NCBI GenBank assembly: GCA_965221775.1
Contig: CBDCSU010000005.1
Location: 416,001 to 480,000 of the forward strand
DNA: 64,000 nucleotides
Direction: 5' to 3'
DNA from: Candidatus Latescibacterota bacterium
Lineage (GTDB): Bacteria; Latescibacterota; UBA2968; UBA8231
Under the pieces are notes generated by a model, which was not told the DNA's origin, searched no databases, and worked only from the letters and a program-made list of their open reading frames with translations. The stretch's first letter is position 1. Each line of letters opens with the position of its first letter. This document shows, piece after piece, positions 1 through 64,000 of the stretch. The translations under genes were made by a program, and so were the position numbers.

Positions 1-788
1 GCCACGAGGGATCGCCACCGGCGCTGGAGCGCTTCCAGGTCGGCGGCCACGTTCACGCGCGAGAACAGGTAGTTCTTGAGGAGGTCCGTGGTCGTCAGTT
101 CGAGGCCGCGCGCGTTGAGCGTCTCGAAGACGGTATAGGCGTTCAGCTCGTCGTCTACCGTGATCAGGATGAACAGAAACTGGCGGGCCACGGTCTCGGA
201 CAGAAGACTCGCCACACCCCTCCCGTCGCCTTGCAGCATGTCCGCCGATTCCAGGCGTTGCCTGAAGTAGTGAAAGCACTCGAGGAGCCGCCGGTTCGAC
301 TTCGGCAGCCCCCTGGGATTGAGGGGCTCCTTGAGTTGAACGAGGTAGTCCTGGTAGAAGGGATTGTCCGTCTCGTTCAGGTACAGCCGTGTGCTCTCGG
401 TGAGCGAGGCCGGATCCTTCTCGCCGATGAAGCGATTGCGAAGCTCCCGGCCTCGTTCCTTGTTGGCATCGACATCGATGCCCTGACCGGCCATCGTCTG
501 CAGCCGTTCGATGACTGCCAGGGCAAAGAGGCTCAGAGTAGCCAGGCGCTGCTGGCCGTCGATGACCAGAAATTCACGGTCACTCGTCCCTTCGACGACC
601 AGGGCACCCATGTAGTGGCGGTCTTCGGCGCGAGGGCTCAACTCGACGATGTCGTTCCAGAGGTCCTCCCACTGCTCCTGCGACCAGGAGTAGTCGCGCT
701 GGTACGGTGGCACGCGGTACAACTTGCCGTTGCCGATCAGTTCCATGTAGTTGATCGTGCGAGCGTTCAGGATGTTCGCTTTCGCCAT
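1..788 (-). CDS. DUF262-domain protein (GmrSD-type modification-dependent restriction endonuclease), runs off the window edge
   Basis: Manual minus-strand translation from ATG 788 gives MAKANILNARTINYMELIGNGKLYRVPPYQRDYSW...HYMG...IDGQQRL...FETLNARG, the DUF262 signature motifs. Absent from the ORF track because there is no stop inside the window. Confidence 0.9.
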   Translation of the reverse strand, partial: MAKANILNARTINYMELIGNGKLYRVPPYQRDYSWSQEQWEDLWNDIVELSPRAEDRHYMGALVVEGTSDREFLVIDGQQRLATLSLFALAVIERLQTMAGQGIDVDANKERGRELRNRFIGEKDPASLTESTRLYLNETDNPFYQDYLVQLKEPLNPRGLPKSNRRLLECFHYFRQRLESADMLQGDGRGVASLLSETVARQFLFILITVDDELNAYTVFETLNARGLELTTTDLLKNYLFSRVNVAADLEALQRRWRSLV

Positions 789-892
789 CAGGCCGCTCCA
801 ATCGCGATCAGCTCCCTCAGCCGGCTCCCGGGGCGCTTCCCTGGATTAAGATAGGACCATCCTCCCCGGACACCCTTCGAGCCGGCCGGCCC

Positions 893-1867
893 TCAGGACA
901 GCTGCTCGTAGGCGCGATGGACGATGTCGAGGTCGCGCCGGGCCCGTTCCAGGCTGGAGTACGGCGACGCCTCCCGGGGGGAGAGGCAGAGCAGGAAGTC
1001 CCTGGTCATGGCCCCGTAGCCCATGAGGTCGGCGAAGCCCGGGAGGCTGATCCCCCTGCGCCCGGGGCCGCGCACGTGGAGGTAGAGGCCGTTGCTCTCG
1101 AAGAGGATGCGGCCCTCGGCGCCGTCGACGCGGGAGTGCTGGAAGACGCCCTTGCCCAGGGTCGGCAGGTCCCAGGCGTAGAGCAGCTGCGCCTCCAGGC
1201 CGCCGTCCCAGGTCAGGCTCAGGCGGCAGCGCCGCTCGGGTGAGCCCCTCCGGGCCGTGGGGAACCCGGCCTTCACCTCGACCGGCGCGCGCACCGGGGC
1301 CGGCTCCCGGCGGCGCGCCAGGGCCGCGTCGGCGAGGTCGGCGATGAGGGCCACGAAGTGGATGCCGCCCTCCAGCAGGGCGCCGTACCCGGCCTTCCAG
1401 CCCTCGGACTGCTGGGCCGTGAGCTTCTTCACCCGCATGGACTCCACGGCGCCGACGCCGTCCCAGGTGACGATCTCCCGCATCAGGACCTGGGAAGGCT
1501 TGTAGTAGTAGTTCTCGGCGACCATGACGAAGGCGCCGTCGGGCGCCGCGGCGGCGGCCTCCTCGATGCGCCGCAACTCTCCGGCATCGACGCACAGGGG
1601 CTTCTCCACCAGGACCGGGGTCCCGGTGGCCAGGGCCTGCAGGGTCTGGTCGGCGTGCATCTCCGGCGGCGTGGCGACGACCACGCCGTCGCTGGACTCC
1701 ACCAGCTCGCGGAAGCTGTCGCAGACGCGGCCCCTGAACTCGCGGGCGAAAGCCTCGGCCCGCGAGCGGGTGCGGTTGTGGAAGCGCAGCTCCACCCCCC
1801 GCTCGGCCAGGTTGCGGGCGTGGATGCGGCCGATGCCGCCGCACCCGGAGAGCCCGACGCGCTTCAT
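893..1867 (-). CDS. Gfo/Idh/MocA family oxidoreductase
   Basis: MKRVGLSGCGGIG Rossmann motif, ATPP, VEKPL, GGIHF. Its start overlaps the GMC stop (ATGA). Confidence 0.88.
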   Translation of the reverse strand: MKRVGLSGCGGIGRIHARNLAERGVELRFHNRTRSRAEAFAREFRGRVCDSFRELVESSDGVVVATPPEMHADQTLQALATGTPVLVEKPLCVDAGELRRIEEAAAAAPDGAFVMVAENYYYKPSQVLMREIVTWDGVGAVESMRVKKLTAQQSEGWKAGYGALLEGGIHFVALIADLADAALARRREPAPVRAPVEVKAGFPTARRGSPERRCRLSLTWDGGLEAQLLYAWDLPTLGKGVFQHSRVDGAEGRILFESNGLYLHVRGPGRRGISLPGFADLMGYGAMTRDFLLCLSPREASPYSSLERARRDLDIVHRAYEQLS

Positions 1868-3366
1868 CCCCGCTCCTTCCCGGCGATGGCCGGGGCCACG
1901 CGCAGGGCGTTGGCGGCGATCGTCAGGCTCGGGTTGACGCCGCCGCTGGCGGCAAAGCAGGAGCCGTCCACGACCCACAGGTTGTCCACCCCCCAGAGCC
2001 GGCATTGCGGGTCCAGGGCGCCCTCGTGGGGAGACTCGGCCATGCCCACGGAGCCGACTCCGTGGGAGAAGGTGTCGATCTCGTAGACCCGGGTGGTCCA
2101 GGCGCCGGCGGCGCGCAACAGCCGGCGGGCCCGGGCCACGAGGTGATCCCGGCGGCGCAGGTCGGCGGCGCTGTACCCGTGGTCGACGCGCGGGACTCTG
2201 GCGCCGAAGCGGTCGGTCTCGTCGGAGAGGGTGACCCGGTTCTCCGGCCGGGGGTCGTCCTCGGCGACGCACAGCAGGTTCTGCATGTAGGCGGACAGCC
2301 AGCCGGCGAGCCTCTTCAGGCCCGGGGGCGCGTGGTGGCGGATCACCGATGCCGCCGGAGTGTAGATGTCCTGCACCGTCCCCGTGGCCGTGCCCAGCTC
2401 GGCGCGCAGGTCGTCGTAGAACTCGGTGAAGCAGAGCTGCTTGTGGAAGACCTGGCGCGGGTTCGTGGGGGCGCGGAAGATGCCGGCCACCACGGCGTTG
2501 CAGTGCCGCATCAGGCGCCGTCCGATCCAGCGGCCGCCCGGGCGTCCCCCCTCGCCGAGGCCGGAGCGCAGCAGCAGCGCCGGCGAGTGCAGGGCGCCGG
2601 CGGCGACGACGAAGCGGCCGGCCTCGATCTGGTGACCGGCCCCGGTCTCGACGTCGACGCACTCCAGGGCCGCGGCGCGATCCCCATCGAGGCGCAGGCG
2701 CAGGGCCGCCAGGCCGGCGCGGACCTCGAGCCCCAGCTCCGCCGCCCGGCGCAGCACGGTCACGGCGAGGTCGTTCTTCGCCTCGATCTTGCAGGGGAAG
2801 CCGTCGCAGGTGTTGCACAGGATGCAACGGGGGCGGGACTCGTCGGAGAAGTTGAGGGCCAGGGGGATGGGAAAGGGCCTCCAGCCGAGGCCCTCGGCGG
2901 CGTCTCGCAGCCGCAGGGCGGGCTCCGTGCACGGGACGGGCGCCCGCGGATAGGCCGCGGACCTGCGGGGCTCGCAGGGGTCGGCGCCGGCCTCGCCGTG
3001 CACGTCGAGGAGCGCCTCGGCCCGCGTGTAGTGGGGCTCCAGCTCCAGGTATGAGACCGGCCACCGGTCGAGATCGGCCTCGCGCAGGCGCAGGGAAGCG
3101 CCGCCGTAGACCACGGAGTTGCCTCCCAGCATCTCCATCGGCCGCAGCGGCGCGTACCGCCGGGCGCCGTACTGCCGCACCTGGACCGGAGACGCGCCAC
3201 GGTAGCGGTCGCCGATGAGCACCTGGCGCGGGTCCCAGTCGCCGTCGTCGCGGCGCACCGGCCGGCCGCGCTCGACCAGCAGCACCCGCAGTCCCGCCTC
3301 GGTCAGGGCCAGGGCGCTGAAGGCGCCGCCGAAACCGGAGCCGATGACGACGGCGTCGTACGCCAT
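1864..3366 (-). CDS. GMC family FAD-dependent oxidoreductase
   Basis: YDAVVIGSGFGG FAD motif, LGGNSVVYG, CILCNTCDGFPC, and C-terminal HGVGSVGM...VVDGS...GVNPSLTIAANA. Confidence 0.92.
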   Translation of the reverse strand: MAYDAVVIGSGFGGAFSALALTEAGLRVLLVERGRPVRRDDGDWDPRQVLIGDRYRGASPVQVRQYGARRYAPLRPMEMLGGNSVVYGGASLRLREADLDRWPVSYLELEPHYTRAEALLDVHGEAGADPCEPRRSAAYPRAPVPCTEPALRLRDAAEGLGWRPFPIPLALNFSDESRPRCILCNTCDGFPCKIEAKNDLAVTVLRRAAELGLEVRAGLAALRLRLDGDRAAALECVDVETGAGHQIEAGRFVVAAGALHSPALLLRSGLGEGGRPGGRWIGRRLMRHCNAVVAGIFRAPTNPRQVFHKQLCFTEFYDDLRAELGTATGTVQDIYTPAASVIRHHAPPGLKRLAGWLSAYMQNLLCVAEDDPRPENRVTLSDETDRFGARVPRVDHGYSAADLRRRDHLVARARRLLRAAGAWTTRVYEIDTFSHGVGSVGMAESPHEGALDPQCRLWGVDNLWVVDGSCFAASGGVNPSLTIAANALRVAPAIAGKERG

Positions 3367-4178
3367 CACCCCCGCGCGGCGGGGAGCACCGCCTCCACGA
3401 CGTAGAGGACCGCCAGGGCGGCGATGATGACCAGGGCCGCGTAGTGGAAGCGCTCCCGCATCCGCAACTCGGCCTCGCGGCGCGGCAGGTCGGGGCGGAA
3501 CTTCCCGGACATGTTGCGCTGCACGTAGGTCTTGTAGTACTCGACAGCGAAGCGCTCGAGGCCGCCGTTCATGTAGATCAGGAACCCCAGGCCTACCGCC
3601 GGTCCCCCGGGATTGGCGAAGTAGAACAGAGGACTGAGCAGGGCCAGCACGAGCCCCGAGCGCTGGAACTTCAGGGGCCGGAAGCCCTCGAAGGGGGCGT
3701 CCTTGTAGGCGCCGCCGAGGGAGACGAGGAGGCCGGTGGCATAGGCGGTGACCAGGAAGACCCAGAACCGCTCCACCGGCATCTCGATCCAGAGGACGGC
3801 GAAGACGGCGGCGACGATCGCCGTGCCCGCGGCGTAGCGCGCCAGGTCGCTGTCCACGTGGCGGCCGAAGAAGGTGATGCGCGACGGGACGAAGTACTTG
3901 GCCTGGTCCTCGGTGCGGAAGAAGCCCTTGTAGATCTCGGCCAGGAACCGCTCGAGTCCCATGATGAGGAAGAACAACTGGAACAGGGTCAGGTCGCCGA
4001 GGCGCGCTCGCAATGGCGGAACCAGGTAGAGCAAGGCGAAGAGGGCGAGGTGGAACCAGATGCTGCGCGGGAAGGTCCGCGGCTTCCAGCCCTCGTAGGG
4101 CGAGTCCTTGAAGGCGCCCCAGAGACTGGTGTAGAGCCCGGAGACGACGGTCACGAGAAGCTGAAGGGCCACCGGCAT
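3366..4178 (-). CDS. Uncharacterised integral membrane protein with a two-fold internal repeat
   Basis: About 7 hydrophobic segments. Duplicated motifs GAFKDSPYEG/GAYKDAPFEG and GLERFLAEIYK/GLERFAVEYYK. TGATG coupling to the GMC gene. Confidence 0.8.
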   Translation of the reverse strand: MPVALQLLVTVVSGLYTSLWGAFKDSPYEGWKPRTFPRSIWFHLALFALLYLVPPLRARLGDLTLFQLFFLIMGLERFLAEIYKGFFRTEDQAKYFVPSRITFFGRHVDSDLARYAAGTAIVAAVFAVLWIEMPVERFWVFLVTAYATGLLVSLGGAYKDAPFEGFRPLKFQRSGLVLALLSPLFYFANPGGPAVGLGFLIYMNGGLERFAVEYYKTYVQRNMSGKFRPDLPRREAELRMRERFHYAALVIIAALAVLYVVEAVLPAARG

Positions 4179-4304
4179 GGGGCGGCAAAGATACCGGCCT
4201 CCCGGGTGGACCGAAAGCCGGCCGCCCCTTTGGCCGCCGCGAGGGACGGTCTTTAGTATTGCCCCCTTTCCCGCCCCTCTTCCACCGACCCCGGAGCCCT
4301 CTAC

Positions 4305-5168
4305 ATGCGACTCGGAGTGGTGGGCCTGCTGCCCGCCGATTTCCGCGACATCACGCCCGCACATCTCTCCGCCATCGCCGGCCTGGGACTGACCGGGGCC
4401 GGCAGCCACGCCAGCGGCGAGATCCTCGGCGAGGCCACGCCCGACCAGTGTGCCAGCGTGCGGGCGGTCTTCGAGGGAGCCGGTATGGACCTCGTGCAGT
4501 TCGGCATCGGCTACGGCGGGTGCCTCTTCGATCCCGACCAGGCGGTGCGGGCGCGTCTGCTCGACACGGTCGGCCGCGGCATCGAGGTCTCGGCCGCCCT
4601 CGGCGCCCACTACTGCCTGATCCGCACGGGGAGTCTGAATCCGGCCGGGTCCTACGCCCCCGGCCCGGAGAACCACCGGCCCGAGTGCCGGGACCGCCTG
4701 CTGGTGTCGCTGCGGCGGACCGCCGCCAAGGCCGAGGCCGAGGGAGTCACCATGGTCGTCGAGACCCACCTGCTGACGATCATGGACTCGCCCGAGACCA
4801 ACGCCTCTCTCCTCGCCGAGGTCGGCTCCGAGCGCCTGCGGGTGGTCATGGACTGCGCCAACCACTTCCAGGCCGTGCACCAGGTCTACGACTCGCGCCC
4901 CCGCCTCGACCACATCTTCGAGCACATGGGGCCCATCGCCGGCTGCGGCCACCTCAAGGACGCGGCCGTGCGCGGCGGCTTCGTCAGCCACGTGGACGAG
5001 GAGGTCCCGGGCGAGGGCGACCTCGACCTCGGGTACCTGCTGCAGCGCTGGCAGAAGATCCGGCCCGAGGGCTACATGCTCCTGGAGCACCTGCCGGACG
5101 AGAAGTACCCCCTCGCCGCGGCCAACGCCCACCGCATCGCGGCGCGGGCCGACGTGGAGATCCACTGA
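4305..5168 (+). CDS. Sugar phosphate isomerase/epimerase (xylose isomerase-like TIM barrel)
   Basis: VETH, MDCAN, HLKD, PGEGDLD and LLEH metal-binding pattern. Confidence 0.85.
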   Translation: MRLGVVGLLPADFRDITPAHLSAIAGLGLTGAGSHASGEILGEATPDQCASVRAVFEGAGMDLVQFGIGYGGCLFDPDQAVRARLLDTVGRGIEVSAALGAHYCLIRTGSLNPAGSYAPGPENHRPECRDRLLVSLRRTAAKAEAEGVTMVVETHLLTIMDSPETNASLLAEVGSERLRVVMDCANHFQAVHQVYDSRPRLDHIFEHMGPIAGCGHLKDAAVRGGFVSHVDEEVPGEGDLDLGYLLQRWQKIRPEGYMLLEHLPDEKYPLAAANAHRIAARADVEIH

Positions 5169-5932
5169 TGCCGGCCCCCTCGTACGTGCCGGTGCGGCGG
5201 GCCTCGGTGGAGGTGCTCTTCACGCTGGAGAAGGAGGCCGCCAAGCCGAACGGCCTGCAGTACGACGCCGCCAGCGACCGGCTGCTGGCCGCCGACCAGC
5301 GCGACGGCGCCCTGATCACGGTGGAGGACCCGCGGGGCCAACGACGGCAGAGCGAGTTCGCCGCCGGCTCCACCGGCCCGAGCGGCGTCACCGTCATGCC
5401 CTGGCAAGGGGACCGCATCACCGTCATGTCGGGCACCCACGCCCCCGACCTGACGGTGATCGAGGACGACGGCCAGGTCTACTCCGTCGACCACCGCGGC
5501 GTGGGCACCGGCATCGTCGGCTTCTCCAAGGAGCCGGTCACCGGCCAGCACACCGGCTTCCACGGCCTCGAGTGGGACGGCAGCCACCTGTGGGCCGCCT
5601 CGCCCCCGGCGCGGAAGATCTTCCGCCTCGACCTTCAGCCCGACGCCGCCGGCCGGCCGGCGATCGCCGGCTGCTCGTGGTTCCCCCTGGTCTTCGGCAA
5701 CCGGCCCCACGGCCTGGCCTGGGCCGATCCCGCCCGGCGTACGGTGTGGTGCAACGACACCACTCTGAACTGCGTCTACCGCTACGACACGGTTACCGGC
5801 GAATGCGTGGAGATCCTGGTGCTGCCCGCCGACGCGCCGCTGAGCCACGGCATGACCATCGTCGACGGCGACCTGTGGTACTGCGAGGACAACACGGCCC
5901 GCATCTGCCGGGTCGTCAGAGAATCCGCCTGA
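5168..5932 (+). CDS. Beta-propeller protein (Vgb/NHL/glutaminyl cyclase-like)
   Basis: Repeated blade motifs PNGLQYD, PSGVTV, FHGLEWDG, PHGLAWAD, SHGMTIVDG. TGATG overlap with the upstream gene. Confidence 0.7.
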   Translation: MPAPSYVPVRRASVEVLFTLEKEAAKPNGLQYDAASDRLLAADQRDGALITVEDPRGQRRQSEFAAGSTGPSGVTVMPWQGDRITVMSGTHAPDLTVIEDDGQVYSVDHRGVGTGIVGFSKEPVTGQHTGFHGLEWDGSHLWAASPPARKIFRLDLQPDAAGRPAIAGCSWFPLVFGNRPHGLAWADPARRTVWCNDTTLNCVYRYDTVTGECVEILVLPADAPLSHGMTIVDGDLWYCEDNTARICRVVRESA

Positions 5933-6030
5933 CCTGAGTCAGATACGGATCGCGGCCTGAGTGGCCGCCCGTCCGGAGCGGGGCGCTGTGCAGGCCGGAG
6001 GGGCGAGGGCTGCTACCGACGGGGCGAGGT

Positions 6031-7041
6031 TCACCCCGGCATGCGCACCGCCGCGTCGCGGCGCTCGCGCATCCCCGACTGCATCGACTCCGGGTAGCGG
6101 AGAGGCAGCCGCGACACCTCTTCCAGCCGGACCCGCGCCTCGTCGGGCAGCCGCCAGCCGGCGGCGGCCAGGATGTCCCCCAGCTGCCCGACGTTGCGGG
6201 CGCCGCAGATGGCCGACGTGATCGCCGGCTGCTCCAGCACCCAGCGCACGGCCACCTCCGCCGGCGTGCGCTCCAGCTCCGCGGCCACGGCCAGCAGGGT
6301 CTCCAGGGTGCGGTCGGCGCTGTCGGCGAAGTAGGTCGCCGGATAGGCCCAGCCCTCCTCCGACCGGGTGCCGGCGGAGACGCGCTCGCCGGGGCGGTAC
6401 TTGCCGGTGAGGAAGCCGCCGCCCAGGGGCGACCACACGACGACGCCGAGCCCCTTGTGCAGGCACAGGGGGATCAGCTCCTGCTCGATGTCGCGGACCA
6501 CCAGGCTGTACTGGGGCTGGTAGCACTCGAAGCGGGACCAGCCGTTGTGGTCGCTGATCCACAGGCACTCCATGAGCCGCCAGGCCGGGTAGTTGCTGCA
6601 CGCCGTGTAGCGCACCTTGCCCTGGCGCACGAGGTCGTCCTGGGCCCGCAGCATCTCCTCCATCGGCGTCTGCACGTCCACGTGGTGGATGTAGTAGAGG
6701 TCGATGTAGTCGGTGCGCAGCCGCCGCAGGCTGTCCTCCACGGCGTTCAGGACGTGGACCCGGGACATGCCCGAGTCGTTGGGGCCGGGCCCCATGGGGT
6801 TGAAGAACTTGGAGGCGATCACCTGGTCCCGGCGCCGCCCCTCCAGGGCGCGGCCGAGGTACTGCTCCGAGAGGGTGCCGGCGTAGGTGTTGGCCGTGTC
6901 GAAGAAGTTCACGCCACCGTCGATGGCCAGGTCGACGATGCGGCGCGACTCCTCCTCGTCGGCGCCGTGGCCGAAGGTCATCGTGCCCAGGCAGATCTCG
7001 GAGACTTTGAGGCCGGAGCGGCCCATGCGTCTGTATTCCAT
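6031..7041 (-). CDS. Aldo/keto reductase
   Basis: MEYRRMGRSGLKVSEICLGTMTFG, DTANTY, SLRRLRTDYIDLYYIH, WSPLGGGFLTGKY. Confidence 0.95.
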   Translation of the reverse strand: MEYRRMGRSGLKVSEICLGTMTFGHGADEEESRRIVDLAIDGGVNFFDTANTYAGTLSEQYLGRALEGRRRDQVIASKFFNPMGPGPNDSGMSRVHVLNAVEDSLRRLRTDYIDLYYIHHVDVQTPMEEMLRAQDDLVRQGKVRYTACSNYPAWRLMECLWISDHNGWSRFECYQPQYSLVVRDIEQELIPLCLHKGLGVVVWSPLGGGFLTGKYRPGERVSAGTRSEEGWAYPATYFADSADRTLETLLAVAAELERTPAEVAVRWVLEQPAITSAICGARNVGQLGDILAAAGWRLPDEARVRLEEVSRLPLRYPESMQSGMRERRDAAVRMPG

Positions 7042-7116
7042 GGCGCCTGAAGGTATCGCCTCCGGCACCGGGGCTCCAGCGCTGACCCGGTCCCGGCGGC
7101 GGCCTATCTTCCCGCC

Positions 7117-8472
7117 ATGGCCGACCCCACCGCCCCCCTGAAGCGCTGCGAGCTGCACGTCCACGCCGGCGGCTGCCTCTCGGTGGAGGACCTGATCGAG
7201 ATGGCCGCCGGCCGCGCCGGCGACATCGACTGGAGCCCGTACGTGGAGGCTTTCGAGGCCTCCTACGGCCGGCGCCCCGACCCGGAGGCCATGTTCCGCC
7301 GCGCCGCCGGGTGCGACCCGGCCGCCGTGGAGGAGTTGCGCCGGCACTACGTCTTCACCGAGGAGGACGGTCCCGACTTCGCCCGGTTCTCGGCCAAGTT
7401 CGGCCTGCTGATCTGCATCGGCCGCCACTACATGAGGCACGTGCCCTGCGGCGGCCGCGAGGTCATGCGCCGCGCCCTCGACCACCACCGCAGCCGCGGC
7501 GTGCGCTACGTGGAGATGCGGGCCCACTTCGGCCGCACGGAGGACCTGCCGGGCTTCGTCGAGTTCCACCGGACCAACGCCGAGGTCGTCCTCCGGACGC
7601 GGGGCGGCGGCTTCGAGCCCCGCTACGTGCCCTCCCTGCCGCGCTCCTCGCCGCTGCCGGCGTACGACCTGCTGCGCCGCCTGATGGCCGAGCGGCCGGA
7701 GCTGGCCGAAGTCGTGGTGGGCGTCGACTTCTGCAACGTGGAGGAGGGCTTCCCCCCCCGGGGCGTGCGCGGCTTCTTCCGGCGGCTGGCGGCGGACAAC
7801 GACGCCGACCCGGGGGCCGCCCTGGAGGTCCTCTACCACGTGGGCGAGATCTACTTCGACAAGTCCCTCGAGAGCGCCGTGCGCTGGTGCCACGAGGCCG
7901 CCGAGCTCGGCTCCCGGCGCCTGGGCCACTGCATCGCCCTGGGCCTGGACCCGGAGGTCTCGGTGCGGCGGCGCGGCGTCTCCCACCTGTGGGAGCCGGT
8001 GGCCGAGCGCCTCGACCAGATCGACTACGACCTGCGCCACCGCCGGGGCCTGGAGGACGCCGGCGTGGAGGTGTCGCCGGCGGCCCTGGAGGCCGAGGGC
8101 GAGAGCCTCCGGGGGCGGGACCGCGCGGCCCTCTGCCGGAGGCCTTACGACGACCGCCGCCTCGACCAGGTTCGCCGGCGCCAGGAGTTCGTCCTCGGAG
8201 AGCTCGCCCGCCTGGGCGTGGTCGTCGAGTCCTGCCCCAGCTCCAACATGCGCCTCGGCAGCATCCCCCGGCCGGAGCTGCACCCCGTGCACCGCTTCCT
8301 CGACTCCGGCGTGGACCTCGTCATCGGCGCCGACGACCCCGGCATCTTCGAGTCGCCCCTGGCCGCCGAGGTCGACTGGGTCGCCCGCACCACCCACCTG
8401 TCCGCCGAGGCCCTCGCCGCGCGTCTCGGCGACCCCCTGCGGCACCGCCTTCGCAAAGGAGACCCCCCGTGA
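7117..8472 (+). CDS. Adenosine deaminase-like amidohydrolase
   Basis: ELHVH, HVGE, RRLGHC, ESCPSSN and GADDPGIF motifs, with a long insertion after RLGH. Confidence 0.8.
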   Translation: MADPTAPLKRCELHVHAGGCLSVEDLIEMAAGRAGDIDWSPYVEAFEASYGRRPDPEAMFRRAAGCDPAAVEELRRHYVFTEEDGPDFARFSAKFGLLICIGRHYMRHVPCGGREVMRRALDHHRSRGVRYVEMRAHFGRTEDLPGFVEFHRTNAEVVLRTRGGGFEPRYVPSLPRSSPLPAYDLLRRLMAERPELAEVVVGVDFCNVEEGFPPRGVRGFFRRLAADNDADPGAALEVLYHVGEIYFDKSLESAVRWCHEAAELGSRRLGHCIALGLDPEVSVRRRGVSHLWEPVAERLDQIDYDLRHRRGLEDAGVEVSPAALEAEGESLRGRDRAALCRRPYDDRRLDQVRRRQEFVLGELARLGVVVESCPSSNMRLGSIPRPELHPVHRFLDSGVDLVIGADDPGIFESPLAAEVDWVARTTHLSAEALAARLGDPLRHRLRKGDPP

Positions 8473-9266
8473 GCGACCGCCCCCGCATCGGCCTCGTCGG
8501 CTACGGCTACATCGGCGCCTACGTGTACGAGCAGATCACCACGCGGCCCGATCTCGGCCTCGACATCGCCTTCGTCCACAACCGCAGCCCCGGCCGGGTC
8601 GCCGGGCTGCCGCCGGAGCACATCCTCGAGGACCTGGGCGCCTTCGCGGGACGCGACCCCGACCTCGTCGTCGAGGTCGCCCACCCCGACATCACCCGCG
8701 ATCACGGCGGCGCCTTCCTCGAGGCCGCCGACTACATGCCCCTCTCCCTGACCGCCTTCGCCGACGCCGAGCTCGAAGCTCGACTCCTCGACACGGCGCG
8801 CTCCGCCGGCACCCGCCTCTTCGTCCCCCACGGCGCCGTGGTCGGCCTCGACGCCCTCGAGGAAGGCCGCGAGACCTGGGACGAAGTCGGCATGGTCATG
8901 AAGAAGCCCGTTCGCAGCCTCGACTTCTCCCGCGCCCCCGGCATCGACCCGGAGGCGATCACCACGGAGACCACCCTCTTCGACGGCACGGCCCGGGAGA
9001 TCTGCCCCCTCTACCCCCGCAACGTCAACTCCCACGCCGCCGTGGCCCTGGCCGGCATCGGCTTCGACCGCACCCGCTCGGTGCTGATCGCCGACCCGGC
9101 CCTGGAGGCCTCCATCATCGAGGTGGAGGCCCGCGGCGGCGGCGTGGAGATCTCCATCCGGCGCGAGAACCCGATGAAGGGCGTCAGCGGCGTGATGACC
9201 CTCATGTCGACGCTGGCCAGCATCGGCCGCGCCAAGGGGGATTTGCCGGGGCTGCGGGTTTGTTGA
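8469..9266 (+). CDS. Aspartate dehydrogenase-like (NadX/DUF108) protein
   Basis: GLVGYGYIG, VVEVA, GAVVGLD, FDGTARE...YPRNVNSHAAVALAG. GTGA overlap with the deaminase stop. Confidence 0.8.
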   Translation: MSDRPRIGLVGYGYIGAYVYEQITTRPDLGLDIAFVHNRSPGRVAGLPPEHILEDLGAFAGRDPDLVVEVAHPDITRDHGGAFLEAADYMPLSLTAFADAELEARLLDTARSAGTRLFVPHGAVVGLDALEEGRETWDEVGMVMKKPVRSLDFSRAPGIDPEAITTETTLFDGTAREICPLYPRNVNSHAAVALAGIGFDRTRSVLIADPALEASIIEVEARGGGVEISIRRENPMKGVSGVMTLMSTLASIGRAKGDLPGLRVC

Positions 9267-9401
9267 GCGTCAAGTCGAACGGGGTTGTAGTTCTACCCCT
9301 CGGGCCAGAGACTCGCACCTGACGAGCGAGGATAGGGGTACGCCCTCCGCAGCCCAATGCCCTGACACTGAGTAACTCCGGAGCCATCCGACGAGGAACG
9401 A

Positions 9402-9935
9402 ATGAACCTTGGTCGTCTACCATTGGAACGCAAGACCGGCGAAGAGCCATTTCGCGACGGAGAGCGCGAGTTCGATCTCCGACTGGTCGACTACTGGCGT
9501 TGGTCGGCGTCCGATCTCGTCAGCAACGCTCAGCGCGGCACCTTGGCCGAGTTCCTTGTCGCCCATGCGCTGGGTGTGGACGGCGGCGTCCGAACCGAGT
9601 GGGACGCGGAGGCCAACACTTCGAGCGGCACTCCAGTCCGATCAGCGGACGCCTACGTCTTCGCCGTTCACGCTCATCGGGAGCAGGAGTCGATCAATCC
9701 GCTTGACCTTTCTCAATGGGAGTTCCACGTCCTGAGCACCGCCAGGATCCAACAGGAGTGCGGGGACCAGAAAACCCTCTCCCTTGGCGCGCTGGAGAGG
9801 TTGTCTTCAGGCCATCGAGTCGGAGGTCGGGCAGAGCAGTTGTCCCAAGATCCAAGGTTCCGGCATGTGAGTCCCAAGCGCGTCGGGATGCCAAAGGGAG
9901 ACTTCCACCTGCTGGGGCGGGTGTTGTATTGCTGA
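9402..9935 (+). pseudogene. Probable internally deleted restriction-endonuclease-like protein
   Basis: Lower GC than flanks. DYWRWSASDLVSNAQRGTLAEFLVAHALG and RSADAYVF...NPLDLSQWEF match a conserved family as I recall it, but the central D...EVK segment is absent and the C-terminus looks degenerate. Confidence 0.5.
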
Positions 9936-9959
9936 ACCAATGGAAAGGGGTCGCAGCAG

Positions 9960-10844
9960 ATGCAGGGCCACAAACTCGTTAGAGACAGCAATCAAGTCCT
10001 CTCGGACTCAGACCGCGCATTCTGGGAGGAGAACGGCTACGTCGTCGTGCCCGACGCCGTCCCCAGGGAGAACCTGGACCGCCTCGTGGAGGCCATCTGG
10101 GAGTTCCTCGAGATCGACCCGGACGACCCCGAGGACTGGTACCGCCACGACCCGTACACCCGCGAGCGCCGGACCTCGCCTATCTCCAGCGGCGGCATGG
10201 TGGAGATCTACCAGCACCAGGCGATCTGGGACAACCGGCAGTACCCGAGGGTGCACCGGGCCTTCGCCGAGATCTGGGGCGACGAGAAGCTGTGGGTCTC
10301 CCTCGACCGGGCCAACATGAAGCCGCCGGCGCGGGAAGACAAACCGGCGTGGAACAACAAGGGGATGATCCACTGGGACATGGACACCTCGAAGCGGCCC
10401 ATCACCTTCGGCGTGCAGGGGGTCCTCTACCTGACCGACACCGCCGAGGACCAGGGCGGGTTCCAGTGCGTGCCCGGCTTCCACCGCATGTTCGATGAGT
10501 GGGTGAAGACCCAGCCGGAGGACCGCAATCCCTCGCGGCCGGACCTGGAGGGCCTGACGGTGAAGCCGATCCCCGGCAAGGCGGGAGACCTGCTGATCTG
10601 GCACCGGCTGCTGGCCCACGGCAACGGCCACAACCGCTCGGACCGGCCGCGCCTGGCCCAGTACATCACCATGTCGCCGGCGGGCGACCCCAAGGGTGCG
10701 GGCACCCGGGTCCAGGCCTGGCGGGACCGCCGGCCGACGCGGGGCTGGCCGGGGGACCCGCGCGACCGGGAGCACCGGCTGCAGGAGCCGGCCCGGCTCA
10801 CGCCGCTGGGCCGCAAGCTGCTGGGCCTATATCCCTGGAGCTGA
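9960..10844 (+). CDS. Phytanoyl-CoA dioxygenase (PhyH) family Fe(II)/2-oxoglutarate oxygenase
   Basis: FWEENGYVVV, HWD iron motif, GGFQCVPGFH, AGDLLIWH..LAHG, RPR. Confidence 0.92.
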   Translation: MQGHKLVRDSNQVLSDSDRAFWEENGYVVVPDAVPRENLDRLVEAIWEFLEIDPDDPEDWYRHDPYTRERRTSPISSGGMVEIYQHQAIWDNRQYPRVHRAFAEIWGDEKLWVSLDRANMKPPAREDKPAWNNKGMIHWDMDTSKRPITFGVQGVLYLTDTAEDQGGFQCVPGFHRMFDEWVKTQPEDRNPSRPDLEGLTVKPIPGKAGDLLIWHRLLAHGNGHNRSDRPRLAQYITMSPAGDPKGAGTRVQAWRDRRPTRGWPGDPRDREHRLQEPARLTPLGRKLLGLYPWS

Positions 10845-11471
10845 AGTCCGCCGGCCCGCGTAGCGGTCGAGGTCGATCTGACCGGTGGCGATCCTCTGCA
10901 GGATCTCCGGATAGAAGCGGTGCTCCACTTCCAGCACGCGGGCGGCCAGCGTCTCCGCGGTGTCGCCGGGCTCCACGGGCACCTCCTCCTGGGCCAGGAC
11001 CGGCCCGTGGTCGTAGATCTCGTCCACCACGTGCACGGTGGCGCCGCTGACCCGGTCGCCGGCAGCCAGGACCGCCTCGTGCACCCGCCGGCCGTAGAAC
11101 CCGCGGCCGCCGTGGCTCGGCAGCAGGCCGGGGTGGATGTTGAGGACGCGGCCGTCGAAGGCGGCCAGGGTCCGCGGCCCCACCCGCTTCATGTAGCCGG
11201 CGAGACAGACCACCTCCACCTCCTCCGCGCGCAGGGCGTCGCGGATCGCCGCGTCGAGGGCGGCCGGCTCCGGGTGGGTGCGTCCGCTCAGGTGGCGGGC
11301 CGGGATCCCCCGGGCGCGGGCGCGGGCCAGGGCCCCCGACCTGGAGTTGTTGCCGATGACGACGCGGGGCTCGGCATGCAGGCGGCCGTCGCGGCAGGCG
11401 TCGAGGATGGACTGCAGGTTGGTGCCGCCTCCCGAGGCCAGGAACCCGAGGCGCAGGGGCGGCCGGCTCAC
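10827..11471 (-). CDS. purN: Phosphoribosylglycinamide formyltransferase
   Basis: LASGGGTNLQSI, LAGYMK, LNIHPGLLP, SGATVH, YDHGPVLAQ, VLEVEH. GTG start. Confidence 0.95.
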   Translation of the reverse strand: MSRPPLRLGFLASGGGTNLQSILDACRDGRLHAEPRVVIGNNSRSGALARARARGIPARHLSGRTHPEPAALDAAIRDALRAEEVEVVCLAGYMKRVGPRTLAAFDGRVLNIHPGLLPSHGGRGFYGRRVHEAVLAAGDRVSGATVHVVDEIYDHGPVLAQEEVPVEPGDTAETLAARVLEVEHRFYPEILQRIATGQIDLDRYAGRRTSAPGI

Positions 11472-11476
11472 GGCGG

Positions 11477-12445
11477 TCAGTCTCCGGCCGTTCCCCGCGA
11501 GGCGAGGGGCGTCCAGCCGCGTCCGGGCATCCAGGCGCGGGTCTCGTAGAACTTCTCGCGGATGGCGCAGAACTCCTCGGCCGTGCGGCACTCGCTCTCC
11601 GGCGCCTCCGGGTCGCGGATGACGAAGTCCGCCTCGGGCGGATAGCAGGCCATGGTCACGGGGTCCCGCTCCGGCGTGCTGGCGGCGGGCTCCTCGCCGA
11701 CGTTGTTCGGCGCCTCGGCGCCCTGGTAGCGCAGGTCGAGGCTCCAGCGCACCTGGTCGCTGTGGTTCTCGAAGGAGGCGTGGGGGGTGAGGTTGGTGAG
11801 GAAGAGGACATCGCCCCGCTTCATCGGCACGGGGACCGGCTCGGCGCCGGGCACCCGGCCGGGGATCTCGAGATAGCCGCCGTGGCCGCCCGTGTAGTGC
11901 CGGTACACGCCGTTGCGGTGGCTGCGGGGAACCACCCACAGGCAACCGTTCTCCACCGACACGTCGATGAGCGGGATCCAGCAGGTGAGTACCAGCAGGT
12001 TGTCGCAGTGGGGCAGGAAGTAGCCGGAGTCCTGGTGCCAGGGGACCTCGCCGCGCTCCCAGCGGGGCAGCTTCGGACGCACCCGGTACACGGATGATCC
12101 GATGATGCGCTCGCCCACGAAGGCCTCGACGACATCGAGCAGCCTGGGATGGGTGATGGTGTGGAACATCTCCGGGCCCGCGAAGCGGCCGCTGTTGACG
12201 GGCGCCATGATCCCCGCCACCTGGTCGGGCCAGCGCTCCGCGAGCAGGGCCAGGCGCCGGTCGAAGGGAGCGTCGGGAAAGGTCTCGTCCACCAGGCCTT
12301 CCTGCCGGGCGCGCTCGGCCTCGCGATCGACGGCGGCATGCAGGCCGCGCCGGATCGGCTCCAGGTCAACGTCGTCGAGGACGCCAGGCTTCATCACCCA
12401 GCCCTCTTCCTGGAAGTGGCATCGTTCAGCGGCGGCGAGGCTCAT
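11477..12445 (-). CDS. Phytanoyl-CoA dioxygenase family protein
   Basis: FQEEGW, VPWHQDSGY, ENGCLWVVPRSH, GDVLF...PHAS..N.SD.VRWSLDLRY. Confidence 0.92.
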   Translation of the reverse strand: MSLAAAERCHFQEEGWVMKPGVLDDVDLEPIRRGLHAAVDREAERARQEGLVDETFPDAPFDRRLALLAERWPDQVAGIMAPVNSGRFAGPEMFHTITHPRLLDVVEAFVGERIIGSSVYRVRPKLPRWERGEVPWHQDSGYFLPHCDNLLVLTCWIPLIDVSVENGCLWVVPRSHRNGVYRHYTGGHGGYLEIPGRVPGAEPVPVPMKRGDVLFLTNLTPHASFENHSDQVRWSLDLRYQGAEAPNNVGEEPAASTPERDPVTMACYPPEADFVIRDPEAPESECRTAEEFCAIREKFYETRAWMPGRGWTPLASRGTAGD

Positions 12446-12465
12446 GCTTCCTCCCGTTTCCACCT

Positions 12466-13641
12466 TCAGTGGTGGAACAGGCGGACGCCGGAAAACACCA
12501 TGGTCATGCCGTACTCGTCGGCGGCGGCGATGACCTCGTCGTCCTTCACGGAGCCGCCGGGCTGGAGCAGGTGCTCTACGCCGGAGCGGCTGGCGCGGTC
12601 GATGTTGTCGCGGAAGGGGAAGAAGGCGTCGGAGCTGAGGGCCACGCCGCGCACGCCGTCGAGCCACTCTCGCCGGTCCTGCGCGGGCAGGCGTTCGGGG
12701 ACGGTGCGGAAGCAGTCGCGCCAAGCCGCCTCCTCGGGGGCGGAGAGCTCGTCCTCGAAGAAGAGGTCGATGGCGTTGTCCTTGTCGGCGCGCCGCAGTC
12801 CCTTGCGGAACCGCAGGTTCCGCACTGCCGGGTGCTGGCGCAGGTGCCAGCGGTCGGCCTTGCCGCAGGCGAGGCGCACGCAGTGGATGCGCGACTGCTG
12901 GCCGGCGCCGGCGCCGGCGACCTGGCCGTCGACGGCGCAGACCACCGAGTTGGACTGGGTGTACTTGACGGCGATGGTGGCCACCGTGAGGTCGCGGCGC
13001 GCCTCCTCCGTCAACTCCTCTCGTCTGGTCACGACGTTGGCGAAGAACCCGTCGTCGGGCACGAATTCGTTGCGCGGCTGCTCAAGGGTGACGCCGAAGA
13101 CCTGGCGCGACTCCAGGGCCCGCGGCTCGTACCCGGCGTCGACCTCCAGGAGCTTGTAGTCGCCCCCCTTCTTCGCCTTCAGCATCTCCACCGCGCCCTC
13201 CTCGAAGCCGGGGGCCACGAGGCCGTCGGACATCTCCCGGCGGATGACTTCGGCCGTCGACCGGTCGAGGGGGTCGCTGACGGCGATCCAGTCGCCGAAG
13301 GAGGCGAGGCGGTCGGCGCCGCGGGCACGGGCGTAGGCGCAGGCCAGCGGGCTCAACTGCGCGTCTTCCGGGACGAACAGCGCCTGCCGCAGCGCCGACG
13401 GCAGGGGCAGGCCCACGGCGGCGCCGGCGGGGCTCAGGTGCTTGAAGGAGGCGGCGGCGGCAAGGCCCGTGGCCGCCTTCAGCTCGCGCACCAGCTGCCA
13501 GGCGTTGAGCGCGTCCAGGAGGTTGATGTAGCTCGGCGCGTTGTGGATCGCCTTCAGGGGAAGATCCCCGCCTTCGAGGAAGCAGCGCGCCCCGGTCTGG
13601 TGCGGGTTGCAGCCGTAGCGCATCCCGAGTTCGCCGGTCAT
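12466..13641 (-). CDS. purH: AICAR transformylase, short form lacking the IMP cyclohydrolase domain
   Basis: Begins at MRYGCNPHQ; SYINLLDA, SFKHLSPAG, KYTQSNSV, GAGQQSRIHC, SDAFFPFRD, QPGGS, RLFHH. Start could also be GTG at 13650. Confidence 0.92.
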   Translation of the reverse strand: MTGELGMRYGCNPHQTGARCFLEGGDLPLKAIHNAPSYINLLDALNAWQLVRELKAATGLAAAASFKHLSPAGAAVGLPLPSALRQALFVPEDAQLSPLACAYARARGADRLASFGDWIAVSDPLDRSTAEVIRREMSDGLVAPGFEEGAVEMLKAKKGGDYKLLEVDAGYEPRALESRQVFGVTLEQPRNEFVPDDGFFANVVTRREELTEEARRDLTVATIAVKYTQSNSVVCAVDGQVAGAGAGQQSRIHCVRLACGKADRWHLRQHPAVRNLRFRKGLRRADKDNAIDLFFEDELSAPEEAAWRDCFRTVPERLPAQDRREWLDGVRGVALSSDAFFPFRDNIDRASRSGVEHLLQPGGSVKDDEVIAAADEYGMTMVFSGVRLFHH

Positions 13642-13662
13642 CGCCGCCACCCGCGCTGTTCA

Positions 13663-13691
13663 TTGACACTGTATGAAGTGGCTTCTATCAT
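13663..13691 (+). promoter_or_regulatory. Sigma70-type promoter of dapA-dapB
   Basis: TTGACA (13663-13668), 17 nt spacer, TATCAT (13686-13691), 56 nt upstream of the dapA ATG. Confidence 0.8.
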
Positions 13692-13747
13692 GCCGCTACA
13701 CACTCGCCACAATCCCTCCTCCCCGCAAGACAGGTTCAGCCGATCAG

Positions 13748-14785
13748 ATGATCAAGGGTTGTTATACCGCCATCGTCACGCCCATGCGCGAAGACGGCAG
13801 CGTCGACTACGAAGGGCTCGAGCGGCTCCTCGAGTTCCAGATCGCCAACGGCATCGACGGCATCGTCGCCGTGGGCACCACGGGCGAGAGCCCGACCCTG
13901 TTGTGGGAGGAGCACAACGAGGTGATCGAGCGCACCTGCCGCACGACCAAGGGACGCTGCAAGTCGATGGCCGGCACCGGCAGCAACTCCACGCGGGAGA
14001 CCCTGGCCGGCACCGCCCATGCCGCCCACGCCGGCGCCGACAGCGTGCTCCTCGTCGACCCCTACTACAACGGCCCCAGCTCGGTGGAGATCCGCCGCGA
14101 GTACGTGGCCCCGGTGGCGGCCGAGTTCCCCGAGTTGCCCATGGTCCCCTACATCATCCCCGGGCGCACGGGCACGATGATGCACGCCGAGGACCTGGCC
14201 ATCCTCTACGAAGAGCACCCCAACGTGTCGGCGGTGAAGGAGGCCACCGGCGACTACGACAACATGGCCAAGACCCGCCGCCTCTGCGGCCCCGGCTTCA
14301 GCATCATGTCCGGCGACGACGACCGCACCGTGGAGATGATGAAGCGCGCCGACATCGCCGCCGCCGGCGTGATCTCGGTCATGGCCAACGTCGTTCCGGG
14401 CCCGATCACCCGCATGACCCACGCCCTCACCGCCGGCGAGACGGAGCTGGCCGACAAGCTGGCCGCGGACCTGCAGCCGATCTTCGGCATCGTCGGCGTC
14501 GCCACCACCGAGCAGAGCCCCCGCGGCCCGGTGGAGTGCAAGGCCCGCAACCCGGTGCCGATCAAGACGCTGATGAACCTCCTCGGCATGCCCTCCGGCC
14601 CGTGCCGCCAGCCCCTGGGCCGCCTCACCCCCGGGGGGGCGGAGGTCGCCGTCGGCGCCGCCCGCCAGGTGTGGCGCAACGACCCGGCGCTGCTGGCGCC
14701 GGTGGGCGAAGCCTTCGGCGTCGACGTGGAGGCCCGGCTGCACGACGCGGCGGCGGTGGAAGCCCTCGTCTACGGGGAGTACTGA
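13748..14785 (+). CDS. dapA: 4-hydroxy-tetrahydrodipicolinate synthase
   Basis: TAIVTP, GTTGESPTL, GTGSNST, PYYN, PGRTG, VKEA, SGDD, NPVPIK. Adjacent to dapB. Confidence 0.95.
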   Translation: MIKGCYTAIVTPMREDGSVDYEGLERLLEFQIANGIDGIVAVGTTGESPTLLWEEHNEVIERTCRTTKGRCKSMAGTGSNSTRETLAGTAHAAHAGADSVLLVDPYYNGPSSVEIRREYVAPVAAEFPELPMVPYIIPGRTGTMMHAEDLAILYEEHPNVSAVKEATGDYDNMAKTRRLCGPGFSIMSGDDDRTVEMMKRADIAAAGVISVMANVVPGPITRMTHALTAGETELADKLAADLQPIFGIVGVATTEQSPRGPVECKARNPVPIKTLMNLLGMPSGPCRQPLGRLTPGGAEVAVGAARQVWRNDPALLAPVGEAFGVDVEARLHDAAAVEALVYGEY

Positions 14786-15582
14786 TGGCCACCCGCATCG
14801 CCGTCTGCGGCCTCGGCGGCCGCATGGGCCAGCGCCTGGGCCACCTCGTCCTCGACGCCGACGACCTGGAGCTGACCGCCGCCAGCGAGCGGCCCGGCCA
14901 CGCGTGGCTGGGACGCGACGCCGGCGAGGTCCTGGGCCGCGGGTCCCTGGGCGTGAGCCTCCAGCCCTCCATCGCCGCGGCCGACGCCGACGTGGTCGTC
15001 GCCTTCACCACCCCGGAGGCCACCCTCGCCGACGCCGCCGCCAGCGCCGCCGCGGGCACGGCCATGGTCGTGGGCACCACCGGCATGTCGGCCGACCAGC
15101 TGGACGAGTTCCGCGCCGCCGTGGCCTCCATCGCCTGCGTCTTCGCGCCCAACTTCTCCACCGCCATGAACGTCCTCTTCAAGCTCGTGGAGGAGGCGGC
15201 GAGCATCCTCGGCGACGACTACGACATCGAGGTCGTGGAGGCCCATCACCGGCACAAGGTCGACGCCCCGAGCGGCTCCGCCCTGCGCCTGGCCGAACGG
15301 GCCGCCGCCGGCGTCGGGCGCAACCTCGACGAGGTCGCCGTCCACGGCCGCCAGGGAGAGACCGGCGAGCGCACGCGCAAGGAGATCGGCCTCCACGCCC
15401 TGCGCCTCGGCGACGTCGCCGGCGACCACTCGGTGTTCTACGGCGCCGCGGGGGAGTACCTGGAACTGCGCCACCACGCCACCAGCCGCGACGCCTTCGC
15501 CCTCGGGGCCCTGCGGGCGGCGCGCTTCGCCGCCGCCGCCGAGCCGGGGCTCTACGACATGGGGGACGTGCTGGGGTTGTAG
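14785..15582 (+). CDS. dapB: 4-hydroxy-tetrahydrodipicolinate reductase
   Basis: GLGGRMG, VGTTG, APNFS, EAHHRHKVDAPSGSA, SRDAFALGA. Confidence 0.96.
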   Translation: MATRIAVCGLGGRMGQRLGHLVLDADDLELTAASERPGHAWLGRDAGEVLGRGSLGVSLQPSIAAADADVVVAFTTPEATLADAAASAAAGTAMVVGTTGMSADQLDEFRAAVASIACVFAPNFSTAMNVLFKLVEEAASILGDDYDIEVVEAHHRHKVDAPSGSALRLAERAAAGVGRNLDEVAVHGRQGETGERTRKEIGLHALRLGDVAGDHSVFYGAAGEYLELRHHATSRDAFALGALRAARFAAAAEPGLYDMGDVLGL

Positions 15583-15586
15583 AGCT

Positions 15587-16384
15587 TCAGGAGGTGGAGG
15601 GGCTGCGCTCGGGGCTGGGGTTGAGGAAGGCGGGCCTCAGGGTGCGCAGCTTGTCGCGCAGGCGCGCCGCCTCCTCGAAGTTCTCGGCTTCCACGGCCAC
15701 GTGGAGGTCGCGCTCCAACTGCTCCTTCTGAGACAGGGGACGCTCCTTCTCCAGTTCCTCGTACCAGTCGGACAGGAAGGTCAGCTCGGGGCAGTCCTCG
15801 TCCATCAGGTCCTCCTCCCCCTCCCACTCGCCGAGGAACTGCTCGATGCGGTCGATGCCGCGCTGCACGTGGCGCAGGGCGGCGTCGTAGTCCTTGGCCT
15901 CGAGGGCGGCCATGGCCCGGGCCCGGGCCTGCATCATCACCGCGTGGGGCAGGTACTGCTCGAAGTACCACTTGACCTCGTCGCTGTCGGCGTGCTCGTG
16001 GACGAGGTCGAAGATGGCCAGGTTGTGCCCGGTGTCGCGCTCCACCCCCTCGTAGTCCTCCAGGAAGAACAGGGCGAGATAGCGCTGGTAGTACTGCCAG
16101 GCTTCCTGGAAGAGGTCCTCGCAGCTCTGCTCGTCGAGCTCGGGGCCGCTTCTGGGCAGCGATCCGGGGCGGCTGCGCAGGGACTGGCGGAAGTGATGGA
16201 GGAAGGACTCGGCGCCGTGGGGCCGGTGTCCGTCGGGGCGGCCGGAGACGTCGAGCTGGAGGATCCCCATGTCGATGCGGATCTGGATCTTCTCCGTGCC
16301 GTCCCGGGCGGTGATCCGGCGGGCGATGAACTCGTCCGGGTCGAAGGGCCACGAATTGAGCAGGTCACCGATGTCGTATTTCAT
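15587..16384 (-). CDS. UvrB/UvrC (UVR) motif-containing protein
   Basis: C-terminal LERDLHVAVEAENFEEAARLRDKLR UVR coiled coil. N-terminal IQIRIDMGILQL..GRPDG.RP block. Confidence 0.82.
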   Translation of the reverse strand: MKYDIGDLLNSWPFDPDEFIARRITARDGTEKIQIRIDMGILQLDVSGRPDGHRPHGAESFLHHFRQSLRSRPGSLPRSGPELDEQSCEDLFQEAWQYYQRYLALFFLEDYEGVERDTGHNLAIFDLVHEHADSDEVKWYFEQYLPHAVMMQARARAMAALEAKDYDAALRHVQRGIDRIEQFLGEWEGEEDLMDEDCPELTFLSDWYEELEKERPLSQKEQLERDLHVAVEAENFEEAARLRDKLRTLRPAFLNPSPERSPSTS

Positions 16385-16459
16385 GGCCCCCCTTCGGCTT
16401 GTGTCACCAGAATATAGCCCTGCGCAGGGCCGTCCGCTACAAGGGAAGGGGGGCCCCGG

Positions 16460-17992
16460 CTAGCGCCGGGAGACCTTGATGCTGCCCACCGCGACGCCGA
16501 CGACGAGGGCGATGACGGCGGCGATGATCAGGGCGTTGCGGATCACCCGGGCGCGCTGCTCGACGCGGATGGTGATGTCCTTCTCCTGGGCCTCGATGCG
16601 CTCCGGGCCCTCGTACCCGGCGGCCTCGACGCGCACGTCGTACTCGCTGACGCCGATGCCGGCGGGCTGCACGAGGGTGATGTTCACCGGCTCCTTCTCC
16701 CCCGGCAGGATGCGGTCGATCGTGTCGGGCTCGGAGGACCAGGTCCAGTCGAGGGGCGGGGTCAGCACCAGGTGCACCCTCTCCACCTCCAGGGTCCCGG
16801 TGTTGAGCAGGTCGACGCGCACCTTCACCTCCTCGCCCGTGCGCACCTCCTGGTAGCGGTTGGCGATGAGGGTCTCGAGGGCGCCCCGGCCCCGGGGGAT
16901 GAGCTCGAAGCGCTCCTTGTTCCCGGGGATCGTGTTGATCTCCTCCAGGGGGATGGGGCCGCGGTGCTTGCGGTTCAGCTCGGCGATGCGCTCGAAGCCG
17001 GCGGCCTCGGTGACGAAGACGTAGAACTCGATCGTCTGGTCGACGTAACCGCGGCTGAGCTTCTCGGGGATCTGCAGCTCCAGCTCCAGCTGCTGGCGCG
17101 TCACCTCCTCGCTGAACTTCACCTGCGTGAGGTTGGCGTTGGTCCCCGGGTCGACGAAGGCGGGGGTGATCTCCCGCGGCAGGTTGACCAGGGCCAGGCG
17201 GAAGGTCTTCTCGTCCTCGGCGAGGCGCTCGAGGATGAGGTCGAAGTTGACCCGCGTGTTGAGGTCGCCCTCCTGGGAGAACTGGACCGAGTTGATCGTC
17301 GGCAGGTCCTGGCTCGACTCCCGGCGCATGACGATCTGCAGCAGCTCCTTGCTGCCGTCGAGGTAGGTGAGGTCGACGACCACGTCCTCGTAGTCCTGGA
17401 GCAGCCGGAAGGTGAGCCGCGTACGCTCGCCCAGGGGCAGGGAGGGCACGAGGATCTCGTAGGGCTCGGCGACGATCGTTCCGAGGCGCTCGGTGAGGGA
17501 GACCTTGAGGTTCTGGATCTCCAGCAGCGGCCGGATCTGGCTCTCGTCGCGGTCGGGGTTGAGAGACAGGGCCTGGCCGAGCTGGGAGGCGTTCTCCAGG
17601 ACGATATCGACCTGGCGGCGGCCGTCGAGGGTGCGGTACTTCCGCGCCTCGCGGATGGTGACGCGGGTGGCGTCCTTGAGGAACTCCAGGCGCGTGCGGT
17701 CGAGCTGGAAGACCGCCTCGCTGTACTTCAACTCCGACTGCAGGAAGGCGCGCCGGGCTTTGTTCAGGCTCTCGAGGGTTTCGATCTTCTCGTCGTAGAG
17801 CTCCTGGATGATGTCGTACTCGCTCTTGTTGTTGTCCATCTCCAGCTTGCGGCTCTCCACCTCCCACTGCGCCTTGCGCAGCTTGATGTCGTAGAGGCGC
17901 TGCTCCTTGGTGCGCAGGTCCTTGGTCGCCCCCAGGGGCGAGGCCAGGAGGCCGAGGAGGAAGACGCCCAGGCAGGCGCGGGCGGCGGTCAT
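16460..17992 (-). CDS. Secreted, C-terminally anchored protein with N-terminal coiled-coil hairpin and NEW3/COG1470-like Ig domains (paralogue 2)
   Basis: Signal peptide; helical segment; beta-rich domains ending VDLLNTGT...PPLDW...ILPGEKEPV; C-terminal TM helix followed by SRR. Confidence 0.8.
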   Translation of the reverse strand: MTAARACLGVFLLGLLASPLGATKDLRTKEQRLYDIKLRKAQWEVESRKLEMDNNKSEYDIIQELYDEKIETLESLNKARRAFLQSELKYSEAVFQLDRTRLEFLKDATRVTIREARKYRTLDGRRQVDIVLENASQLGQALSLNPDRDESQIRPLLEIQNLKVSLTERLGTIVAEPYEILVPSLPLGERTRLTFRLLQDYEDVVVDLTYLDGSKELLQIVMRRESSQDLPTINSVQFSQEGDLNTRVNFDLILERLAEDEKTFRLALVNLPREITPAFVDPGTNANLTQVKFSEEVTRQQLELELQIPEKLSRGYVDQTIEFYVFVTEAAGFERIAELNRKHRGPIPLEEINTIPGNKERFELIPRGRGALETLIANRYQEVRTGEEVKVRVDLLNTGTLEVERVHLVLTPPLDWTWSSEPDTIDRILPGEKEPVNITLVQPAGIGVSEYDVRVEAAGYEGPERIEAQEKDITIRVEQRARVIRNALIIAAVIALVVGVAVGSIKVSRR

Positions 17993-19512
17993 CGCCGGCT
18001 GATCCGGACGCTGGCCACGCCGATGCCGACGACGAGGAGGACGAGGATGCCGATGAGGATGACGTTGCCGGCGATGTTCGATCGCGCCCCCACGTGGATG
18101 GTCAGGTTCTTCTCCAGGGACTCCACGTTCTCGTTGCCCACCTGGCCCTGGGCCTCGACGCCGAGCTCGTAGTTGCCCACGGCGATGTCCGGCGGCGGCC
18201 GGGCGACGATGTCGAGGGGCGCGCGCTCGTCGGGCTCGAGGCGCTTGATGAGCAGGGGCGTCACCTCCTCCTGCCACTGGTAGGGCAGGTCGAGGGCGGC
18301 CTTGATGTTCTGCACCGCCACGCTGCCGCGGTTGAGGAACTCCACGCGGATGCGCAGGTCCTCGCCGGTCTGGATCTCGCGGTAGGTGTTGGAGACCAGG
18401 ACCTCGAGCTTGCCGATGCCCTTGGGGATGAGCTCGAGCTTGACGTAGTTGGCCCGCAGCCCCTGGAGTTCTTCCTCCGGCACCGGGTCGTCGCCGAAGC
18501 GCGCCCGGATGGCGTTGATGCGGGCGTACTCGCGCGGCTCGGTGACCAGGGCGAAGAACGGGCGCGCCAGGCCCACCAGGTTGCGGTCGAGCTTCTCGGG
18601 GATCTCGAGGACGAGGCCGAGGGTGTCCTTGGACTTGTTCTCGTCGAACTTCACCTGCGTGACCTTGGCGCCGGCGTTGCGGAAGGAGAAGTCGATCTTG
18701 CGCGGCAGGCCGAGGACGGCGAGGGCGAAGCTGCGCTCCTCGTCGGAGAGGCGCTCGAGGATGAGGTCGAAGCGCACGTCCTGCTGCAGCTCGCCCGACT
18801 GCGAGAACTGGGCGGAGTTGATGCTCGGCAGGTTCTCGCGCCCGCCCTTGCGCAGGGTGACGGGGATGCTCTCCAGGGTGTCGAGGTAGCCGAGGACCAC
18901 GGCCACCGCCTCCTCGTCGCGCAGGAGGCGGAAGGTCAGGGTGTGCCGCTGGCCCACGTCGAGGGCGGGGACGCGGGTCTCGTAGGGCTCGCCCACGAGG
19001 GGCCCGTTCTTGAGGGAGACGAAGATGTTCTCCACGCGCAGCAGGATCCGCAGGTCCTCCTCGGTGAGGGAGGGATCGACGACGAGGGCATCGCGCGTGT
19101 CGGAGGCGTTCTCCACGACGATGTCGACCATGCTCTTGCCGTCGGGGCTCTTGTACTTGCGGGCGTCGCGCACGACGATGTGGGTGGCGTTGCGCAGCAG
19201 CTCGAGCTTGGTCTCCTCCAGCAGGATCTCGGCCTCCTCCTTCTGCAGCCGCGCCTCGGCGTAGCTGTTCTGCGCCTGCTTGTAGGTGAGGAGGGGCACG
19301 AATCCCGAGTCGTGGAGGGCCCTTGTGAGGCGCAGCTCCTCCAGGGCCTGGTCGAGGCTGGTGCGGCGCTGCTCGAGCTGCAGCTGGCGCTCGTCGAGCT
19401 GCAGCTTGTCGAGCTGCTGCTGGCGCGTGAGGCCGGCCCCCGCGGGGGCCGCGGCGGCGTCCGCGGCGGCGGCGAGCAGAAAGCCGGCCAGAAGCGCGAA
19501 CCTCGCCCTCAT
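17989..19512 (-). CDS. Secreted, C-terminally anchored protein with N-terminal coiled-coil hairpin and NEW3/COG1470-like Ig domains (paralogue 1)
   Basis: Colinear with the downstream gene (ARKY, IVVENAS, EPYE, LPSINSAQFSQ.G, FDLILERL, TQVKF, ELIPKG); C-terminal TM helix followed by SRR. Confidence 0.8.
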   Translation of the reverse strand: MRARFALLAGFLLAAAADAAAAPAGAGLTRQQQLDKLQLDERQLQLEQRRTSLDQALEELRLTRALHDSGFVPLLTYKQAQNSYAEARLQKEEAEILLEETKLELLRNATHIVVRDARKYKSPDGKSMVDIVVENASDTRDALVVDPSLTEEDLRILLRVENIFVSLKNGPLVGEPYETRVPALDVGQRHTLTFRLLRDEEAVAVVLGYLDTLESIPVTLRKGGRENLPSINSAQFSQSGELQQDVRFDLILERLSDEERSFALAVLGLPRKIDFSFRNAGAKVTQVKFDENKSKDTLGLVLEIPEKLDRNLVGLARPFFALVTEPREYARINAIRARFGDDPVPEEELQGLRANYVKLELIPKGIGKLEVLVSNTYREIQTGEDLRIRVEFLNRGSVAVQNIKAALDLPYQWQEEVTPLLIKRLEPDERAPLDIVARPPPDIAVGNYELGVEAQGQVGNENVESLEKNLTIHVGARSNIAGNVILIGILVLLVVGIGVASVRISRR

Positions 19513-20906
19513 TCGACGTACCCCATCAGCCGCCGCAGCTCGGCCTGGCGCGAGATGTAGGTCTCCTGGTTCTGGAACAGGACCTCCTGGGCGGTGAAGA
19601 ACTGCTGGCGGAAGTTCTCCAGCACCGCCTCGTCCACCTGGCCCCCCTTCTCCTGCACCTGCTGCTTGATCTCCAGGCGGCGGCGGGCGATGACCACGCT
19701 CTTCTCCTGCAGGCGCTGGGTCTCCTCGGCCTCGAGCATCGACTGGTAGGCCTGGCGCACGCCCAGCTCCACCGAGGCCCTCAGGTCGCGCAGCTGCACC
19801 TGCAGGCCCTGCAGCCGGGCGCGCTCGAGGCCCTCGCGGCCCAGGCGGGCGCCGCCCTCGAAGATGGGGATGCGCGCCTGCACGCGGGCCGACCAGGTCG
19901 CCTCGCCCTCGTCCTCGGGCGGGTCCGCCTCGTCGAGGCTGAGGCCGGTCTCCACGCCGACGCCCCAGGTGCCGCCCTCGCGGCCGACGCTGAGGCCCGC
20001 CCGGCGGCGGCCGTCGCCGACGCCGGCGTCGGCGCTCAGGTCGGGGGCGTACTCCCAGCCGATCTCGCGCAGGACGCGCCGCTGCTCGTCGAGGAGCTGC
20101 TCGGTGACGCCGATCTCCACGTCGTGAACGAGGGCCCGGCCCACGGCCTCGTCCTGGTCGACGGCGAACGGTTCCAGCTCGCCGCCGAGGCGCAGGTCGA
20201 GGCCGATGGGGCGGCCGATGAGGCGCAGGAGCTCCATCTTGTCGCGCAGCTGCTCGCGCCGGATGCGGTTGATGCTCAGCTCCTCCTCCAGGACGTTGAG
20301 CTCGGCCTGCAGCTTCTGCTCCTCGGAGGCGAGGCGCTTCTCGAAGCGGGCCTGCTGGCGCGCGAAGGTGGCCTCGAAGTTCTGCCGCGAGGCGACGCGC
20401 AGGGCGATCTGCTGGTCCTTGAGCAGGATCAGGTGGTAGAGCTCCCAGACGCGGGAGCTGACCTCGTAGACCTTGTCCTGGTAGTCGAAGACGGCCTTGC
20501 GCAGATCGGCGCGCAGCTGGATCTCGGAAGCGGCGTCGGGGCCGAACTCGAAGAGGCGCTGCTGGAGCAGCAGCTCGCTGGCCAGCTGGTCGCGGGTGGT
20601 GGCGTCGCCCTCGGCGCGCAGGGCGTCGTAGCCGGCGGTGAGGCTCACCCGCGGCATCAGGCGGGAGCGGACGACGACGGCGTCGCTCTCGACCTCCTCG
20701 ATGCGCTTGCGGGCGCCGATCAGCTCGCGGTTGTGGGAGAAGGCCGCGGCGAGGCAGTCGGCCAGGCCGAGGGGCGCCGCCCGGGCGGCGGAGTCGGGCA
20801 CCGCCGGAGGCCCCTCCGCGACGGCGGGACCGAGGGCCGCGGCCACTCCCGCGATGACAACCGCCGTCCGCAGGTGGAGGGCCCGGGACGGCGAAAAGGT
20901 GAGCAA
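19509..20906 (-). CDS. TolC family outer membrane efflux protein
   Basis: LGLADCLAAAFSHN, two OEP-like helical repeats, ARIPIFEGG, VRQAYQSML, ELRRLMG. Start uncertain (TTG at 20906 or 20912). Confidence 0.85.
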   Translation of the reverse strand: MLTFSPSRALHLRTAVVIAGVAAALGPAVAEGPPAVPDSAARAAPLGLADCLAAAFSHNRELIGARKRIEEVESDAVVVRSRLMPRVSLTAGYDALRAEGDATTRDQLASELLLQQRLFEFGPDAASEIQLRADLRKAVFDYQDKVYEVSSRVWELYHLILLKDQQIALRVASRQNFEATFARQQARFEKRLASEEQKLQAELNVLEEELSINRIRREQLRDKMELLRLIGRPIGLDLRLGGELEPFAVDQDEAVGRALVHDVEIGVTEQLLDEQRRVLREIGWEYAPDLSADAGVGDGRRRAGLSVGREGGTWGVGVETGLSLDEADPPEDEGEATWSARVQARIPIFEGGARLGREGLERARLQGLQVQLRDLRASVELGVRQAYQSMLEAEETQRLQEKSVVIARRRLEIKQQVQEKGGQVDEAVLENFRQQFFTAQEVLFQNQETYISRQAELRRLMGYVE

Positions 20907-20943
20907 AATCAATAGGTTCCGTAGGGTCTGGCAGATCGCGCTT

Positions 20944-21027
20944 ATCCTACTGGTGAAGGTGGACCATGTCAAGATGGGGTTGCGCGCAAGCCATTGCTTG
21001 ACATGGGTCACGTACCCCCCGCACGTT
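20944..21027. promoter_or_regulatory. Divergent promoter pair embedded in a 43-bp imperfect palindrome
   Basis: Minus strand: TTGACA (20972-20967), 17 nt, TAGGAT (20949-20944). Plus strand: TTGACA (20998-21003) with a weak -10 (CACGTT). Arms CCATGTCAAG/CTTGACATGG flank a central TTGCGCGCAA. Confidence 0.72.
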
Positions 21028-21080
21028 ACCTCTGTGGACCGCGGGTGTGGACCGCGGGCGACTTTCCCGGAGAGAGGCGA

Positions 21081-21803
21081 ATGCTCGAGATCATCGACAT
21101 GACCAAGCACTACGGCGACGTGCACGCCGTGAACGACCTCACCCTGACCATCGAGCCGGGCGAGATCTTCACCATGCTCGGCGCCAACGGCGCCGGCAAG
21201 ACGACCACCCTCATGGTGGCCCTCGGGTTCACCGAGCCGACGGCCGGGACGGTGAAGATCTGCGGCGTCGACGTCACGCGCGACCCGCTCGAGGCCAAGC
21301 GCCACGTGGCCTACGTGTCGGAGAACGTCATGCTCTACGGCAACTTCACGGCCCGCCAGAACCTCGAGTTCTTCACCAAGCTCGGGGGCCGCAAGCAGGT
21401 GGAGGCCTCGGAGTACGACCAGGTCATGGACCGCGTCGGCCTGCAGCGCGACGCCTTCGACCGGCGGGTGAAGGGGTTCTCCAAGGGCATGCGCCAGAAG
21501 CTCGGCATCGCCATCGCCATCATGAAGAACGCCGAGGTGATCCTCCTCGACGAGCCCACCTCGGGACTGGACCCCAAGTCGGGCGCCGAGTTCCTGCAGC
21601 TGCTGGCCGAGCTGCGCGAGGAGAACAAGGCGATCTGGATGACGACCCACGACATCTTCCGGGCCAAGCAGATCGCCGACCGCGTGGGCATCATGGTCGA
21701 GGGCAACCTGGTGAAGATCTTCACCCGCGACGAGCTCGGGCAGGAGGACCTGGAGTCGATCTACGTCGAGTTCGTGAGCCAACCCGCCGAGCAGGCGGCC
21801 TGA
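21081..21803 (+). CDS. ABC transporter ATP-binding protein (ABC-2/CcmA-like)
   Basis: Walker A GANGAGKTT, signature FSKGMRQK, Walker B ILLDEPTSGLDP, H-loop TTH. Confidence 0.96.
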   Translation: MLEIIDMTKHYGDVHAVNDLTLTIEPGEIFTMLGANGAGKTTTLMVALGFTEPTAGTVKICGVDVTRDPLEAKRHVAYVSENVMLYGNFTARQNLEFFTKLGGRKQVEASEYDQVMDRVGLQRDAFDRRVKGFSKGMRQKLGIAIAIMKNAEVILLDEPTSGLDPKSGAEFLQLLAELREENKAIWMTTHDIFRAKQIADRVGIMVEGNLVKIFTRDELGQEDLESIYVEFVSQPAEQAA

Positions 21804-21909
21804 CGGCCGTCGACGCCACCGGCCGCCGGCCCCGACCCGCCTTGCGCCCCCGCCCCCGCATGTCCCCGGTCCGCGGCGCCCCCGGGGCCGCGCTTCCATC
21901 GAGGCTTCC

Positions 21910-23295
21910 ATGCTCCTGCGACTGATCCGCAAGGAAGTCCTGCACAACATCCTGAGCTTCCGCTTCGCCGTCACCTACGGCCTGCTCTTCGTCCTCGTCC
22001 TGCTCGCCGTCTTCCTCATGGGCAACGAGCACCGTCAGCGCATGGAGACCTATACCCGGCAGGAGTCCCAGGCCCGCGACCGCCTGGAGGAGCTGGCCGG
22101 GATGCAGGACGCCACCGAGCAGTTCCGGCAGATCCAGCGCGAGGACTTCGCGGGGGTACGTCAGCCGGGGGCGCTGGCCGTCCTCGCCCGCGGTCTCGAG
22201 GGCAGCCTGCCGGCGCAGATCTCCTCCGGCGGCTGGTTCACCACGCACAGCTCCGAGGACCGCCTGGGGCGCAACATCCTCCTCGAGATCTTCCAGGCGC
22301 CCGACTTCGCCTACGTGGTCAACATGGTCCTGAGCCTGCTGGCCCTGCTCTTCGTCTTCGACTCCGTCTGCGGCGAGAAGGAGCGGGGCACCCTCAAGCT
22401 CCTGCTGTCGGGCTCGGTCCCCCGGGACACGGTGCTGCTGGGCAAGTGGGTGGGCGGCTACCTCTCCATCGCCGGGCCCTTCGCCGCCGCCGCCGCCGCC
22501 GGCTTCCTCTACCTCTCCCTCTCCGGCTCCCTGCCGCTCGAGACGGAGGTCGTCTCCCGTTTCGCCGCGATCCTCGCCGTCTCCTTCCTCTATATATCCG
22601 CCTGCTTCAGTCTCGGTCTGCTGATCTCCACCCTCGCCCACCGCGGCGCCACGGCCCTGCTCATGGCGCTGCTGGTGTGGATCGGCTGGATCCTGGTGGT
22701 GCCCAACCTGGCGCCTGTCGTGGCCCGCCTGGCGGCGCCGGTGCCGTCGCGCCAGGTGATCGACGCCGAACAGCAGGCCATCGACCGCGAGGCGGAACTG
22801 CTGATGGGGGCCATCCGCAAGAGCAAGGTCTACGGCGACCGGCAGCAGATGGAGCGCATCCAGGAGGAGACGGAGCAGCGCAAGCGCAAGCTCGACGGCT
22901 TCTACAAGGACCGCATGTCGCGCCAGACCTCCCTGAGCCAGAACCTGGCGCGCCTGTCGCCCTCGGCCAGCTATCTCCTCGCCGCCACCCGCCTCGCCGG
23001 CACCGGCCCCGACCTCTTCGCCCACTTCTCCGACGCTGTCGAGCGCTTCCACGGCGCCCACGACGACTTCCGCAGCCAGATGTACGGCAACGTCTCCTGG
23101 ACGCGGGGGCCCGATCCGGACATCCAGGACGAGGACTGGTTCGACCCCGACGACGTGCCCCGGCTGTCCATGTTCTCCGAGAGTCTCTCCGAGGCCTTCG
23201 ACGGGGCCCTCTTCGACATCCTGCTGCTGGTCGTCTTCAACGTGCTGTTCTTCCTGCTGTCGTACGTCTTCTTCCTCCGATACGACGTCACCTGA
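21910..23295 (+). CDS. ABC-2 type (NosY/COG1277-like) permease with large periplasmic loops
   Basis: LIRKE start, FDSVCGEKERGTLKLLLS.SVPR..LLGKW.GG, C-terminal FLRYDV. Confidence 0.9.
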   Translation: MLLRLIRKEVLHNILSFRFAVTYGLLFVLVLLAVFLMGNEHRQRMETYTRQESQARDRLEELAGMQDATEQFRQIQREDFAGVRQPGALAVLARGLEGSLPAQISSGGWFTTHSSEDRLGRNILLEIFQAPDFAYVVNMVLSLLALLFVFDSVCGEKERGTLKLLLSGSVPRDTVLLGKWVGGYLSIAGPFAAAAAAGFLYLSLSGSLPLETEVVSRFAAILAVSFLYISACFSLGLLISTLAHRGATALLMALLVWIGWILVVPNLAPVVARLAAPVPSRQVIDAEQQAIDREAELLMGAIRKSKVYGDRQQMERIQEETEQRKRKLDGFYKDRMSRQTSLSQNLARLSPSASYLLAATRLAGTGPDLFAHFSDAVERFHGAHDDFRSQMYGNVSWTRGPDPDIQDEDWFDPDDVPRLSMFSESLSEAFDGALFDILLLVVFNVLFFLLSYVFFLRYDVT

Positions 23296-23315
23296 GCCGT
23301 TCCGGGAGAACGCCC

Positions 23316-24749
23316 GTGCTGCTGCACATCGTCCGCAAGGAACTCCTCGACCAGCTGCTGTCCCTGCGCTTCGCCATCGCCTGCGGCGTCTGCCTCATCG
23401 TCTTCGTCCTCAGCGCCGTGGTGCTCACGCGGGACTACCGCGAGGGCCTGTCGACGTACAACATGAACCGCGTCATGCACCGCAACGAGCTGCAGCAGCG
23501 CGACCAGATCTGGAGCCTGAACGAGGGAGTCACCGTCGACCGGCCCCTGAACCTCATGAACACGCTGGTGCGCGGCCTGTCGAAAGAGCTGACCGAGAGC
23601 GTCCGCGTGCAGCCCGGGAACCGCCTCGACTTCCCCGAGGGCTGGGAGCAGAACCCGGTGCTTCCCCTGTTCCCGCCGGTGGACTTCGTCTTCATCGTCG
23701 GCATCATCATGAGCCTCCTGGCCCTGGCCTTCGCCTACGACGGGGTCTCGGGCGAGGCCGAGACCGGCGTCCTCAAGCTGCTCATGTCGTACAGCGCGCC
23801 CCGCGACCTGGTGCTCCTCGGCAAGTGGCTCGGCGGCTACCTGGCCCTCATCGCGCCCTTCACCGTCTCCTTCGTCCTCGCCCTGCTCGTGGTTCTGCTG
23901 TTCCCCGACGTGCAGCCCGATACCGAGAGCTCGCTGGCCCTGCTCGCCCTCTACGGCCTCGCCCTGCTCTACCTGGGCGCCGTGTACAGCCTGGGCCTGC
24001 TCGTCTCCTGCCGCACCCGGCTGGCCTCGACCTCGATCACCGTCCTCCTGCTGTTGTGGGTCTCCCTGATCCTGGCGGTGCCGAACATGGCGCCGTACGT
24101 GGTCAGCCAGGTGGTGCCGATCCCCTCCGCCGAGGAGGTGGACCGCGAGAAGCAGGCCCTGCAGAGGGAGCAGCAGCAGCGGTTCCAGGAGATCATCGCC
24201 GAGGAGCAGGAGCGGCTCGGCCGCGACAACGTGTGGGGCGACGAGTCGGTGCAGGAGCGGTTCCGGGTGGCGGCGGAGGAGTCCCAGGCGGAGATACAGA
24301 AGATCGAGGACAGTTTCCGCACCCAGGTGGCGGGGCAGACGCGGCTCTCCGGCATTCTCGCCCGCATGTCTCCCCTGACCTCCTTCAACCTCGCCGCCTT
24401 CGACCTGGCCGCCGCCGGCATCGCCCAGGAGGAGGAGTGGGTGGCGAGCCTGGAGGCCTTCGGCGACACCTGGTCGGCGTACTCGGAGGAGAAGCAGCGC
24501 GCCTACAGGGAGTGGATCCATGAGCAGATGGCCGCCTCCCCCAGCGGCGGCGTGACCATCACGTCGCAGGACATGGAGCGGTTCAACCAGGACCTGGATC
24601 TGTCCGACGCGCCGCGGTTCAGCTTCTCCCACATGGGCGTTTCCGACCGCCTCGCCGCGGTCTACGTCGACCTGGCCTTGCTGGCCCTGTGGAACGTCGC
24701 CTTCTTCATGCTCGCCTACCTTTCCTTCCTGCGCTACGACATCAACTGA
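23316..24749 (+). CDS. ABC-2 type permease, paralogue
   Basis: GTG start, IVRKE, YDGVSGEAETGVLKLLMS..PRD..LLGKWLGG, C-terminal FLRYDI. Confidence 0.9.
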   Translation: MLLHIVRKELLDQLLSLRFAIACGVCLIVFVLSAVVLTRDYREGLSTYNMNRVMHRNELQQRDQIWSLNEGVTVDRPLNLMNTLVRGLSKELTESVRVQPGNRLDFPEGWEQNPVLPLFPPVDFVFIVGIIMSLLALAFAYDGVSGEAETGVLKLLMSYSAPRDLVLLGKWLGGYLALIAPFTVSFVLALLVVLLFPDVQPDTESSLALLALYGLALLYLGAVYSLGLLVSCRTRLASTSITVLLLLWVSLILAVPNMAPYVVSQVVPIPSAEEVDREKQALQREQQQRFQEIIAEEQERLGRDNVWGDESVQERFRVAAEESQAEIQKIEDSFRTQVAGQTRLSGILARMSPLTSFNLAAFDLAAAGIAQEEEWVASLEAFGDTWSAYSEEKQRAYREWIHEQMAASPSGGVTITSQDMERFNQDLDLSDAPRFSFSHMGVSDRLAAVYVDLALLALWNVAFFMLAYLSFLRYDIN

Positions 24750-24797
24750 CGCTGGCCCAACCCGGGCGACCGGGCCGATCGGGCCACAGGAGATTCC

Positions 24798-25727
24798 ATG
24801 GCCCATCACGAGTTCGTCCCCGGCCACTACCACAACACCCTCGGCTGGCACGAGCCGGTCCTGGAGGTCGCCCCGGGGGACTCGGTCTCGACGACCACCG
24901 TCGACGCCCGCGGCCGGGACCGCGACGGCGAGCAGGTGGCGGTCCGGGGCAATCCCCAGACCGGTCCCTTCCACGTCACCGGCGCCGAGCCCGGAGACGC
25001 CCTGGCGGTCACCCTCGACCTGGTGCGGCCGAACCGGCCCTGGGGCTTCACCGCCACCGCCGTGGCGCCCAACGTGCTCGACCCCGGGTTCCGGCCGCGC
25101 TTCGACGACGAGATCGAGGTCACCCGCTGGGCGGTGGACGCCGACGCCGGCACCGTCCGCCTCAGCGAGCCCGAGGGGCCCCTGTCGCGGCTCTCCCTGC
25201 CCCTGGACCCCATGGTCGGGTGCTTCGGCGTGGCCCCCGAGAGGGGCCAGGCGATCTCCACGGCCACCTCCCACCGCCACGGCGGCAACATGGACTACCG
25301 GGGGTTCCGCCAGGGGGTGACCGTCTGGTTCCCCGTCTTCGCGCCGGGGGCCCTGTTCCACATCGGCGACGGCCACGCCGTGCAGGGCGACGGCGAGATC
25401 GTCGGCACCGGGGTGGAGATCTCCTTCGACGTGCGCTTCACGCTGGACCTGGTGAAGGGCTCGTCCATCGGCTGGCCCCGGGCCGAGGACGACACCTGGC
25501 TGATGACGGCGGGCAACGCCCGGCCCCTGGACCAGTGCGTGCAGCACGCCACCACCGAGATGCTGCGCTGGCTGGAGACCGACCACGGCCTCGACGCCCG
25601 CACCGCCCACCTGCTCCTCGGCCAGGCGGTCGCCTACGACGTGGGCAACATCTACGACCCGGCGTACACCATGATCTGCAAGGTGAAGAAGAGCCACCTG
25701 AAGGCGATCCGCGGGGAGGCCGGATGA
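24798..25727 (+). CDS. Acetamidase/formamidase family protein
   Basis: NPQTGPFHVTGAEPGD, HGGNMD, GDGHAVQGDGEIVGTGVE. Confidence 0.93.
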   Translation: MAHHEFVPGHYHNTLGWHEPVLEVAPGDSVSTTTVDARGRDRDGEQVAVRGNPQTGPFHVTGAEPGDALAVTLDLVRPNRPWGFTATAVAPNVLDPGFRPRFDDEIEVTRWAVDADAGTVRLSEPEGPLSRLSLPLDPMVGCFGVAPERGQAISTATSHRHGGNMDYRGFRQGVTVWFPVFAPGALFHIGDGHAVQGDGEIVGTGVEISFDVRFTLDLVKGSSIGWPRAEDDTWLMTAGNARPLDQCVQHATTEMLRWLETDHGLDARTAHLLLGQAVAYDVGNIYDPAYTMICKVKKSHLKAIRGEAG

Positions 25728-26638
25728 GCAGCCCTCTCGTCGTCACCTGCATCTCCTACGCCCCCGTGGGCGGTTCCGACGAGGAGGTGGTGGAGCGGAC
25801 CCACGAGGACCTCAAGGGGCTGGTGGGCCGCGCCGCCGGGGCCACCGGGGCCGACCTGATCGTGCTGCCCGAGACGATCTGCCGGACCTTCGACGAGGAG
25901 GTGCCCGAGGGCCCCACGACGCGGCTGCTGGCCGGCCTGGCGCGGGAGCACGGCTGCTACGTCACCGTGCCCGTGCACCAGAAGGAACCCGCCACCGGCG
26001 CCGTGTACAACGTCCTCGGCCTCCTCGACCGCCAGGGGGAGCTGGCCGGCATCTACCGCAAGTACATCCCCGTGTACCCGGAGTTCGACCACGGCACCCG
26101 CCCCGGCCCCGGGGCGCACCTGATCGACACCGAGTTCGGACCCGTGGGCGGCGTCATCTGCTTCGACCTGAACTTCGGCGAGCTGCGGGCCGAGTACAAG
26201 AAGCTCAAGCCGCGGCTGCTGCTCTTCAGCTCCATGTACCACGGCGGCCTGGTGCAGAACTTCTGGGCCCTCGACGTGCAGGCCTTCTTCGCCGGCTCCG
26301 TGTACCGGGGCACGCAGTGCACGATCATCGACCCCCAGGGGACCACCCTGGCCCGGAGCAACAACTACCAGCCCTGGGCCTCGGCGCCGATCAACCTCGA
26401 CTACGAGTTGGTGCACCTCGACCGCAACCAGGGCCGCTACGACGAGATCCACCGCAAGTACGGCGACGGCGTGCGCATCGTCACCGCCGGCGAGGTGGGC
26501 ACCTCGGTGATCTACAGCGAGTCGGCCGCGCGCACCGCCGCCGACATCGTCGAGGAGTTCGAGCTGATCCGGCTCGACGACTACTTCGACTGGTCGCGCA
26601 AGCTGCGGACGGAGCAGCTGGAGAAGGCCCCGGCCTGA
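25724..26638 (+). CDS. Carbon-nitrogen hydrolase (nitrilase superfamily)
   Basis: Catalytic triad contexts LIVLPE, YRK, ICFDLNF. ATGA overlap with the amidase. Confidence 0.9.
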   Translation: MSSPLVVTCISYAPVGGSDEEVVERTHEDLKGLVGRAAGATGADLIVLPETICRTFDEEVPEGPTTRLLAGLAREHGCYVTVPVHQKEPATGAVYNVLGLLDRQGELAGIYRKYIPVYPEFDHGTRPGPGAHLIDTEFGPVGGVICFDLNFGELRAEYKKLKPRLLLFSSMYHGGLVQNFWALDVQAFFAGSVYRGTQCTIIDPQGTTLARSNNYQPWASAPINLDYELVHLDRNQGRYDEIHRKYGDGVRIVTAGEVGTSVIYSESAARTAADIVEEFELIRLDDYFDWSRKLRTEQLEKAPA

Positions 26639-26711
26639 GCCGCTGGACGGACCTCGCTCCGGGCGGGTTATTGTTCTTCATCCATCGTCTCACTGCGCCG
26701 AGGGAGCCCGG

Positions 26712-27725
26712 ATGTCCCCTGCCCTTCTTCTCCTCCTCCTGACCCTGGTGCCCGGCGCGCTCCTCGGCCAGGAGCGGCCACCGACGCCGGTCATCGTCGC
26801 CGAGGTCCTCGAACAGCCCCTCGTCGAGGATCTCTCCTTCGTCGGGCGCATCCTGCCCGTGCGTTCCAGCCGGGTCGCCGCCGAGACCGAGGGCAAGGTG
26901 GTGCAGCGGTTCAGGGACGCCGGCCAGACCGTGCGCGCCGGCGACCCCCTCTTCGCCCTGGCCAACGATCCGCTCCAGGCGGCGCTGGAAGAAGCGGAGG
27001 CCGATCTCGCGCTGAGGCGCTTCATCCACGACGGCAGCCGCCGGTTGCGCGCCACCGACTCGGTCTCGGAGCAGGACCTGCGCGTCAACGCCTTCGAGCT
27101 GGCGCGCGCCGAAGCCCGGCTGAGCGGCCTCCAGGCCCAGGTGGAGAACCTCCTCGTCCGCGCCCCCTTCTCCGGGCACATCGTCCGCACCTCCACCGAG
27201 GTGGGAGAGTGGGTCGGCCGCGGCGGCGAGATCGCCCAGGTGATCTCCATCGACACGGTGCGCGTCATCGTCGAGGTGCCCGAGCACCATGTGCCGCAGC
27301 TGGCCTTGGGGGACACCGCCGCCATCCTCGTCGACGCCCTCGGCGGCGATCCGGTCCACGGCCTCGTAACCGTCATCTCCGCCGAAGGCTACGCCGCCTC
27401 GCGCACCTTCCCGGTCGTCGTCGAGGCCGCCAATCCGGCAGGCCGCATGCGCAGCAACATGTCGGCGCGGGTGCGCTTCCGTATCGCCCAGGCGACGGCA
27501 TCGCTCCTGGTGCACAAGGACGCCCTGGTCTCCGGTCCTCGGGGGCAGGTGGTGTACCTCGCCCGCGACGGCAAGGCCCTCGGCCGCCCCGTCGAAGCCG
27601 GGCTGGCGCACCAGGGTTACGTGGCCGTCACGGGCGACCTCGCGCCCGGCGATCTGGCCGTGGTGCGCGGCAACGAGCGCCTCCGCGACGGCCAGGCGGT
27701 GCGCATCATCCGCCGGCAGCCGTAA
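26712..27725 (+). CDS. RND efflux periplasmic adaptor (membrane fusion protein)
   Basis: Signal peptide, VAAETEGKV lipoyl half, VRAPFSG, SRTFPV, GDLAVVRG. Confidence 0.92.
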   Translation: MSPALLLLLLTLVPGALLGQERPPTPVIVAEVLEQPLVEDLSFVGRILPVRSSRVAAETEGKVVQRFRDAGQTVRAGDPLFALANDPLQAALEEAEADLALRRFIHDGSRRLRATDSVSEQDLRVNAFELARAEARLSGLQAQVENLLVRAPFSGHIVRTSTEVGEWVGRGGEIAQVISIDTVRVIVEVPEHHVPQLALGDTAAILVDALGGDPVHGLVTVISAEGYAASRTFPVVVEAANPAGRMRSNMSARVRFRIAQATASLLVHKDALVSGPRGQVVYLARDGKALGRPVEAGLAHQGYVAVTGDLAPGDLAVVRGNERLRDGQAVRIIRRQP

Positions 27726-27731
27726 GCCGCC

Positions 27732-30700
27732 ATGCGCCTGATCGCCACAGCCATCCAGCGGCCCGTCAGTGTCACCGTCGGCGTGCTCCTGGTGGCGCTC
27801 TTCGGCCTGATCTCCCTCTTCCGCATCCCCGTTCAGCTCACCCCCGACATCGACCGGCCGATCATCACCGTCTCCACGGTGTGGCCGGGCGCCAGCCCGG
27901 AAGAGGTCGAGCAGGAGATCGTCCAGCGCCAGGAGGAACAGCTCAGGAGCGTCGAGGGACTGGTGCTGATGACCAGCGAGAGCAACGACAGCCGCGGGGT
28001 CGTCTCCCTCGAGTTCAACGTCGGCGTCGATCCGGACGCGGTGATGCTGCTGGTCTCCAACAAGCTCGACCAGGTCTTCGGCTATCCCCTCGACGCCGAG
28101 CGGCCGGTGATCTCGGCCGGCGGCACCGGGCCGAGCGGGGCGATCACCTGGATCATGCTCCAGCCCCTGCCGGACCGCGGCGATCTGGATATCGAGCGCT
28201 ACCGCGACTTCGCCGAGGAGGTCATCAAGACCGCCCTCGAGCGCGTGCCCGGCGTCTCCCGGAGCGACATCTACGGCGGCTACGACCGCCAGCTCCAGGT
28301 CATCGTCGATCCCCGGGCCATGGCCGCGCGCCAGATCACCGTTCAGGACCTGGCCCGGGCCCTGGCCCGCGAGAACGCCAATACCAGCGCCGGGACCTTC
28401 GACGAGGGCAAGCGCCGCTACATCGTGCGCACCGTCGGTCAGTACCAGCAGCCCGGCGACATCGAGCAGGTGGTCGTCCGCTCGGCCGACGGCACCCGGG
28501 TCACCGTCGGCGAGATCGCCCGCACCCGCCTCGGCTACGTCCGCACCGTGGCCTCCGTGCGCCAGAAGGGCCAACCCGCCATCGCCATCAACGCCCGGCG
28601 CGAGACCGGGGCCAACGTCCTCGAAGTCATGGACGGCATCCGCCGCACCATCGGCCAACTCAACGAGGGGCCCCTGGCCCGCGAGGGCCTCTACCTCACC
28701 CAGGTCTACGACGAGACCGACTACATCGACAGCGCCATCGGCCTGGTGCGCTCCAACATCCTCATCGGCGGCACCCTGGCGGTGATGGTGCTCTTCATCT
28801 TCCTGCGCACCGTCAGCTCGGTGGCGATCATCGCCACCGCCATCCCGATCTCGATCGTCGGCACCTTTCTGGCCATGTGGCTCCTGGGCCGCAACATCAA
28901 CGTCATCAGCCTGGCGGGGATGAGCTTTGCCGTGGGCATGGTCATCGACAACGCCATCGTCGCCCTCGAGAACATCTTCCGCCACCAGCAGATGGGGAAG
29001 AGCCGCGCCCGCGCCGCCCTCGACGGGGCCACGGAGGTCTGGGGGGCGCTCCTGGCCAGCACCCTGACCACGGTGGCCATCTTCCTGCCCATCGTCTTCG
29101 TCGAGGACGAGGCCGGTCAGCTGTTCCGCGACATCGCCATCGCCGTCTCCTGCTCGGTGGTGCTCAGCCTGATCGTGGCCGTCTCCGTCATCCCCAGCCT
29201 GGCCAACAAGATCCTCGGCGGCGACAGACGCGGCGGGGGCCGGCTGGCCGCCTGGGGCGAAGGGGTGCGGACCTTCATCGCCCGGAGCGTCTTCCGCATC
29301 AGCGGCAGCACGGTGCTGCGCCTGGGGGTCATCGCAGGGCTGATCGGCCTCTCGGTGGCCATCGCCTGGAACCTGCTGCCCAAATCGGAGTACCTGCCCA
29401 CGGGCAACCGCAACCTGATCTTCGGCATCGTCCTGCCGCCCCCGGGGTACAACCTCGACGAGCTGATCCAGGTGGGCCAGACCGTCGAGGACGTCCTGCG
29501 CCCCCACTGGGAGGCGGCCTCGGACCCCGACGGCCCCCAGGCCCGAGCCCTGCCGGGACCGCCGATCGCCAACATGTTCTTCGTCGCCTTCGGCCGCTCC
29601 GCCTTCATGGGAGCGCGCTCGACCGAGCCGGAGCGGGTGCGCGAGCTGATCCCGATCATCCAGGGGCCGGTCCTGGGCGGGGTGCCGGGGACCTTCGCCG
29701 TCGTGCAGCAGTCGAGCCTCTTCCAGCGCGCCACCGGCAGCGGGCGCTCCATCGACATCGAGATCACCGGGCCCGATCTGGACCACCTCGTCGGGCTGGG
29801 GGGACGGGTATTCGGCCAGGTCCGGCAGGTCGTGCCCGGCGCCCAGGCCCGCCCCATTCCCAGCCTCGACCTGGGCAATCCGGAAGTCCGCATCCTCCCC
29901 GACCGCGTGCGCGCCGCCGACCTGGGCCTGTCGGCGCGCGACATCGGCTCGGCGGTCAATGCGCTGATGGATGGCGCCATCGTCGACGGCTACCAGTTCC
30001 AGGGCGAGGAGATCGACCTGGTGCTGCGGGGCGAGGAGGACTGGTTCCGCACCCAGGATATCGCCGCCCTGCCGATCTACACCCCGCGGGGCCAGCTGGT
30101 GCCGCTGAGTGCCGTGGCCCGCGTCGAAGTGACCACCGGCCCCGAGCAGATCAACCACATCGAGCGCGACCGGGCGATCACCGTCCGGGTCATCCCGCCG
30201 GAGACCGTTCCCCTGGAGACGGCCCTCGACGCGCTGCGGACCGAGATCGTCCAGCCCCTCGTCGATTCCGGCGATCTGGCCCCGCCCTACCAGATCCAGC
30301 TCTCCGGCTCGGCCGACGACCTGCGGCGCACCCGCCAGGCCTTGCAGTGGAACTTCCTGCTGGCCCTGGTGATCACCTACCTGCTGATGGCCGCCCTCTT
30401 CGAGAGCTTCCTCTACCCCTTCGTCATCATGCTCAGCGTGCCCCCGGCGCTGGCGGGCGGCATCCTCGGGCTGGAGGTCGTCAACCGGACGCTGACCTAT
30501 CAGCCCCTCGACATCCTCACCATGCTCGGCTTCGTCATCCTCATTGGCGTGGTCGTCAACAACGCCATCCTCATCGTCCACCAGACGCTCAACATCCTGC
30601 GGGAGGCGCCCGAGACCCCGCTCGGAGAGGCGATCCACGACGCCGTCTTCAGCCGCGTGCGGCCGATCTTCATGTCCACGATCACCAGCGCCCTGGGGAT

Positions 30701-30875
30701 GCTGCCGCTCGTCGTCTTCCCCGGCGCCGGGTCCGAGCTCTACCGGGGCCTGGGCAGCGTCGTCATCGGCGGCCTGCTGCTGTCCACCTTGTTCACCCTC
30801 TTCCTGGTGCCGACCTTCCTCAGCCTGGCGATGGATCTGAGAGCCTGGGTCGGCCGCGCCGGGAAGGCGATGTAG
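27732..30875 (+). CDS. RND efflux permease (AcrB/MdtB-like)
   Basis: 1047 aa; IQRPV, PGASPEEVE, GMVIDNAIVALENI, FESFLYP, GVVVNNAIL, SRVRPIFMST. Confidence 0.96.
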   Translation: MRLIATAIQRPVSVTVGVLLVALFGLISLFRIPVQLTPDIDRPIITVSTVWPGASPEEVEQEIVQRQEEQLRSVEGLVLMTSESNDSRGVVSLEFNVGVDPDAVMLLVSNKLDQVFGYPLDAERPVISAGGTGPSGAITWIMLQPLPDRGDLDIERYRDFAEEVIKTALERVPGVSRSDIYGGYDRQLQVIVDPRAMAARQITVQDLARALARENANTSAGTFDEGKRRYIVRTVGQYQQPGDIEQVVVRSADGTRVTVGEIARTRLGYVRTVASVRQKGQPAIAINARRETGANVLEVMDGIRRTIGQLNEGPLAREGLYLTQVYDETDYIDSAIGLVRSNILIGGTLAVMVLFIFLRTVSSVAIIATAIPISIVGTFLAMWLLGRNINVISLAGMSFAVGMVIDNAIVALENIFRHQQMGKSRARAALDGATEVWGALLASTLTTVAIFLPIVFVEDEAGQLFRDIAIAVSCSVVLSLIVAVSVIPSLANKILGGDRRGGGRLAAWGEGVRTFIARSVFRISGSTVLRLGVIAGLIGLSVAIAWNLLPKSEYLPTGNRNLIFGIVLPPPGYNLDELIQVGQTVEDVLRPHWEAASDPDGPQARALPGPPIANMFFVAFGRSAFMGARSTEPERVRELIPIIQGPVLGGVPGTFAVVQQSSLFQRATGSGRSIDIEITGPDLDHLVGLGGRVFGQVRQVVPGAQARPIPSLDLGNPEVRILPDRVRAADLGLSARDIGSAVNALMDGAIVDGYQFQGEEIDLVLRGEEDWFRTQDIAALPIYTPRGQLVPLSAVARVEVTTGPEQINHIERDRAITVRVIPPETVPLETALDALRTEIVQPLVDSGDLAPPYQIQLSGSADDLRRTRQALQWNFLLALVITYLLMAALFESFLYPFVIMLSVPPALAGGILGLEVVNRTLTYQPLDILTMLGFVILIGVVVNNAILIVHQTLNILREAPETPLGEAIHDAVFSRVRPIFMSTITSALGMLPLVVFPGAGSELYRGLGSVVIGGLLLSTLFTLFLVPTFLSLAMDLRAWVGRAGKAM

Positions 30876-30936
30876 GGGCGACCTCCGGCGCGCGCCCGCG
30901 GATCGTCACCGCCCTCGAAACCTCAGGAGATTCCCA

Positions 30937-32004
30937 ATGCAATTCGGCCAGTTCTATCTGCTGGAAACCCCGCCCGGCAAGGACCACGCCCAGGTCTATC
31001 ACGAAGCGTTCGAACAGTTCAAGCTCATGGACGAAACGGGCTGGGACGCCATCTGGCTGGCGGAGCACCACTTCGACCACAAGGCGCCGGGAGCCAACTA
31101 CTACTCGATCACCTCGTCCATCCATACCATGGCCGCGTACGCCTCGGCCATTACCGAACGCATCAAGATCGGCACCGCGGTTGTCGTGCTGCCCTTCCAC
31201 AATCCCGTCATCGTTGCGGAGGACTTCGCCACCGTTGACATCATGTCGAAGGGACGACTCCTCTTCGGCGTGGGGCGCGGTTACCAGGCCGAGGAGTTCT
31301 ACAACTGGGGAATCGACCTGGAGGAGAGCCGCGACCGGTTCCAGGAAGAGCTGGATATCATCCTCAAAGCCTGGACGGGGCCGGTCGAATACGACGGCAA
31401 ATTCCACAAGGTCAGGAAGGTCAACGTCATCCCGAAGCCCGTACAACAGCCCCACCCGCCGGTCTACGTTGCGGCGGTGAGTCCCTCCACGTACGAGTGG
31501 GTCATCAAGAACGGCCACAACGTCCTGACCTCCTTCCTGCACCCCTACGACGAGGTCTTCCAGCTCTACGAGTCGTACCACAAGACCGCGGAGGCATGCG
31601 GAATGTCGGGCAAGCTGGAGTTCCCCCTGGCCAGGTTCCTCTACGTGGCCGAATCCACCCAGAAGGCCCGGGAGGAGTGCCACGACCAGCTCATGTGGTA
31701 CTTCCGCACCCTGCTGGCCGAGGTGATCGCGCCGCCGCCGGAAATGGCGCCTCCCGGCCAGATGGAGTTCTACCAGGGACTGAAACAGAGGTTCTCGACC
31801 ATCACCTTCGACGAGATCCTGGCCGATCACGCCATCGTGGGCGATCCGGACTTTGTCGCCGACAAGATCGGCTGGATCCAGAAACACACGGGACTGCAGA
31901 ACTTCATGGGGTGGACCCGCATCGGGGACCTGAGCCCCGACCTGGTCTGCAAGTCCCTTCGCATGTTCTCGGAACACGTCGCGCCCGCCTTCAAGGAGGA
32001 TTGA
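30937..32004 (+). CDS. LLM class (luciferase-like) flavin-dependent oxidoreductase
   Basis: WLAEHHF, TERIKIGTAV, AEDFATVD..SKGRL.FGVGRGY, PKPVQQPHPP. Confidence 0.93.
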   Translation: MQFGQFYLLETPPGKDHAQVYHEAFEQFKLMDETGWDAIWLAEHHFDHKAPGANYYSITSSIHTMAAYASAITERIKIGTAVVVLPFHNPVIVAEDFATVDIMSKGRLLFGVGRGYQAEEFYNWGIDLEESRDRFQEELDIILKAWTGPVEYDGKFHKVRKVNVIPKPVQQPHPPVYVAAVSPSTYEWVIKNGHNVLTSFLHPYDEVFQLYESYHKTAEACGMSGKLEFPLARFLYVAESTQKAREECHDQLMWYFRTLLAEVIAPPPEMAPPGQMEFYQGLKQRFSTITFDEILADHAIVGDPDFVADKIGWIQKHTGLQNFMGWTRIGDLSPDLVCKSLRMFSEHVAPAFKED

Positions 32005-32007
32005 CCC

Positions 32008-32406
32008 ATGTCTGCCAGCGCAAACGCACGTATCGCCCGCGAGTCCCTCGAAGCCGCCTTCGCCTCTGACTGGAAGCGCCTCCGCGAAACCTACGCCGAC
32101 GACGCGACCATGGTCGGCGGCGGACTCGACATCCGCGGCGCGGATGACATGGTGGCCCTCTGGCGGGGCTGCCACGAGGAAGAGCGGGACCTGCGGCTCG
32201 AGATTCTCAACGTCGTCGCCGGCGATGAGATGGTCGCCGTGGAGTTCCGCCACAGGGGCATTGTGAACCAGCTTCTTCCCGGAATGTCCGAAACGTTGCT
32301 TGGAAAACGTCTGGTAGCGACCGAGGTGCACATGTGCCGGGTTCAAGACGGGAAGATCACCGCCGTGACCATCTATGGCGGTGTGAGCGAGACTTTCGAC
32401 GTCTGA
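32008..32406 (+). CDS. SnoaL/NTF2-like protein (ester cyclase family)
   Basis: YADDA, VAGDEMVAVEF, RVQDGKI pattern; 132 aa. Confidence 0.75.
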   Translation: MSASANARIARESLEAAFASDWKRLRETYADDATMVGGGLDIRGADDMVALWRGCHEEERDLRLEILNVVAGDEMVAVEFRHRGIVNQLLPGMSETLLGKRLVATEVHMCRVQDGKITAVTIYGGVSETFDV

Positions 32407-32449
32407 CGGGTCTGGCTGAATGGGGAAGCCGGCCTCCGAGGGGGAAACC

Positions 32450-33271
32450 ATGAGCGACCACACGGCCGCGCCCGTGCCGATGACGGAAGAGCAGAAGTTC
32501 TTCTACGACCTCCAGGGTTGGATCCTGTTGCCTTCGGTGCTGTCCGAAGCGGAAATCGAAGCGATGAAGGCCGAGGTCTACGACGGCGCCAGACAGAGCT
32601 ACCAGGGTGCCCTGCAGGAGCTGCTGGACCATCCGGCGGTGACCGGCATCCTCACCGAACTCCTCGCGGAAGAGCCGTTCCTCGGGGACGACTACCACAG
32701 CTTCCGCTGCGAGGGCTCCTTCATCACCGTGCGGCACGCCGGCTGGAAGAGCGACGGGGAGGGCACCGGCCTGCCGCACGTGGTGCGGCCTCCGCAACAG
32801 GCCAACGCCATGCGCTACCAGGTTGCGGGCAGCAAGATCTTCTCCGGGCTCACCCGGGTGGTGTGGGAGCTTGAAGAGGTGAAAGCCGGCCAGGGGGGCA
32901 CCACCTTTCTCTCCGGCTCCCACAAGGCCCACTTCAACTACGGCGGCCCCGACCCCAACCGGCCCAACATCGGCGAGTCTCCCTGGGAGGAAGGCATGCG
33001 CGCGGCCATGGCCCAGTACAGCTGCCCGCCCGGCTCGGCCATCATCTTCACCGAGAGCCTGCTGCACGCCGCCAACGACTGGCGCAACACGGACAATCCG
33101 CGCTGCGCCGTGTTCAACTGCTACAACTCCCTGTGGGCCCAATGGCACCGACTCAACCTGAGCCACGAGGTCATCGAGGCCATGCCGCCCAAGCGCCGCT
33201 CCTTGTTCCGCGGCACGTGGCAGCTGGGCGGAGAGAATCACGCCTATTCGCTGGACAATCGTTCGATCTGA
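32450..33271 (+). CDS. Phytanoyl-CoA dioxygenase family protein with a variant iron motif
   Basis: FYDLQGW.LLPSVLS, GGTTFLSGSHKAHF, PGSAIIFTESLLHA. PHVV occupies the position of HxD. Confidence 0.85.
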   Translation: MSDHTAAPVPMTEEQKFFYDLQGWILLPSVLSEAEIEAMKAEVYDGARQSYQGALQELLDHPAVTGILTELLAEEPFLGDDYHSFRCEGSFITVRHAGWKSDGEGTGLPHVVRPPQQANAMRYQVAGSKIFSGLTRVVWELEEVKAGQGGTTFLSGSHKAHFNYGGPDPNRPNIGESPWEEGMRAAMAQYSCPPGSAIIFTESLLHAANDWRNTDNPRCAVFNCYNSLWAQWHRLNLSHEVIEAMPPKRRSLFRGTWQLGGENHAYSLDNRSI

Positions 33272-33291
33272 ATGGCGAGGAGAGGTCCAGG

Positions 33292-33762
33292 ATGGACTGG
33301 AACCGGCTCTCCCCTTTCGTCGAAACGCCGCTCCGGGCGTGCCTGGCGATCGTGGCCGTCAACGCGGCGCTGATCCTGGTCTCCGAGCCCATCTTCCAGG
33401 CTCTCGGGGTCGTCTCCAGCGGGTGGGCGGCCGATCAACAGCTCGCTTCCGCCTTCTTCCTCTTCCTGCTCTTCGTCGCCGGTTCGATCGGCGTGTGGCA
33501 TCTCTTCGGGCGCCTGCTGCGAGGCCGCTTCACGATCGTGCAGCGCCTGTCCACCGCCGCCGTCGGAGTCCTTCCCATCATCGCCGCCGCCTGGCTCGCC
33601 GAGGCCCGCGCCGAAGGCGCCATGTGCGGAATCCTGGGCGCCTATGTGACCGGTGTGGGCGCCGGCGTGACGGCCTTTCTCACGGTTATGATCGCCAGCG
33701 GCATCGACCCCCGCTTCGACCTGGACTCCGGCGGCCGGCGATCGCCCACGCCCTCCGCCTGA
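33292..33762 (+). CDS. Small hypothetical membrane protein (about 4 TM)
   Basis: Four hydrophobic segments; GGAG/GAGG upstream of the ATG. Confidence 0.65.
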   Translation: MDWNRLSPFVETPLRACLAIVAVNAALILVSEPIFQALGVVSSGWAADQQLASAFFLFLLFVAGSIGVWHLFGRLLRGRFTIVQRLSTAAVGVLPIIAAAWLAEARAEGAMCGILGAYVTGVGAGVTAFLTVMIASGIDPRFDLDSGGRRSPTPSA

Positions 33763-33775
33763 TCCACCCTGCCCC

Positions 33776-36978
<3,203 letters not shown>

Positions 36979-36989
36979 GCTGCCGCCAA

Positions 36990-37016
36990 GGCGGGGCGCT
37001 CGATGGGCGCCCCGCC
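36990..37016 (+). terminator. GC-rich hairpin after katG (no U-tract)
   Basis: Perfect 10-bp stem GGCGGGGCGC/GCGCCCCGCC starting 12 nt after the stop. Confidence 0.5.
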
Positions 37017-37153
37017 GCCGCCGGTCCTCGGCCAGGGGCTCCGCCCGCTGACAGATCGTTCCACCCGACCCTCCAGGAATTCCAGGGCGCGCGCCGGTCC
37101 ACCGGCGAGTTCGTCGCCCGCGCCTCCGCCTCATTGCCTTGTTGCCGAACACG

Positions 37154-37534
37154 ATGATGCCCACCGCCCGCGAAACGGTGCAGGCCTATTTCGACTCCCT
37201 TGTCACGGGAGATGCGGAAACCCTCGCTGCAATGATGCTGCCTGCGTCGCACTACGTGAAGATCGGTACCGACGCCGACGAAGTTGTGGAGGGAAGCGCA
37301 GAGATCGCGGCGTACTACCGGGACCACGCCGCCAGCGCGGAGGACTTCAGCATCGAGTTCATCAAACTCGACGTGCACGAGCGGGACCACGTTGCCTGGT
37401 TCTACACGCGCCAAGTCTGGCGGCTCGAATGGCGAGGGGCGAGGGAGGAGTTCGTGATGCGGATGACGGGCGTCCTCGAGAGGACCGGCGAGTCGTGGCT
37501 GTTTGCGCAGATCCACGCCTCGATCGGTGCATAG
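37154..37534 (+). CDS. SnoaL-like/nuclear transport factor 2 family protein
   Basis: IGTDADEVVEG, VAWF, RMTGVLER..ESW..AQIHAS. Confidence 0.82.
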   Translation: MMPTARETVQAYFDSLVTGDAETLAAMMLPASHYVKIGTDADEVVEGSAEIAAYYRDHAASAEDFSIEFIKLDVHERDHVAWFYTRQVWRLEWRGAREEFVMRMTGVLERTGESWLFAQIHASIGA

Positions 37535-37623
37535 CCGCGCGGGGTCCGCACGGTCCATCGGTACGCGCCCGCTACGGATGACGGAGACCCGCGGGCCGGC
37601 TATTATGTGGCGGGGAGGACATC

Positions 37624-39975
37624 ATGGAATTCGTCGACAACGACTATTGGTGGAAGAGCCTGGTCCTGGACTGCCCCGAGGGCGCGGCGGACCTGACGGC
37701 GCGGGTCCAGGTGCGCCAGCCCCAGGGATACGTGCAGGAGCTGACGGTGGACGAGGTCGAGGTGCGCGGCGGCAAGGCCCGCGTCCCCATCCTCTATCCG
37801 CTGGTCGACGACGGGCGCTACGACCCCAAGCACGGCTTCTGGCAGGAGGGCTGGGTCATGGGCGAGTACCGCTTCGACGTGCAGCTCATGGCCGGGGACC
37901 GCATGATCGCCGCCGAGACCACCACCCTCGACGCCAGGAGCTTCTTCCCCTCCGACCGCTGGCTCATCGCCGTCGACGCCCGGCCGCAGATCATCGAGTG
38001 CGCGCCCCGGCAGGCCCTGTTCGTCGACGAGGACGAGGCCCGCTTCCTCTACCGCATCCGCCGTCACCGCGTCAGCCGCTGCGAGGTGGAGGTGGACGTC
38101 ACCACCCGCGAAGGCACCGTCCCCCTGGCCGGCCCCTGGCGCCTGGAACTCACCCACGAGCTGCAGGAGCACTCCTTCTCCATCGCCGGGTGGGGCACCG
38201 GCGAGTACTGGATCCGCCTGCGGCCGGTGGTGGAGGGCGAGCCCGTGGGCCCTTGGTGCGTGCGCAAGATCTGGAGGCAGGTCGACGCCGGTCCGGCGCC
38301 GCCGGAGGTGCTGGAGCTGGCCGGCTATCCCGAGGTGCTGGTCGACGACTACAGCTTCGACGAAGTCGAGGGCATCCAGTTCGTCCCCGACACCCTGGAC
38401 AAGAGCCCCGGGCCCCTGGCGGCCACCACCGAGCCCCACGACGAGGAGATGCTGCGCATCGAGTCGATCGGCTGGAACCAGGAGGCCGGGCGCTACGAGG
38501 CGGTCTACGCAAACAGCGGCGGACGGGTCGAGCGCAAGGAGAGGCGCGAGGAGCTGAGCCGCCTGCGCATGCTGCAGGTCAGCGAGGACGGCGTGAGCTG
38601 GGAGAAGCCCTCCCTCGGGCTCGTGGAGTACGACGGCTCGACGGCCAACAACATCCTCAGCGACGAGCCCGAACCCACCCCCGCGCAAGAGGAGACCGCC
38701 CACGCCCTGGAGCACGCCGAGTTCCGCTTCTACGACGCCGAGAGGGACGGCCCCGTCGACCTGGACCGCGTCTTCATCGCCTCGGCCAAGGAGGACTTCC
38801 CCTTCGACTGCAGGAGCCTCCAGGGCGACGCGGACGAGGAGACCGAGGTCTTCCGCCCCACCAAGGGGGAGTTCTGGTCCCTCGAGCAGCGCGGCGACCT
38901 CTACCTCGTGCTCACGCGGGAGCCGGTCCTCTACCTCGGCGTCGGCATGGATCTGATGCACACGAGCGAGACGATCCGCTGCCACGTGGAGGAGTCGGAC
39001 GGCGGGCGCCTGCACTTCTACTTCCGCCCCGCCTCGCCCGCCTACCTGCCCCACGGCGTCACCTACGACAACATGCACCTGGCCCTGCGCTGCCTGGCGG
39101 TCATGTCCACCGCCGACGGCATCACCTACGAGCGCCGCTTCGTCCTGGGGCCCGACGGCCACGACCGCCTGGGGTCGCAGTTCTACGCCATGGGGCTCAT
39201 GCAGCGTCTCGGCACGACGGGCGACGCCCCGGGCCGCACCGTGCTGGCCAGGGGGAAGCACAAGATCAACCAGGCCTTCCCGCGGCGGAACCTCTACCTC
39301 GGCTCGGTGCTGCTCCACTGGGGGATCGAGCAGACCCAGGAGCCGGAGCTGATCTGGACCCGCGACCTGCTGCACTTCAAGCGCTTCACCCGGCACCGGC
39401 GCAGCCTCATCGAGTCCAACGGCCCGGGCTCCTACGACTTCGGCATGATCCGCGACCAGTACAAGTACAGCGAGTTCGGCGGCCAGTGGTGGTACTACTA
39501 CACGGCGATCAACACCCGCCACAACGGCTACGGGATCATGGCGCGGGAGACGGACCTGGACGAGCTGCGCCGCACCCGCCCCAACCACGCCGAGGCCCCC
39601 TACTTCACCACTTGGGAGGGCTACTGGGCCGACGGCAAGCAGACGAAGTACCAGCCGGCCTGCGCCCGCTGCCGGCCCTTCCGAGTGGCCCACGCCGAGC
39701 CCGTCGACGGCAGCGGCCGCCTCCTCACGCGCCCCATCCGGGTGGACGGCGACGAGCTGCGCCTCAACGCGGCCACTGATGGGGGCGGCTCCATCCGCGT
39801 CGAGCTGACCGACGAAGCGGGCGAGCCCCTGGGACCGGAACCCGCCATCTTCGAGGGCGACGACGTGGACGCCGTGGCGGCCGACCTGGCCCCCTGGCGC
39901 GGACAGGCGGTGCGCCTGCGGTTCACCCTCGACCGGGCCCGCCTCTACGCCTTCCGGATCGCCCCGCGGGAGTGA
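37624..39975 (+). CDS. Large hypothetical protein with GH32/GH43-like beta-propeller and C-terminal beta-sandwich
   Basis: SEDGVSWEKPSLGLVEYDGSTANN Asp-box-like motif, TADGITY, C-terminal GRLLTRP...LRLNA..GSIRVEL. Confidence 0.7.
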   Translation: MEFVDNDYWWKSLVLDCPEGAADLTARVQVRQPQGYVQELTVDEVEVRGGKARVPILYPLVDDGRYDPKHGFWQEGWVMGEYRFDVQLMAGDRMIAAETTTLDARSFFPSDRWLIAVDARPQIIECAPRQALFVDEDEARFLYRIRRHRVSRCEVEVDVTTREGTVPLAGPWRLELTHELQEHSFSIAGWGTGEYWIRLRPVVEGEPVGPWCVRKIWRQVDAGPAPPEVLELAGYPEVLVDDYSFDEVEGIQFVPDTLDKSPGPLAATTEPHDEEMLRIESIGWNQEAGRYEAVYANSGGRVERKERREELSRLRMLQVSEDGVSWEKPSLGLVEYDGSTANNILSDEPEPTPAQEETAHALEHAEFRFYDAERDGPVDLDRVFIASAKEDFPFDCRSLQGDADEETEVFRPTKGEFWSLEQRGDLYLVLTREPVLYLGVGMDLMHTSETIRCHVEESDGGRLHFYFRPASPAYLPHGVTYDNMHLALRCLAVMSTADGITYERRFVLGPDGHDRLGSQFYAMGLMQRLGTTGDAPGRTVLARGKHKINQAFPRRNLYLGSVLLHWGIEQTQEPELIWTRDLLHFKRFTRHRRSLIESNGPGSYDFGMIRDQYKYSEFGGQWWYYYTAINTRHNGYGIMARETDLDELRRTRPNHAEAPYFTTWEGYWADGKQTKYQPACARCRPFRVAHAEPVDGSGRLLTRPIRVDGDELRLNAATDGGGSIRVELTDEAGEPLGPEPAIFEGDDVDAVAADLAPWRGQAVRLRFTLDRARLYAFRIAPRE

Positions 39976-41216
39976 CGGCGGTGGCGTCAGCCGGAGCCCA
40001 TCCCCCGGACCCGGGCGCGAGAGCTGACGCGGCGCCGGACCGGGAGGTGGTCCTCACCCTGGACCACGGCGTGCTTCTCATGCACGACCCCCGGGCCGCC
40101 GAGGCCGCCTACATCGACGAGATCTTCGAGAAGGCCCGCCGCCGCGGCATCGGGACGATCCTCTGGCGGACCCTGGCCGGGGCCCGGGGCCTCTACCGCA
40201 GCCGCTCCGTGCCGAGCATGGCGGACCAGTCCGAGGCGTGGGAGCAGCTGCTGGCGCGCATCGATCCCCTCGAGGCCGCCGTCGACAGCGCCCGGCGCCA
40301 CGGCCTCCGCCTCTTCGCCTGGGCGACCCTGCAGGACTTCCACATCGTCCGCGACTGGGGCGTGCGCAACACCTCCCCCTTCTTCGACGAGCGCCCCCAC
40401 CTCTACTGGTCCGGCGCCGACAGCACGAGCCGCCACCCCGGCATCCCCTGCTACGCCTACGAGGAGGCCCGCCGCTACTACCTGGACCACCTCGCGGAGG
40501 TGCGGGAGTACGGCGTGGACGGCCTCTTCGTCTGCTTCCGCAGCCACGCCGGCGAGCCGGCCGAGGACGACGCCTTCGGCTACAACGAGCCGTGGCTGGA
40601 GCAGCTGCGCGAGGAGACCGGGGTCGACGCCCGGCCCGGGCGCATCCGCGAGCTCCCCTGGCTGGCGTGGCGCCTGCAGAGGATCCGCGGCGACTCGTAC
40701 ACGGTGCTGCTGAGGGAGGTCCGCCAGGCGGCCGGGGACCTGCCCGTCTGGGTGAGCACCTCGGAGGAGCCGGACATCCTCATCGCCGGCCACTCGGAGA
40801 GGGAGAACCCCGGCCGCGCCCTTCACAGGGCCCGCATCGATCTGAGCCGCTGGTGCCGGGAGGACCTGGTGGACGCGGTGGTGGTGGTCACCAGCCGCCT
40901 CAACCCCTGCGACCCGTCGGTGGCCGAGATCTGGCGCGACACGACGGCGCGCTTCGGCAAGAAGCTCTACACCTGGCTGAACATGATCTGCCACTTCCAC
41001 GACCGGGAGGGCCAGCTCGCCAAGCGGACCCCGACGCCGGAGGAGTTGCGCGGCATCGTGCTGGCTGGGCGGCGCTGCCGCATCGACGGCCTGGTCCTGC
41101 ACGAGACGGCGGACCTGGAGACCTCCTACCGGAGGGAGGTCGTCGACGGCGAGAGGCAGGTGGTCAACGAGCCCCATGCGGACCGCGAGGCCCAGTGGGA
41201 CGCCCTCGCCCCTTGA
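39972..41216 (+). CDS. Glycosyl hydrolase-like (GHL10-type) TIM-barrel protein
   Basis: GIGTILWR, DPLEAAVDSARRHGLRLFAW, YAYEEAR, EYGVDG, FGYNEP. GTGA overlap with the upstream gene. Confidence 0.65.
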   Translation: MTAVASAGAHPPDPGARADAAPDREVVLTLDHGVLLMHDPRAAEAAYIDEIFEKARRRGIGTILWRTLAGARGLYRSRSVPSMADQSEAWEQLLARIDPLEAAVDSARRHGLRLFAWATLQDFHIVRDWGVRNTSPFFDERPHLYWSGADSTSRHPGIPCYAYEEARRYYLDHLAEVREYGVDGLFVCFRSHAGEPAEDDAFGYNEPWLEQLREETGVDARPGRIRELPWLAWRLQRIRGDSYTVLLREVRQAAGDLPVWVSTSEEPDILIAGHSERENPGRALHRARIDLSRWCREDLVDAVVVVTSRLNPCDPSVAEIWRDTTARFGKKLYTWLNMICHFHDREGQLAKRTPTPEELRGIVLAGRRCRIDGLVLHETADLETSYRREVVDGERQVVNEPHADREAQWDALAP

Positions 41217-41263
41217 GATCGCCATCGTCGCCGGGGCCGCGCCGCTCCCGGTGCGGCCGGCGC

Positions 41264-44200
41264 ATGCAATGGGCGGCCCAAGCAGCAGTCTTGGGCCTGG
41301 TCGGCGCTCTCGCCTTTGGCGCCTGTGGCCGCGATTCTCCGCTGGGGGGCGCCGGGGGGGTCGCCATCCCAGATGCCAACCTGCGCGCGGCCATTGCAGG
41401 CGCCCTCGGCAAGTCGGGAGAGGCGCCGATCACCGTCGACGAGATGGCGTCCCTGACGCGCCTTGGCGCATCAAGCTCAGCCATTCGCGATCTGACCGGA
41501 CTGGAATTCGCAACCAGCCTGACGCGGCTGTCTCTTGGCGACAACTCCATTTCGGACTTGACGCCTCTCGCCGGACTGACCAACCTGACCGATCTGTGGC
41601 TTTGGGACAATGATCTCTCGGATTTGGCGCCGCTGGCCAGGTTGACAAACCTGACGCGGCTGATCCTCTCCAGCACCGGTGTCTCGGAATTGGCGCCTAT
41701 CGCCGGCCTGACAAACCTGACGGAACTGTCTCTCGGCAATAGCGCCCTTGCGGATCTGACCCCCCTCGCCGGACTGACCAGCCTCACACGGCTGTCCCTC
41801 GGCGCAAACTCCATTGCGGACCTCACGCCCCTCGCCGGGCTCACCAGCCTGACAGGGCTGTCCCTCGGCGCAAACTCCATTGCGGACCTCACGCCCCTCG
41901 CCGGGCTCACCAGCCTCACATGGCTGTCCCTTGGCGCAAACTCCATTGCGGACCTCACCCCCCTCGCCGGACTGACCAGCCTGACAGGGCTGTCCCTGCC
42001 TGACAACAGCGTCTCGGACCTGACACCCCTTGCCGGGCTGATCGAACTGAGGAGGCTGGAACTTGGCGACAACTCCATCGTGGATCTGACACCCCTCGAC
42101 GCGCTGACCGAACTGACCGAACTGCGCCTCGAGAACAACAGTATCTCGGACCTCACCGGTCTCGACGGGCTGACCAACCTGGCAAGGCTGTATCTCAACG
42201 TGAACTCCATTGCCGATATCGCCCCCCTCGCGGGGCTGACCAACCTGGCGACGCTCTGGCTTGGCGACAATGAAATCTCCGACTTGACGCCTCTGGCGGG
42301 ACTGACAAACCTGACCGAGCTGCGGCTCGAGAACAACAGCATCTCGGATCTCGCGCCGTTGGTGGAAAATACGGGACTGGGCTTGGGAAACTGGATCGAT
42401 GTGCGGGGCAACCCGCTGAGCGACAGATCGATCAACACTCACATTCCGGCCCTTCAAGCCAGAGGGGTGATCAGCGATGGCGATGGAGGGGAGACGCCCC
42501 TTTCCATGCCCGACGCTGCACTGCACGCGGCCATCGCCAACGAGATTGGCAAGGCGAGCAACGAGCCGATCACCGCCCGTGAGATGACGGCTTTGGATCA
42601 CCTTTTCGCGCTCGAGTCGGATATTCACGAGTTGACGGGGCTCGAGTACGCGATCAACCTGACAACACTGCAGCTCTATGGCAACCGCGTCTCGGACCTG
42701 ACGCCCCTCGCCGGGCTTACCAACCTGGAAGAGCTCTATCTTCGCCGCAACTCCATTGAGGATCTGACACCGCTCGCCGGGCTGACCAACCTGACGGAGC
42801 TCTACCTTTACCACAACAAGGTCTCGAATCTGACACCGCTCGCCGGATTGACCAGCCTGACCGAACTGGACCTCGACTACACCGGCGTCCGGGATCTGAC
42901 GCCCCTCGCCGGCCTGATCAACCTCAAAGAGCTCCATCTTCGCACCAACTCCATTGCGGACCTGTCCCCTCTCGCCGGACTGGTCCAACTGACGACGCTC
43001 TATCTCTCATACAACAACGTCTCGGATCTGACACCGCTTTCTGGATTGACCAACCTGACGGAACTGGAGCTTGACTTCAACGGCCTCTCCGACCTGACAC
43101 CCATCGCTGGATCGACCAGCCTGACCGAACTGGACCTTGAAGGCAACGCAGTCTCCGACATCCGGCCCCTCGTCGGCCTGACCAACCTCATCACCCTGAA
43201 GCTCGGCGGCAACTCTATCTCCGAGGTGCCCGCCGGGTTGTTCGCAGGCTTCGCTGACCTCGAAAGGCTTGATCTGGCCAGCAACCCGGGGGCCCCCTTC
43301 GCCTTCACCCTCGAACTCGAGCGCACGGACACGGCCAACCGGCTGGCTCCAGCCCCCGCCGGTGTGGCGGTGCAACTGGCGGAGGGAGCACCGTTCGAGA
43401 TGACCGTAGCCCTGTCGGTACACAACGGCTCGGCCTCGGTTGCCTCGCTAACGATCGGCGCCGGCGACACCACAAGCACCCCAACCCAAGTCACGGCGCC
43501 CGGCGGCTCGTCAACCGCGACTCATGTTGTCCTGGACCATGGGCCTCTGATTCCCAGCGGGTTCACGGGCGTTGAGGTTTTCACCGGCAGCCCGCTGGTT
43601 CTCTTCGCCGAATCCGACGACCACTTTCCGGTGGCCGAAGCAGAGATTCCACCTCACGTCCTGCAAGTGGGTGGCCCGAAGCCGGCACTGGACGTGAGAG
43701 CGTACTTCTCGGACGCCGACGGCGACGAACTGGTGTACTCGGCGACGTCGAGGGACGACCACCTGGTCGGCACCCGAGTGAAGGGGGGCATGGTAACCTT
43801 GACCCCCCGTGCGGAAGGCCATGCTTTGGTTGCCGTTTCCGCGACCGATCTCAATGGATGGCGCGCATCCCAGGAGTTTCCCGTAACGGTGCTGTCGGCT
43901 CCCGATCCTCATTCCTTCGACATCGACCTCGTATTCGTCGGGCCCACTACGGAGGACTTCCGTTCAGCGGCCCTCCAGATGGCAGAGCGCTGGACCGAAG
44001 TCATCACGGACGACCTGCGGGATGTCCCCGTACCCGACAACACCGTCGATTGCCCGTGGGAACATCGTTTCCATGGGACCGTGGATGATCTTGTGGTCTT
44101 CGTGGAAGTCGAGTCCCTCACTCGTGCTGCGGGGATCGCGGATCTGTGCCGGACGCGCGACAGGTATTCCCCATACAAGGCAAGGAGGTACCCGGGGCAC

Positions 44201-44725
44201 CTGGGTTCCTCCCTGCCCCTTATGGGGTACATTGCACTGGACACGGATGTGGTGGCCCGGGGCACAGAGGCCTGGGGCAGGGAGCGATTGGAGCAGGTGA
44301 TCCTTCACGAGATAGGACATGTCCTGGGAATCGGGACCTCATGGCATGATTTCGGCTTTGTGCAGGACAGCGGCGGCTCCGACCCCCACTTCAACGGCCC
44401 GCTGGCCATAGAGGCCTTCGACGCGGCCGGAGGCACGAACTACACGTCAGGGGCAAAGGTGCCCGTCACCTCCCGCGGAAGCCATTGGAGATTCTGGGGC
44501 GAACTCATGTCCCCAAGTGGCAGCCCCGCTCTCAGCGCCATCACGGTTCAGTCCCTGGCCGATCTCGGCTATGTCGTCGATGTCAGCCGCGCCGACCCGT
44601 TCCAACTGCCGGGCTCGGCCAAGGCGATTGCGGGACCGGGCCTCGATCTCCACGACGACATCCTCCAGGGGCCGATAGAGGTGGTCGACGAGGCTGGGCA
44701 CGTCGTCCGCGTGATCCACCGATGA
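41264..44725 (+). CDS. Internalin-like leucine-rich repeat lipoprotein with Ig-like linkers and a C-terminal leishmanolysin (M8)-like zinc metallopeptidase
   Basis: Lipobox-like LAFGAC; two capped blocks of 22-aa LRRs; YFSDADGDEL Ig/cadherin-like motif; HEIGHVLGIG...SHW...ELM metzincin motifs. Confidence 0.88.
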   Translation: MQWAAQAAVLGLVGALAFGACGRDSPLGGAGGVAIPDANLRAAIAGALGKSGEAPITVDEMASLTRLGASSSAIRDLTGLEFATSLTRLSLGDNSISDLTPLAGLTNLTDLWLWDNDLSDLAPLARLTNLTRLILSSTGVSELAPIAGLTNLTELSLGNSALADLTPLAGLTSLTRLSLGANSIADLTPLAGLTSLTGLSLGANSIADLTPLAGLTSLTWLSLGANSIADLTPLAGLTSLTGLSLPDNSVSDLTPLAGLIELRRLELGDNSIVDLTPLDALTELTELRLENNSISDLTGLDGLTNLARLYLNVNSIADIAPLAGLTNLATLWLGDNEISDLTPLAGLTNLTELRLENNSISDLAPLVENTGLGLGNWIDVRGNPLSDRSINTHIPALQARGVISDGDGGETPLSMPDAALHAAIANEIGKASNEPITAREMTALDHLFALESDIHELTGLEYAINLTTLQLYGNRVSDLTPLAGLTNLEELYLRRNSIEDLTPLAGLTNLTELYLYHNKVSNLTPLAGLTSLTELDLDYTGVRDLTPLAGLINLKELHLRTNSIADLSPLAGLVQLTTLYLSYNNVSDLTPLSGLTNLTELELDFNGLSDLTPIAGSTSLTELDLEGNAVSDIRPLVGLTNLITLKLGGNSISEVPAGLFAGFADLERLDLASNPGAPFAFTLELERTDTANRLAPAPAGVAVQLAEGAPFEMTVALSVHNGSASVASLTIGAGDTTSTPTQVTAPGGSSTATHVVLDHGPLIPSGFTGVEVFTGSPLVLFAESDDHFPVAEAEIPPHVLQVGGPKPALDVRAYFSDADGDELVYSATSRDDHLVGTRVKGGMVTLTPRAEGHALVAVSATDLNGWRASQEFPVTVLSAPDPHSFDIDLVFVGPTTEDFRSAALQMAERWTEVITDDLRDVPVPDNTVDCPWEHRFHGTVDDLVVFVEVESLTRAAGIADLCRTRDRYSPYKARRYPGHLGSSLPLMGYIALDTDVVARGTEAWGRERLEQVILHEIGHVLGIGTSWHDFGFVQDSGGSDPHFNGPLAIEAFDAAGGTNYTSGAKVPVTSRGSHWRFWGELMSPSGSPALSAITVQSLADLGYVVDVSRADPFQLPGSAKAIAGPGLDLHDDILQGPIEVVDEAGHVVRVIHR
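41444..43290 (+). repeat. 66-bp coding tandem repeats (about 25 LRR units in two blocks)
   Basis: Consensus LTNLTxLxLxxNxIxDLTPLAG. Units at about 41750-42040 are nearly identical at DNA level. Confidence 0.92.
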
Positions 44726-44743
44726 GAGCAGGAGGAGCCTGAA

Positions 44744-45547
44744 ATGGACCAACGCCTGCAGGACAAGGTGGCCATCGTCACCGGCGCCGGATCCGTGGGG
44801 CCCGGGTGGGGCAACGGCAAGGCCACGGCGGTGCTCTTCGCCCGCCACGGGGCCCGCGTCCTGGCCGCCGACATCAACCTGGCCGCCGCCGAGGAGACGC
44901 GGTCCATCATCGAGGGCGAGGGCGGCCGCTGCACGGCCCACGAGGCCGACGTCAGCCGCAACGGCGACGTGGAGGCCATGGTCGAGCGCTGCCTCGCCGA
45001 GTACGGCCGCGTCGACATCCTCCACAACAACGTGGGCATCCTCGAGGTCGGCGGCTGCGTCGAGGCGACCGAGGAGAGCTGGGACCGCGTCAACGAGGTC
45101 AACCTCAAGAGCGTCTTCCTCACCTGCAAGCACGTGCTGCCCCACATGGAGCGCCAGGGGGGCGGCGCCATCGTCAACATCTCCTCGGTGGCCGGCATCC
45201 GCTGGCTGGGCGTGCCCTACGTCTCCTACAGCGCCACCAAGGGCGCCGTGAACCAGCTCACCCGCAGCATCGCCATGCAGTACGCGAAGAAGAACATCCG
45301 CGCCAACGCCATCCTGCCCGGCTTCATGGAGACGCCCATGGTGGTCCACTCCCTCTCCCAGACCTACTCCGGGGGCGACGTGGAGAAGATGGTGGAGATC
45401 CGCAACCAGCTCTGCCCCACCGGCAAGATGGGCGACGCCTGGGACGTGGCCCACGCCGCCCTCTACCTCGCCTCCGACGAGGCCCGCTACGTCACCGGCG
45501 CCGAGCTGGTCGTCGACGGCGGCCTGACCTGCTCCATCGGGGCCTGA
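44744..45547 (+). CDS. Short-chain dehydrogenase/reductase (SDR)
   Basis: VTGAGS.GPGWGNG, NNVG, NISS, YSATK, VDGG. Confidence 0.95.
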
Positions 45548-45549
45548 GC

Positions 45550-47115
45550 GTGAACATCGGAGATCTGCTGACCAAGGCGGCGCGGACCTTGCCCGGCAAC
45601 CCGGCCGTGGTCTACGGGGAGCGGCGCCTCGACTACGCGGAGTTCGACGGGCGGGTCAACCGGCTGGCCGCGGCCCTGTACCGCCTCGGCCTGGAGCCCG
45701 GCGGCACGGCGGCGGTGCTCATGCACAACCGCCCGGAGATGCTGGAGTCGATCTTCGCCTGCTTCAAGGCCGGGTGCGCCGCCGTCCCCCTCAACTTCCG
45801 CCTGCACCCGCGGGAGCTGGCCTACATCATCGACCACTCCCAGGCCCGGGTGGTGCTGGCCAGCGATGCCTTCGCAGATACCTTGTCCGACATGCGGACC
45901 GAGTTGCCCCACCTGCGCCATCTCGTCGTCGCCGGCGATGTCCCCTCCGGCGCCCTCGACTACGAGGAGCTGCTCTCCGCCGAATCCGACCGCTTCGAGA
46001 CCGCCGCGGCGGAACCCGACGACACGGCCTGGCTGTTCTACACCTCGGGCACCACGGGCCTGCCCAAGGGGGCGATGCTCACTCACCGCAACCTGCTGGC
46101 CATGACCATGGGGTTCTACGCCGACATGTGCCCCGGCTTCGGCACCGCCGAGGTGGTCCTCCACGCCGCTCCCCTCTCCCACGGCAGCGGCCTCTACGCC
46201 CTGCCGAACGTGGGCAAGGCGGCGGCCCACGTGATCCCGCCGTCGCCCTCCTTCGACCCGGAGGAAGCCCTGCGGGACATCGAGCGCCACCGGGTGACCA
46301 ACCTCTTCGCGGCGCCGACCATGGTGAAGCGGATGGTCGACAGCCCCGCCATCGACCGCCGCGACCACGCGTCCCTCAAGGCCGTCGTCTACGGCGGCGC
46401 CCCCATGTTGGCCGAGGACCTGCGCAAGGCGATGGAGAAGCTGGGGCCGTGCCTGGTGCAGCTCTACGGCCAGGCCGAGTCGCCCATGACGATCTCCCAC
46501 CTGCCCCACGGCGACCACGTTCTCGACGGCAGCCCCGACCAGGCGCGGCGCCTGTCCTCGGCCGGCATCGCCCGCACCGACGTGGAGGTGCGCATCGTCG
46601 ACGCCGGGGACCGCCCCCTGCCGCCGGGCGAGACCGGCGAGATCGTCACCCGCTCGGACCTGGTCATGAAGGGCTACTGGCGCGACGAGGAGGCCACCGC
46701 CGCCGCCCTGCGCGGGGGCTGGCTGCACACCGGCGACCTGGGCTACCTTGACGAGGCGGGCTACCTCTTCCTCATGGACCGCTCCAAGGACTTGATCATC
46801 AGCGGCGGCGAGAACATCTATCCGCGCGAGATCGAGGAGGTGCTGGTGCAGCACCCCGCCGTGGGCGAGGTCGCCGTCATCGGCGTCCCCGACGAGGAGT
46901 GGGGCGAGGCGGTGAAGGCCGTCGTCGTCCTGGCCCCCGGCCGCGGCGCCACCGCCGGGGAGCTGATCGATTTCTGCCGGGGCCACCTGGCCAGCTACAA
47001 GAAGCCCCGGTCGGTCGACTTCGTCGACGAGATCCCCAAGAACAACTACGGCAAGATCGTCAAGAACGAGCTGCGCGAGCCCTACTGGCGGGGCCGGGAG
47101 CGGCGGGTCGTCTAA
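45550..47115 (+). CDS. AMP-dependent acyl-CoA synthetase
   Basis: [47 protein letters not shown] start. Confidence 0.95.
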
Positions 47116-47134
47116 CCAGACGGGAGCAGCGAGA

Positions 47135-48400
47135 ATGTCGAAGAAACGCAGACTCGGCCGCGGCGTGGCCATGGTGGGAGCCGGCATGTCCCGCTTCGGC
47201 ATCTTCCCCGAACGCGACTCCAAGGACCTCTTCACCGAGGCCTTCCAGTCGATGCTCGCCTCCGTCGACAAGGGCGTCGACCCGGGCGACATCGACGCCC
47301 TCTACCTCGGCAACTTCACCAACGACTTCTTCGCCGGCCAGTCCCACTGGGGTCCCATCCTCACCGACGCCCTCGGCATGATCCCCAAGCCGGCGACGCG
47401 CACCGAGGGCGCCTGCGCCTCCAGCGCCATCGCCTTCCGCGAGGGCGTCTTCGCCATCGCCTCCGGGTTCTACGACATGGTCCTGGTGGGCGGCGTGGAG
47501 GAGATGTCCAAGCGCTCCACCGCCGACGTGGCCGAGGGCCTGGCCCTGGCCGCCATCCCTTACGAGCGCCAGTCGGGCTTCACCTTCCCCGGCGTCTTCG
47601 GCGCCATCGCCACCGCCTACTTCGACCGCTACGGCGCCGGCCGCCGGCACCTGATGGACGTGACCATCAAGAGCCACGACAACGCGCCCTTGAACCCCAG
47701 GGCCCAGTACCGGTCCTCCGTCCGGACGATCATGGAGGGCAAGGCCGAGCGCGCCCGCAGCCGGGGCGAGGACGTGCCGGAATGGGAGGACGAGAAGGAC
47801 TTCCTCTCCGACCCGAAGGCCAACCCCGTGGTGGCCTGGCCCATGCACCTCTTCGACTGCTGCCCCATCAGCGACGGCGCCTGCTGCATCCTGCTGGTGG
47901 GCGAGGAGCTGGCCCGGCAGTTCACCGACGCGCCCCTGCACGTGGCCGGACTGGGGCAGGCCAGCGGCCGCGGACTCCACGCCGCCGAGACCCTGACCAG
48001 CTTCGAGGCCACGCAGCACGCCGCCGCCGAAGCCTACGGCATGGCCGACATGGGGCCGGAGGACATCCAGGTGGCCGAGGTCCACGACTGCTTCTCCGTG
48101 GCCGAGATCCTCCACCTCGAGGACCTGGGCTTCTACGGTCCCGGGGAGGGCTACAAGGCCGTCGCCGACGGAGCCACCCGCCTCGACGGCCCCAAGCCGG
48201 TCAACACCTCCGGCGGCCTCAAGTGCAAGGGCCACCCCGTGGGCGCCACCGGCGTGGCCCAGCTCGTGGAGCTGTGGGAGCAGCTGCGCCACCAGGCCGG
48301 CGACCGCCAGGTGCCGAATGCGGACCTGCGCGTCGGGGCGGCCCAGAACCTCGGCGGCACCGGCGGCACCTGCACGGTGACCATCCTCGAGAGGAGATGA
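47135..48400 (+). CDS. SCP-x/archaeal-type thiolase family protein
   Basis: EGACASS, GGVEEMS, DCCPISDGA, EVHDCF, KGHPVGATG, NLGG. Confidence 0.93.
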   Translation: MSKKRRLGRGVAMVGAGMSRFGIFPERDSKDLFTEAFQSMLASVDKGVDPGDIDALYLGNFTNDFFAGQSHWGPILTDALGMIPKPATRTEGACASSAIAFREGVFAIASGFYDMVLVGGVEEMSKRSTADVAEGLALAAIPYERQSGFTFPGVFGAIATAYFDRYGAGRRHLMDVTIKSHDNAPLNPRAQYRSSVRTIMEGKAERARSRGEDVPEWEDEKDFLSDPKANPVVAWPMHLFDCCPISDGACCILLVGEELARQFTDAPLHVAGLGQASGRGLHAAETLTSFEATQHAAAEAYGMADMGPEDIQVAEVHDCFSVAEILHLEDLGFYGPGEGYKAVADGATRLDGPKPVNTSGGLKCKGHPVGATGVAQLVELWEQLRHQAGDRQVPNADLRVGAAQNLGGTGGTCTVTILERR

Positions 48401-48828
48401 GCCCCGTGGCCTCCCCTCCTCCCCCCATTTCGGACGACTCCTTCGGCCGCTTCCTCCTCGAGGAGAAGCTGATGGGCAGCCGCTGCGCCGGCTGCGGCGC
48501 CCTGCACGTGCCGCCGCGGGCGATCTGCCCGGAGTGCCGCGGCACACGGATGGCCTGGGAGCAGGTGAAGGGCACGGGCACCCTCGCCGCCTTCACCTGC
48601 ATCGCCATGGCCACCCCCGCTCTGCAGGCCGAGGGCTACGGCCGCGACAACCCCTTCTGCACCGGCGTCGTCGCCCTGGACGAGGGCCCGCGGGTGGTGG
48701 CCCGGATCGAGGGGCTGGACACGACGCGGCCGGAGGAGATCCGCCTCGGCACGCCGCTGCGGGTGCGGTTCCTGCGCCGGGGCGAGGGGGAAGAGGAGCG
48801 GGGGGTGCTGGCTTTTTGTGTAGGGTAG
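48397..48828 (+). CDS. DUF35 Zn-ribbon/OB-fold protein (thiolase partner)
   Basis: RCAGCG...PPR.ICPEC, GTLAAFT, LDEGPRV. ATGA overlap with the thiolase. Confidence 0.92.
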   Translation: MSPVASPPPPISDDSFGRFLLEEKLMGSRCAGCGALHVPPRAICPECRGTRMAWEQVKGTGTLAAFTCIAMATPALQAEGYGRDNPFCTGVVALDEGPRVVARIEGLDTTRPEEIRLGTPLRVRFLRRGEGEEERGVLAFCVG

Positions 48829-48892
48829 GAGGACCCGCAAGTTGGGTCTTGTTCCTGCGGGGGCATATCTTGCCGGTCGCCGCCAGACAGAA

Positions 48893-49366
48893 ATGAAACC
48901 GTCGGTCTACATCGAGTCATCCATGGTCGGTTACTTGGCCTCCCGCCCCAGCCGGGACGTAGTCGTGGCGGCTCGACAGGCGATTACTCACGATTGGTGG
49001 ACCAACCACAGACATCGATTCGAGCTTCGGGTTTCGGCGCTCGTCGAGGCGGAGATCTCCCGTGGTGACGAGGAGGCAGCCAGACGGCGTCTGGATTGGA
49101 TCACCGGTATTCCAAGCTTGGCCATCTCCCAGCAGGCAGCCGACCTGGCAAGGCATCTGTTGTCTGAGAAGGCCATTCCGGCCGGCCATGAGGACGACGC
49201 GTTGCACATCGCAATCGCCACTGCTCAGGGTGCTGACTTCATCCTGACATGGAACTTCCGTCACATGAACAATGCGGAGATGAAGTCGATAATAGCGAGA
49301 GTTGTAGAGTCTCACGGATTCACATGTCCGCAGATCTGCTCACCTGAAGAGCTTGGAGGACTCTGA
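48893..49366 (+). CDS. PIN-domain (VapC-like) toxin
   Basis: KPSVYIESS, SALVEAE, DALHIAIAT, LTWNFRHMNN, PQICSPEEL. Confidence 0.9.
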   Translation: MKPSVYIESSMVGYLASRPSRDVVVAARQAITHDWWTNHRHRFELRVSALVEAEISRGDEEAARRRLDWITGIPSLAISQQAADLARHLLSEKAIPAGHEDDALHIAIATAQGADFILTWNFRHMNNAEMKSIIARVVESHGFTCPQICSPEELGGL

Positions 49367-49367
49367 G

Positions 49368-49538
49368 ATGATTGACGATCCAGTGGTCGAGGAGATTCGG
49401 GAACACCGCAAGGCCCACGCTGCCGAGCACGGCAATGACCTTGAACGTATTGTGCAGGACCTCCGCAAGCGCGAACGGGAGTCCGACCGGCCCTTGCTGA
49501 ATCCGGGGCCAAGGCAATTGGACCCGACCAGGAGATGA
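49368..49538 (+). CDS. Small putative antitoxin downstream of the PIN toxin
   Basis: MIDDPVVEEIREHRKAHAAEHGNDLERIVQDL resembles the small partners of this PIN subfamily. GGAGG RBS. Confidence 0.72.
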   Translation: MIDDPVVEEIREHRKAHAAEHGNDLERIVQDLRKRERESDRPLLNPGPRQLDPTRR

Positions 49539-50626
49539 GTCGAATCAGCCAGATCCTGCCTCCAGAAGTGGTTGCCGCGATCACCCAAGATGACTTCGAT
49601 CCGAAGCTGTCCGCGTTCATTCAAGGTTGGGCGAGAACGTCCGGTCCTTTCTCCCGGTATCTGCACGCAAACCGCCTGAAGGTTTCGAAGAAGCTGCGCA
49701 AGGCGAAGACGAACGAGGACCAGCGGGACGTCGGCTTGGAACTGTACGCCGCTTGCTCGTTCTTGTCCGCTGGTGCCTCCGTCATCTATGAACCGAGAGC
49801 GAAGGGTCCCGATCTTCTTGTCTCGATTGACGGCTTGGAGATGTATGTCGAGACAAGACGCGTGCGGGAGAGGGAGGCCACGTTAGGATGGGTGGAGGTT
49901 TCCAGGCGACTGCGACGGGAGATAGAGCCACACCTGCGGAACCAGTATGTCTTCTTGGGAATCATCGCCTCTGATCACAATCTCAGATGGCGAGGAATAT
50001 CGCGGCCATCCTTGGAAGTAATCTTGGAGAGGTACAAAGAAACAAGGGCGTTCATTCTTGCGCAGGTCTCGACCCACCAAGGCGACGAAGTACGGATCCC
50101 GGTCGATCCCCTGCCAGAGGGATTCGCCAAGCTGATAGTTCGGAGGCATCACGAGTCTGTGTTTTCTGTGATGTACCCTGAAGCGGAAGGCAATGGACCC
50201 TCCAAACTGCTGCGCATCGCCTGCGAGAAGTCACGGCAGGTCGTTCAGGGGCACGTCAACTTTGTCGTGGTGTGGATCGATGCGGGTGGCGAGATGTGCG
50301 ACGACTTTGAGAACTCCTTAGGGCAAATTGAGCATGGATTGCGCGAGGAGCCTGATCGCTTCGCAGAGCGCATGGGATATGGATCACCAAGTCATGCCGA
50401 AGAATGTTGGCAGGCCTGCAGTGCACTCCTTGTCCGCGATGCCTGGGGAGATGACCCGCTGCCCCGAACGTCAGCTCCTGAGTGCAGCGGGTTTCTTCGT
50501 CACGATTTGGGACAAAGGCAGCTGTACGAGAACCGGCGGGCCAATCCGCCCTTGCCGGATCGCCTGCTGGAGCTTGTCCGGCAGAGTGCCCGGGTACCAT
50601 TTCGATCTTTGACGCCTGCGGCATAG
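49535..50626 (+). CDS. Hypothetical protein with a PD-(D/E)XK-like nuclease motif
   Basis: E-containing helix (GLELYAA), then YEP...GPDLLV...YVETR. Lower GC; ATGA overlap with the small ORF. Confidence 0.6.
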   Translation: MSRISQILPPEVVAAITQDDFDPKLSAFIQGWARTSGPFSRYLHANRLKVSKKLRKAKTNEDQRDVGLELYAACSFLSAGASVIYEPRAKGPDLLVSIDGLEMYVETRRVREREATLGWVEVSRRLRREIEPHLRNQYVFLGIIASDHNLRWRGISRPSLEVILERYKETRAFILAQVSTHQGDEVRIPVDPLPEGFAKLIVRRHHESVFSVMYPEAEGNGPSKLLRIACEKSRQVVQGHVNFVVVWIDAGGEMCDDFENSLGQIEHGLREEPDRFAERMGYGSPSHAEECWQACSALLVRDAWGDDPLPRTSAPECSGFLRHDLGQRQLYENRRANPPLPDRLLELVRQSARVPFRSLTPAA

Positions 50627-50639
50627 GTCCGAGTAGCCT

Positions 50640-52187
50640 ATGACCTCCGCCACCGCTGGCAGGGCCCCCTCGCCCCACGACACCGGGATCTACCCGGCGC
50701 GGACCCACCTGTTCCTGGACGACCACTACGTCGCCCGCCTCGACGGCCTGCGGCGCCTCCCCGGACCGGTCACGCACGCCGCCAGCGGACCGGTGCTGGA
50801 GCCGGAGGCGCCCTGGGAGGGGCTCGGGCTCATCGGCCGCAACGGCATCCTGTGGGACGCGGACGAATCCCGCTTCAAGTGCTGGTACCCGGCCTACGAC
50901 CCGGCCCTGCCCGCTGAACCGGTAGGGGCCCGGCGGCGGTGGGCGTACGCCGAGAGCGCCGACGGCGTCCGCTGGGAGCGGCCCGATCTGGGGCTGACCT
51001 CCTTCGCCGGCTCCACCGCCAACAACCTGCTGCGCCTGGAGGGGCTGGAGGAGTCGGCGGCGGTCCTGTGGAGCGTCGCCAAAGACCCGGACGACCCCGA
51101 CCCGGGGCGGCGCTACAAGGCGATCGGCATGGACCGCCACCCGCGGCGGCCCGGCGAGCCGGCCTGGACCGGGCCCGACGGCGAGGACGAGTGGTACCGC
51201 AGCCAGGGACGCCACATGGGCTGCGGCGTCTTCATCGCCTTCTCGGCCGACGGGCTCACCTGGCGCCAGCGCGAGGGCTGGGCCGGGTCCGGGGCCCTGA
51301 TCATGGACAACTCCATCCTCCACGGGTACGACCCCCAGACCCGGCGCTGGGTGCTGTGGCAGCGGCCGCGGATCCTGCCCAAGCACCGGGTCATCGGCGT
51401 CAGCTTCTCCCCCGACTTCGAGGACTGGACCTTCCCCGAGTGCGTCCTCGTGCCGGACGAGGACGATGCGCCGGACACGCAGTTCGACCAGCTCTCCACG
51501 GTGGCCGCCTCCGACGGCGGCTTCGTGGGGCTCCTGTCCGCCTCCTCGGAGGTGCGCGCCGACCGCGGCGTGACCGACATCGTGCCGCAGCTCGTCTACT
51601 CCCGCGACGCCCGGCGCTGGACCCGCGTCGACCGCGGGCCCTTCCTGGCTCCGAAGGGGCCGCCGCCGACCTGGGACGACGGCTGCATCATCCCCTTCAA
51701 CCCGCAGGTCGTCGGCGACGAGGTCTTCATCTTCTACTACGGCAAGAACGCCGGCCACATCTGGGGCGAGCCCACCGCCGATGGCCGTGTGACCCGCTCC
51801 GCCTTCGGGGTGGTGAAGCTGCGCCGCGACCGCTGGGCCGCCCTGACCCCCGCGGCCGGCGGCTCCGCGGGCGGCGGCGAAGGCACCCTGACCACCACCC
51901 TGATCAGCTTCTCCCGCCCGGAGCTGCGCCTGAACGCCGACGCCTCGGGCGGGACCATCGCCGTGGAGCTGGTGGACTGCCAGAGTGGCCTGGCGGTGCC
52001 CGGCTTCGGCCTGGACGACTGCGACCCGGTGCAGGGCGACTCCCTGGACCATCGGGTGAGTTGGCGCGGGAGCAGCGACCTGTCGGCCGTCGTCGGCACC
52101 GGGAGCCGCCAGCCGCGGGTGGGCCGGGCCCTCGTGATCCGTGCGCGCCTCAGGGACGGCGCCCGGCTCTACGGGATTTCCTGCTGA
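50640..52187 (+). CDS. GH32/GH43-like five-bladed beta-propeller protein
   Basis: HLFLDD, PVLEPEAPWE, YAESADGVRWERPDL, FSADGLTW, SRDARRW, WDDG, LRRDRW, LRLNADA. Confidence 0.75.
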   Translation: MTSATAGRAPSPHDTGIYPARTHLFLDDHYVARLDGLRRLPGPVTHAASGPVLEPEAPWEGLGLIGRNGILWDADESRFKCWYPAYDPALPAEPVGARRRWAYAESADGVRWERPDLGLTSFAGSTANNLLRLEGLEESAAVLWSVAKDPDDPDPGRRYKAIGMDRHPRRPGEPAWTGPDGEDEWYRSQGRHMGCGVFIAFSADGLTWRQREGWAGSGALIMDNSILHGYDPQTRRWVLWQRPRILPKHRVIGVSFSPDFEDWTFPECVLVPDEDDAPDTQFDQLSTVAASDGGFVGLLSASSEVRADRGVTDIVPQLVYSRDARRWTRVDRGPFLAPKGPPPTWDDGCIIPFNPQVVGDEVFIFYYGKNAGHIWGEPTADGRVTRSAFGVVKLRRDRWAALTPAAGGSAGGGEGTLTTTLISFSRPELRLNADASGGTIAVELVDCQSGLAVPGFGLDDCDPVQGDSLDHRVSWRGSSDLSAVVGTGSRQPRVGRALVIRARLRDGARLYGISC

Positions 52188-52215
52188 TAGGGGCGGCGTC
52201 CGGCCGTCCGGCGCC

Positions 52216-53292
52216 TCAGGTCAGCCGCCACTCGACGCCGTGCTCGGCGGTGGCCTGGCGGAACCAGTCGATGACCTCGGGGTGGTAGGGGATGCCCCGC
52301 TCGGCCCGCTCCACCGCGGTCTGCGCCTCGGGCCAGCCCGAGTAGAGGACGCGGTCGGCCCCGGGCGCGGGCGGGCACTCGAGCAGGTCGGTGAGGTACT
52401 GGTCGAGGTCGGCCTTGAAGTCGGCGGGATCGCAGAAGCCGGCGATGTCCCAGGCGACGAAGTGGTGGACCGAGTCGCTCCGGCGGCGGGGGCCGGCGCC
52501 GGTGGCGGTGAGCACGGTGGTGAGCACCTCCGACATGACCGACAGGGCATAGCCCTTCTGCGAGCCGCCCTCCCGGGTCGAGCCGAGGGGCAGCATCATG
52601 TAGGACTCGGGGATCTCCGCCTCTTCCAGGATCGGGGTGCCGTGCTCGTCGGCGATCCAGCCGGGCAGGATCGTCTGCCCCAGGCGCCGGGCCAGGAAGA
52701 TCTTGTTGGCCGCCACCACGCTCGGCGAGCCGTCGTAGACGAAGGGCGGGTGCTTGGCCGCCGGGGCGGCGAAGGCCATCGCGTTGAGGCCGAGGAGGGC
52801 CTTCGATCCGAAGGTGGGCACCATGCCGAGGCCGCCGGTGGTGGTGGCCAGGCCCAGCATGTCCCGCTCCAGGGGCATCTCGGCGTAGTAGGAGCACGGG
52901 CCCAGGTGCCCGCAGTTGACCGCCGACACGGCGCCGACCCCGAACCGCGAGGCCCGCTCCACGGCCTCCTGCATGGCCACGGGGGACACCACCATGCCGT
53001 GGCCGCGGTCCCCGTCGATGAGGCAGGTCGCCTTGTTGTCGCGGACGATCTTCCAGTCCGGCGTCGGGTTGATGTCGCCCGAGGTCAGCCCGCCCAGGTA
53101 GAATCGCAGCAGGTTGGAGACGCCGTGGGTGTCGACGCCCCTCAGGTCGGCGTAGATCAGCACGTCGGCGGTCTTCGCGGCGTCCTCCGCCGGCATGCCG
53201 AGGGCCTCCAGCAGGCGCTCGGTGGTCCACCTCATCTCCTCGGGCCGGACCCGGACCTCCAGGTCCTCGGACACCCGGTACTTCTCCAGCAT
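52216..53292 (-). CDS. Ldh_2 family oxidoreductase (type 2 malate/L-lactate/ureidoglycolate dehydrogenase)
   Basis: ADLRGVDTHG, DGDRGHG, NCGHLG, PLG...KGYALS. Confidence 0.92.
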   Translation of the reverse strand: MLEKYRVSEDLEVRVRPEEMRWTTERLLEALGMPAEDAAKTADVLIYADLRGVDTHGVSNLLRFYLGGLTSGDINPTPDWKIVRDNKATCLIDGDRGHGMVVSPVAMQEAVERASRFGVGAVSAVNCGHLGPCSYYAEMPLERDMLGLATTTGGLGMVPTFGSKALLGLNAMAFAAPAAKHPPFVYDGSPSVVAANKIFLARRLGQTILPGWIADEHGTPILEEAEIPESYMMLPLGSTREGGSQKGYALSVMSEVLTTVLTATGAGPRRRSDSVHHFVAWDIAGFCDPADFKADLDQYLTDLLECPPAPGADRVLYSGWPEAQTAVERAERGIPYHPEVIDWFRQATAEHGVEWRLT

Positions 53293-53328
53293 GTGCGGTC
53301 TCCTTTGTGGTCCGGCGCCCGACGCGGC

Positions 53329-53438
53329 GGACCCGGCGCGTCCGGGGCGGGACCTCCCATCGGCCGGCGGCGCGCCGGAGCCGGACCCGCCGCGGCCGGG
53401 CGGACTCCCTTCGCCGGCGGCGGCGCCGGGCCGGCGGC
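53329..53438. repeat. Degenerate 54-bp tandem duplication in the intergenic region
   Basis: Units start GGACCCG at 53329 and 53383; each continues ...CCGGG(G)CGG(G)AC(C)TCCC...GCCGGCGGCG. Confidence 0.45.
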
Positions 53439-53452
53439 GGAATCCAGCCCGA

Positions 53453-54700
53453 CTAGGCCGGTTCCGGCTGCAGGTCCAGGGCCAGGGACCGGAAGTCCCG
53501 CACCCTGTGGATGGTGATCCGGTCGTTGTCGTGCTGGTTGCGGGCGCTCTCGGCGGTGCGCGACGAGACGAGCAGGTCGTCGCCGTCGATCAGGGCGGCG
53601 TTGTACTGGAACCCCTGCCCCGGGCCGGGCCAGCGGGCGATGCAGCCGGCGGGGAACCAGTTCAGCGCGTCGAGGCTGTAGAACAGCATGAGGAAGCGGC
53701 GCTCGTTGCCGGCGCCTCCGGCGAGGCCGCGCTCGGCCATGGCCCGCCCCCACTCGACGTCCTGGGCCCGCGTCGGCAGGTTCACCGGCGTCCAGTAGTA
53801 GCCGTCGGTCCCGTCGCGGATGACGTGGAAGTAGACGTTGCCCGGGAAGGGGTGGAACTGGGTGAAGCGCAGGTCCAGCTCTCCGCCCTGGTCCTCCAGG
53901 TCGCAGATGGCGCACAGGTGGGGCGTGGACTGCCCGTCGATCCGCAGCCGGACGTAGACCCGGACCCTCCCGTCCACGAGGACCACGTTCGGCTCGAGCC
54001 AGTGGTCGCCCATGTCCGGGGCCTGGTCGCGGAAGCTCGGGGCGCCGCTGGCCCCGGGGTACTGGACGGCGGCATCGACCTGCTTGGCCAGCCCCAGGCT
54101 CAGGCCGGGCGGCGTGCCCGGGTAGGTGAGGGGGGCGGAGATGCGCCATGCCGAGGGGTCCATCAGGTCCTCGGCGCCGAGGTCGCCGGCGACGGCGGCG
54201 ATCCGCGAGCCGATGCGGTTGAAGTCACCCGCCTCGTTGGCGGCTCCGAAGCACCAGTAGAGGGTGTCGCCGCGCACGGCGTGGGGGGTGAAGGTGTTCC
54301 AGTAGCGGCCCCTGAAGAGGACCACGGGATCGCTCCAGGTGGCGCCCTCGTCGTCGCTGGCCGTCAGCAGGATGTCCCGGCGGCCGCGGCCGTTGCACAG
54401 CAGGTAGAGCCGGCCCCGGTGCACGAAGACGAGGCCGTCGCCAACCCTCGCCCGGCCCTGGCGGCTCCAGGTCCGCCCGTCGTCGTCGCTGATCCAGAAG
54501 CGGGTCAGCAGCTCCTGGTCGGGGTTCCCCGGCAGGCGGTTGAGGCGCGTGAGCAGGGCGAAGCTGCACAGCAGCCGGCCGCCGGGCAGGCGCACCAGGG
54601 AGGGGGCGGAGCTGTAGACCTCCGGGTCGGGGAGGCGGCAGACCTCGGTGTAGTCCTGGGCCAGGGGCCGGGCCCAGCCGTGCGAGGGGATCCGGGTCAT
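53453..54700 (-). CDS. Sialidase/BNR (Asp-box) family protein
   Basis: SSAPSLVRLPGGRLL, SDDDGRTW, SDDEGATWSDP, LEPNVV, SLDALNW. Confidence 0.8.
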   Translation of the reverse strand: MTRIPSHGWARPLAQDYTEVCRLPDPEVYSSAPSLVRLPGGRLLCSFALLTRLNRLPGNPDQELLTRFWISDDDGRTWSRQGRARVGDGLVFVHRGRLYLLCNGRGRRDILLTASDDEGATWSDPVVLFRGRYWNTFTPHAVRGDTLYWCFGAANEAGDFNRIGSRIAAVAGDLGAEDLMDPSAWRISAPLTYPGTPPGLSLGLAKQVDAAVQYPGASGAPSFRDQAPDMGDHWLEPNVVLVDGRVRVYVRLRIDGQSTPHLCAICDLEDQGGELDLRFTQFHPFPGNVYFHVIRDGTDGYYWTPVNLPTRAQDVEWGRAMAERGLAGGAGNERRFLMLFYSLDALNWFPAGCIARWPGPGQGFQYNAALIDGDDLLVSSRTAESARNQHDNDRITIHRVRDFRSLALDLQPEPA

Positions 54701-54715
54701 CGGGTCAGCCTGTCC

Positions 54716-56245
54716 TCAGTCGCCGAGGGGGACGATCGAGTCCAGGCCCTCGGGCTGGGGCAGTACGTAGCGCACGGGCTGCACCGAGCCGTCGGCGCGG
54801 GTCACCCGCTGCACGCGGCGGGTCTTGATGACCGAGTGCTCCACCAGCACCTCGTCGTCGATGCGGCAGCCGTAGAGGTAGCTGGTGCCCTTCACCGTCA
54901 CCCCGGAACCGACGCGCATGGGATGCTCGTCGGAGCCGGTCATGATGACGCCGGACTCGATGCGGCTGCCGGCGCCGACGACGGTGTTGCCCTTGAGGAC
55001 GCTGCGGTCGAGGACCTCCACCCCCTCCTCGAGGACCATCACCTGCCGGGGATAGGTGCTCAGGCGCACGCCGGCGCCGATGCGCACCCCCTCCCCCAGG
55101 ACCACGCGGCCGCTCAATTCGCAGCGGTCGCCGAGGTGGACGCGGCGGTCGAGCTGCACCCCGGCGCCGACGCTGGCGCCCTTGCCGATGACGATGTCCA
55201 GGGGGCCCCGGTCCTTGTCGAGGGCGACGATCTGCTCGATCACCTCGTCGGCGAGGTAGAAGTCCTCGTCGTCGACGATGGTGACGATGTCCATGAGGCG
55301 CTCGTAGGCGCGGCGCCGGGCGATCGCCTCCATGCGGCGCCAGACGCTCTTGACGTTGAAGCCGAGGATCTCGTCGCCGTCGGCGGCGGGCACGGCGCGC
55401 ACCACGAGACCGTGGCCGTTGAAGATCTCCACCAAGTCGGTGAGCATCAGCTCGCCCTGCACGTTGTCGGTGTCCATGGCGCCGATGTGGGCGCGCAGGG
55501 CCGACTCGCCGAAGCAGACGACGAGGGTGTTGATCTCGCGCGTCTCCAGCAGCTCCCGGCGGCTGAAGACGTAGCGCCGGCCGCGGCAGGTCAGCTCCTC
55601 CGACCCGCCCTCGGGCAGGCCGAGGATGTCGCCGTGCTCCTTGATGGCGATCACCCGGCCGGCGTCCTCGCCGGCGTCGTTGCCGTCGGCGTCCTCCCGG
55701 GGGACCCGGACGATGCGGCCGTAGTGGTTCTGCTCCGGCGGCCCGTCGTAGAGGCCGGTGAGGACCATCATGTCGCAGGGCTCGGACTCGAAGGCGCGGC
55801 GGAAGTGGGCGACCACGTTCTCGGTGAGCAGCCCCATGTCGCCGGGGAAGATGTAGACCTGGCGGTCCCGCCCCTCGGGAGGCGGGCCGAAGTGGTCGAG
55901 GGCGACGCGCACGGCGTCGCCGGTGCCGGCGGGCAGCCCGAGGACGGGGTTCTCCTGGTAGGCGAAGCGCCGCCCCGGGCGGGCGCCGAGGTGGTCGGCC
56001 ACCTCCTCCGCCTTGATGCCCACCACGAGCAGCTGGTTCGGGCTCTCCAGGCCGGCGGCGACGGCGTCGGCGACGCGCACCACCGTCGGCCGGCCCCAGA
56101 TCTGGTGGAGCATCTTGGAGGTGTCGGAGCGGATGCGCTTGCCGTGGCCGGCGGCCAGCACCACGCCGACGCGCCCCGGCTCCTCCAGCAGGGGCGAGTC
56201 CAGCTCGCGCAGGCGGGCGCGGAGGCGGCGGCCGTCGGGGGGCAT
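54716..56245 (-). CDS. GlmU-like nucleotidyltransferase with a left-handed beta-helix domain
   Basis: VLAAGHGKRIRS..SKMLH, GTGDAV, GDMGLL, YGRIVR, EINT, NVQGELMLTDL, then hexapeptide repeats. Confidence 0.85.
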   Translation of the reverse strand: MPPDGRRLRARLRELDSPLLEEPGRVGVVLAAGHGKRIRSDTSKMLHQIWGRPTVVRVADAVAAGLESPNQLLVVGIKAEEVADHLGARPGRRFAYQENPVLGLPAGTGDAVRVALDHFGPPPEGRDRQVYIFPGDMGLLTENVVAHFRRAFESEPCDMMVLTGLYDGPPEQNHYGRIVRVPREDADGNDAGEDAGRVIAIKEHGDILGLPEGGSEELTCRGRRYVFSRRELLETREINTLVVCFGESALRAHIGAMDTDNVQGELMLTDLVEIFNGHGLVVRAVPAADGDEILGFNVKSVWRRMEAIARRRAYERLMDIVTIVDDEDFYLADEVIEQIVALDKDRGPLDIVIGKGASVGAGVQLDRRVHLGDRCELSGRVVLGEGVRIGAGVRLSTYPRQVMVLEEGVEVLDRSVLKGNTVVGAGSRIESGVIMTGSDEHPMRVGSGVTVKGTSYLYGCRIDDEVLVEHSVIKTRRVQRVTRADGSVQPVRYVLPQPEGLDSIVPLGD

Positions 56246-58371
56246 CAGGCGGCGCTCCCGATGGCGGCGCTGCCGACGGCGCCGTTCCAGCCGGTCAGGG
56301 GCGGCAGCTCCGCCCCGGGATCCTCGCCGCGGGCCATGGCCATCAGCGCCTCCTGCATGCACAGGGCGGGCTCCCCGTTGGGCGGCTCCAGGCGGACGTA
56401 GCGGCCGTCGGAGAGACAGGCCCGCGTCTTGGAGCGGTCCGCCAGGCACAGCTGCAGGTAGTGGTGCAGGCGCGCCTTGATGCCCTCCTCCTCCACCGGG
56501 AAGACGACCTCCACGCGGTTGCGCAGGTTGCGGTTCATCCAGTCGGCGCTGCCGGTCCAGATCTCGGGATCTCCGCCGTTGGCGAAGTAGAACACCCGGC
56601 TGTGCTCCAGGAAGCGGCCGATGATGCTGTGCACGCGGATGCGCTCGCTGATGCCGAGCAGCCCCGGCCGCAGGCAGCAGATGCCGCGCACCACGAGGTC
56701 GATCTCGACGCCGGCCATGGAGGCGCGGTAGAGGGCGCGGATGATCTTGGCGTCGGTGAGGCCGTTCATCTTGGCCACGATCGCCGCCGGCCGGCCGGCG
56801 CGGGCGTGCTCGATCTCCCGGTCGATGCGGCGCAGGAAGCCGGACATCATCGTCGTGGGCGCCACCAGGAGCTTGCGGAAGGTCTCCTCGGAGCGCGCCG
56901 TGAGCAGGTTGAAGACCTCCGCCACCTCGCGGGTCATGTCCTCGCGGGCCGTGAGCAGGCCCAGATCCGTGTACAAGCGCGCCGTCACGTGGTTGTAGTT
57001 GCCGGTGCCCAGGTGGGCGTAGCGGCGCAGCTGGTCCTCGTCGCGGCGCACCACCATGGAGAGCTTGCAGTGGGTCTTCATGCCCAGCAGGCCGTAGACG
57101 ACGTGGACGCCGCTCTCCTCCAGCTTCTTGGCCCACTCGATGTTGAAAGCCTCGTCGAAGCGCGCCTTCAGCTCCACGAGGACGGCGACCTCCTTGCCCT
57201 GCTCGGCCGCCTCCATCAGCGCCTGCACGACCTCGGAGTCCTCGCCGGTGCGGTAGAGGGTCTGCTTGATCGCCAGCACCCGGGGGTCGCGCACGGCCAT
57301 GCGGATGAAGTCGATGACGGTGTTGAACGACTCGTACGGGTGGTGGAGGAGGACGTCCCGGGCGCGCAGGCTCTCGAAGAACCGGTCCGGCTCGGCGGGC
57401 AGGTTGACCTCCAGCGGAGTGAAGGGCCGGTCCTTGAGCTCCGGCCGGTTGACGAGGCCGTAGATCGTGGTGATGCGGTTGAGGTTGACCGGGCCTTCGG
57501 CGGTGTAGACGCGGTCCTCGTCGACCTCGAACTGGGTCATGAGGAAGCTCACCAGGCGCGCCGGCGCCTTCTCCTCGATCTCGAGGCGGACCACGTCGCC
57601 CTTGCGACGCTGCTCCAGGGACTCGGCGATCTCCTCGAGCAGGTTGTCGGCCTCCTCCTCGTTGACGTAGAGCTCGGAGTTGCGGGTGACGCGGAAGGCG
57701 CCGTGGCCGTTGACGCGGTAGCCCTCGAAGAGCTCGGTCAGGTAGTGGGCGACGATGCCGGCCAGGGTCACCATGTGCACGGCGCCGTCGCCGGCGTCGG
57801 GCAGGGCCAGGATCCTCGGCAGGACCCGCGGCACGGTGACCACGCCCACGGCGGTGCCGCCGTCCTGCTCCAGGAGGACGCCGATGCACAGGGCCTTGTT
57901 GAGGACCCGCGGAAAGGGGTGGGCGGGATCGATGACGATGGGGGTGAGGATCGGCTCCAGCTCGTCGCGCCAGTAGCGGCGGACGAAGGCCAGCTGCTCG
58001 CCGCGCAGCTCGGAGGGCTCGTGGAGGTGGATCTTCTCGTCGGCCAGGGCCGGCAGCAGCTCCTCGTTCCAGCAGCGGTACTGGGCGGCCACCAGCTCGT
58101 GGGTGGTGCGCGAGATGGCGGCCAGCTGCTCCTCCGGCGTCAGCCGGTCGGGGCCGGTGCTGGTGCCGCCGCTCTCCTGGACCTGCAGGATGCCGGCGAC
58201 GCGGACCTCGAAGAACTCGTCGAGGATGTCGGCGACGATGCCGAGGAAGCGGACCCGCTCCAGGAGCGGATTGCGCTCGTCGCGGGCCTCCTCCATGACG
58301 CGGCGGTTGAAGTCGAGCCAGGAGAGCTCGCGGTTGATGTAGTATTCGGGACGGGAGAGATCGACCGCCAC
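56245..58371 (-). CDS. ppk1: Polyphosphate kinase 1
   Basis: YINRELSWLDFNRRV, DPAHPFP, LLHHPYESF, IKQTLYR, ELKARFDE, KTHCK, GTGNYN, GRFLEHSR, SADWM.RNL. GTG start. Confidence 0.97.
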   Translation of the reverse strand: MAVDLSRPEYYINRELSWLDFNRRVMEEARDERNPLLERVRFLGIVADILDEFFEVRVAGILQVQESGGTSTGPDRLTPEEQLAAISRTTHELVAAQYRCWNEELLPALADEKIHLHEPSELRGEQLAFVRRYWRDELEPILTPIVIDPAHPFPRVLNKALCIGVLLEQDGGTAVGVVTVPRVLPRILALPDAGDGAVHMVTLAGIVAHYLTELFEGYRVNGHGAFRVTRNSELYVNEEEADNLLEEIAESLEQRRKGDVVRLEIEEKAPARLVSFLMTQFEVDEDRVYTAEGPVNLNRITTIYGLVNRPELKDRPFTPLEVNLPAEPDRFFESLRARDVLLHHPYESFNTVIDFIRMAVRDPRVLAIKQTLYRTGEDSEVVQALMEAAEQGKEVAVLVELKARFDEAFNIEWAKKLEESGVHVVYGLLGMKTHCKLSMVVRRDEDQLRRYAHLGTGNYNHVTARLYTDLGLLTAREDMTREVAEVFNLLTARSEETFRKLLVAPTTMMSGFLRRIDREIEHARAGRPAAIVAKMNGLTDAKIIRALYRASMAGVEIDLVVRGICCLRPGLLGISERIRVHSIIGRFLEHSRVFYFANGGDPEIWTGSADWMNRNLRNRVEVVFPVEEEGIKARLHHYLQLCLADRSKTRACLSDGRYVRLEPPNGEPALCMQEALMAMARGEDPGAELPPLTGWNGAVGSAAIGSAA

Positions 58372-58480
58372 GTTCCACCTCGGAAGCCTGCGAGACGTGC
58401 TAAGGTAACCCGTTGCGGCGAAAATAGGCAATCAGAGTCTGACGCCGCCGGGCGGATGCCGACCGCGCCTGGCCGATGCC

Positions 58481-59314
58481 TCAGGCCCGCCGGAGTTCCT
58501 CGACGAAGGCGCGGTCCCTGGCGGCGTTGGCGAGGACGCCGGTCAGGTCGAAGGCCTCCCCCGGGGCGGGGGTGATGCCGGCGGTGAACTCCAGGCACAG
58601 GAGGCCGTCGAAGCCGGAGCGGCGCAGGTGGGGCAGGAACCTCCGGTAGTCGGTCCAGTCCCCTTCCTCCAGGAGCGCCGCGGCGCCGTCCTTCCGGTTC
58701 TGCAGATGCACGTGCCGGACGCAGGAGCCGAGAGCGTCGAAGGCGGCCATGGCCGCCGCCGTGTCGTGCTCGACGTAGGGCTGGAAGCAGATCCCGACGC
58801 CGTCCTCCGGCAGCTGCTTCATCAGGCGCCGGGTGCCGTCGAGAGTGTCGCACAGGGTCCCGCCGTGGGTCTCGAGGGTGAGCAGCATCCCCGCCTCGGC
58901 GGTGCGGCCGGCCAGGCGGCGCATGCCCTCCACCGAGCGGCGCCAGACGGCGTCACCGGCCTCGGCGCTGGCCACCCTCCCCGGGAAGATCTTGAAGACC
59001 GAGGCCCCGAGGCGGACCGCGGCGCCGACGAGCTGCTCCAGGCTCCGGCGCTCTTCCTCGTCCTGCGCGCCCTCCAGGTGGAAGGCGGGATAGGCGCCCA
59101 CGCCGACGGCGCGCATCCCCCGCGCCTCCAGGGCCGCGGCCAGCTGCTCGACCCCGGCCTCGGAGAGGCGGTCGAGGTGGTATCCCCACACCTCCAGGTC
59201 GCGGAACCCGGCCGCCGCCATCGGGTCGAGCAGATCCACCAGGGGCCGGGTGAGGGCGTGTTCCGCCGTCCAGCGGTTGGGCTCGAGCATGATCGTGTTG
59301 AGCAGCAGTTGCAT
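58481..59314 (-). CDS. Sugar phosphate isomerase/epimerase (TIM barrel)
   Basis: LEVWG.H, LETHGGTLCDT, HVHLQN, GFDG..CLEF. Confidence 0.85.
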   Translation of the reverse strand: MQLLLNTIMLEPNRWTAEHALTRPLVDLLDPMAAAGFRDLEVWGYHLDRLSEAGVEQLAAALEARGMRAVGVGAYPAFHLEGAQDEEERRSLEQLVGAAVRLGASVFKIFPGRVASAEAGDAVWRRSVEGMRRLAGRTAEAGMLLTLETHGGTLCDTLDGTRRLMKQLPEDGVGICFQPYVEHDTAAAMAAFDALGSCVRHVHLQNRKDGAAALLEEGDWTDYRRFLPHLRRSGFDGLLCLEFTAGITPAPGEAFDLTGVLANAARDRAFVEELRRA

Positions 59315-59343
59315 GGTTGATCCCTCGGTTCGTGGCGGCGGCT

Positions 59344-60378
59344 TCAGCCCCCGGGGAAGCGCACCCCCAGTTTGACGTTCTCCTCCGGCGCGGCGGCGAT
59401 CTTCGGGTACTCCACCAGCAGGTCGTCGAAGTCGACGATGGGCCGCACCACCGGGACCGCGTCCAGGGAGCCGTCGCGCAGCAGGCCCCAGACGACGTCG
59501 AAGAGGCGGGCCTCGTCCCACCTCGGGTGATCCGGGTTGGGCTCGGAGCAGGCCCGCGAGAACACCAGGGTGGGGCGGTTCATGTGGGCCTCGGCGCCGA
59601 GGTCGAGGCCGGCGGGCCAGGCGCCCGGAGCGGCCCCCGGCACCACCGTCCCGAGGTAGGCGACGCCGCGCAGGGCCTGCTGCAGGGCCTCGTGGTGACC
59701 GCTGTAGTCGATGCAGACGTCGGCGCCGCGTCCGCCCGTGGCCCCGCGGATCTCCAGCCCCGCATCGCAGGCCGCCGGGTCGAGCGTCAGGTCGGCGCCG
59801 GTCTCCGCGGCCACCTGGCGGCGCAACTCGATGGGGTCGACGCCGATGACGGGAGACGCCCCCGAGAGGCGCGCCAGCTGCACCACCATGAGGCCGATCG
59901 CCCCGAGGCCGAAGACGGCCACCGCGTCGCCGAGTCGCACGTGGCCGTCGCGCACGGCGCCGAGGGCGAAGTCGGCCGGGTCGAGGCAGACCGCCGCCTG
60001 CCACGGCACGCCATCGGGCAGGTGCCGCACGCGGCCGCCCTCCCAGACGTGCTCCTCGCGGAAGGGGCCGTGGGCGAAGACGGTGTCACCCACGGCGACA
60101 CCCTCCACGGCGGGACCCGTCTCCACCACCTCGCCGACGCACATGTTCCCGAGGGTGACCGGGTAGCGGACGCCGGGCCGCTCGGCCCGGAAGAGGCGGC
60201 TCTCGCCGTCGAAGGCGCCGCGGGGGCCGGCGTATCCCCGGTACTGGGACATCTCGGTGCCGTGCTTGGCCGCCCCCCAGCGGCTGCGCACGCGCACCTG
60301 GGTCGGCGCCAGCGGCGGGGACTCGATCTCGTCGAAGGCCACCTGACCGGGGCCGGGGGCGATCAGTTGTCTCGGCAT
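59344..60378 (-). CDS. MDR superfamily (zinc-binding alcohol dehydrogenase-like) oxidoreductase
   Basis: GroES-like N-domain (VGEVVETG..V..VAVGD), VAVFGLGAIG, GADVCID. Confidence 0.88.
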   Translation of the reverse strand: MPRQLIAPGPGQVAFDEIESPPLAPTQVRVRSRWGAAKHGTEMSQYRGYAGPRGAFDGESRLFRAERPGVRYPVTLGNMCVGEVVETGPAVEGVAVGDTVFAHGPFREEHVWEGGRVRHLPDGVPWQAAVCLDPADFALGAVRDGHVRLGDAVAVFGLGAIGLMVVQLARLSGASPVIGVDPIELRRQVAAETGADLTLDPAACDAGLEIRGATGGRGADVCIDYSGHHEALQQALRGVAYLGTVVPGAAPGAWPAGLDLGAEAHMNRPTLVFSRACSEPNPDHPRWDEARLFDVVWGLLRDGSLDAVPVVRPIVDFDDLLVEYPKIAAAPEENVKLGVRFPGG

Positions 60379-60402
60379 GTTCCGCGTCGGTCCGGCGGGG
60401 TT

Positions 60403-60432
60403 TTGACAGAAAAGGGGCGCAAAATGTAGCCT
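60403..60432 (+). promoter_or_regulatory. Probable sigma70 promoter
   Basis: TTGACA (60403-60408), 18 nt, TAGCCT (60427-60432) in a divergent intergenic region. Confidence 0.55.
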
Positions 60433-60466
60433 TGCCCGCCGCCCTCCTTCCACCCGATCCCAGACG

Positions 60467-61438
60467 ATGATTCCCATGGACCGAGTGAAGATCCTCGTGC
60501 CCGGCGACGACCCGCCGCAGATCGCCGGCTCCCCGCAGCTCGACCGCCTGGCCCCTTACGGCGACGTCACCGTTCACGAGACGCGGCCGGCCGACAAGGC
60601 GGATCAGGTCGAGCGCGCCCGCGGCTTCCACGTCATCATCAACTCCCGGGGCGCCGTGAGTTGGCGCGCCGACGAGCTGCGGGCCCTGCCCGACCTGAGG
60701 ATGATCACCACCTGCTCCATCGGCACCGACATGATCGACCTCGACGCGGCCCGTCAGCGCGGCATCGTCGTCTCCAACCAGCCGGGGCGCACGGCGCCGG
60801 TGGTGGCCGAGCACATGTTCGGCCTCCTCTTCACGGTGGCCAAGCGCGCCGCCTTCCAGACCGCCGAGCTGCGCGAGCACCGCTGGACGCGGCGCATGAA
60901 CCTCACCGTGCAGGGCAAGGTCCTGGGCATCGTCGGCACCGGCAACATCGGCGCCGAGATGGCGCGCCTCGGGGCCTGCCTCGGCATGGAGGTGATCGCC
61001 TGGACCTTCAACCCCTCCCCCGAGAGGGCGGCGGACCTGGGGGTGACGTTCGTCGAGCTGGACGAGCTGCTCGCCCGGTCCGACTACGTGAGCCTCCACG
61101 TGGCGCTCACCGACGACACGCGGCACCTCATCGCGGCGCCGCAGCTGGCCGCCATGAAGCCGGAGGCGGTGCTGCTCAACGGCGCCCGCGGCGAGGTGGT
61201 CGATCTGGAGGCCCTGGCCGCGGCCCTCGACTCGGGAGGGCTCGCCGGCGCCGGCCTCGACGTCTTCCCCGACGAGCCCTTCCTGGAGGACCACCCCATC
61301 AAGCGCTGCGAGCAGGTGGTGATGACCCCCCACATGGCCGACCAGACCCCCGAGGGCGTGGAGCTGCTCAACGTCGGCGCCGTGGACAACATCATCGCCT
61401 GGCTGGAGGGACAGCCGCGCAACAACGTCGCCGCCTGA
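60467..61438 (+). CDS. D-2-hydroxyacid dehydrogenase (phosphoglycerate dehydrogenase-like)
   Basis: VAEH, LGIVGTGNIG, DYVSLH, NGARGEVVD, GLDVFPDEP, TPHMA. Start could be ATG 60476. Confidence 0.93.
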   Translation: MIPMDRVKILVPGDDPPQIAGSPQLDRLAPYGDVTVHETRPADKADQVERARGFHVIINSRGAVSWRADELRALPDLRMITTCSIGTDMIDLDAARQRGIVVSNQPGRTAPVVAEHMFGLLFTVAKRAAFQTAELREHRWTRRMNLTVQGKVLGIVGTGNIGAEMARLGACLGMEVIAWTFNPSPERAADLGVTFVELDELLARSDYVSLHVALTDDTRHLIAAPQLAAMKPEAVLLNGARGEVVDLEALAAALDSGGLAGAGLDVFPDEPFLEDHPIKRCEQVVMTPHMADQTPEGVELLNVGAVDNIIAWLEGQPRNNVAA

Positions 61439-61454
61439 GGCGCGGGAGAGGCGC

Positions 61455-62294
61455 GTGTTCACCTCCCTGAGCCCCGGCGCCATCGGCGTCGCCGCCGGCG
61501 GCCTCGAGGACACCCTGCGGCTGGCCGCCGCCCACGGCTTCGAAGGCTGCCACTTCAACATCGCCGAGGCGGCCGGCCTCGGTGCTTCCGCCGCCGCCGA
61601 CGCCGCCGCGGCGGCGGGCGTGCGCCTCTCCGCCTTCGGCTTCCCCCTCGACTTCCGCGGCGCCGAGGCCGACTTCGAGCGAGACCTGGACGCCCTGCCC
61701 GCCCTGACGCGCACCGCCGAGGCCCTGGGCGTGGGGCGCACCGCCACCTGGATCGCCCCCGCCTCGGACGAGCTGACCTACGAGGAGAACTTCGCCCTCC
61801 ACGCGCGGCGGCTGAAGCCGGCGGTGGAGATCCTCGCCGGCCACGGGATCCGCCTCGGGCTGGAGTACGTGGGGCCCGACAACAGCCGCCGGGGGCGCCG
61901 CCACGAGTTCGTCCACACCATGGACCAGATGGGGCAGCTGTGCGCCGCCGTGGGGCCCAACTGCGGCTACCTGCTCGACGCCTGGCACTGGTACACGGCG
62001 CGGGAGGACGCCTCCCACCTGCTGAGGCTGGAAGCGGCGCAGGTGGTGGACGTCCACGTCAACGACGCCCCCCGCCGCCCCGTGGGCGAGCAGCTCGACC
62101 ACGAACGCTGCCTTCCCGGCGAGACCGGCGTCATCGACATCGCCGCCTTCCTGGGCAGCCTCGAGCGCATCGGCTACGACGGCCCGGTGATGGTCGAGCC
62201 CTTCAGCCAGCGGCTGCGGGAGATGCCGGCGGCCGAGGCCTGCGCCGCCACGAGGACCGCCCTTCGCAAGGTCTTCGCCCAGGCGGGGCTCTGA
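61455..62294 (+). CDS. Sugar phosphate isomerase/epimerase (TIM barrel)
   Basis: LGLEYVGP, LLDAWHW, VHVNDA, LPGETGVID, GYDGPVMVEPF. Confidence 0.9.
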   Translation: MFTSLSPGAIGVAAGGLEDTLRLAAAHGFEGCHFNIAEAAGLGASAAADAAAAAGVRLSAFGFPLDFRGAEADFERDLDALPALTRTAEALGVGRTATWIAPASDELTYEENFALHARRLKPAVEILAGHGIRLGLEYVGPDNSRRGRRHEFVHTMDQMGQLCAAVGPNCGYLLDAWHWYTAREDASHLLRLEAAQVVDVHVNDAPRRPVGEQLDHERCLPGETGVIDIAAFLGSLERIGYDGPVMVEPFSQRLREMPAAEACAATRTALRKVFAQAGL

Positions 62295-62435
62295 GTGCCT
62301 GCGCGCCCCGTCTCGCGCGAGTCCATTCGCCGATACGTGCCGGCGCGCCCCGTTGCGCCCGGTCGATGGATCCCCTGCCCGCCTCCGTCGCGCGCCTTGC
62401 GGGCCAGGCGCCTCGGCAGGCACTGAGGCCTCGGG

Positions 62436-63611
62436 ATGGCCGCCCGCGTCGCCCACGTGGTCCCCACGGACCGCATCGCCTACCTGCTGCTGCGCCGGCG
62501 GCTGGGCCGCCTGGCCGACGCCGGGTTCGAGATCCACCTGCTCTGTGGACGCGCCCCCGACTCCGGCGCCCCCGGCGGCGTCGACTACGAGGCCGCCTTC
62601 TCGGGCCTCGGCGTGGAGGTCCACTACCAGACCTTCGAGCGCGAGATCTCGCCGGCGGCCGACGCCCGCTGCGCCGCCGAGCTCTATTTCGCCGTGCGCC
62701 GCGGCGGCTACGACATCGTCCACAGCCACAACCCCAAGGGCGGCCTCCTGGGCCCGCCCGCGGCGCGCCTGGCCGGCGCACGCCGGGTGCTGCACACGGT
62801 GCACGGCTTCCTGTTTCACGACCGCACCCGCGGCCTTCGCCGGGTCGAGGCCCTGGCGGCGGAGCGCTGGACGGCGAACTGGTGCCATCACCTGCTCTTC
62901 CAGGTCGAGGAAGACCTGGAGTACGCGCGCGACCACCGCTTCAAGGCCGCCGACCGACTGCACCTCGTGGGCAACGGCGTCGACGAGTCGTATTTCGACC
63001 TAGCCGCTGATCCTGCGGCAGGAGCCCGACGGCGCGCCGAGCTGGGTTGGGATGCAGACCACCTCGTGGTAGGCACCACGGGCCGTCTGGTACGGGAGAA
63101 GGGTTACGCCGAGTTCTTCGACATGGCCGGCCGCGTCGCCCGGCAGCGGGACGACGTGCGCTTCCTGGTGGTCGGGCTCTTCGAGCCGGAACAGTCCGAC
63201 GCCGTCGATCCGCACGAGCTGGCCCGGGCCCACGGCGTGGCCGACCGCTGCGCCGTGCTCCAGGGGCGGGACGACATGCCGGCCCTGTACGCGGCGATGG
63301 ACCTCTTCGTCCTCGCCTCGCACCGGGAGGGGCTCTCGCGGTCGCTGCTGGAGGCGGCGTCCATGGCGCGGCCGGCGGTGGCCTGCGACATCCGCGGCTG
63401 CCGCGAGATCGTCGTGGACGGCGTCACGGGCAGGCTGGCGCCGGTGCGCGACGCGGCGGCGCTGGCCGAGGCGGTGGGGGGCCTGCTGGACGACGAGCCC
63501 GCCCGCCGGCAGATGGGGCGGGCGGCCCGGGAGCGGGTGGTGGCGCGCTACACGGAGGACCGCGTCGCCCGGCGCGTGATCGACTGCTACCGGCAGGTCC
63601 TCGGCGCCTGA
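62436..63611 (+). CDS. Glycosyltransferase family 4 protein
   Basis: DIVHSHNPKGG, HTVHG, GNGVD, GRLVREKG, SHREGLSRSLLEA, GCREIV. Confidence 0.93.
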   Translation: MAARVAHVVPTDRIAYLLLRRRLGRLADAGFEIHLLCGRAPDSGAPGGVDYEAAFSGLGVEVHYQTFEREISPAADARCAAELYFAVRRGGYDIVHSHNPKGGLLGPPAARLAGARRVLHTVHGFLFHDRTRGLRRVEALAAERWTANWCHHLLFQVEEDLEYARDHRFKAADRLHLVGNGVDESYFDLAADPAAGARRRAELGWDADHLVVGTTGRLVREKGYAEFFDMAGRVARQRDDVRFLVVGLFEPEQSDAVDPHELARAHGVADRCAVLQGRDDMPALYAAMDLFVLASHREGLSRSLLEAASMARPAVACDIRGCREIVVDGVTGRLAPVRDAAALAEAVGGLLDDEPARRQMGRAARERVVARYTEDRVARRVIDCYRQVLGA

Positions 63612-63615
63612 GGCC

Positions 63616-64000
63616 TCAGGCGGAATCCCCGCCGCCGGCAGGGCCGTGCTTCTCCTCGAAGGCCTGGATCTCCTCGGCGCCGTCGAGGACCCCCATCTCC
63701 AGGTGGAAGTCGCGGACGGCGCCCGGCTCCAGGTACTCCAGGCAGCCGTTGGCGCGGTTCCAGGCGCGGCCGAGGGCGGAGCAGTTCCCGGGCTCGATGC
63801 CGGTCACGTACGAGCCCCGGTGGAAGTGCTGCCACTGGGTGATCAGGGGAATCTCCGCCACCGGGAAGCGCCAGTAGAGACCCAGGCCGAGGCGGTCGTT
63901 CACGAAGCCCACGTGGACCTGTCCCCGGCGGTCGGCGCGGGGCCGGTGCACGCAGACGTCGTGGCGCGCCTTCTTGCGGGGCGCCGCGGCGGTCGTGTAG
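63616..64000 (-). CDS. DUF4432/aldose 1-epimerase family protein, C-terminal part (start lies beyond the window)
   Basis: PLITQWQ...YVTGIEPGNC...LEPGAVRDFHLEMGVLDG. Confidence 0.8.
   Translation of the reverse strand, partial: YTTAAAPRKKARHDVCVHRPRADRRGQVHVGFVNDRLGLGLYWRFPVAEIPLITQWQHFHRGSYVTGIEPGNCSALGRAWNRANGCLEYLEPGAVRDFHLEMGVLDGAEEIQAFEEKHGPAGGGDSA

Follow-up and report, generated by a model that had tools for sequence, protein, structure and literature searches.

Two paralogous NEW3 proteins with an MFP-type alpha-hairpin on an Ig-like, C-terminally anchored stalk: a candidate periplasmic adaptor pair of Candidatus Latescibacterota

Introduction

In the parts of two accounts of tripartite pumps that deal with adaptors, one design is described: the anchor is N-terminal, the domains are lipoyl, barrel and membrane-proximal, and the hairpin is an insertion (PMC4446572, PMC8277102). 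In the corresponding part of the former, canonical adaptors are attached to the inner membrane by the N-terminus, through a TM helix or a lipidated Cys, and the favoured assembly is a trimer of adaptor dimers (PMC4446572). The pattern RxxxLxxxxxx[S/T] is given, in the relevant part of a further source, as the TolC-binding RLS/RLT motif at the tip of the adaptor hairpin (PMC3391258).

The closest described systems are as follows. MacA-MacB-TolC (PDB 5nik) is an ABC-driven tripartite pump, in which the ABC transporter is bridged to a TolC-family channel by a protein that has an alpha-hairpin. This protein, MacA, is anchored N-terminally and is built of lipoyl, beta-barrel and membrane-proximal domains, with the hairpin as an insertion into the first of these. 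The ABC protein MacB has four TMs and carries its NBD as a fusion. TriABC-OpmH needs two different adaptors, TriA and TriB (PDB 6vej, fused TriAB), which are adjacent paralogues, both retained; they are canonical four-domain MFPs and serve an RND transporter. KpsE-KpsMT (capsule export; PDB 8tsh) combines an ABC-2-type transporter with a co-polymerase cage, so that a membrane-anchored periplasmic protein with long helices serves an ABC-2-type transporter. The family of NEW3/NPCBM-associated proteins (PF10633) is named for a domain of alpha-galactosidase-type enzymes.

The window analysed here is a stretch of 64,000 nucleotides of a Candidatus Latescibacterota genome (GCA_965221775.1, contig CBDCSU010000005.1, positions 416,001 to 480,000). 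Two paralogous genes in it, termed A and B, encode a hairpin of the adaptor type on another scaffold.

Layout of the locus

The features are collected in Table 1. The genes of the TolC-like outer-membrane efflux protein (OEP), A and B are start/stop-coupled: the ATG of A overlaps the OEP stop, and the true start of B, the ATG at 17992, overlaps the A stop (ATGA in both cases); the OEP start is provisional (TTG at 20912 or 20906). Against the TIGR01844 TolC family the OEP gave E 2.3e-20, under the cut-off of that model. The ATPase and two ABC-2 permeases are divergent from, and upstream of, the OEP-A-B operon. ATPase: nearest NCBIfam models of the DrrA, GldA and NodI types, all under their cut-offs; permease 1: two large extra-membrane loops, the second of which is DUF3526; permease 2: paralogue of permease 1, ~32% identity (tblastn cross-matches).

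A canonical MFP-RND pair lies 2 kb past the permeases; it could use the OEP channel too.

Table 1: Positions of the genes and protein segments in the window.
Feature	Position	Strand	Properties
UVR-motif protein gene	15587..16384	-	265 aa; PF02151 E 1.1e-7; directly downstream of B
Paralogue B gene	16460..17992	-	510 aa; architecture as in A; NEW3 44.4 bits
B hairpin	17669..17908	-	about residues 29-108, placed via alignment to A
B tip segment	17777-17812	-	residues 61-72
Paralogue A gene	17989..19512	-	507 aa; signal peptide, alpha-hairpin, three beta-sandwiches, C-terminal TM, SRR
A C-terminal TM helix	17995..18075	-	residues 480-506, then last R of SRR
A stalk	18088..19179	-	D1 112-220, D2 230-350 (two helices included), D3 = NEW3 354-475
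A hairpin	19186..19425	-	residues 30-109; AlphaFold2 helices and MFP-hairpin similarity
A tip segment	19294-19329	-	residues 62-73
TolC-like OEP gene	19509..20912	-	~467 aa; PF02321 E 5.7e-30, two stretches
ABC transporter ATPase gene	21081..21803	+	240 aa from ATG at 21081; PF00005 E 1.1e-30
ABC-2 permease 1 gene	21910..23295	+	461 aa; PF12679 E 1.8e-32; PF12040 DUF3526 E 8e-9
ABC-2 permease 2 gene	23316..24749	+	477 aa from GTG at 23316; PF12679 E 2.3e-24; DUF3526 E 7.6e-5

Domain anatomy of A and B

A and B are 40% identical over their full length (E 4e-121). By hydropathy, each has two hydrophobic segments, one at either terminus; both proteins end in SRR, and the C-terminal TM of A reaches a Kyte-Doolittle peak of 3.06 (19-residue window). 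The N-terminal segment looks, from its sequence pattern, like a cleavable signal peptide; no lipobox Cys was found in the cleavage region. The AlphaFold2 model of A (38-sequence alignment, mean pLDDT 87) consists of a signal-peptide helix (residues 2-20), a hairpin of helices 30-68 and 74-109 (pLDDT 94-98), three beta-sandwiches (112-220; 230-325 plus helices 326-350; 354-475) and a TM helix (480-506); a trimmed model (residues 26-228) presented the same picture at pLDDT 88. A C-terminal TM followed by [S/T/A]RR is recurrent among the listed full-length relatives.

NEW3 (PF10633) was the sole Pfam family above cut-off common to A and B (A residues 381-455, 44.3 bits; cut-off 24.4) and was matched in 71/71 relatives; CARDB was matched in 27. 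A match of aminotransferase PF00155 over the signal-peptide/hairpin stretch of A was rejected as spurious. Foldseek with the whole model of A returned tandem Ig-like stalks, e.g. integrin legs and ciliary Ig-like proteins; the fold matches of D1 were FnIII-like or Ig-like domains of glycosidases, and among PDB sequences the NEW3 part of the family profile matched Ig-like domains of sialidase and GH20 proteins. The resemblance to other PF10633 proteins lies in the membrane-proximal beta-sandwich; A and B differ from them by the hairpin, two more sandwiches and the TM anchor, and they contain no enzyme domain.

The original prediction had placed a helical hairpin of ~75 aa after the signal peptide, within 17680-19430 (A residue 28 through to roughly residue 104 of B), and had quoted a peptide from each protein; the peptides are present (A 53-90, B 52-89), and the hairpin of the A model comprises 80 residues. 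The Ig-like stalk, C-terminal TM and SRR ending that it named were recovered by hydropathy, AlphaFold2 and Foldseek. The topology is inverted relative to canonical adaptors, as it had proposed, because the Ig-like stalk ends in a C-terminal TM with SRR and the hairpin immediately follows the signal peptide.

Outside the hairpin A and B are not MFP-like: lipoyl and beta-barrel domains are absent, and the anchor sits at the other terminus. Among the Pfam matches of A and B at E<=0.01 there was neither a Biotin_lipoyl nor a HlyD family; HlyD_D23 and HlyD_3 were not matched by A or B, and no Biotin_lipoyl or HlyD-type family was among the 25 most often matched of the 47 Pfam families that the 71 relatives matched (E<=0.1). 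Residues 112-475 of A are taken up by three Ig-like sandwiches, with no six-stranded beta-barrel and no membrane-proximal domain. The hairpin begins at residue 30, after the signal peptide; therefore, there is no room for an N-terminal lipoyl half-domain. MFPs are anchored in the inner membrane N-terminally, whereas the strong TM of A and B is C-terminal.

Hairpin and tip motif

Comparison with MFP hairpins: hhalign of the family profile (71 sequences) against five canonical MFPs, probability 95.2%, E 2.9e-8, 57 columns, in register at the tip; control with the same profile against eight TolC-like proteins of this operon type, probability 5.8%. The first HMM profile search of the PDB gave the MexJ hairpin (E 9.5e-5), and the broad family profile gave TriAB (top match, through both halves of the fusion; 3.2e-4), MexJ (5.6e-4), MacA (1.7e-3 to 2.2e-3) and MexA (0.011). 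The PDB matches of the profiles included 4l8j, ZneB and AcrA as well and were always located at the hairpin; with the family profile 17 of 26 matches at E<=1 were MFPs, and the N-terminal matches at E<=0.1 among 177,635 PDB sequences, many coiled coils included, were all MFPs. In a six-frame profile search of the own genome (5.36 Mb), three places only were found beyond A and B (E 1.8e-8, 1.5e-5 and 1.7e-4). All three are HlyD/AcrA-family MFPs with HlyD_D23, and both of those with scanned flank adjoin AcrB-type genes; they resemble A and B in the hairpin sequence, whereas their HlyD_D23, HlyD_3 and Biotin_lipoyl_2 domains are all lacking in A and B. The MFP of the window itself (26712-27725) did not match the A/B family profile at E<=1e-3.

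The arms of the hairpin have 22+23 residues in 43 of the 71 diverse relatives and 29+30 in 27, with one discordant; thus, both arms change by one heptad together in 70/71, and the hairpin exceeds a chance feature. Paired heptad indels are, in the part of the source concerned with them, a known property of adaptor hairpins (PMC4446572).

Fold searches with A residues 26-228 cannot separate an MFP hairpin from other helical hairpins. Foldseek placed the first MFP only at rank 43 (rmsd 24); the top three of VIA-align were HlyD, EmrA and AcrA (Z 10.8-10.6; MacA, Z 9.9), with unrelated hairpins (SMC, F-BAR, designed) within 1 Z unit of the MFPs. The OEP family (PF02321) was rejected as the source of the hairpin: A residues 45-106 scored 16.3 bits, below the cut-off of 22, and the hhalign value was that of the control above; weak OEP matches were obtained in 9/71 relatives (best E 9.1e-4). 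The proposed resemblance to MFP hairpins is thus sustained by hhalign and by the PDB and own-genome matches, with the paired arm lengths and, in the wider family, the tip motif pointing the same way, the Foldseek comparison not being discriminating; judged by sequence profiles, the A/B hairpin is specifically adaptor-like (MFP/PAP-like) and not a generic coiled coil.

Tip motif: The motif is located at the structural tip of the hairpin. At the aligned tip columns it is complete in 24/71 diverse relatives, and L plus S/T are present in 52/71; RxxxLxxxxxx[S/T] occurs in 20/20 proteins from another phylum. Tip residues of A: L62, L66, G70, P73; of B: I61, L65, K69, T72. R column: 0/37 A-type and 0/31 B-type sequences; L column: 37/37 and 31/31 (L66 of A, L65 of B); S/T column: 13/37 A-type, mostly A or P in this group, and 31/31 B-type (T72 invariant). 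The tip of the type R..L...G.IS originally suggested therefore describes the family consensus; A and B themselves fit it only in part, their arginine being gone. Since R is lost in A and B and S/T is mostly lost in the A-type, the canonical tip chemistry is not preserved in this lineage.

Pairing of A and B

A and B form sister clades (FastTree; support 100 for the B clade, 94 for the joint node) and stem from one old duplication; both are retained in most genomes of the family to which the window belongs. A 1:1 complex model of A and B scored 0.64 in 3/3 runs (best of three controls, 0.00), a score reached by 116/157 solved complexes and 2/215 mismatched pairs (approximate counts, custom alignments being used here); the runs had at least 77% of contacts in common, and the partner pLDDT was at least 81. 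The modelled interface is parallel and in register, with A 75-110 against B 24-61 and D1 against D1. The model supports binding of A and B side by side, which is less than showing it.

Gene neighbourhood and distribution

Of 33 loci where the upstream DNA reaches far enough, 32 have a TolC-like gene directly upstream (tblastn, 31; Pfam, one, L034). Further counts for the 36 loci: A-then-B tandem, 33; UVR-motif gene downstream of the pair, 26; ABC ATPase (>=50% identity) inside the locus, 21; permeases, 18. At L034, L036 and 20 other loci, distant single-copy relatives directly precede genes for one ATPase and two permeases. Of the 20 fetched second-phylum loci, 7 had flanking genes scanned with Pfam (for all but one of them a partial set of neighbours), and none of the scanned genes was TolC-like. 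As in the adaptor family, A and B are encoded with a transporter and often with an outer-membrane factor.

At E<=1e-3 the family comprises 1310 clusters (50% identity), of which 227 are at E<=1e-30; it was found in 67/151 sampled genomes of the phylum of the window and in 47/151 of another phylum. Relatives bear the public names "NEW3 domain-containing protein" or hypothetical.

Discussion

The locus is like MacA-MacB-TolC in combining an ABC transporter, a TolC-family channel and proteins with a hairpin that both the profile and the fold search relate to MacA, the RLS tip motif being common to the wider A/B family. It is unlike it in that the hairpin is N-terminal, with three Ig-like domains and then a C-terminal TM behind it, and that in place of MacB there are an ATPase on its own and two six-TM ABC-2 permeases, different from each other, that bear DUF3526. 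With TriA/TriB the likeness lies in the adjacent, retained paralogues and in the modelled lateral heteromeric packing; the hairpin is the only part in common with those proteins.

We regard it as fairly probable that A and B are a heteromeric, TriAB-like periplasmic adaptor of previously undescribed architecture. Against this weigh the lost tip arginine of A and B, the missing MFP domains, the weak OEP matches of some relatives, the fold searches that do not discriminate, the scanned second-phylum flanks in which nothing TolC-like was found, and the MFP-RND pair past the permeases. Ring, stoichiometry, channel docking, permease contact and export function are what we infer for it, in the following manner. 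After cleavage of the signal peptide, A and B would be held in the inner membrane by the C-terminal helix, SRR being cytoplasmic; the three Ig-like domains would be stacked up from the membrane, NEW3 lowest, beside the large loops that the two ABC-2 permeases extend into the periplasm, and the N-terminal MFP-type hairpin would be directed at the outer membrane. The proteins would pack side by side, A with its helix 2 on helix 1 of B and D1 on D1. By analogy with TriA/TriB, they would probably form a ring of alternating subunits (3+3), the hairpin tips of which may touch the co-translated TolC-like trimer at its periplasmic end. Such a ring would join the ATP-driven ABC-2 transporter to the TolC-like channel.

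Alternatively, A and B might be accessory subunits of the ABC-2 transporter only, forming a periplasmic cage, or a collar that handles the substrate, as the polysaccharide co-polymerases around KpsMT do, with the hairpin serving oligomerisation and not channel docking. This appears unlikely, although several observations would suit it: the ABC-2 transporter, and not the channel, is the invariant neighbour across phyla, no TolC-like gene being among the scanned genes at the seven second-phylum loci mentioned; the RLS arginine is missing from A and B; the hairpin flanks form the modelled A-B interface; and KpsMT-KpsE is among the helical fold matches (Z 8.8, rank 49; not discriminating). Many classical pumps have tolC elsewhere in the genome, which weighs against this reading, as do the specific match to MFP hairpins, tip register included, the retention of the TolC-binding tip motif in the wider family and the OEP-A-B coupling conserved in 32/33 loci. 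Two TM helices and an alpha/beta base are typical of co-polymerases, and their partners are outer-membrane proteins of the OPX type, not of the TolC type; in A and B there are a single C-terminal TM and Ig-like domains, and the partner is TolC-like.

That A and B bind carbohydrate or serve as scaffold proteins of the cell envelope, their synteny with efflux genes involving no physical interaction, is quite improbable: an MFP-type hairpin would be left unexplained, and the overlapping start/stop codons together with the ABC-2 co-occurrence in two or more phyla speak for a single machine. Glycosidases and surface proteins commonly contain NEW3 and CARDB domains, and the Pfam result, the CARDB matches, the sialidase/GH20 likeness of the NEW3 part and the public names all point in that direction; yet there is no catalytic domain, and a beta-sandwich by itself is uninformative on sugar binding. 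A generic antiparallel coiled coil, the MFP likeness of which would come from composition (leucine-rich, charge-rich heptads), can hardly be expected in view of the exclusively MFP matches in the PDB (N-terminal, E<=0.1) and in the own genome, the low value of the coiled-coil-rich OEP family control beside that of the MFPs and the position of the motif at the structural tip; what speaks for it is the rank of SMC, F-BAR and designed hairpins close to the MFPs, and that no MFP hairpin model was among the 25 most often matched families of single-sequence Pfam scans.

The adaptor reading may be carried further, tentatively and with some doubt. The MFP hairpin would then be a portable TolC-docking module on an unrelated chassis of three Ig-like domains and C-terminal anchor, giving a second independent class of adaptors that span the periplasm; it would serve ABC-2 transporters of heterodimeric type in several phyla that have been little studied. 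In the lineage of the window the adaptor might be an obligate A3B3 hetero-hexamer, the diverged tips of which (A, L...G; B, L......T; no R) would read two grooves that are not equivalent in a TolC-like trimer evolving along with them.

Conclusion

A hairpin on a three-Ig stalk with a tail anchor points to an undescribed way to bridge an ABC transporter and a TolC channel. If this is true, there would be another adaptor design that shares nothing but the hairpin with the first; it would reveal what TolC-type channels truly need and would provide a natural test of a channel-opening tip presented from a different scaffold; the A/B pair would be an added natural heteromeric case comparable to TriAB. 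A role would be given to a large family labelled only "NEW3 domain-containing" or hypothetical, and the uncharacterised DUF3526 ABC-2 transporters would be linked to export across the outer membrane.

Genes of the locus

The gene of a TolC-like outer-membrane efflux protein (OEP) and those of the neighbouring paralogues A and B are three minus-strand genes coupled by overlapping stop/start codons (ATGA); A and B share 40% identity over their full length (E 4e-121). Both ABC-2 permeases contain two long loops between hydrophobic segments. The G+C content of the window is ~70%, and long spurious ORFs therefore overlap its real genes: on both strands at 12469–25697, open frames of up to 1037 aa run opposite the real genes or in another frame, and the mechanical ORFs of B (605 aa) and OEP (821 aa) both reach too far upstream of the real starts. 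The gene of the UVR-motif protein starts ~75 nt past B and follows the pair in 26 of the 36 related loci; neither a signal peptide nor a transmembrane (TM) segment was seen in this protein by eye. A canonical pair of a membrane fusion (periplasmic adaptor) protein (MFP) and an RND transporter is found 2 kb past the ABC-2 permeases.

Genes of the A/B locus and its surroundings (window coordinates)
Feature	Position	Strand	Remarks
UVR-motif protein, 265 aa	15587–16384	−	C-terminal UvrB/UvrC motif PF02151, E 1.1e-7; weak McsA-like NCBIfam match
Paralogue B, 510 aa	16460–17992	−	real ATG at 17992
Paralogue A, 507 aa	17989–19512	−	
TolC-like outer-membrane efflux protein (OEP)	19509 to ~20912	−	PF02321, E 5.7e-30
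ABC ATPase	21081–21803	+	divergent from OEP-A-B
ABC-2 permease 1	21910–23295	+	PF12679 + DUF3526
ABC-2 permease 2	23316–24749	+	PF12679 + DUF3526; paralogue of permease 1
Formamidase-like gene	24798–25727		between ABC-2 permeases and MFP-RND pair
HlyD_D23 MFP (337 aa) + AcrB-family RND transporter (1047 aa)	26712–30875	+	canonical pair

Architecture of A and B

The AlphaFold2 model of A was built on a 38-sequence alignment (mean pLDDT 87) and comprised: signal-peptide helix, residues 2–20; hairpin of helices 30–68 and 74–109 (pLDDT 94–97); beta-sandwiches 112–220, 230–325 (followed by two helices to 350) and 354–475, designated D1, D2 and D3; TM helix, residues 480–506. Residues 26–228 modelled separately gave the same structure (pLDDT 88). 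By hydropathy, A and B each have a hydrophobic segment at the N-terminus and a strong one at the C-terminus, and both proteins end with SRR; cleavage of the signal peptide is predicted for both. The hairpin peptides quoted in the original prediction were both located in A and B, and the Ig-like stalk with a C-terminal TM helix and SRR that it had described was recovered in the model and the hydropathy profiles. A lipoprotein anchor of B via Cys7 was considered and appears improbable, the cysteine preceding the hydrophobic core outside any lipobox context.

Residues 112–475 of A resemble tandem Ig-like stalks; in Foldseek the whole model gave nothing but generic Ig-like or mixed matches. The last sandwich (D3) of A and B was assigned to NEW3 (PF10633; 44 bits, cut-off 24.4), the sole Pfam family above cut-off common to both proteins. 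An aminotransferase match in A (residues 18–115; 21.2 bits, cut-off 19.7) was rejected as spurious. No NCBIfam model matched A or B, and the protein atlas yielded only clusters of the A/B family itself under automatic NEW3 names. Residues 25–34 of B (window 17890–17920, −) include the segment D-L-R-T-K-E-x-R-L, invariant in 31 B-type sequences; the related L-T-x-E-Q-x-L is kept in the A-type counterpart. The family representatives P0114, P0119, P0120 and P0250 are 718–892 aa long and matched the profile in 2–4 stretches; this points to additional stalk domains or duplications, and so to adaptors that differ in height.

Kinship of the hairpin

The original prediction had called the hairpin adaptor-like, and it is so by five independent sequence tests. 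The profile of 38 close relatives was searched against all PDB sequences; the best match was the MexJ hairpin (E 9.5e-5), followed by MacA/MexA, MexA, 4l8j and ZneB, every one at the hairpin. A diverse profile of 71 relatives (21–47% identity to A) gave: TriAB, both halves, 3.2e-4; MexJ, 5.6e-4; MacA, 1.7e-3; MexA, 0.011; AcrA, 0.15–0.27; the 26 PDB matches with E ≤ 1 were 17 MFPs, 7 Ig-like domains on the NEW3 part and 2 others. When the same profile was run against six frames of the organism's own 5.36 Mb genome, it found A, B and three further places (E 1.8e-8, 1.5e-5 and 1.7e-4), matched by the hairpin columns alone; all three are HlyD_D23/HlyD_3 proteins, and for the two whose flanks were scanned an AcrB-type gene comes next.

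Comparison of the 71-sequence alignment with five canonical MFPs by hhalign gave a probability of 95.2% (E 2.9e-8, 57 columns, tip in register). The control with eight TolC-like proteins of the same operon type gave 5.8%; on this result, derivation of the hairpin from the TolC family, to which weak Pfam OEP matches in single-sequence scans of 9 of the 71 relatives had pointed, was rejected. The hairpin arms measured (22,23) in 43 relatives and (29,30) in 27, with 1 discordant; the arms thus co-vary by one heptad, and such paired heptad variation is a known trait of adaptor hairpins (PMC4446572, excerpt).

The Foldseek comparison with MFP hairpins that had been proposed as a check was run with residues 26–228 and returned generic Ig-like or mixed matches, the first MFP (TMexC) being at rank 43 with an rmsd of 24. 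VIA-align over 48,161 chains placed HlyD, EmrA and AcrA on top (Z 10.8–10.6) with the unrelated SMC, F-BAR and designed hairpins within 1 Z unit; these tied scores were therefore not counted as evidence either way, and fold searches are uninformative on the kinship of the hairpin.

Tip motif

In MacA, AcrA, MexA and HlyD the tip that binds TolC has been described as the RLS motif RxxxLxxxxxxS, with T as the last residue in HlyD (PMC3391258, excerpt). The tip columns of the 71 relatives contained R in 30, L in 63, G at +4 in 44 and S or T in 55; the full RxxxLxxxxxx[S/T] motif was present in 24, and L plus S/T in 52. All 20 proteins sampled from another phylum carry a perfect motif, e.g. RQQELFDHKLIS. 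A-type sequences: R 0/37, L66 invariant, G70 36/37, S/T 13/37; B-type sequences: R 0/31, L65 invariant, T72 invariant. A tip similar to the R..L...G.IS type, as proposed for A and B, holds for the family consensus and only in part for A and B themselves, which lack its arginine; in the window's own lineage the motif is degenerate.

Related loci and distribution

From species-representative genomes 36 related loci were collected, 33 of them with 1300 nt or more of upstream sequence. In 32 of these 33 the gene directly upstream was TolC-like (31 by tblastn, locus L034 by Pfam), locus L036 being without one. The A-then-B tandem was present in 33 of the 36; L035 ends at a contig edge, while L034 and L036 have one copy each. 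Of the 36 loci, 21 include an ATPase of at least 50% identity and 18 include permeases. In L034 (37% identity) the OEP, a single family gene, the ATPase and two permeases follow one another on one strand.

The family was found in 67 of 151 genomes of the window's phylum; within the window's taxonomic family 43 of 63 genomes were positive, mostly with two adjacent copies, and other families had mostly one. In the phylum of L036 it occurred in 47 of 151 sampled genomes, nearly always as a single copy. The 20 fetched second-phylum regions (L056–L075) share one gene order, in which a divergently oriented response regulator and histidine kinase are followed by genes for a PDZ protein, the family member, an ATPase and two DUF3526 permeases; Pfam confirmed this for the genes scanned. 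Four genomes of the window's taxonomic family (G208, G236, G277, G287) have further family copies far off on the same contig; second, separate systems may exist there.

A and B as a pair

A FastTree phylogeny of 137 sequences placed the B-type sequences in a clade (support 100) whose sister is the A-type clade (joint node 94), with the two nested in the long-hairpin branch; this indicates a single duplication with both copies retained. Residues 26–478 of A and 24–481 of B, each with its own alignment, were submitted to a complex predictor. The score was 0.64 in 3 of 3 runs (best of three controls, 0.00), a level that 116 of the 157 solved complexes and 2 of the 215 mismatched pairs attained, counts that apply only approximately because custom alignments were supplied. 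The runs had at least 77% of contacts in common with a partner pLDDT of at least 81, and the modelling supports, but does not prove, binding of A to B. Confident contacts were predicted between the descending A helix 75–110 and the ascending B helix 24–61, in register, and between D1 and D1; in the models this is the lateral packing expected of neighbours in an adaptor ring. The almost invariant mature N-terminus of B (D25–L33) falls within the predicted interface and touches the base of the second helix of A.

Classification

The hairpin of A and B directly follows the signal peptide and the anchor is C-terminal, which upholds the predicted inverted topology relative to canonical adaptors; the preceding lipoyl half-domain of all canonical adaptors therefore cannot be present. 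Pfam scans listed no lipoyl or HlyD family for A or B, and the 25 most-matched of the 47 families in the 71 relatives included none either. A and B lack three MFP-defining features (lipoyl domain; barrel and membrane-proximal domains; N-terminal anchor) and should be classed not as MFPs but as NEW3-domain proteins carrying an MFP-type hairpin. The nearest systems by function are MacAB-TolC and, in its two-adaptor aspect, TriABC. Literature searches turned up no description of such an adaptor, nor any publication on DUF3526 or one tying the NEW3 domain to ABC transporters and the outer membrane; titles and abstract openings of the NEW3-domain literature held nothing on efflux. For a C-terminal transmembrane adaptor with a TolC hairpin, the literature gave only RND-repeat usage (PMC8277102, excerpt). 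Excerpts of two adaptor reviews (PMC4446572, PMC8277102) described N-terminal anchoring alone and no Ig-like adaptor; a 2026 adaptor review had no mention of C-terminal transmembrane, Ig-like, non-canonical, atypical, ABC-2 or YbhG.

Proposed arrangement

A and B would alternate in a ring that encircles the heterodimeric ABC-2 transporter and is anchored by their C-terminal helices. The lower conduit would be made of Ig-like domains in three tiers and the upper barrel of the hairpins, with the tips meeting the TolC-like trimer. The stoichiometry, the docking, the contact with the permeases and export itself are likewise proposed; what the analysis establishes is the anatomy, the kinship of the hairpin and the coupling of the genes, with model support for the A-B contact. 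A helix rises ~1.5 Å per residue, an Ig-like domain is roughly 40 Å long and the periplasmic barrel of TolC 100 Å; by these general dimensions the A/B ectodomain would be ~170–180 Å long, sufficient to span the periplasm up to a TolC-type tip.

One point against the adaptor reading is that A and B both lack the arginine on which MacA, AcrA and HlyD critically depend. In the second phylum the channel gene does not appear to be clustered: flanking genes were scanned for 7 of the 20 fetched loci, and none was TolC-like. Moreover, no outer-membrane factor gene of its own was seen between the canonical MFP-RND pair and OEP, so that this pair may use the OEP channel. With these points weighed, the adaptor interpretation of A and B is supported and appears moderately probable. 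What the window adds is a conserved A/B pair from a single duplication, with a model-supported A-B interface and with the arginine lost in both copies.

Follow-up and report, generated by a model that had tools for sequence, protein, structure and literature searches.

The DNA analyzed here, a 64,000-nucleotide stretch from a Candidatus Latescibacterota bacterium (the window), contains a TolC-family gene together with two NEW3-family paralogues, pA and pB, and a divergent set of ABC transporter genes. The locus raises the question of whether the six gene products work together and, if so, what takes the place of the periplasmic adaptor. We lean toward the view that the six genes specify one envelope-spanning, TolC-dependent ABC exporter, in which the NEW3 paralogues would act as an adaptor of a new architecture.

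Genes of the cluster

The cluster consists of minus-strand genes for TolC, pA and pB, divergent from plus-strand genes for an ABC ATPase and two paralogous permeases (Table 1). All six genes of this arrangement, as given in the preliminary description, were confirmed. That description had also called TolC and the two paralogues translationally coupled, and both ATGA overlaps could be read directly. The 3' end of TolC is ...GTCGAATGA, with the ATG of pA at 19512-19510, and pA ends in ...CGATGA, with the ATG of pB at 17992-17990. On the plus strand, GAGAGAGG precedes the ATG of the ATPase. The most likely start of permease 2 is GTG 23316, which does not overlap permease 1. A 20-nt gap then separates the two permease genes, GGGAGA lies ahead of this GTG, and the orthologues start MLLHIVRKELL (the Pfam run for permease 2 used 23292-24749). 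The start of TolC is uncertain (TTG at 20912 or 20906), and searches used 19509-20909 or 19509-20990 as the query. Upstream of the TolC start, the intergenic region has a single sigma-70-like minus-strand site (TTGACA-17-TAGGAT, 20972 to 20944), a match to the consensus only, compared to 0.3 sites expected from shuffles. RNA-contig cover has gaps, which are no evidence of silence. A HEAT-repeat gene belonging to some related clusters is not at this locus, and paralogues of it are present elsewhere in the genome. A HEAT/CBM9-like lipoprotein also accompanies related clusters.

Table 1. Features of the six-gene cluster, with positions in the window.
Feature	Position	Strand	Basis
pB, NEW3-family paralogue, 510 aa	16460..17992	-	ORF/translation; Pfam NEW3; 40% identity to pA
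pA, NEW3-family paralogue, 507 aa	17989..19512	-	AlphaFold2 model; adaptor-hairpin profile matches; ATGA overlaps at both ends
TolC-family outer membrane factor, ~465 aa	19509..20912	-	Pfam OEP; start uncertain
Divergent intergenic region, 168 bp	20913..21080		One sigma-70-like site
ABC ATPase, 240 aa	21081..21803	+	Pfam ABC_tran
Permease 1, 461 aa, NosY-like type V ABC fold	21910..23295	+	Pfam; AlphaFold2; NosY match
Permease 2, 477 aa from GTG 23316 (most likely start), paralogue of permease 1	23316..24749	+	Pfam; identity to permease 1

The locus had been described as lacking a canonical membrane fusion protein (MFP), and this holds: there was no HlyD/MFP Pfam match in any of the six genes. 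The nearest canonical MFP in the window is the partner of an RND pump (26712-27725). No canonical MFP was found within 60 kb of the cluster in five of five complete genomes checked.

The ATPase matches Pfam ABC_tran (8.1e-31) and is 55-100% identical across the phylum. Both permeases match ABC2_membrane_2 and DUF3526, with ABC2_membrane_2 scores of 113.2 bits (1.8e-32) for permease 1 and 88.4 bits (6.5e-25) for permease 2 against a cut-off of 27.2; the two proteins are 32% identical (E 5e-62). The AlphaFold2 model of permease 1 (pLDDT 92.6, pTM 0.89) has six TM helices and a predicted helical periplasmic bundle, made up of an extension of TM1 to about residue 63 and helices within residues 281-393. 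Its closest solved relative is NosY (7o0y_D; Z 26.5, rmsd 2.6 over 254 residues, 24% identity), which Foldseek also placed at rank 1, and the second-best structure match is ABCG25 (Z 20.0). Permease 1 is not of the MacB/FtsX type, which has four TM helices and a large periplasmic domain separating TM1 from TM2: Z was 8.2 for FtsX and 7.9 for a MacB-like chain from S. pneumoniae.

Two stretches of the TolC protein match Pfam OEP (8e-31), at 58.9 and 55.5 bits, and each exceeds the cut-off. Positions 26-441 of a profile of its subfamily (A5) align end to end with residues 3-406 of E. coli TolC (E 6e-15), and the profile also aligns with CmeC, OprM and CusC. A single-sequence phmmer search of the PDB gave no match at E≤0.001, and the protein scored below the NCBIfam cut-offs for type_I_sec_TolC (75.4 vs 225 bits) and NodT (24.6 vs 210). 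Judged by its sequence, it is a member of a divergent TolC subfamily.

The hairpin of the NEW3 paralogues

Along their whole length, pA and pB share 40% identity (E 4e-121). Each contains a Pfam NEW3/NPCBM_assoc domain (PF10633; 2e-11; scores of 44.4 and 44.3 bits, cut-off 24.4), located at residues 384-458 in pB, and PF10633 was matched by all 69 aligned family members. The family comprises 280 clusters at 50% identity (E≤1e-30). No NCBIfam family was found for pA, pB or permease 2. Members of the phylum analyzed here occur in runs labelled sponge metagenome.

In the AlphaFold2 model of pA (mean pLDDT 92.4), a cleavable-looking signal peptide (residues 2-19) is followed directly by an alpha-hairpin with helices at 30-68 and 74-109 (39+36 residues). 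Three beta-sandwich domains (112-219, 230-324 and 354-475) and a C-terminal TM helix (480-506) complete the protein, and the same order of parts, from signal peptide and alpha-hairpin through Ig-like domains to the TM helix, is assigned to pB. The membrane anchor of both proteins is thus C-terminal, and neither has the N-terminal membrane anchor or lipid of adaptors. Lipoyl, beta-barrel and membrane-proximal domains are absent from the pA model, in which the hairpin precedes the beta-sandwiches and is not inserted in a lipoyl domain. There was no HlyD-type family among the 25 Pfam families listed for the 69 members, and each of the seven unlisted families matches at most one member.

A profile of the NEW3 family (A2) pointed to adaptor hairpins when compared to PDB sequences. 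They accounted for 16 of 33 matches at E≤10 and for eight of nine at E≤0.001 (MexJ, 5.4e-5; MacA, 2.3e-4; MexA, 7e-4), and all of them align to profile positions ~25-110. All 69 aligned members have the hairpin, 62 rows having long arms (39+36 residues) and the other seven short ones (33+29), so that both arms vary in length together and heptad-wise. Arm lengths of adaptor hairpins also co-vary by heptads, according to the available part of a review that gives their RLS tip motif as R-x3-L-x6-S, e.g., R119/L123/S130 in MexA (PMC4446572). L66 of pA aligns to the Leu of this motif and is invariant in the 69 members. The Ser position (+7 from L66) is S or T in 44 of them, and Arg is not among the six commonest residues at -4.

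Fold comparisons were less specific. In the structure matches, F-BAR, ROP and SMC proteins scored as well as adaptors, so the fold alone says nothing specific about the hairpin. Foldseek with the whole pA model returned only generic Ig-array matches (integrins and ciliary proteins; TM 0.2-0.28). The hairpin also matched Pfam OEP in 21 of 69 members, in every case below threshold (best E 0.0017). Hairpin-less NEW3 proteins exist, namely P0168 and the protein of locus L100, the gene of which is overlapped by a TolC gene. We considered whether the short-hairpin variants are tied to loss of TolC and rejected this, as the short-hairpin loci of family f10 have a TolC gene.

Linkage across the Latescibacterota

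We gathered related loci by genome search and with a narrower alignment (A4), and took a census of 40 loci from about ten GTDB families, with TolC called by HMM. The kin in this census are not independent, so its counts overstate support. In 31 of the 40 loci, the NEW3 gene had a TolC gene no more than 1 kb away on its own strand, and the two often overlapped; tblastn with the TolC of this locus found 29, missing the divergent TolCs of L054 and L055 (OEP confirmed in G011). The remaining nine had no adjacent TolC, and one of these ends at a contig edge. The cognate ATPase was present in 32 loci, at least one permease in 31, and TolC, ATPase and permease together in 24. There were at least 10 different gene orders, including single-strand operons with all the parts (L038, L049, L100). 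The cluster thus recurs across the phylum, indicating that the arrangement is not due to chance. Among 168 genomes, 72 had an orthologue of the ATPase (E≤1e-60). A NEW3 gene was also found in 68 of these, leaving four genomes with the ATPase alone, in addition to 11 with NEW3 alone and 85 with neither.

The clades of the NEW3 tree match those of the TolC tree. In genomes with two systems (G130, G145), the sequences in both trees group by system and not by genome. Thirty NEW3-adjacent TolCs fall on one side of a branch (SH-aLRT 99) from the 10 other OEP proteins encoded in the genome, and in this sequence tree they are a dedicated clade. The pB clade (17 rows) is sister to the pA clade, and each of the 17 tandem loci keeps a member of both. 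In other lineages, a single NEW3 gene is accompanied by one to six permease genes, and the genome analyzed here encodes 15 permeases of this family and no more than these two NEW3 proteins. These numbers do not bear out the 2:2 pairing of paralogues with permeases that was originally proposed.

Genes for an RND pump and its MFP, unaccompanied by an OMF gene, lie 2 kb downstream of the cluster (26712-30875). This neighbor suggests a reading in which two unrelated operons are adjacent by chance and TolC serves the RND pair. RND and MFP genes also adjoin the cluster in L072-L074. However, these were only three of the 75 loci scanned, and in all three pA is at least 93% identical to that of the window. 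No RND or MFP gene was seen in the ~1.5 kb available beyond the Fmd gene in L091, a locus from the same genus, or in the ~2 kb available in L075 and L076. The three closest relatives are the only ones with the pair beside the cluster, so TolC does not follow the pair; such tracking is what the preliminary description had counted against its own proposal. The phylum-wide linkage and the trees also contradict chance adjacency, and the 10 other OEP genes in the genome speak against it; we judge it highly improbable.

The preliminary description had likewise counted against itself any homologues of the paralogues found without TolC or the ABC genes, and these do occur in part of the phylum. The five genomes of genus g16 (84-97% complete) keep TolC, pA and pB, but searches run with a positive control found neither an orthologue of the ATPase (E≤1e-60) nor a family permease (E≤1e-10). 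No permease was found within ~9 kb in L036, L040, L044 and L045. Conversely, no OEP gene was found near the NEW3 gene in four of four genomes checked from family f3, which keeps the ABC genes with NEW3.

The g16 genomes and the four loci without nearby permeases would fit a self-standing envelope module of TolC, pA and pB, which would either connect the two membranes, inner and outer, as a tether or duct or serve several transporters, with the ABC genes as frequent neighbors and not obligatory partners. The junction of TolC and NEW3 is also the tightest link in the census, and the excess of family permeases over the single NEW3 pair in the genome points the same way. We nevertheless think a self-standing module unlikely, given that NEW3 and the ATPase occur together in 68 of the 79 NEW3-positive genomes, that all parts can share one operon (L038, L049, L100), that f3 retains NEW3 and the ABC genes without TolC, and that P0256 (924 aa; seen from two sources) is a full permease fused to a full NEW3 protein.

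The last two observations are also what would be expected if the NEW3 proteins were subunits that assist a NosY-like ABC machine or handle its substrate, in the manner of NosD on NosY, with TolC recruited by other means than hairpin docking or serving as a mere exit. NosY acts on a periplasmic partner and is the closest solved relative of permease 1. The L100 operon combines a hairpin-less NEW3 gene with TolC, the ATPase and two permeases, and P0168 has no hairpin either. This account is harder to reconcile with a hairpin in every aligned member, whether long- or short-armed, with its invariant tip Leu, with a sequence profile that matches adaptor hairpins first, and with TolC and NEW3 genes that overlap and co-diversify. 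We regard it as distinctly unlikely.

A proposed exporter and known systems

In the TolC-dependent exporter that we favor, the two NosY-like permeases (type V, ABC-2), both bearing a helical bundle in the periplasm, would pair as a heterodimer driven by an ATPase dimer. The role of the periplasmic adaptor would fall to pA and pB, with the C-terminal helix in the inner membrane, three Ig-like domains as a stalk, and the N-terminal alpha-hairpin at the far end. This hairpin would be of the type by which canonical adaptors meet the periplasmic tip of TolC, and the dedicated TolC would complete the duct. We infer that the parts would be in physical contact, that a pA3pB3 ring could match the threefold symmetry of TolC, and that transport would be outward. 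The cargo might be an envelope or periplasmic molecule and not a drug, which is a guess made with low confidence. Replacement of the adaptor by the paralogues, as suggested originally, is favored by the hairpin, the C-terminal anchor, the dedicated TolC clade, the linkage to ABC genes and the lack of an MFP nearby; g16, f3 and the hairpin-less members do not fit it.

A fuller version, which we put forward tentatively and as a whole find rather doubtful, is that pA and pB represent a new class of adaptor in the periplasm. It would have arisen when an accessory subunit of a NosY-like ABC machine, Ig-like and anchored at its C terminus, acquired a TolC/adaptor-like hairpin. With three copies each of pA and pB, a twelve-helix collar would form and dock a co-evolving TolC, and the type V ABC transporter would thereby come to span the envelope and export a non-drug envelope cargo. 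Extra Ig-like repeats or heptads would tune the length of the stalk.

The proposed exporter resembles MacAB-TolC in combining an ABC transporter, a ring of hairpin adaptors and TolC, and MacA structures rank near the top of the hairpin matches for pA, both by profile (4dk1 and 4dk0) and by fold (5nik_D, Z 10.1). In contrast, MacB has an FtsX-type fold, unlike the NosY-like permeases of this cluster with their six TM helices. The available part of PMC4446572 describes MacA as N-terminally anchored, with lipoyl, beta-barrel and membrane-proximal domains; pA and pB instead have Ig-like domains and a C-terminal anchor. That part of the review gives a hairpin and these three domains as the architecture common to adaptors of tripartite pumps. 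The pA and pB hairpin is similar in length to that of MexA (profile positions 29-100 align to MexA 65-136). It is N-terminal, however, and that of canonical adaptors (AcrA, MexA, HlyD, EmrA) is inserted in the lipoyl domain. Both groups have hairpin-less variants: BesA, in the same part of PMC4446572, and L100 and P0168 here.

TriABC-OpmH also has two paralogous adaptor genes side by side, like those for pA and pB, which are always kept together, and profile A2 also matched 6vej, a fused TriAB. TriA and TriB alternate in one hexamer. Unlike pA and pB, they are canonical RND adaptors.

NosY, the nearest solved relative of permease 1, makes NosDFY(L) a further point of comparison. In the Nos system, a membrane ABC-2 dimer operates with a periplasmic beta-rich partner. 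NosY is without a helical periplasmic bundle (250-275 aa, compared to 461 for permease 1), and the Nos system has neither TolC nor a hairpin protein. The annotated stretch showed no nos genes.

The E. coli adaptor gene of the YbhFSR system is ybhG. HP1486-HP1489 of H. pylori and YbhFSR each have two ABC-2 permease genes and a TolC-like OEP, according to the available parts of two sources (PMC9570263; PMC8277102). These systems have an ordinary membrane fusion protein; here there is none in the cluster, and the NEW3 paralogues are in its place. The terms 'Ig-like' and 'ABC-2' were not found in the available part of PMC8277102. No system of the kind proposed here was described in the literature on NEW3/COG1470/NPCBM, ABC-2, TolC and Latescibacter that was covered, which was literature outside subscription journals.

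If the proposal is true, the NEW3 paralogues would be a second, unrelated scaffold carrying a hairpin of the same type, and the hairpin would be a transferable TolC-docking module. The system would then provide a natural test of tip-to-tip docking models, and TolC-dependent export would extend to NosY-like ABC machines. The NEW3 family is sizeable and is characteristic of the uncultured phylum Latescibacterota.

The six-gene cluster and its neighbourhood

Six genes occupy positions 16460-24749 of the window, which has a G+C content of about 70%. The TolC-family gene and the genes for two paralogous NEW3-domain proteins, pA and pB (40% identical), lie on one strand, with ATGA overlaps read on the sequence at both the TolC/pA and pA/pB junctions, bearing out the translational coupling claimed in the preliminary description. 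The ABC ATPase and two NosY-like permeases (32% identical) are divergent from them, as described. The 168-bp spacer contains one sigma-70-like site ahead of TolC, by consensus match only. Judging by the sequence and the starts of orthologues, permease 2 most likely begins 20 nt past the permease 1 stop. None of the six genes matched a Pfam membrane-fusion protein (MFP) family, in agreement with the described absence of a canonical adaptor.

Coordinates of the cluster and associated features (unprefixed positions, window; C4 and C6, contigs of the window's genome; L numbers, related loci)
Feature	Position	Strand	Length	Remark
TolC-family gene	19509 to ~20912	-		Pfam OEP, matched twice; start uncertain, TTG 20912 or 20906
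pA	17989-19512	-	507 aa	NEW3
pB	16460-17992	-	510 aa	NEW3
ABC ATPase	21081-21803	+	240 aa	ABC_tran
Permease 1	21910-23295	+	461 aa	ABC2_membrane_2 + DUF3526
Permease 2	from 23316	+		GTG, most likely start; ABC2_membrane_2 + DUF3526
UvrB/UvrC-motif gene	15587-16384	-	265 aa	C-terminal motif
RND pump and HlyD-type adaptor	26712-30875	+
Other neighbours	24798-26638, 30937-36978	+
Permease locus	C4:61602-66495
Permease locus	C6:985881-988653
Permease locus	C6:1836518-1839283
Permease locus	C6:2025849-2028812
Permease locus	C6:2543332-2549912			cognate-subfamily ATPase
HEAT-repeat gene	L033:13705-15144
HEAT-repeat gene	L038:15145-16524
HEAT-repeat genes	L046:2124-3527, 6829-7884
HEAT-repeat gene	L100:16102-17439

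The UvrB/UvrC-motif gene lies 75 nt downstream of pB and recurs at 32 of the 75 related loci that were scanned, L043 (which has lost TolC) among them. The other neighbours (a formamidase/acetamidase-family gene, a carbon-nitrogen hydrolase, a luciferase-like monooxygenase, a PhyH dioxygenase and a 941-aa peroxidase-domain gene) show no obvious connection with the proposed exporter.

Three metatranscriptomic libraries (two studies) yielded contigs that mapped to the locus. Near-identical RNA contigs covered the ATPase and both permeases and bridged the pA/pB and permease 1/2 junctions; those of a related strain covered pB, pA and part of TolC. These contigs are weak evidence of expression, because such libraries can contain DNA.

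Conservation of the gene linkage

We fetched approximately 19 kb around each of 40 NEW3 genes, mapped the window's genes by tblastn, and repeated the mapping with HMMs built from the matches. At 31 loci a TolC gene shared the strand of the NEW3 gene and lay no more than 1 kb from it, the cognate ATPase (the orthologue of the window's) was present at 32, and at least one permease at 31. All three accompanied NEW3 at 24 of the 40 loci, and one locus (L043) had none. Gene order varied in at least 10 ways: some loci are divergent like the window, L038 has all genes of the cluster on one strand, and L100 is a compact operon (NEW3-TolC-ATPase-permease-permease). The order was ATPase-NEW3-TolC-permease in L049, L052 and L053, and permease-permease-NEW3-TolC-ATPase in L059 and L069; in L054 and L055, five or six permeases come after TolC-NEW3. 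Of 168 genomes of the phylum, 68 have both NEW3 and an ATPase orthologue (E ≤ 1e-60), 11 have NEW3 without the ATPase, 4 have the ATPase without NEW3, and 85 lack both; these counts are descriptive and not tests, related genomes not being independent.

L043 (G106:C1:535000-554000) contains a tandem NEW3 pair with TolC and ABC genes not nearby. Both copies are long-branched and the first of the two hairpin helices is gone from its pA, which gives the appearance of a system in decay. In other lineages, a gene for a HEAT-repeat protein of about 450 aa recurs within the cluster, and some copies include a CBM9-like domain; in L100 the N-terminus of the protein contains a Cys and by eye resembles a lipoprotein signal. 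The window's locus lacks this gene; paralogues of it are found at other places in the same genome.

A pA homologue was found in 79 of the 168 genomes; the tandem pair is typical of one family (f1), and other lineages hold single genes. Relatives of pA were named Latescibacteria or Latescibacterota, with some Gemmatimonadota. A scan in which each species was represented by one genome yielded 35 loci, labelled by record title Latescibacter* (17), Gemmatimonad* (11), 'bacterium' (5), Planctomycetota (1) and Omnitrophota (1); the difference between the first two labels probably reflects taxonomy scheme rather than biology. Against 1.84 billion representatives, the family profile detected 2318 proteins at E ≤ 0.001, of which 280 reached E ≤ 1e-30. 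DNA runs with 81-91% of sampled words of 16460-24749 were labelled sponge metagenome in several studies, and the organism is probably sponge-associated.

The NEW3 proteins and the ABC transporter

An AlphaFold2 model of pA, built from a 69-sequence alignment (mean pLDDT 92.4), has a signal peptide, helices at 30-68 and 74-109, three beta-sandwich domains and a C-terminal transmembrane helix. When the family profile was compared with all PDB sequences, adaptor hairpins ranked first (MexJ, 5.4e-5; MacA construct, 2.3e-4; MexA, 7e-4; then the TriAB fusion, ZneB and AcrA) and made up 16 of 33 matches at E ≤ 10, all aligned on the hairpin. By fold, the hairpin matched HlyD, EmrA, AcrA and MacA at Z 10-11, which is uninformative alone because unrelated hairpins reach the same Z. 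None of the 69 members individually matched any Pfam MFP family. The OEP profile matched the hairpin below threshold in 21, in keeping with the known resemblance between adaptor hairpins and the helices of TolC (PMC4446572). L66 at the hairpin tip is invariant (69/69) and aligned with the Leu of the RLS tip motif; 44 of 69 have S/T at +7, and the motif's Arg is missing. Arm lengths are 39+36 residues in 62 members, and the other seven have 33+29, paired deletions being expected of a coiled-coil hairpin. pA and pB miss three defining MFP features and so are not to be filed as MFP members, but they probably work like one. In P0109, P0110 and P0111 (718-797 aa), the first Ig-like domain is present in three or four copies behind the hairpin, which would give a longer stalk.

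The permease 1 model (pLDDT 92.6, pTM 0.89) has six membrane helices and a periplasmic helical bundle made up of a TM1 extension plus four helices that separate TM5 from TM6. Its best solved match by far was NosY of NosDFY (VIA Z 26.5, next 20.0; Foldseek E 8e-5). A 924-residue protein from two sources joins an entire permease, at its N-terminal end, to an entire NEW3 protein, with what was the signal peptide falling where the chain would require a seventh membrane helix; this fusion is the sole direct hint of NEW3-permease contact.

The window's genome has 15 permease genes of the ABC2_membrane_2 + DUF3526 family in six loci, against only two cognate-subfamily ATPases and one NEW3 pair; the fixed 2:2 pairing of paralogues with permeases proposed earlier is therefore unsupported. 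Several permease pairs may share a single, very conserved ATPase.

The TolC partner and the proposed exporter

The window's genome has 22 OEP domain matches, in 11 genes. An alternative raised at the outset was that this TolC tracks with the RND pump, which carries its own HlyD-type adaptor and lies 2 kb downstream, with no outer membrane factor gene beside it. An RND pump with its MFP adjoined the cluster at just 3 of 75 loci, each from a very close relative, which argues against that alternative. In five complete genomes searched for HlyD_D23, no canonical adaptor lay closer to the cluster than 60 kb. In a tree of rows picked by tblastn with the window's TolC, divergent f10-family TolCs being left out, 30 NEW3-adjacent TolCs, the window's included, were separated from the ten other OEP genes of the window's genome (SH-aLRT 99). 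The NEW3 tree has the same major groups; its pA clade and pB clade, of 17 rows apiece, are sister groups, the f9-family genome being basal in both, and two genomes with two systems each (G130, G145) were sorted by system in both trees.

Several results do not fit the simple picture. Five genomes of genus g16 have TolC-pA-pB but neither the cognate ATPase nor any permease of the family, by a search that, as a control, gave 17 matches in the window's genome. In family f3, no OEP gene was near NEW3 in 4 of 4 genomes checked, though ABC genes accompany it. In these lineages, then, paralogues do occur without ABC genes or without TolC. Two members without a hairpin were found, and a TolC gene overlaps one of them.

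Among the closest known systems, MacAB-TolC differs in its adaptor, as do the ABC-2 systems HP1486-1489 of H. pylori (PMC9570263) and YbhFSR of E. coli (PMC8277102; PMC7190983), both with an ordinary adaptor. No system like the present one turned up in the literature searched. pA and pB would take the adaptor role between the transporter and TolC, perhaps as a pA3pB3 ring; contact among the parts, export as the direction of transport, and a cargo are likewise presumed. With moderate confidence, the best-supported explanation of the locus is a TolC-dependent tripartite exporter whose ABC transporter is NosY-like and in which pA and pB would be a new kind of adaptor.
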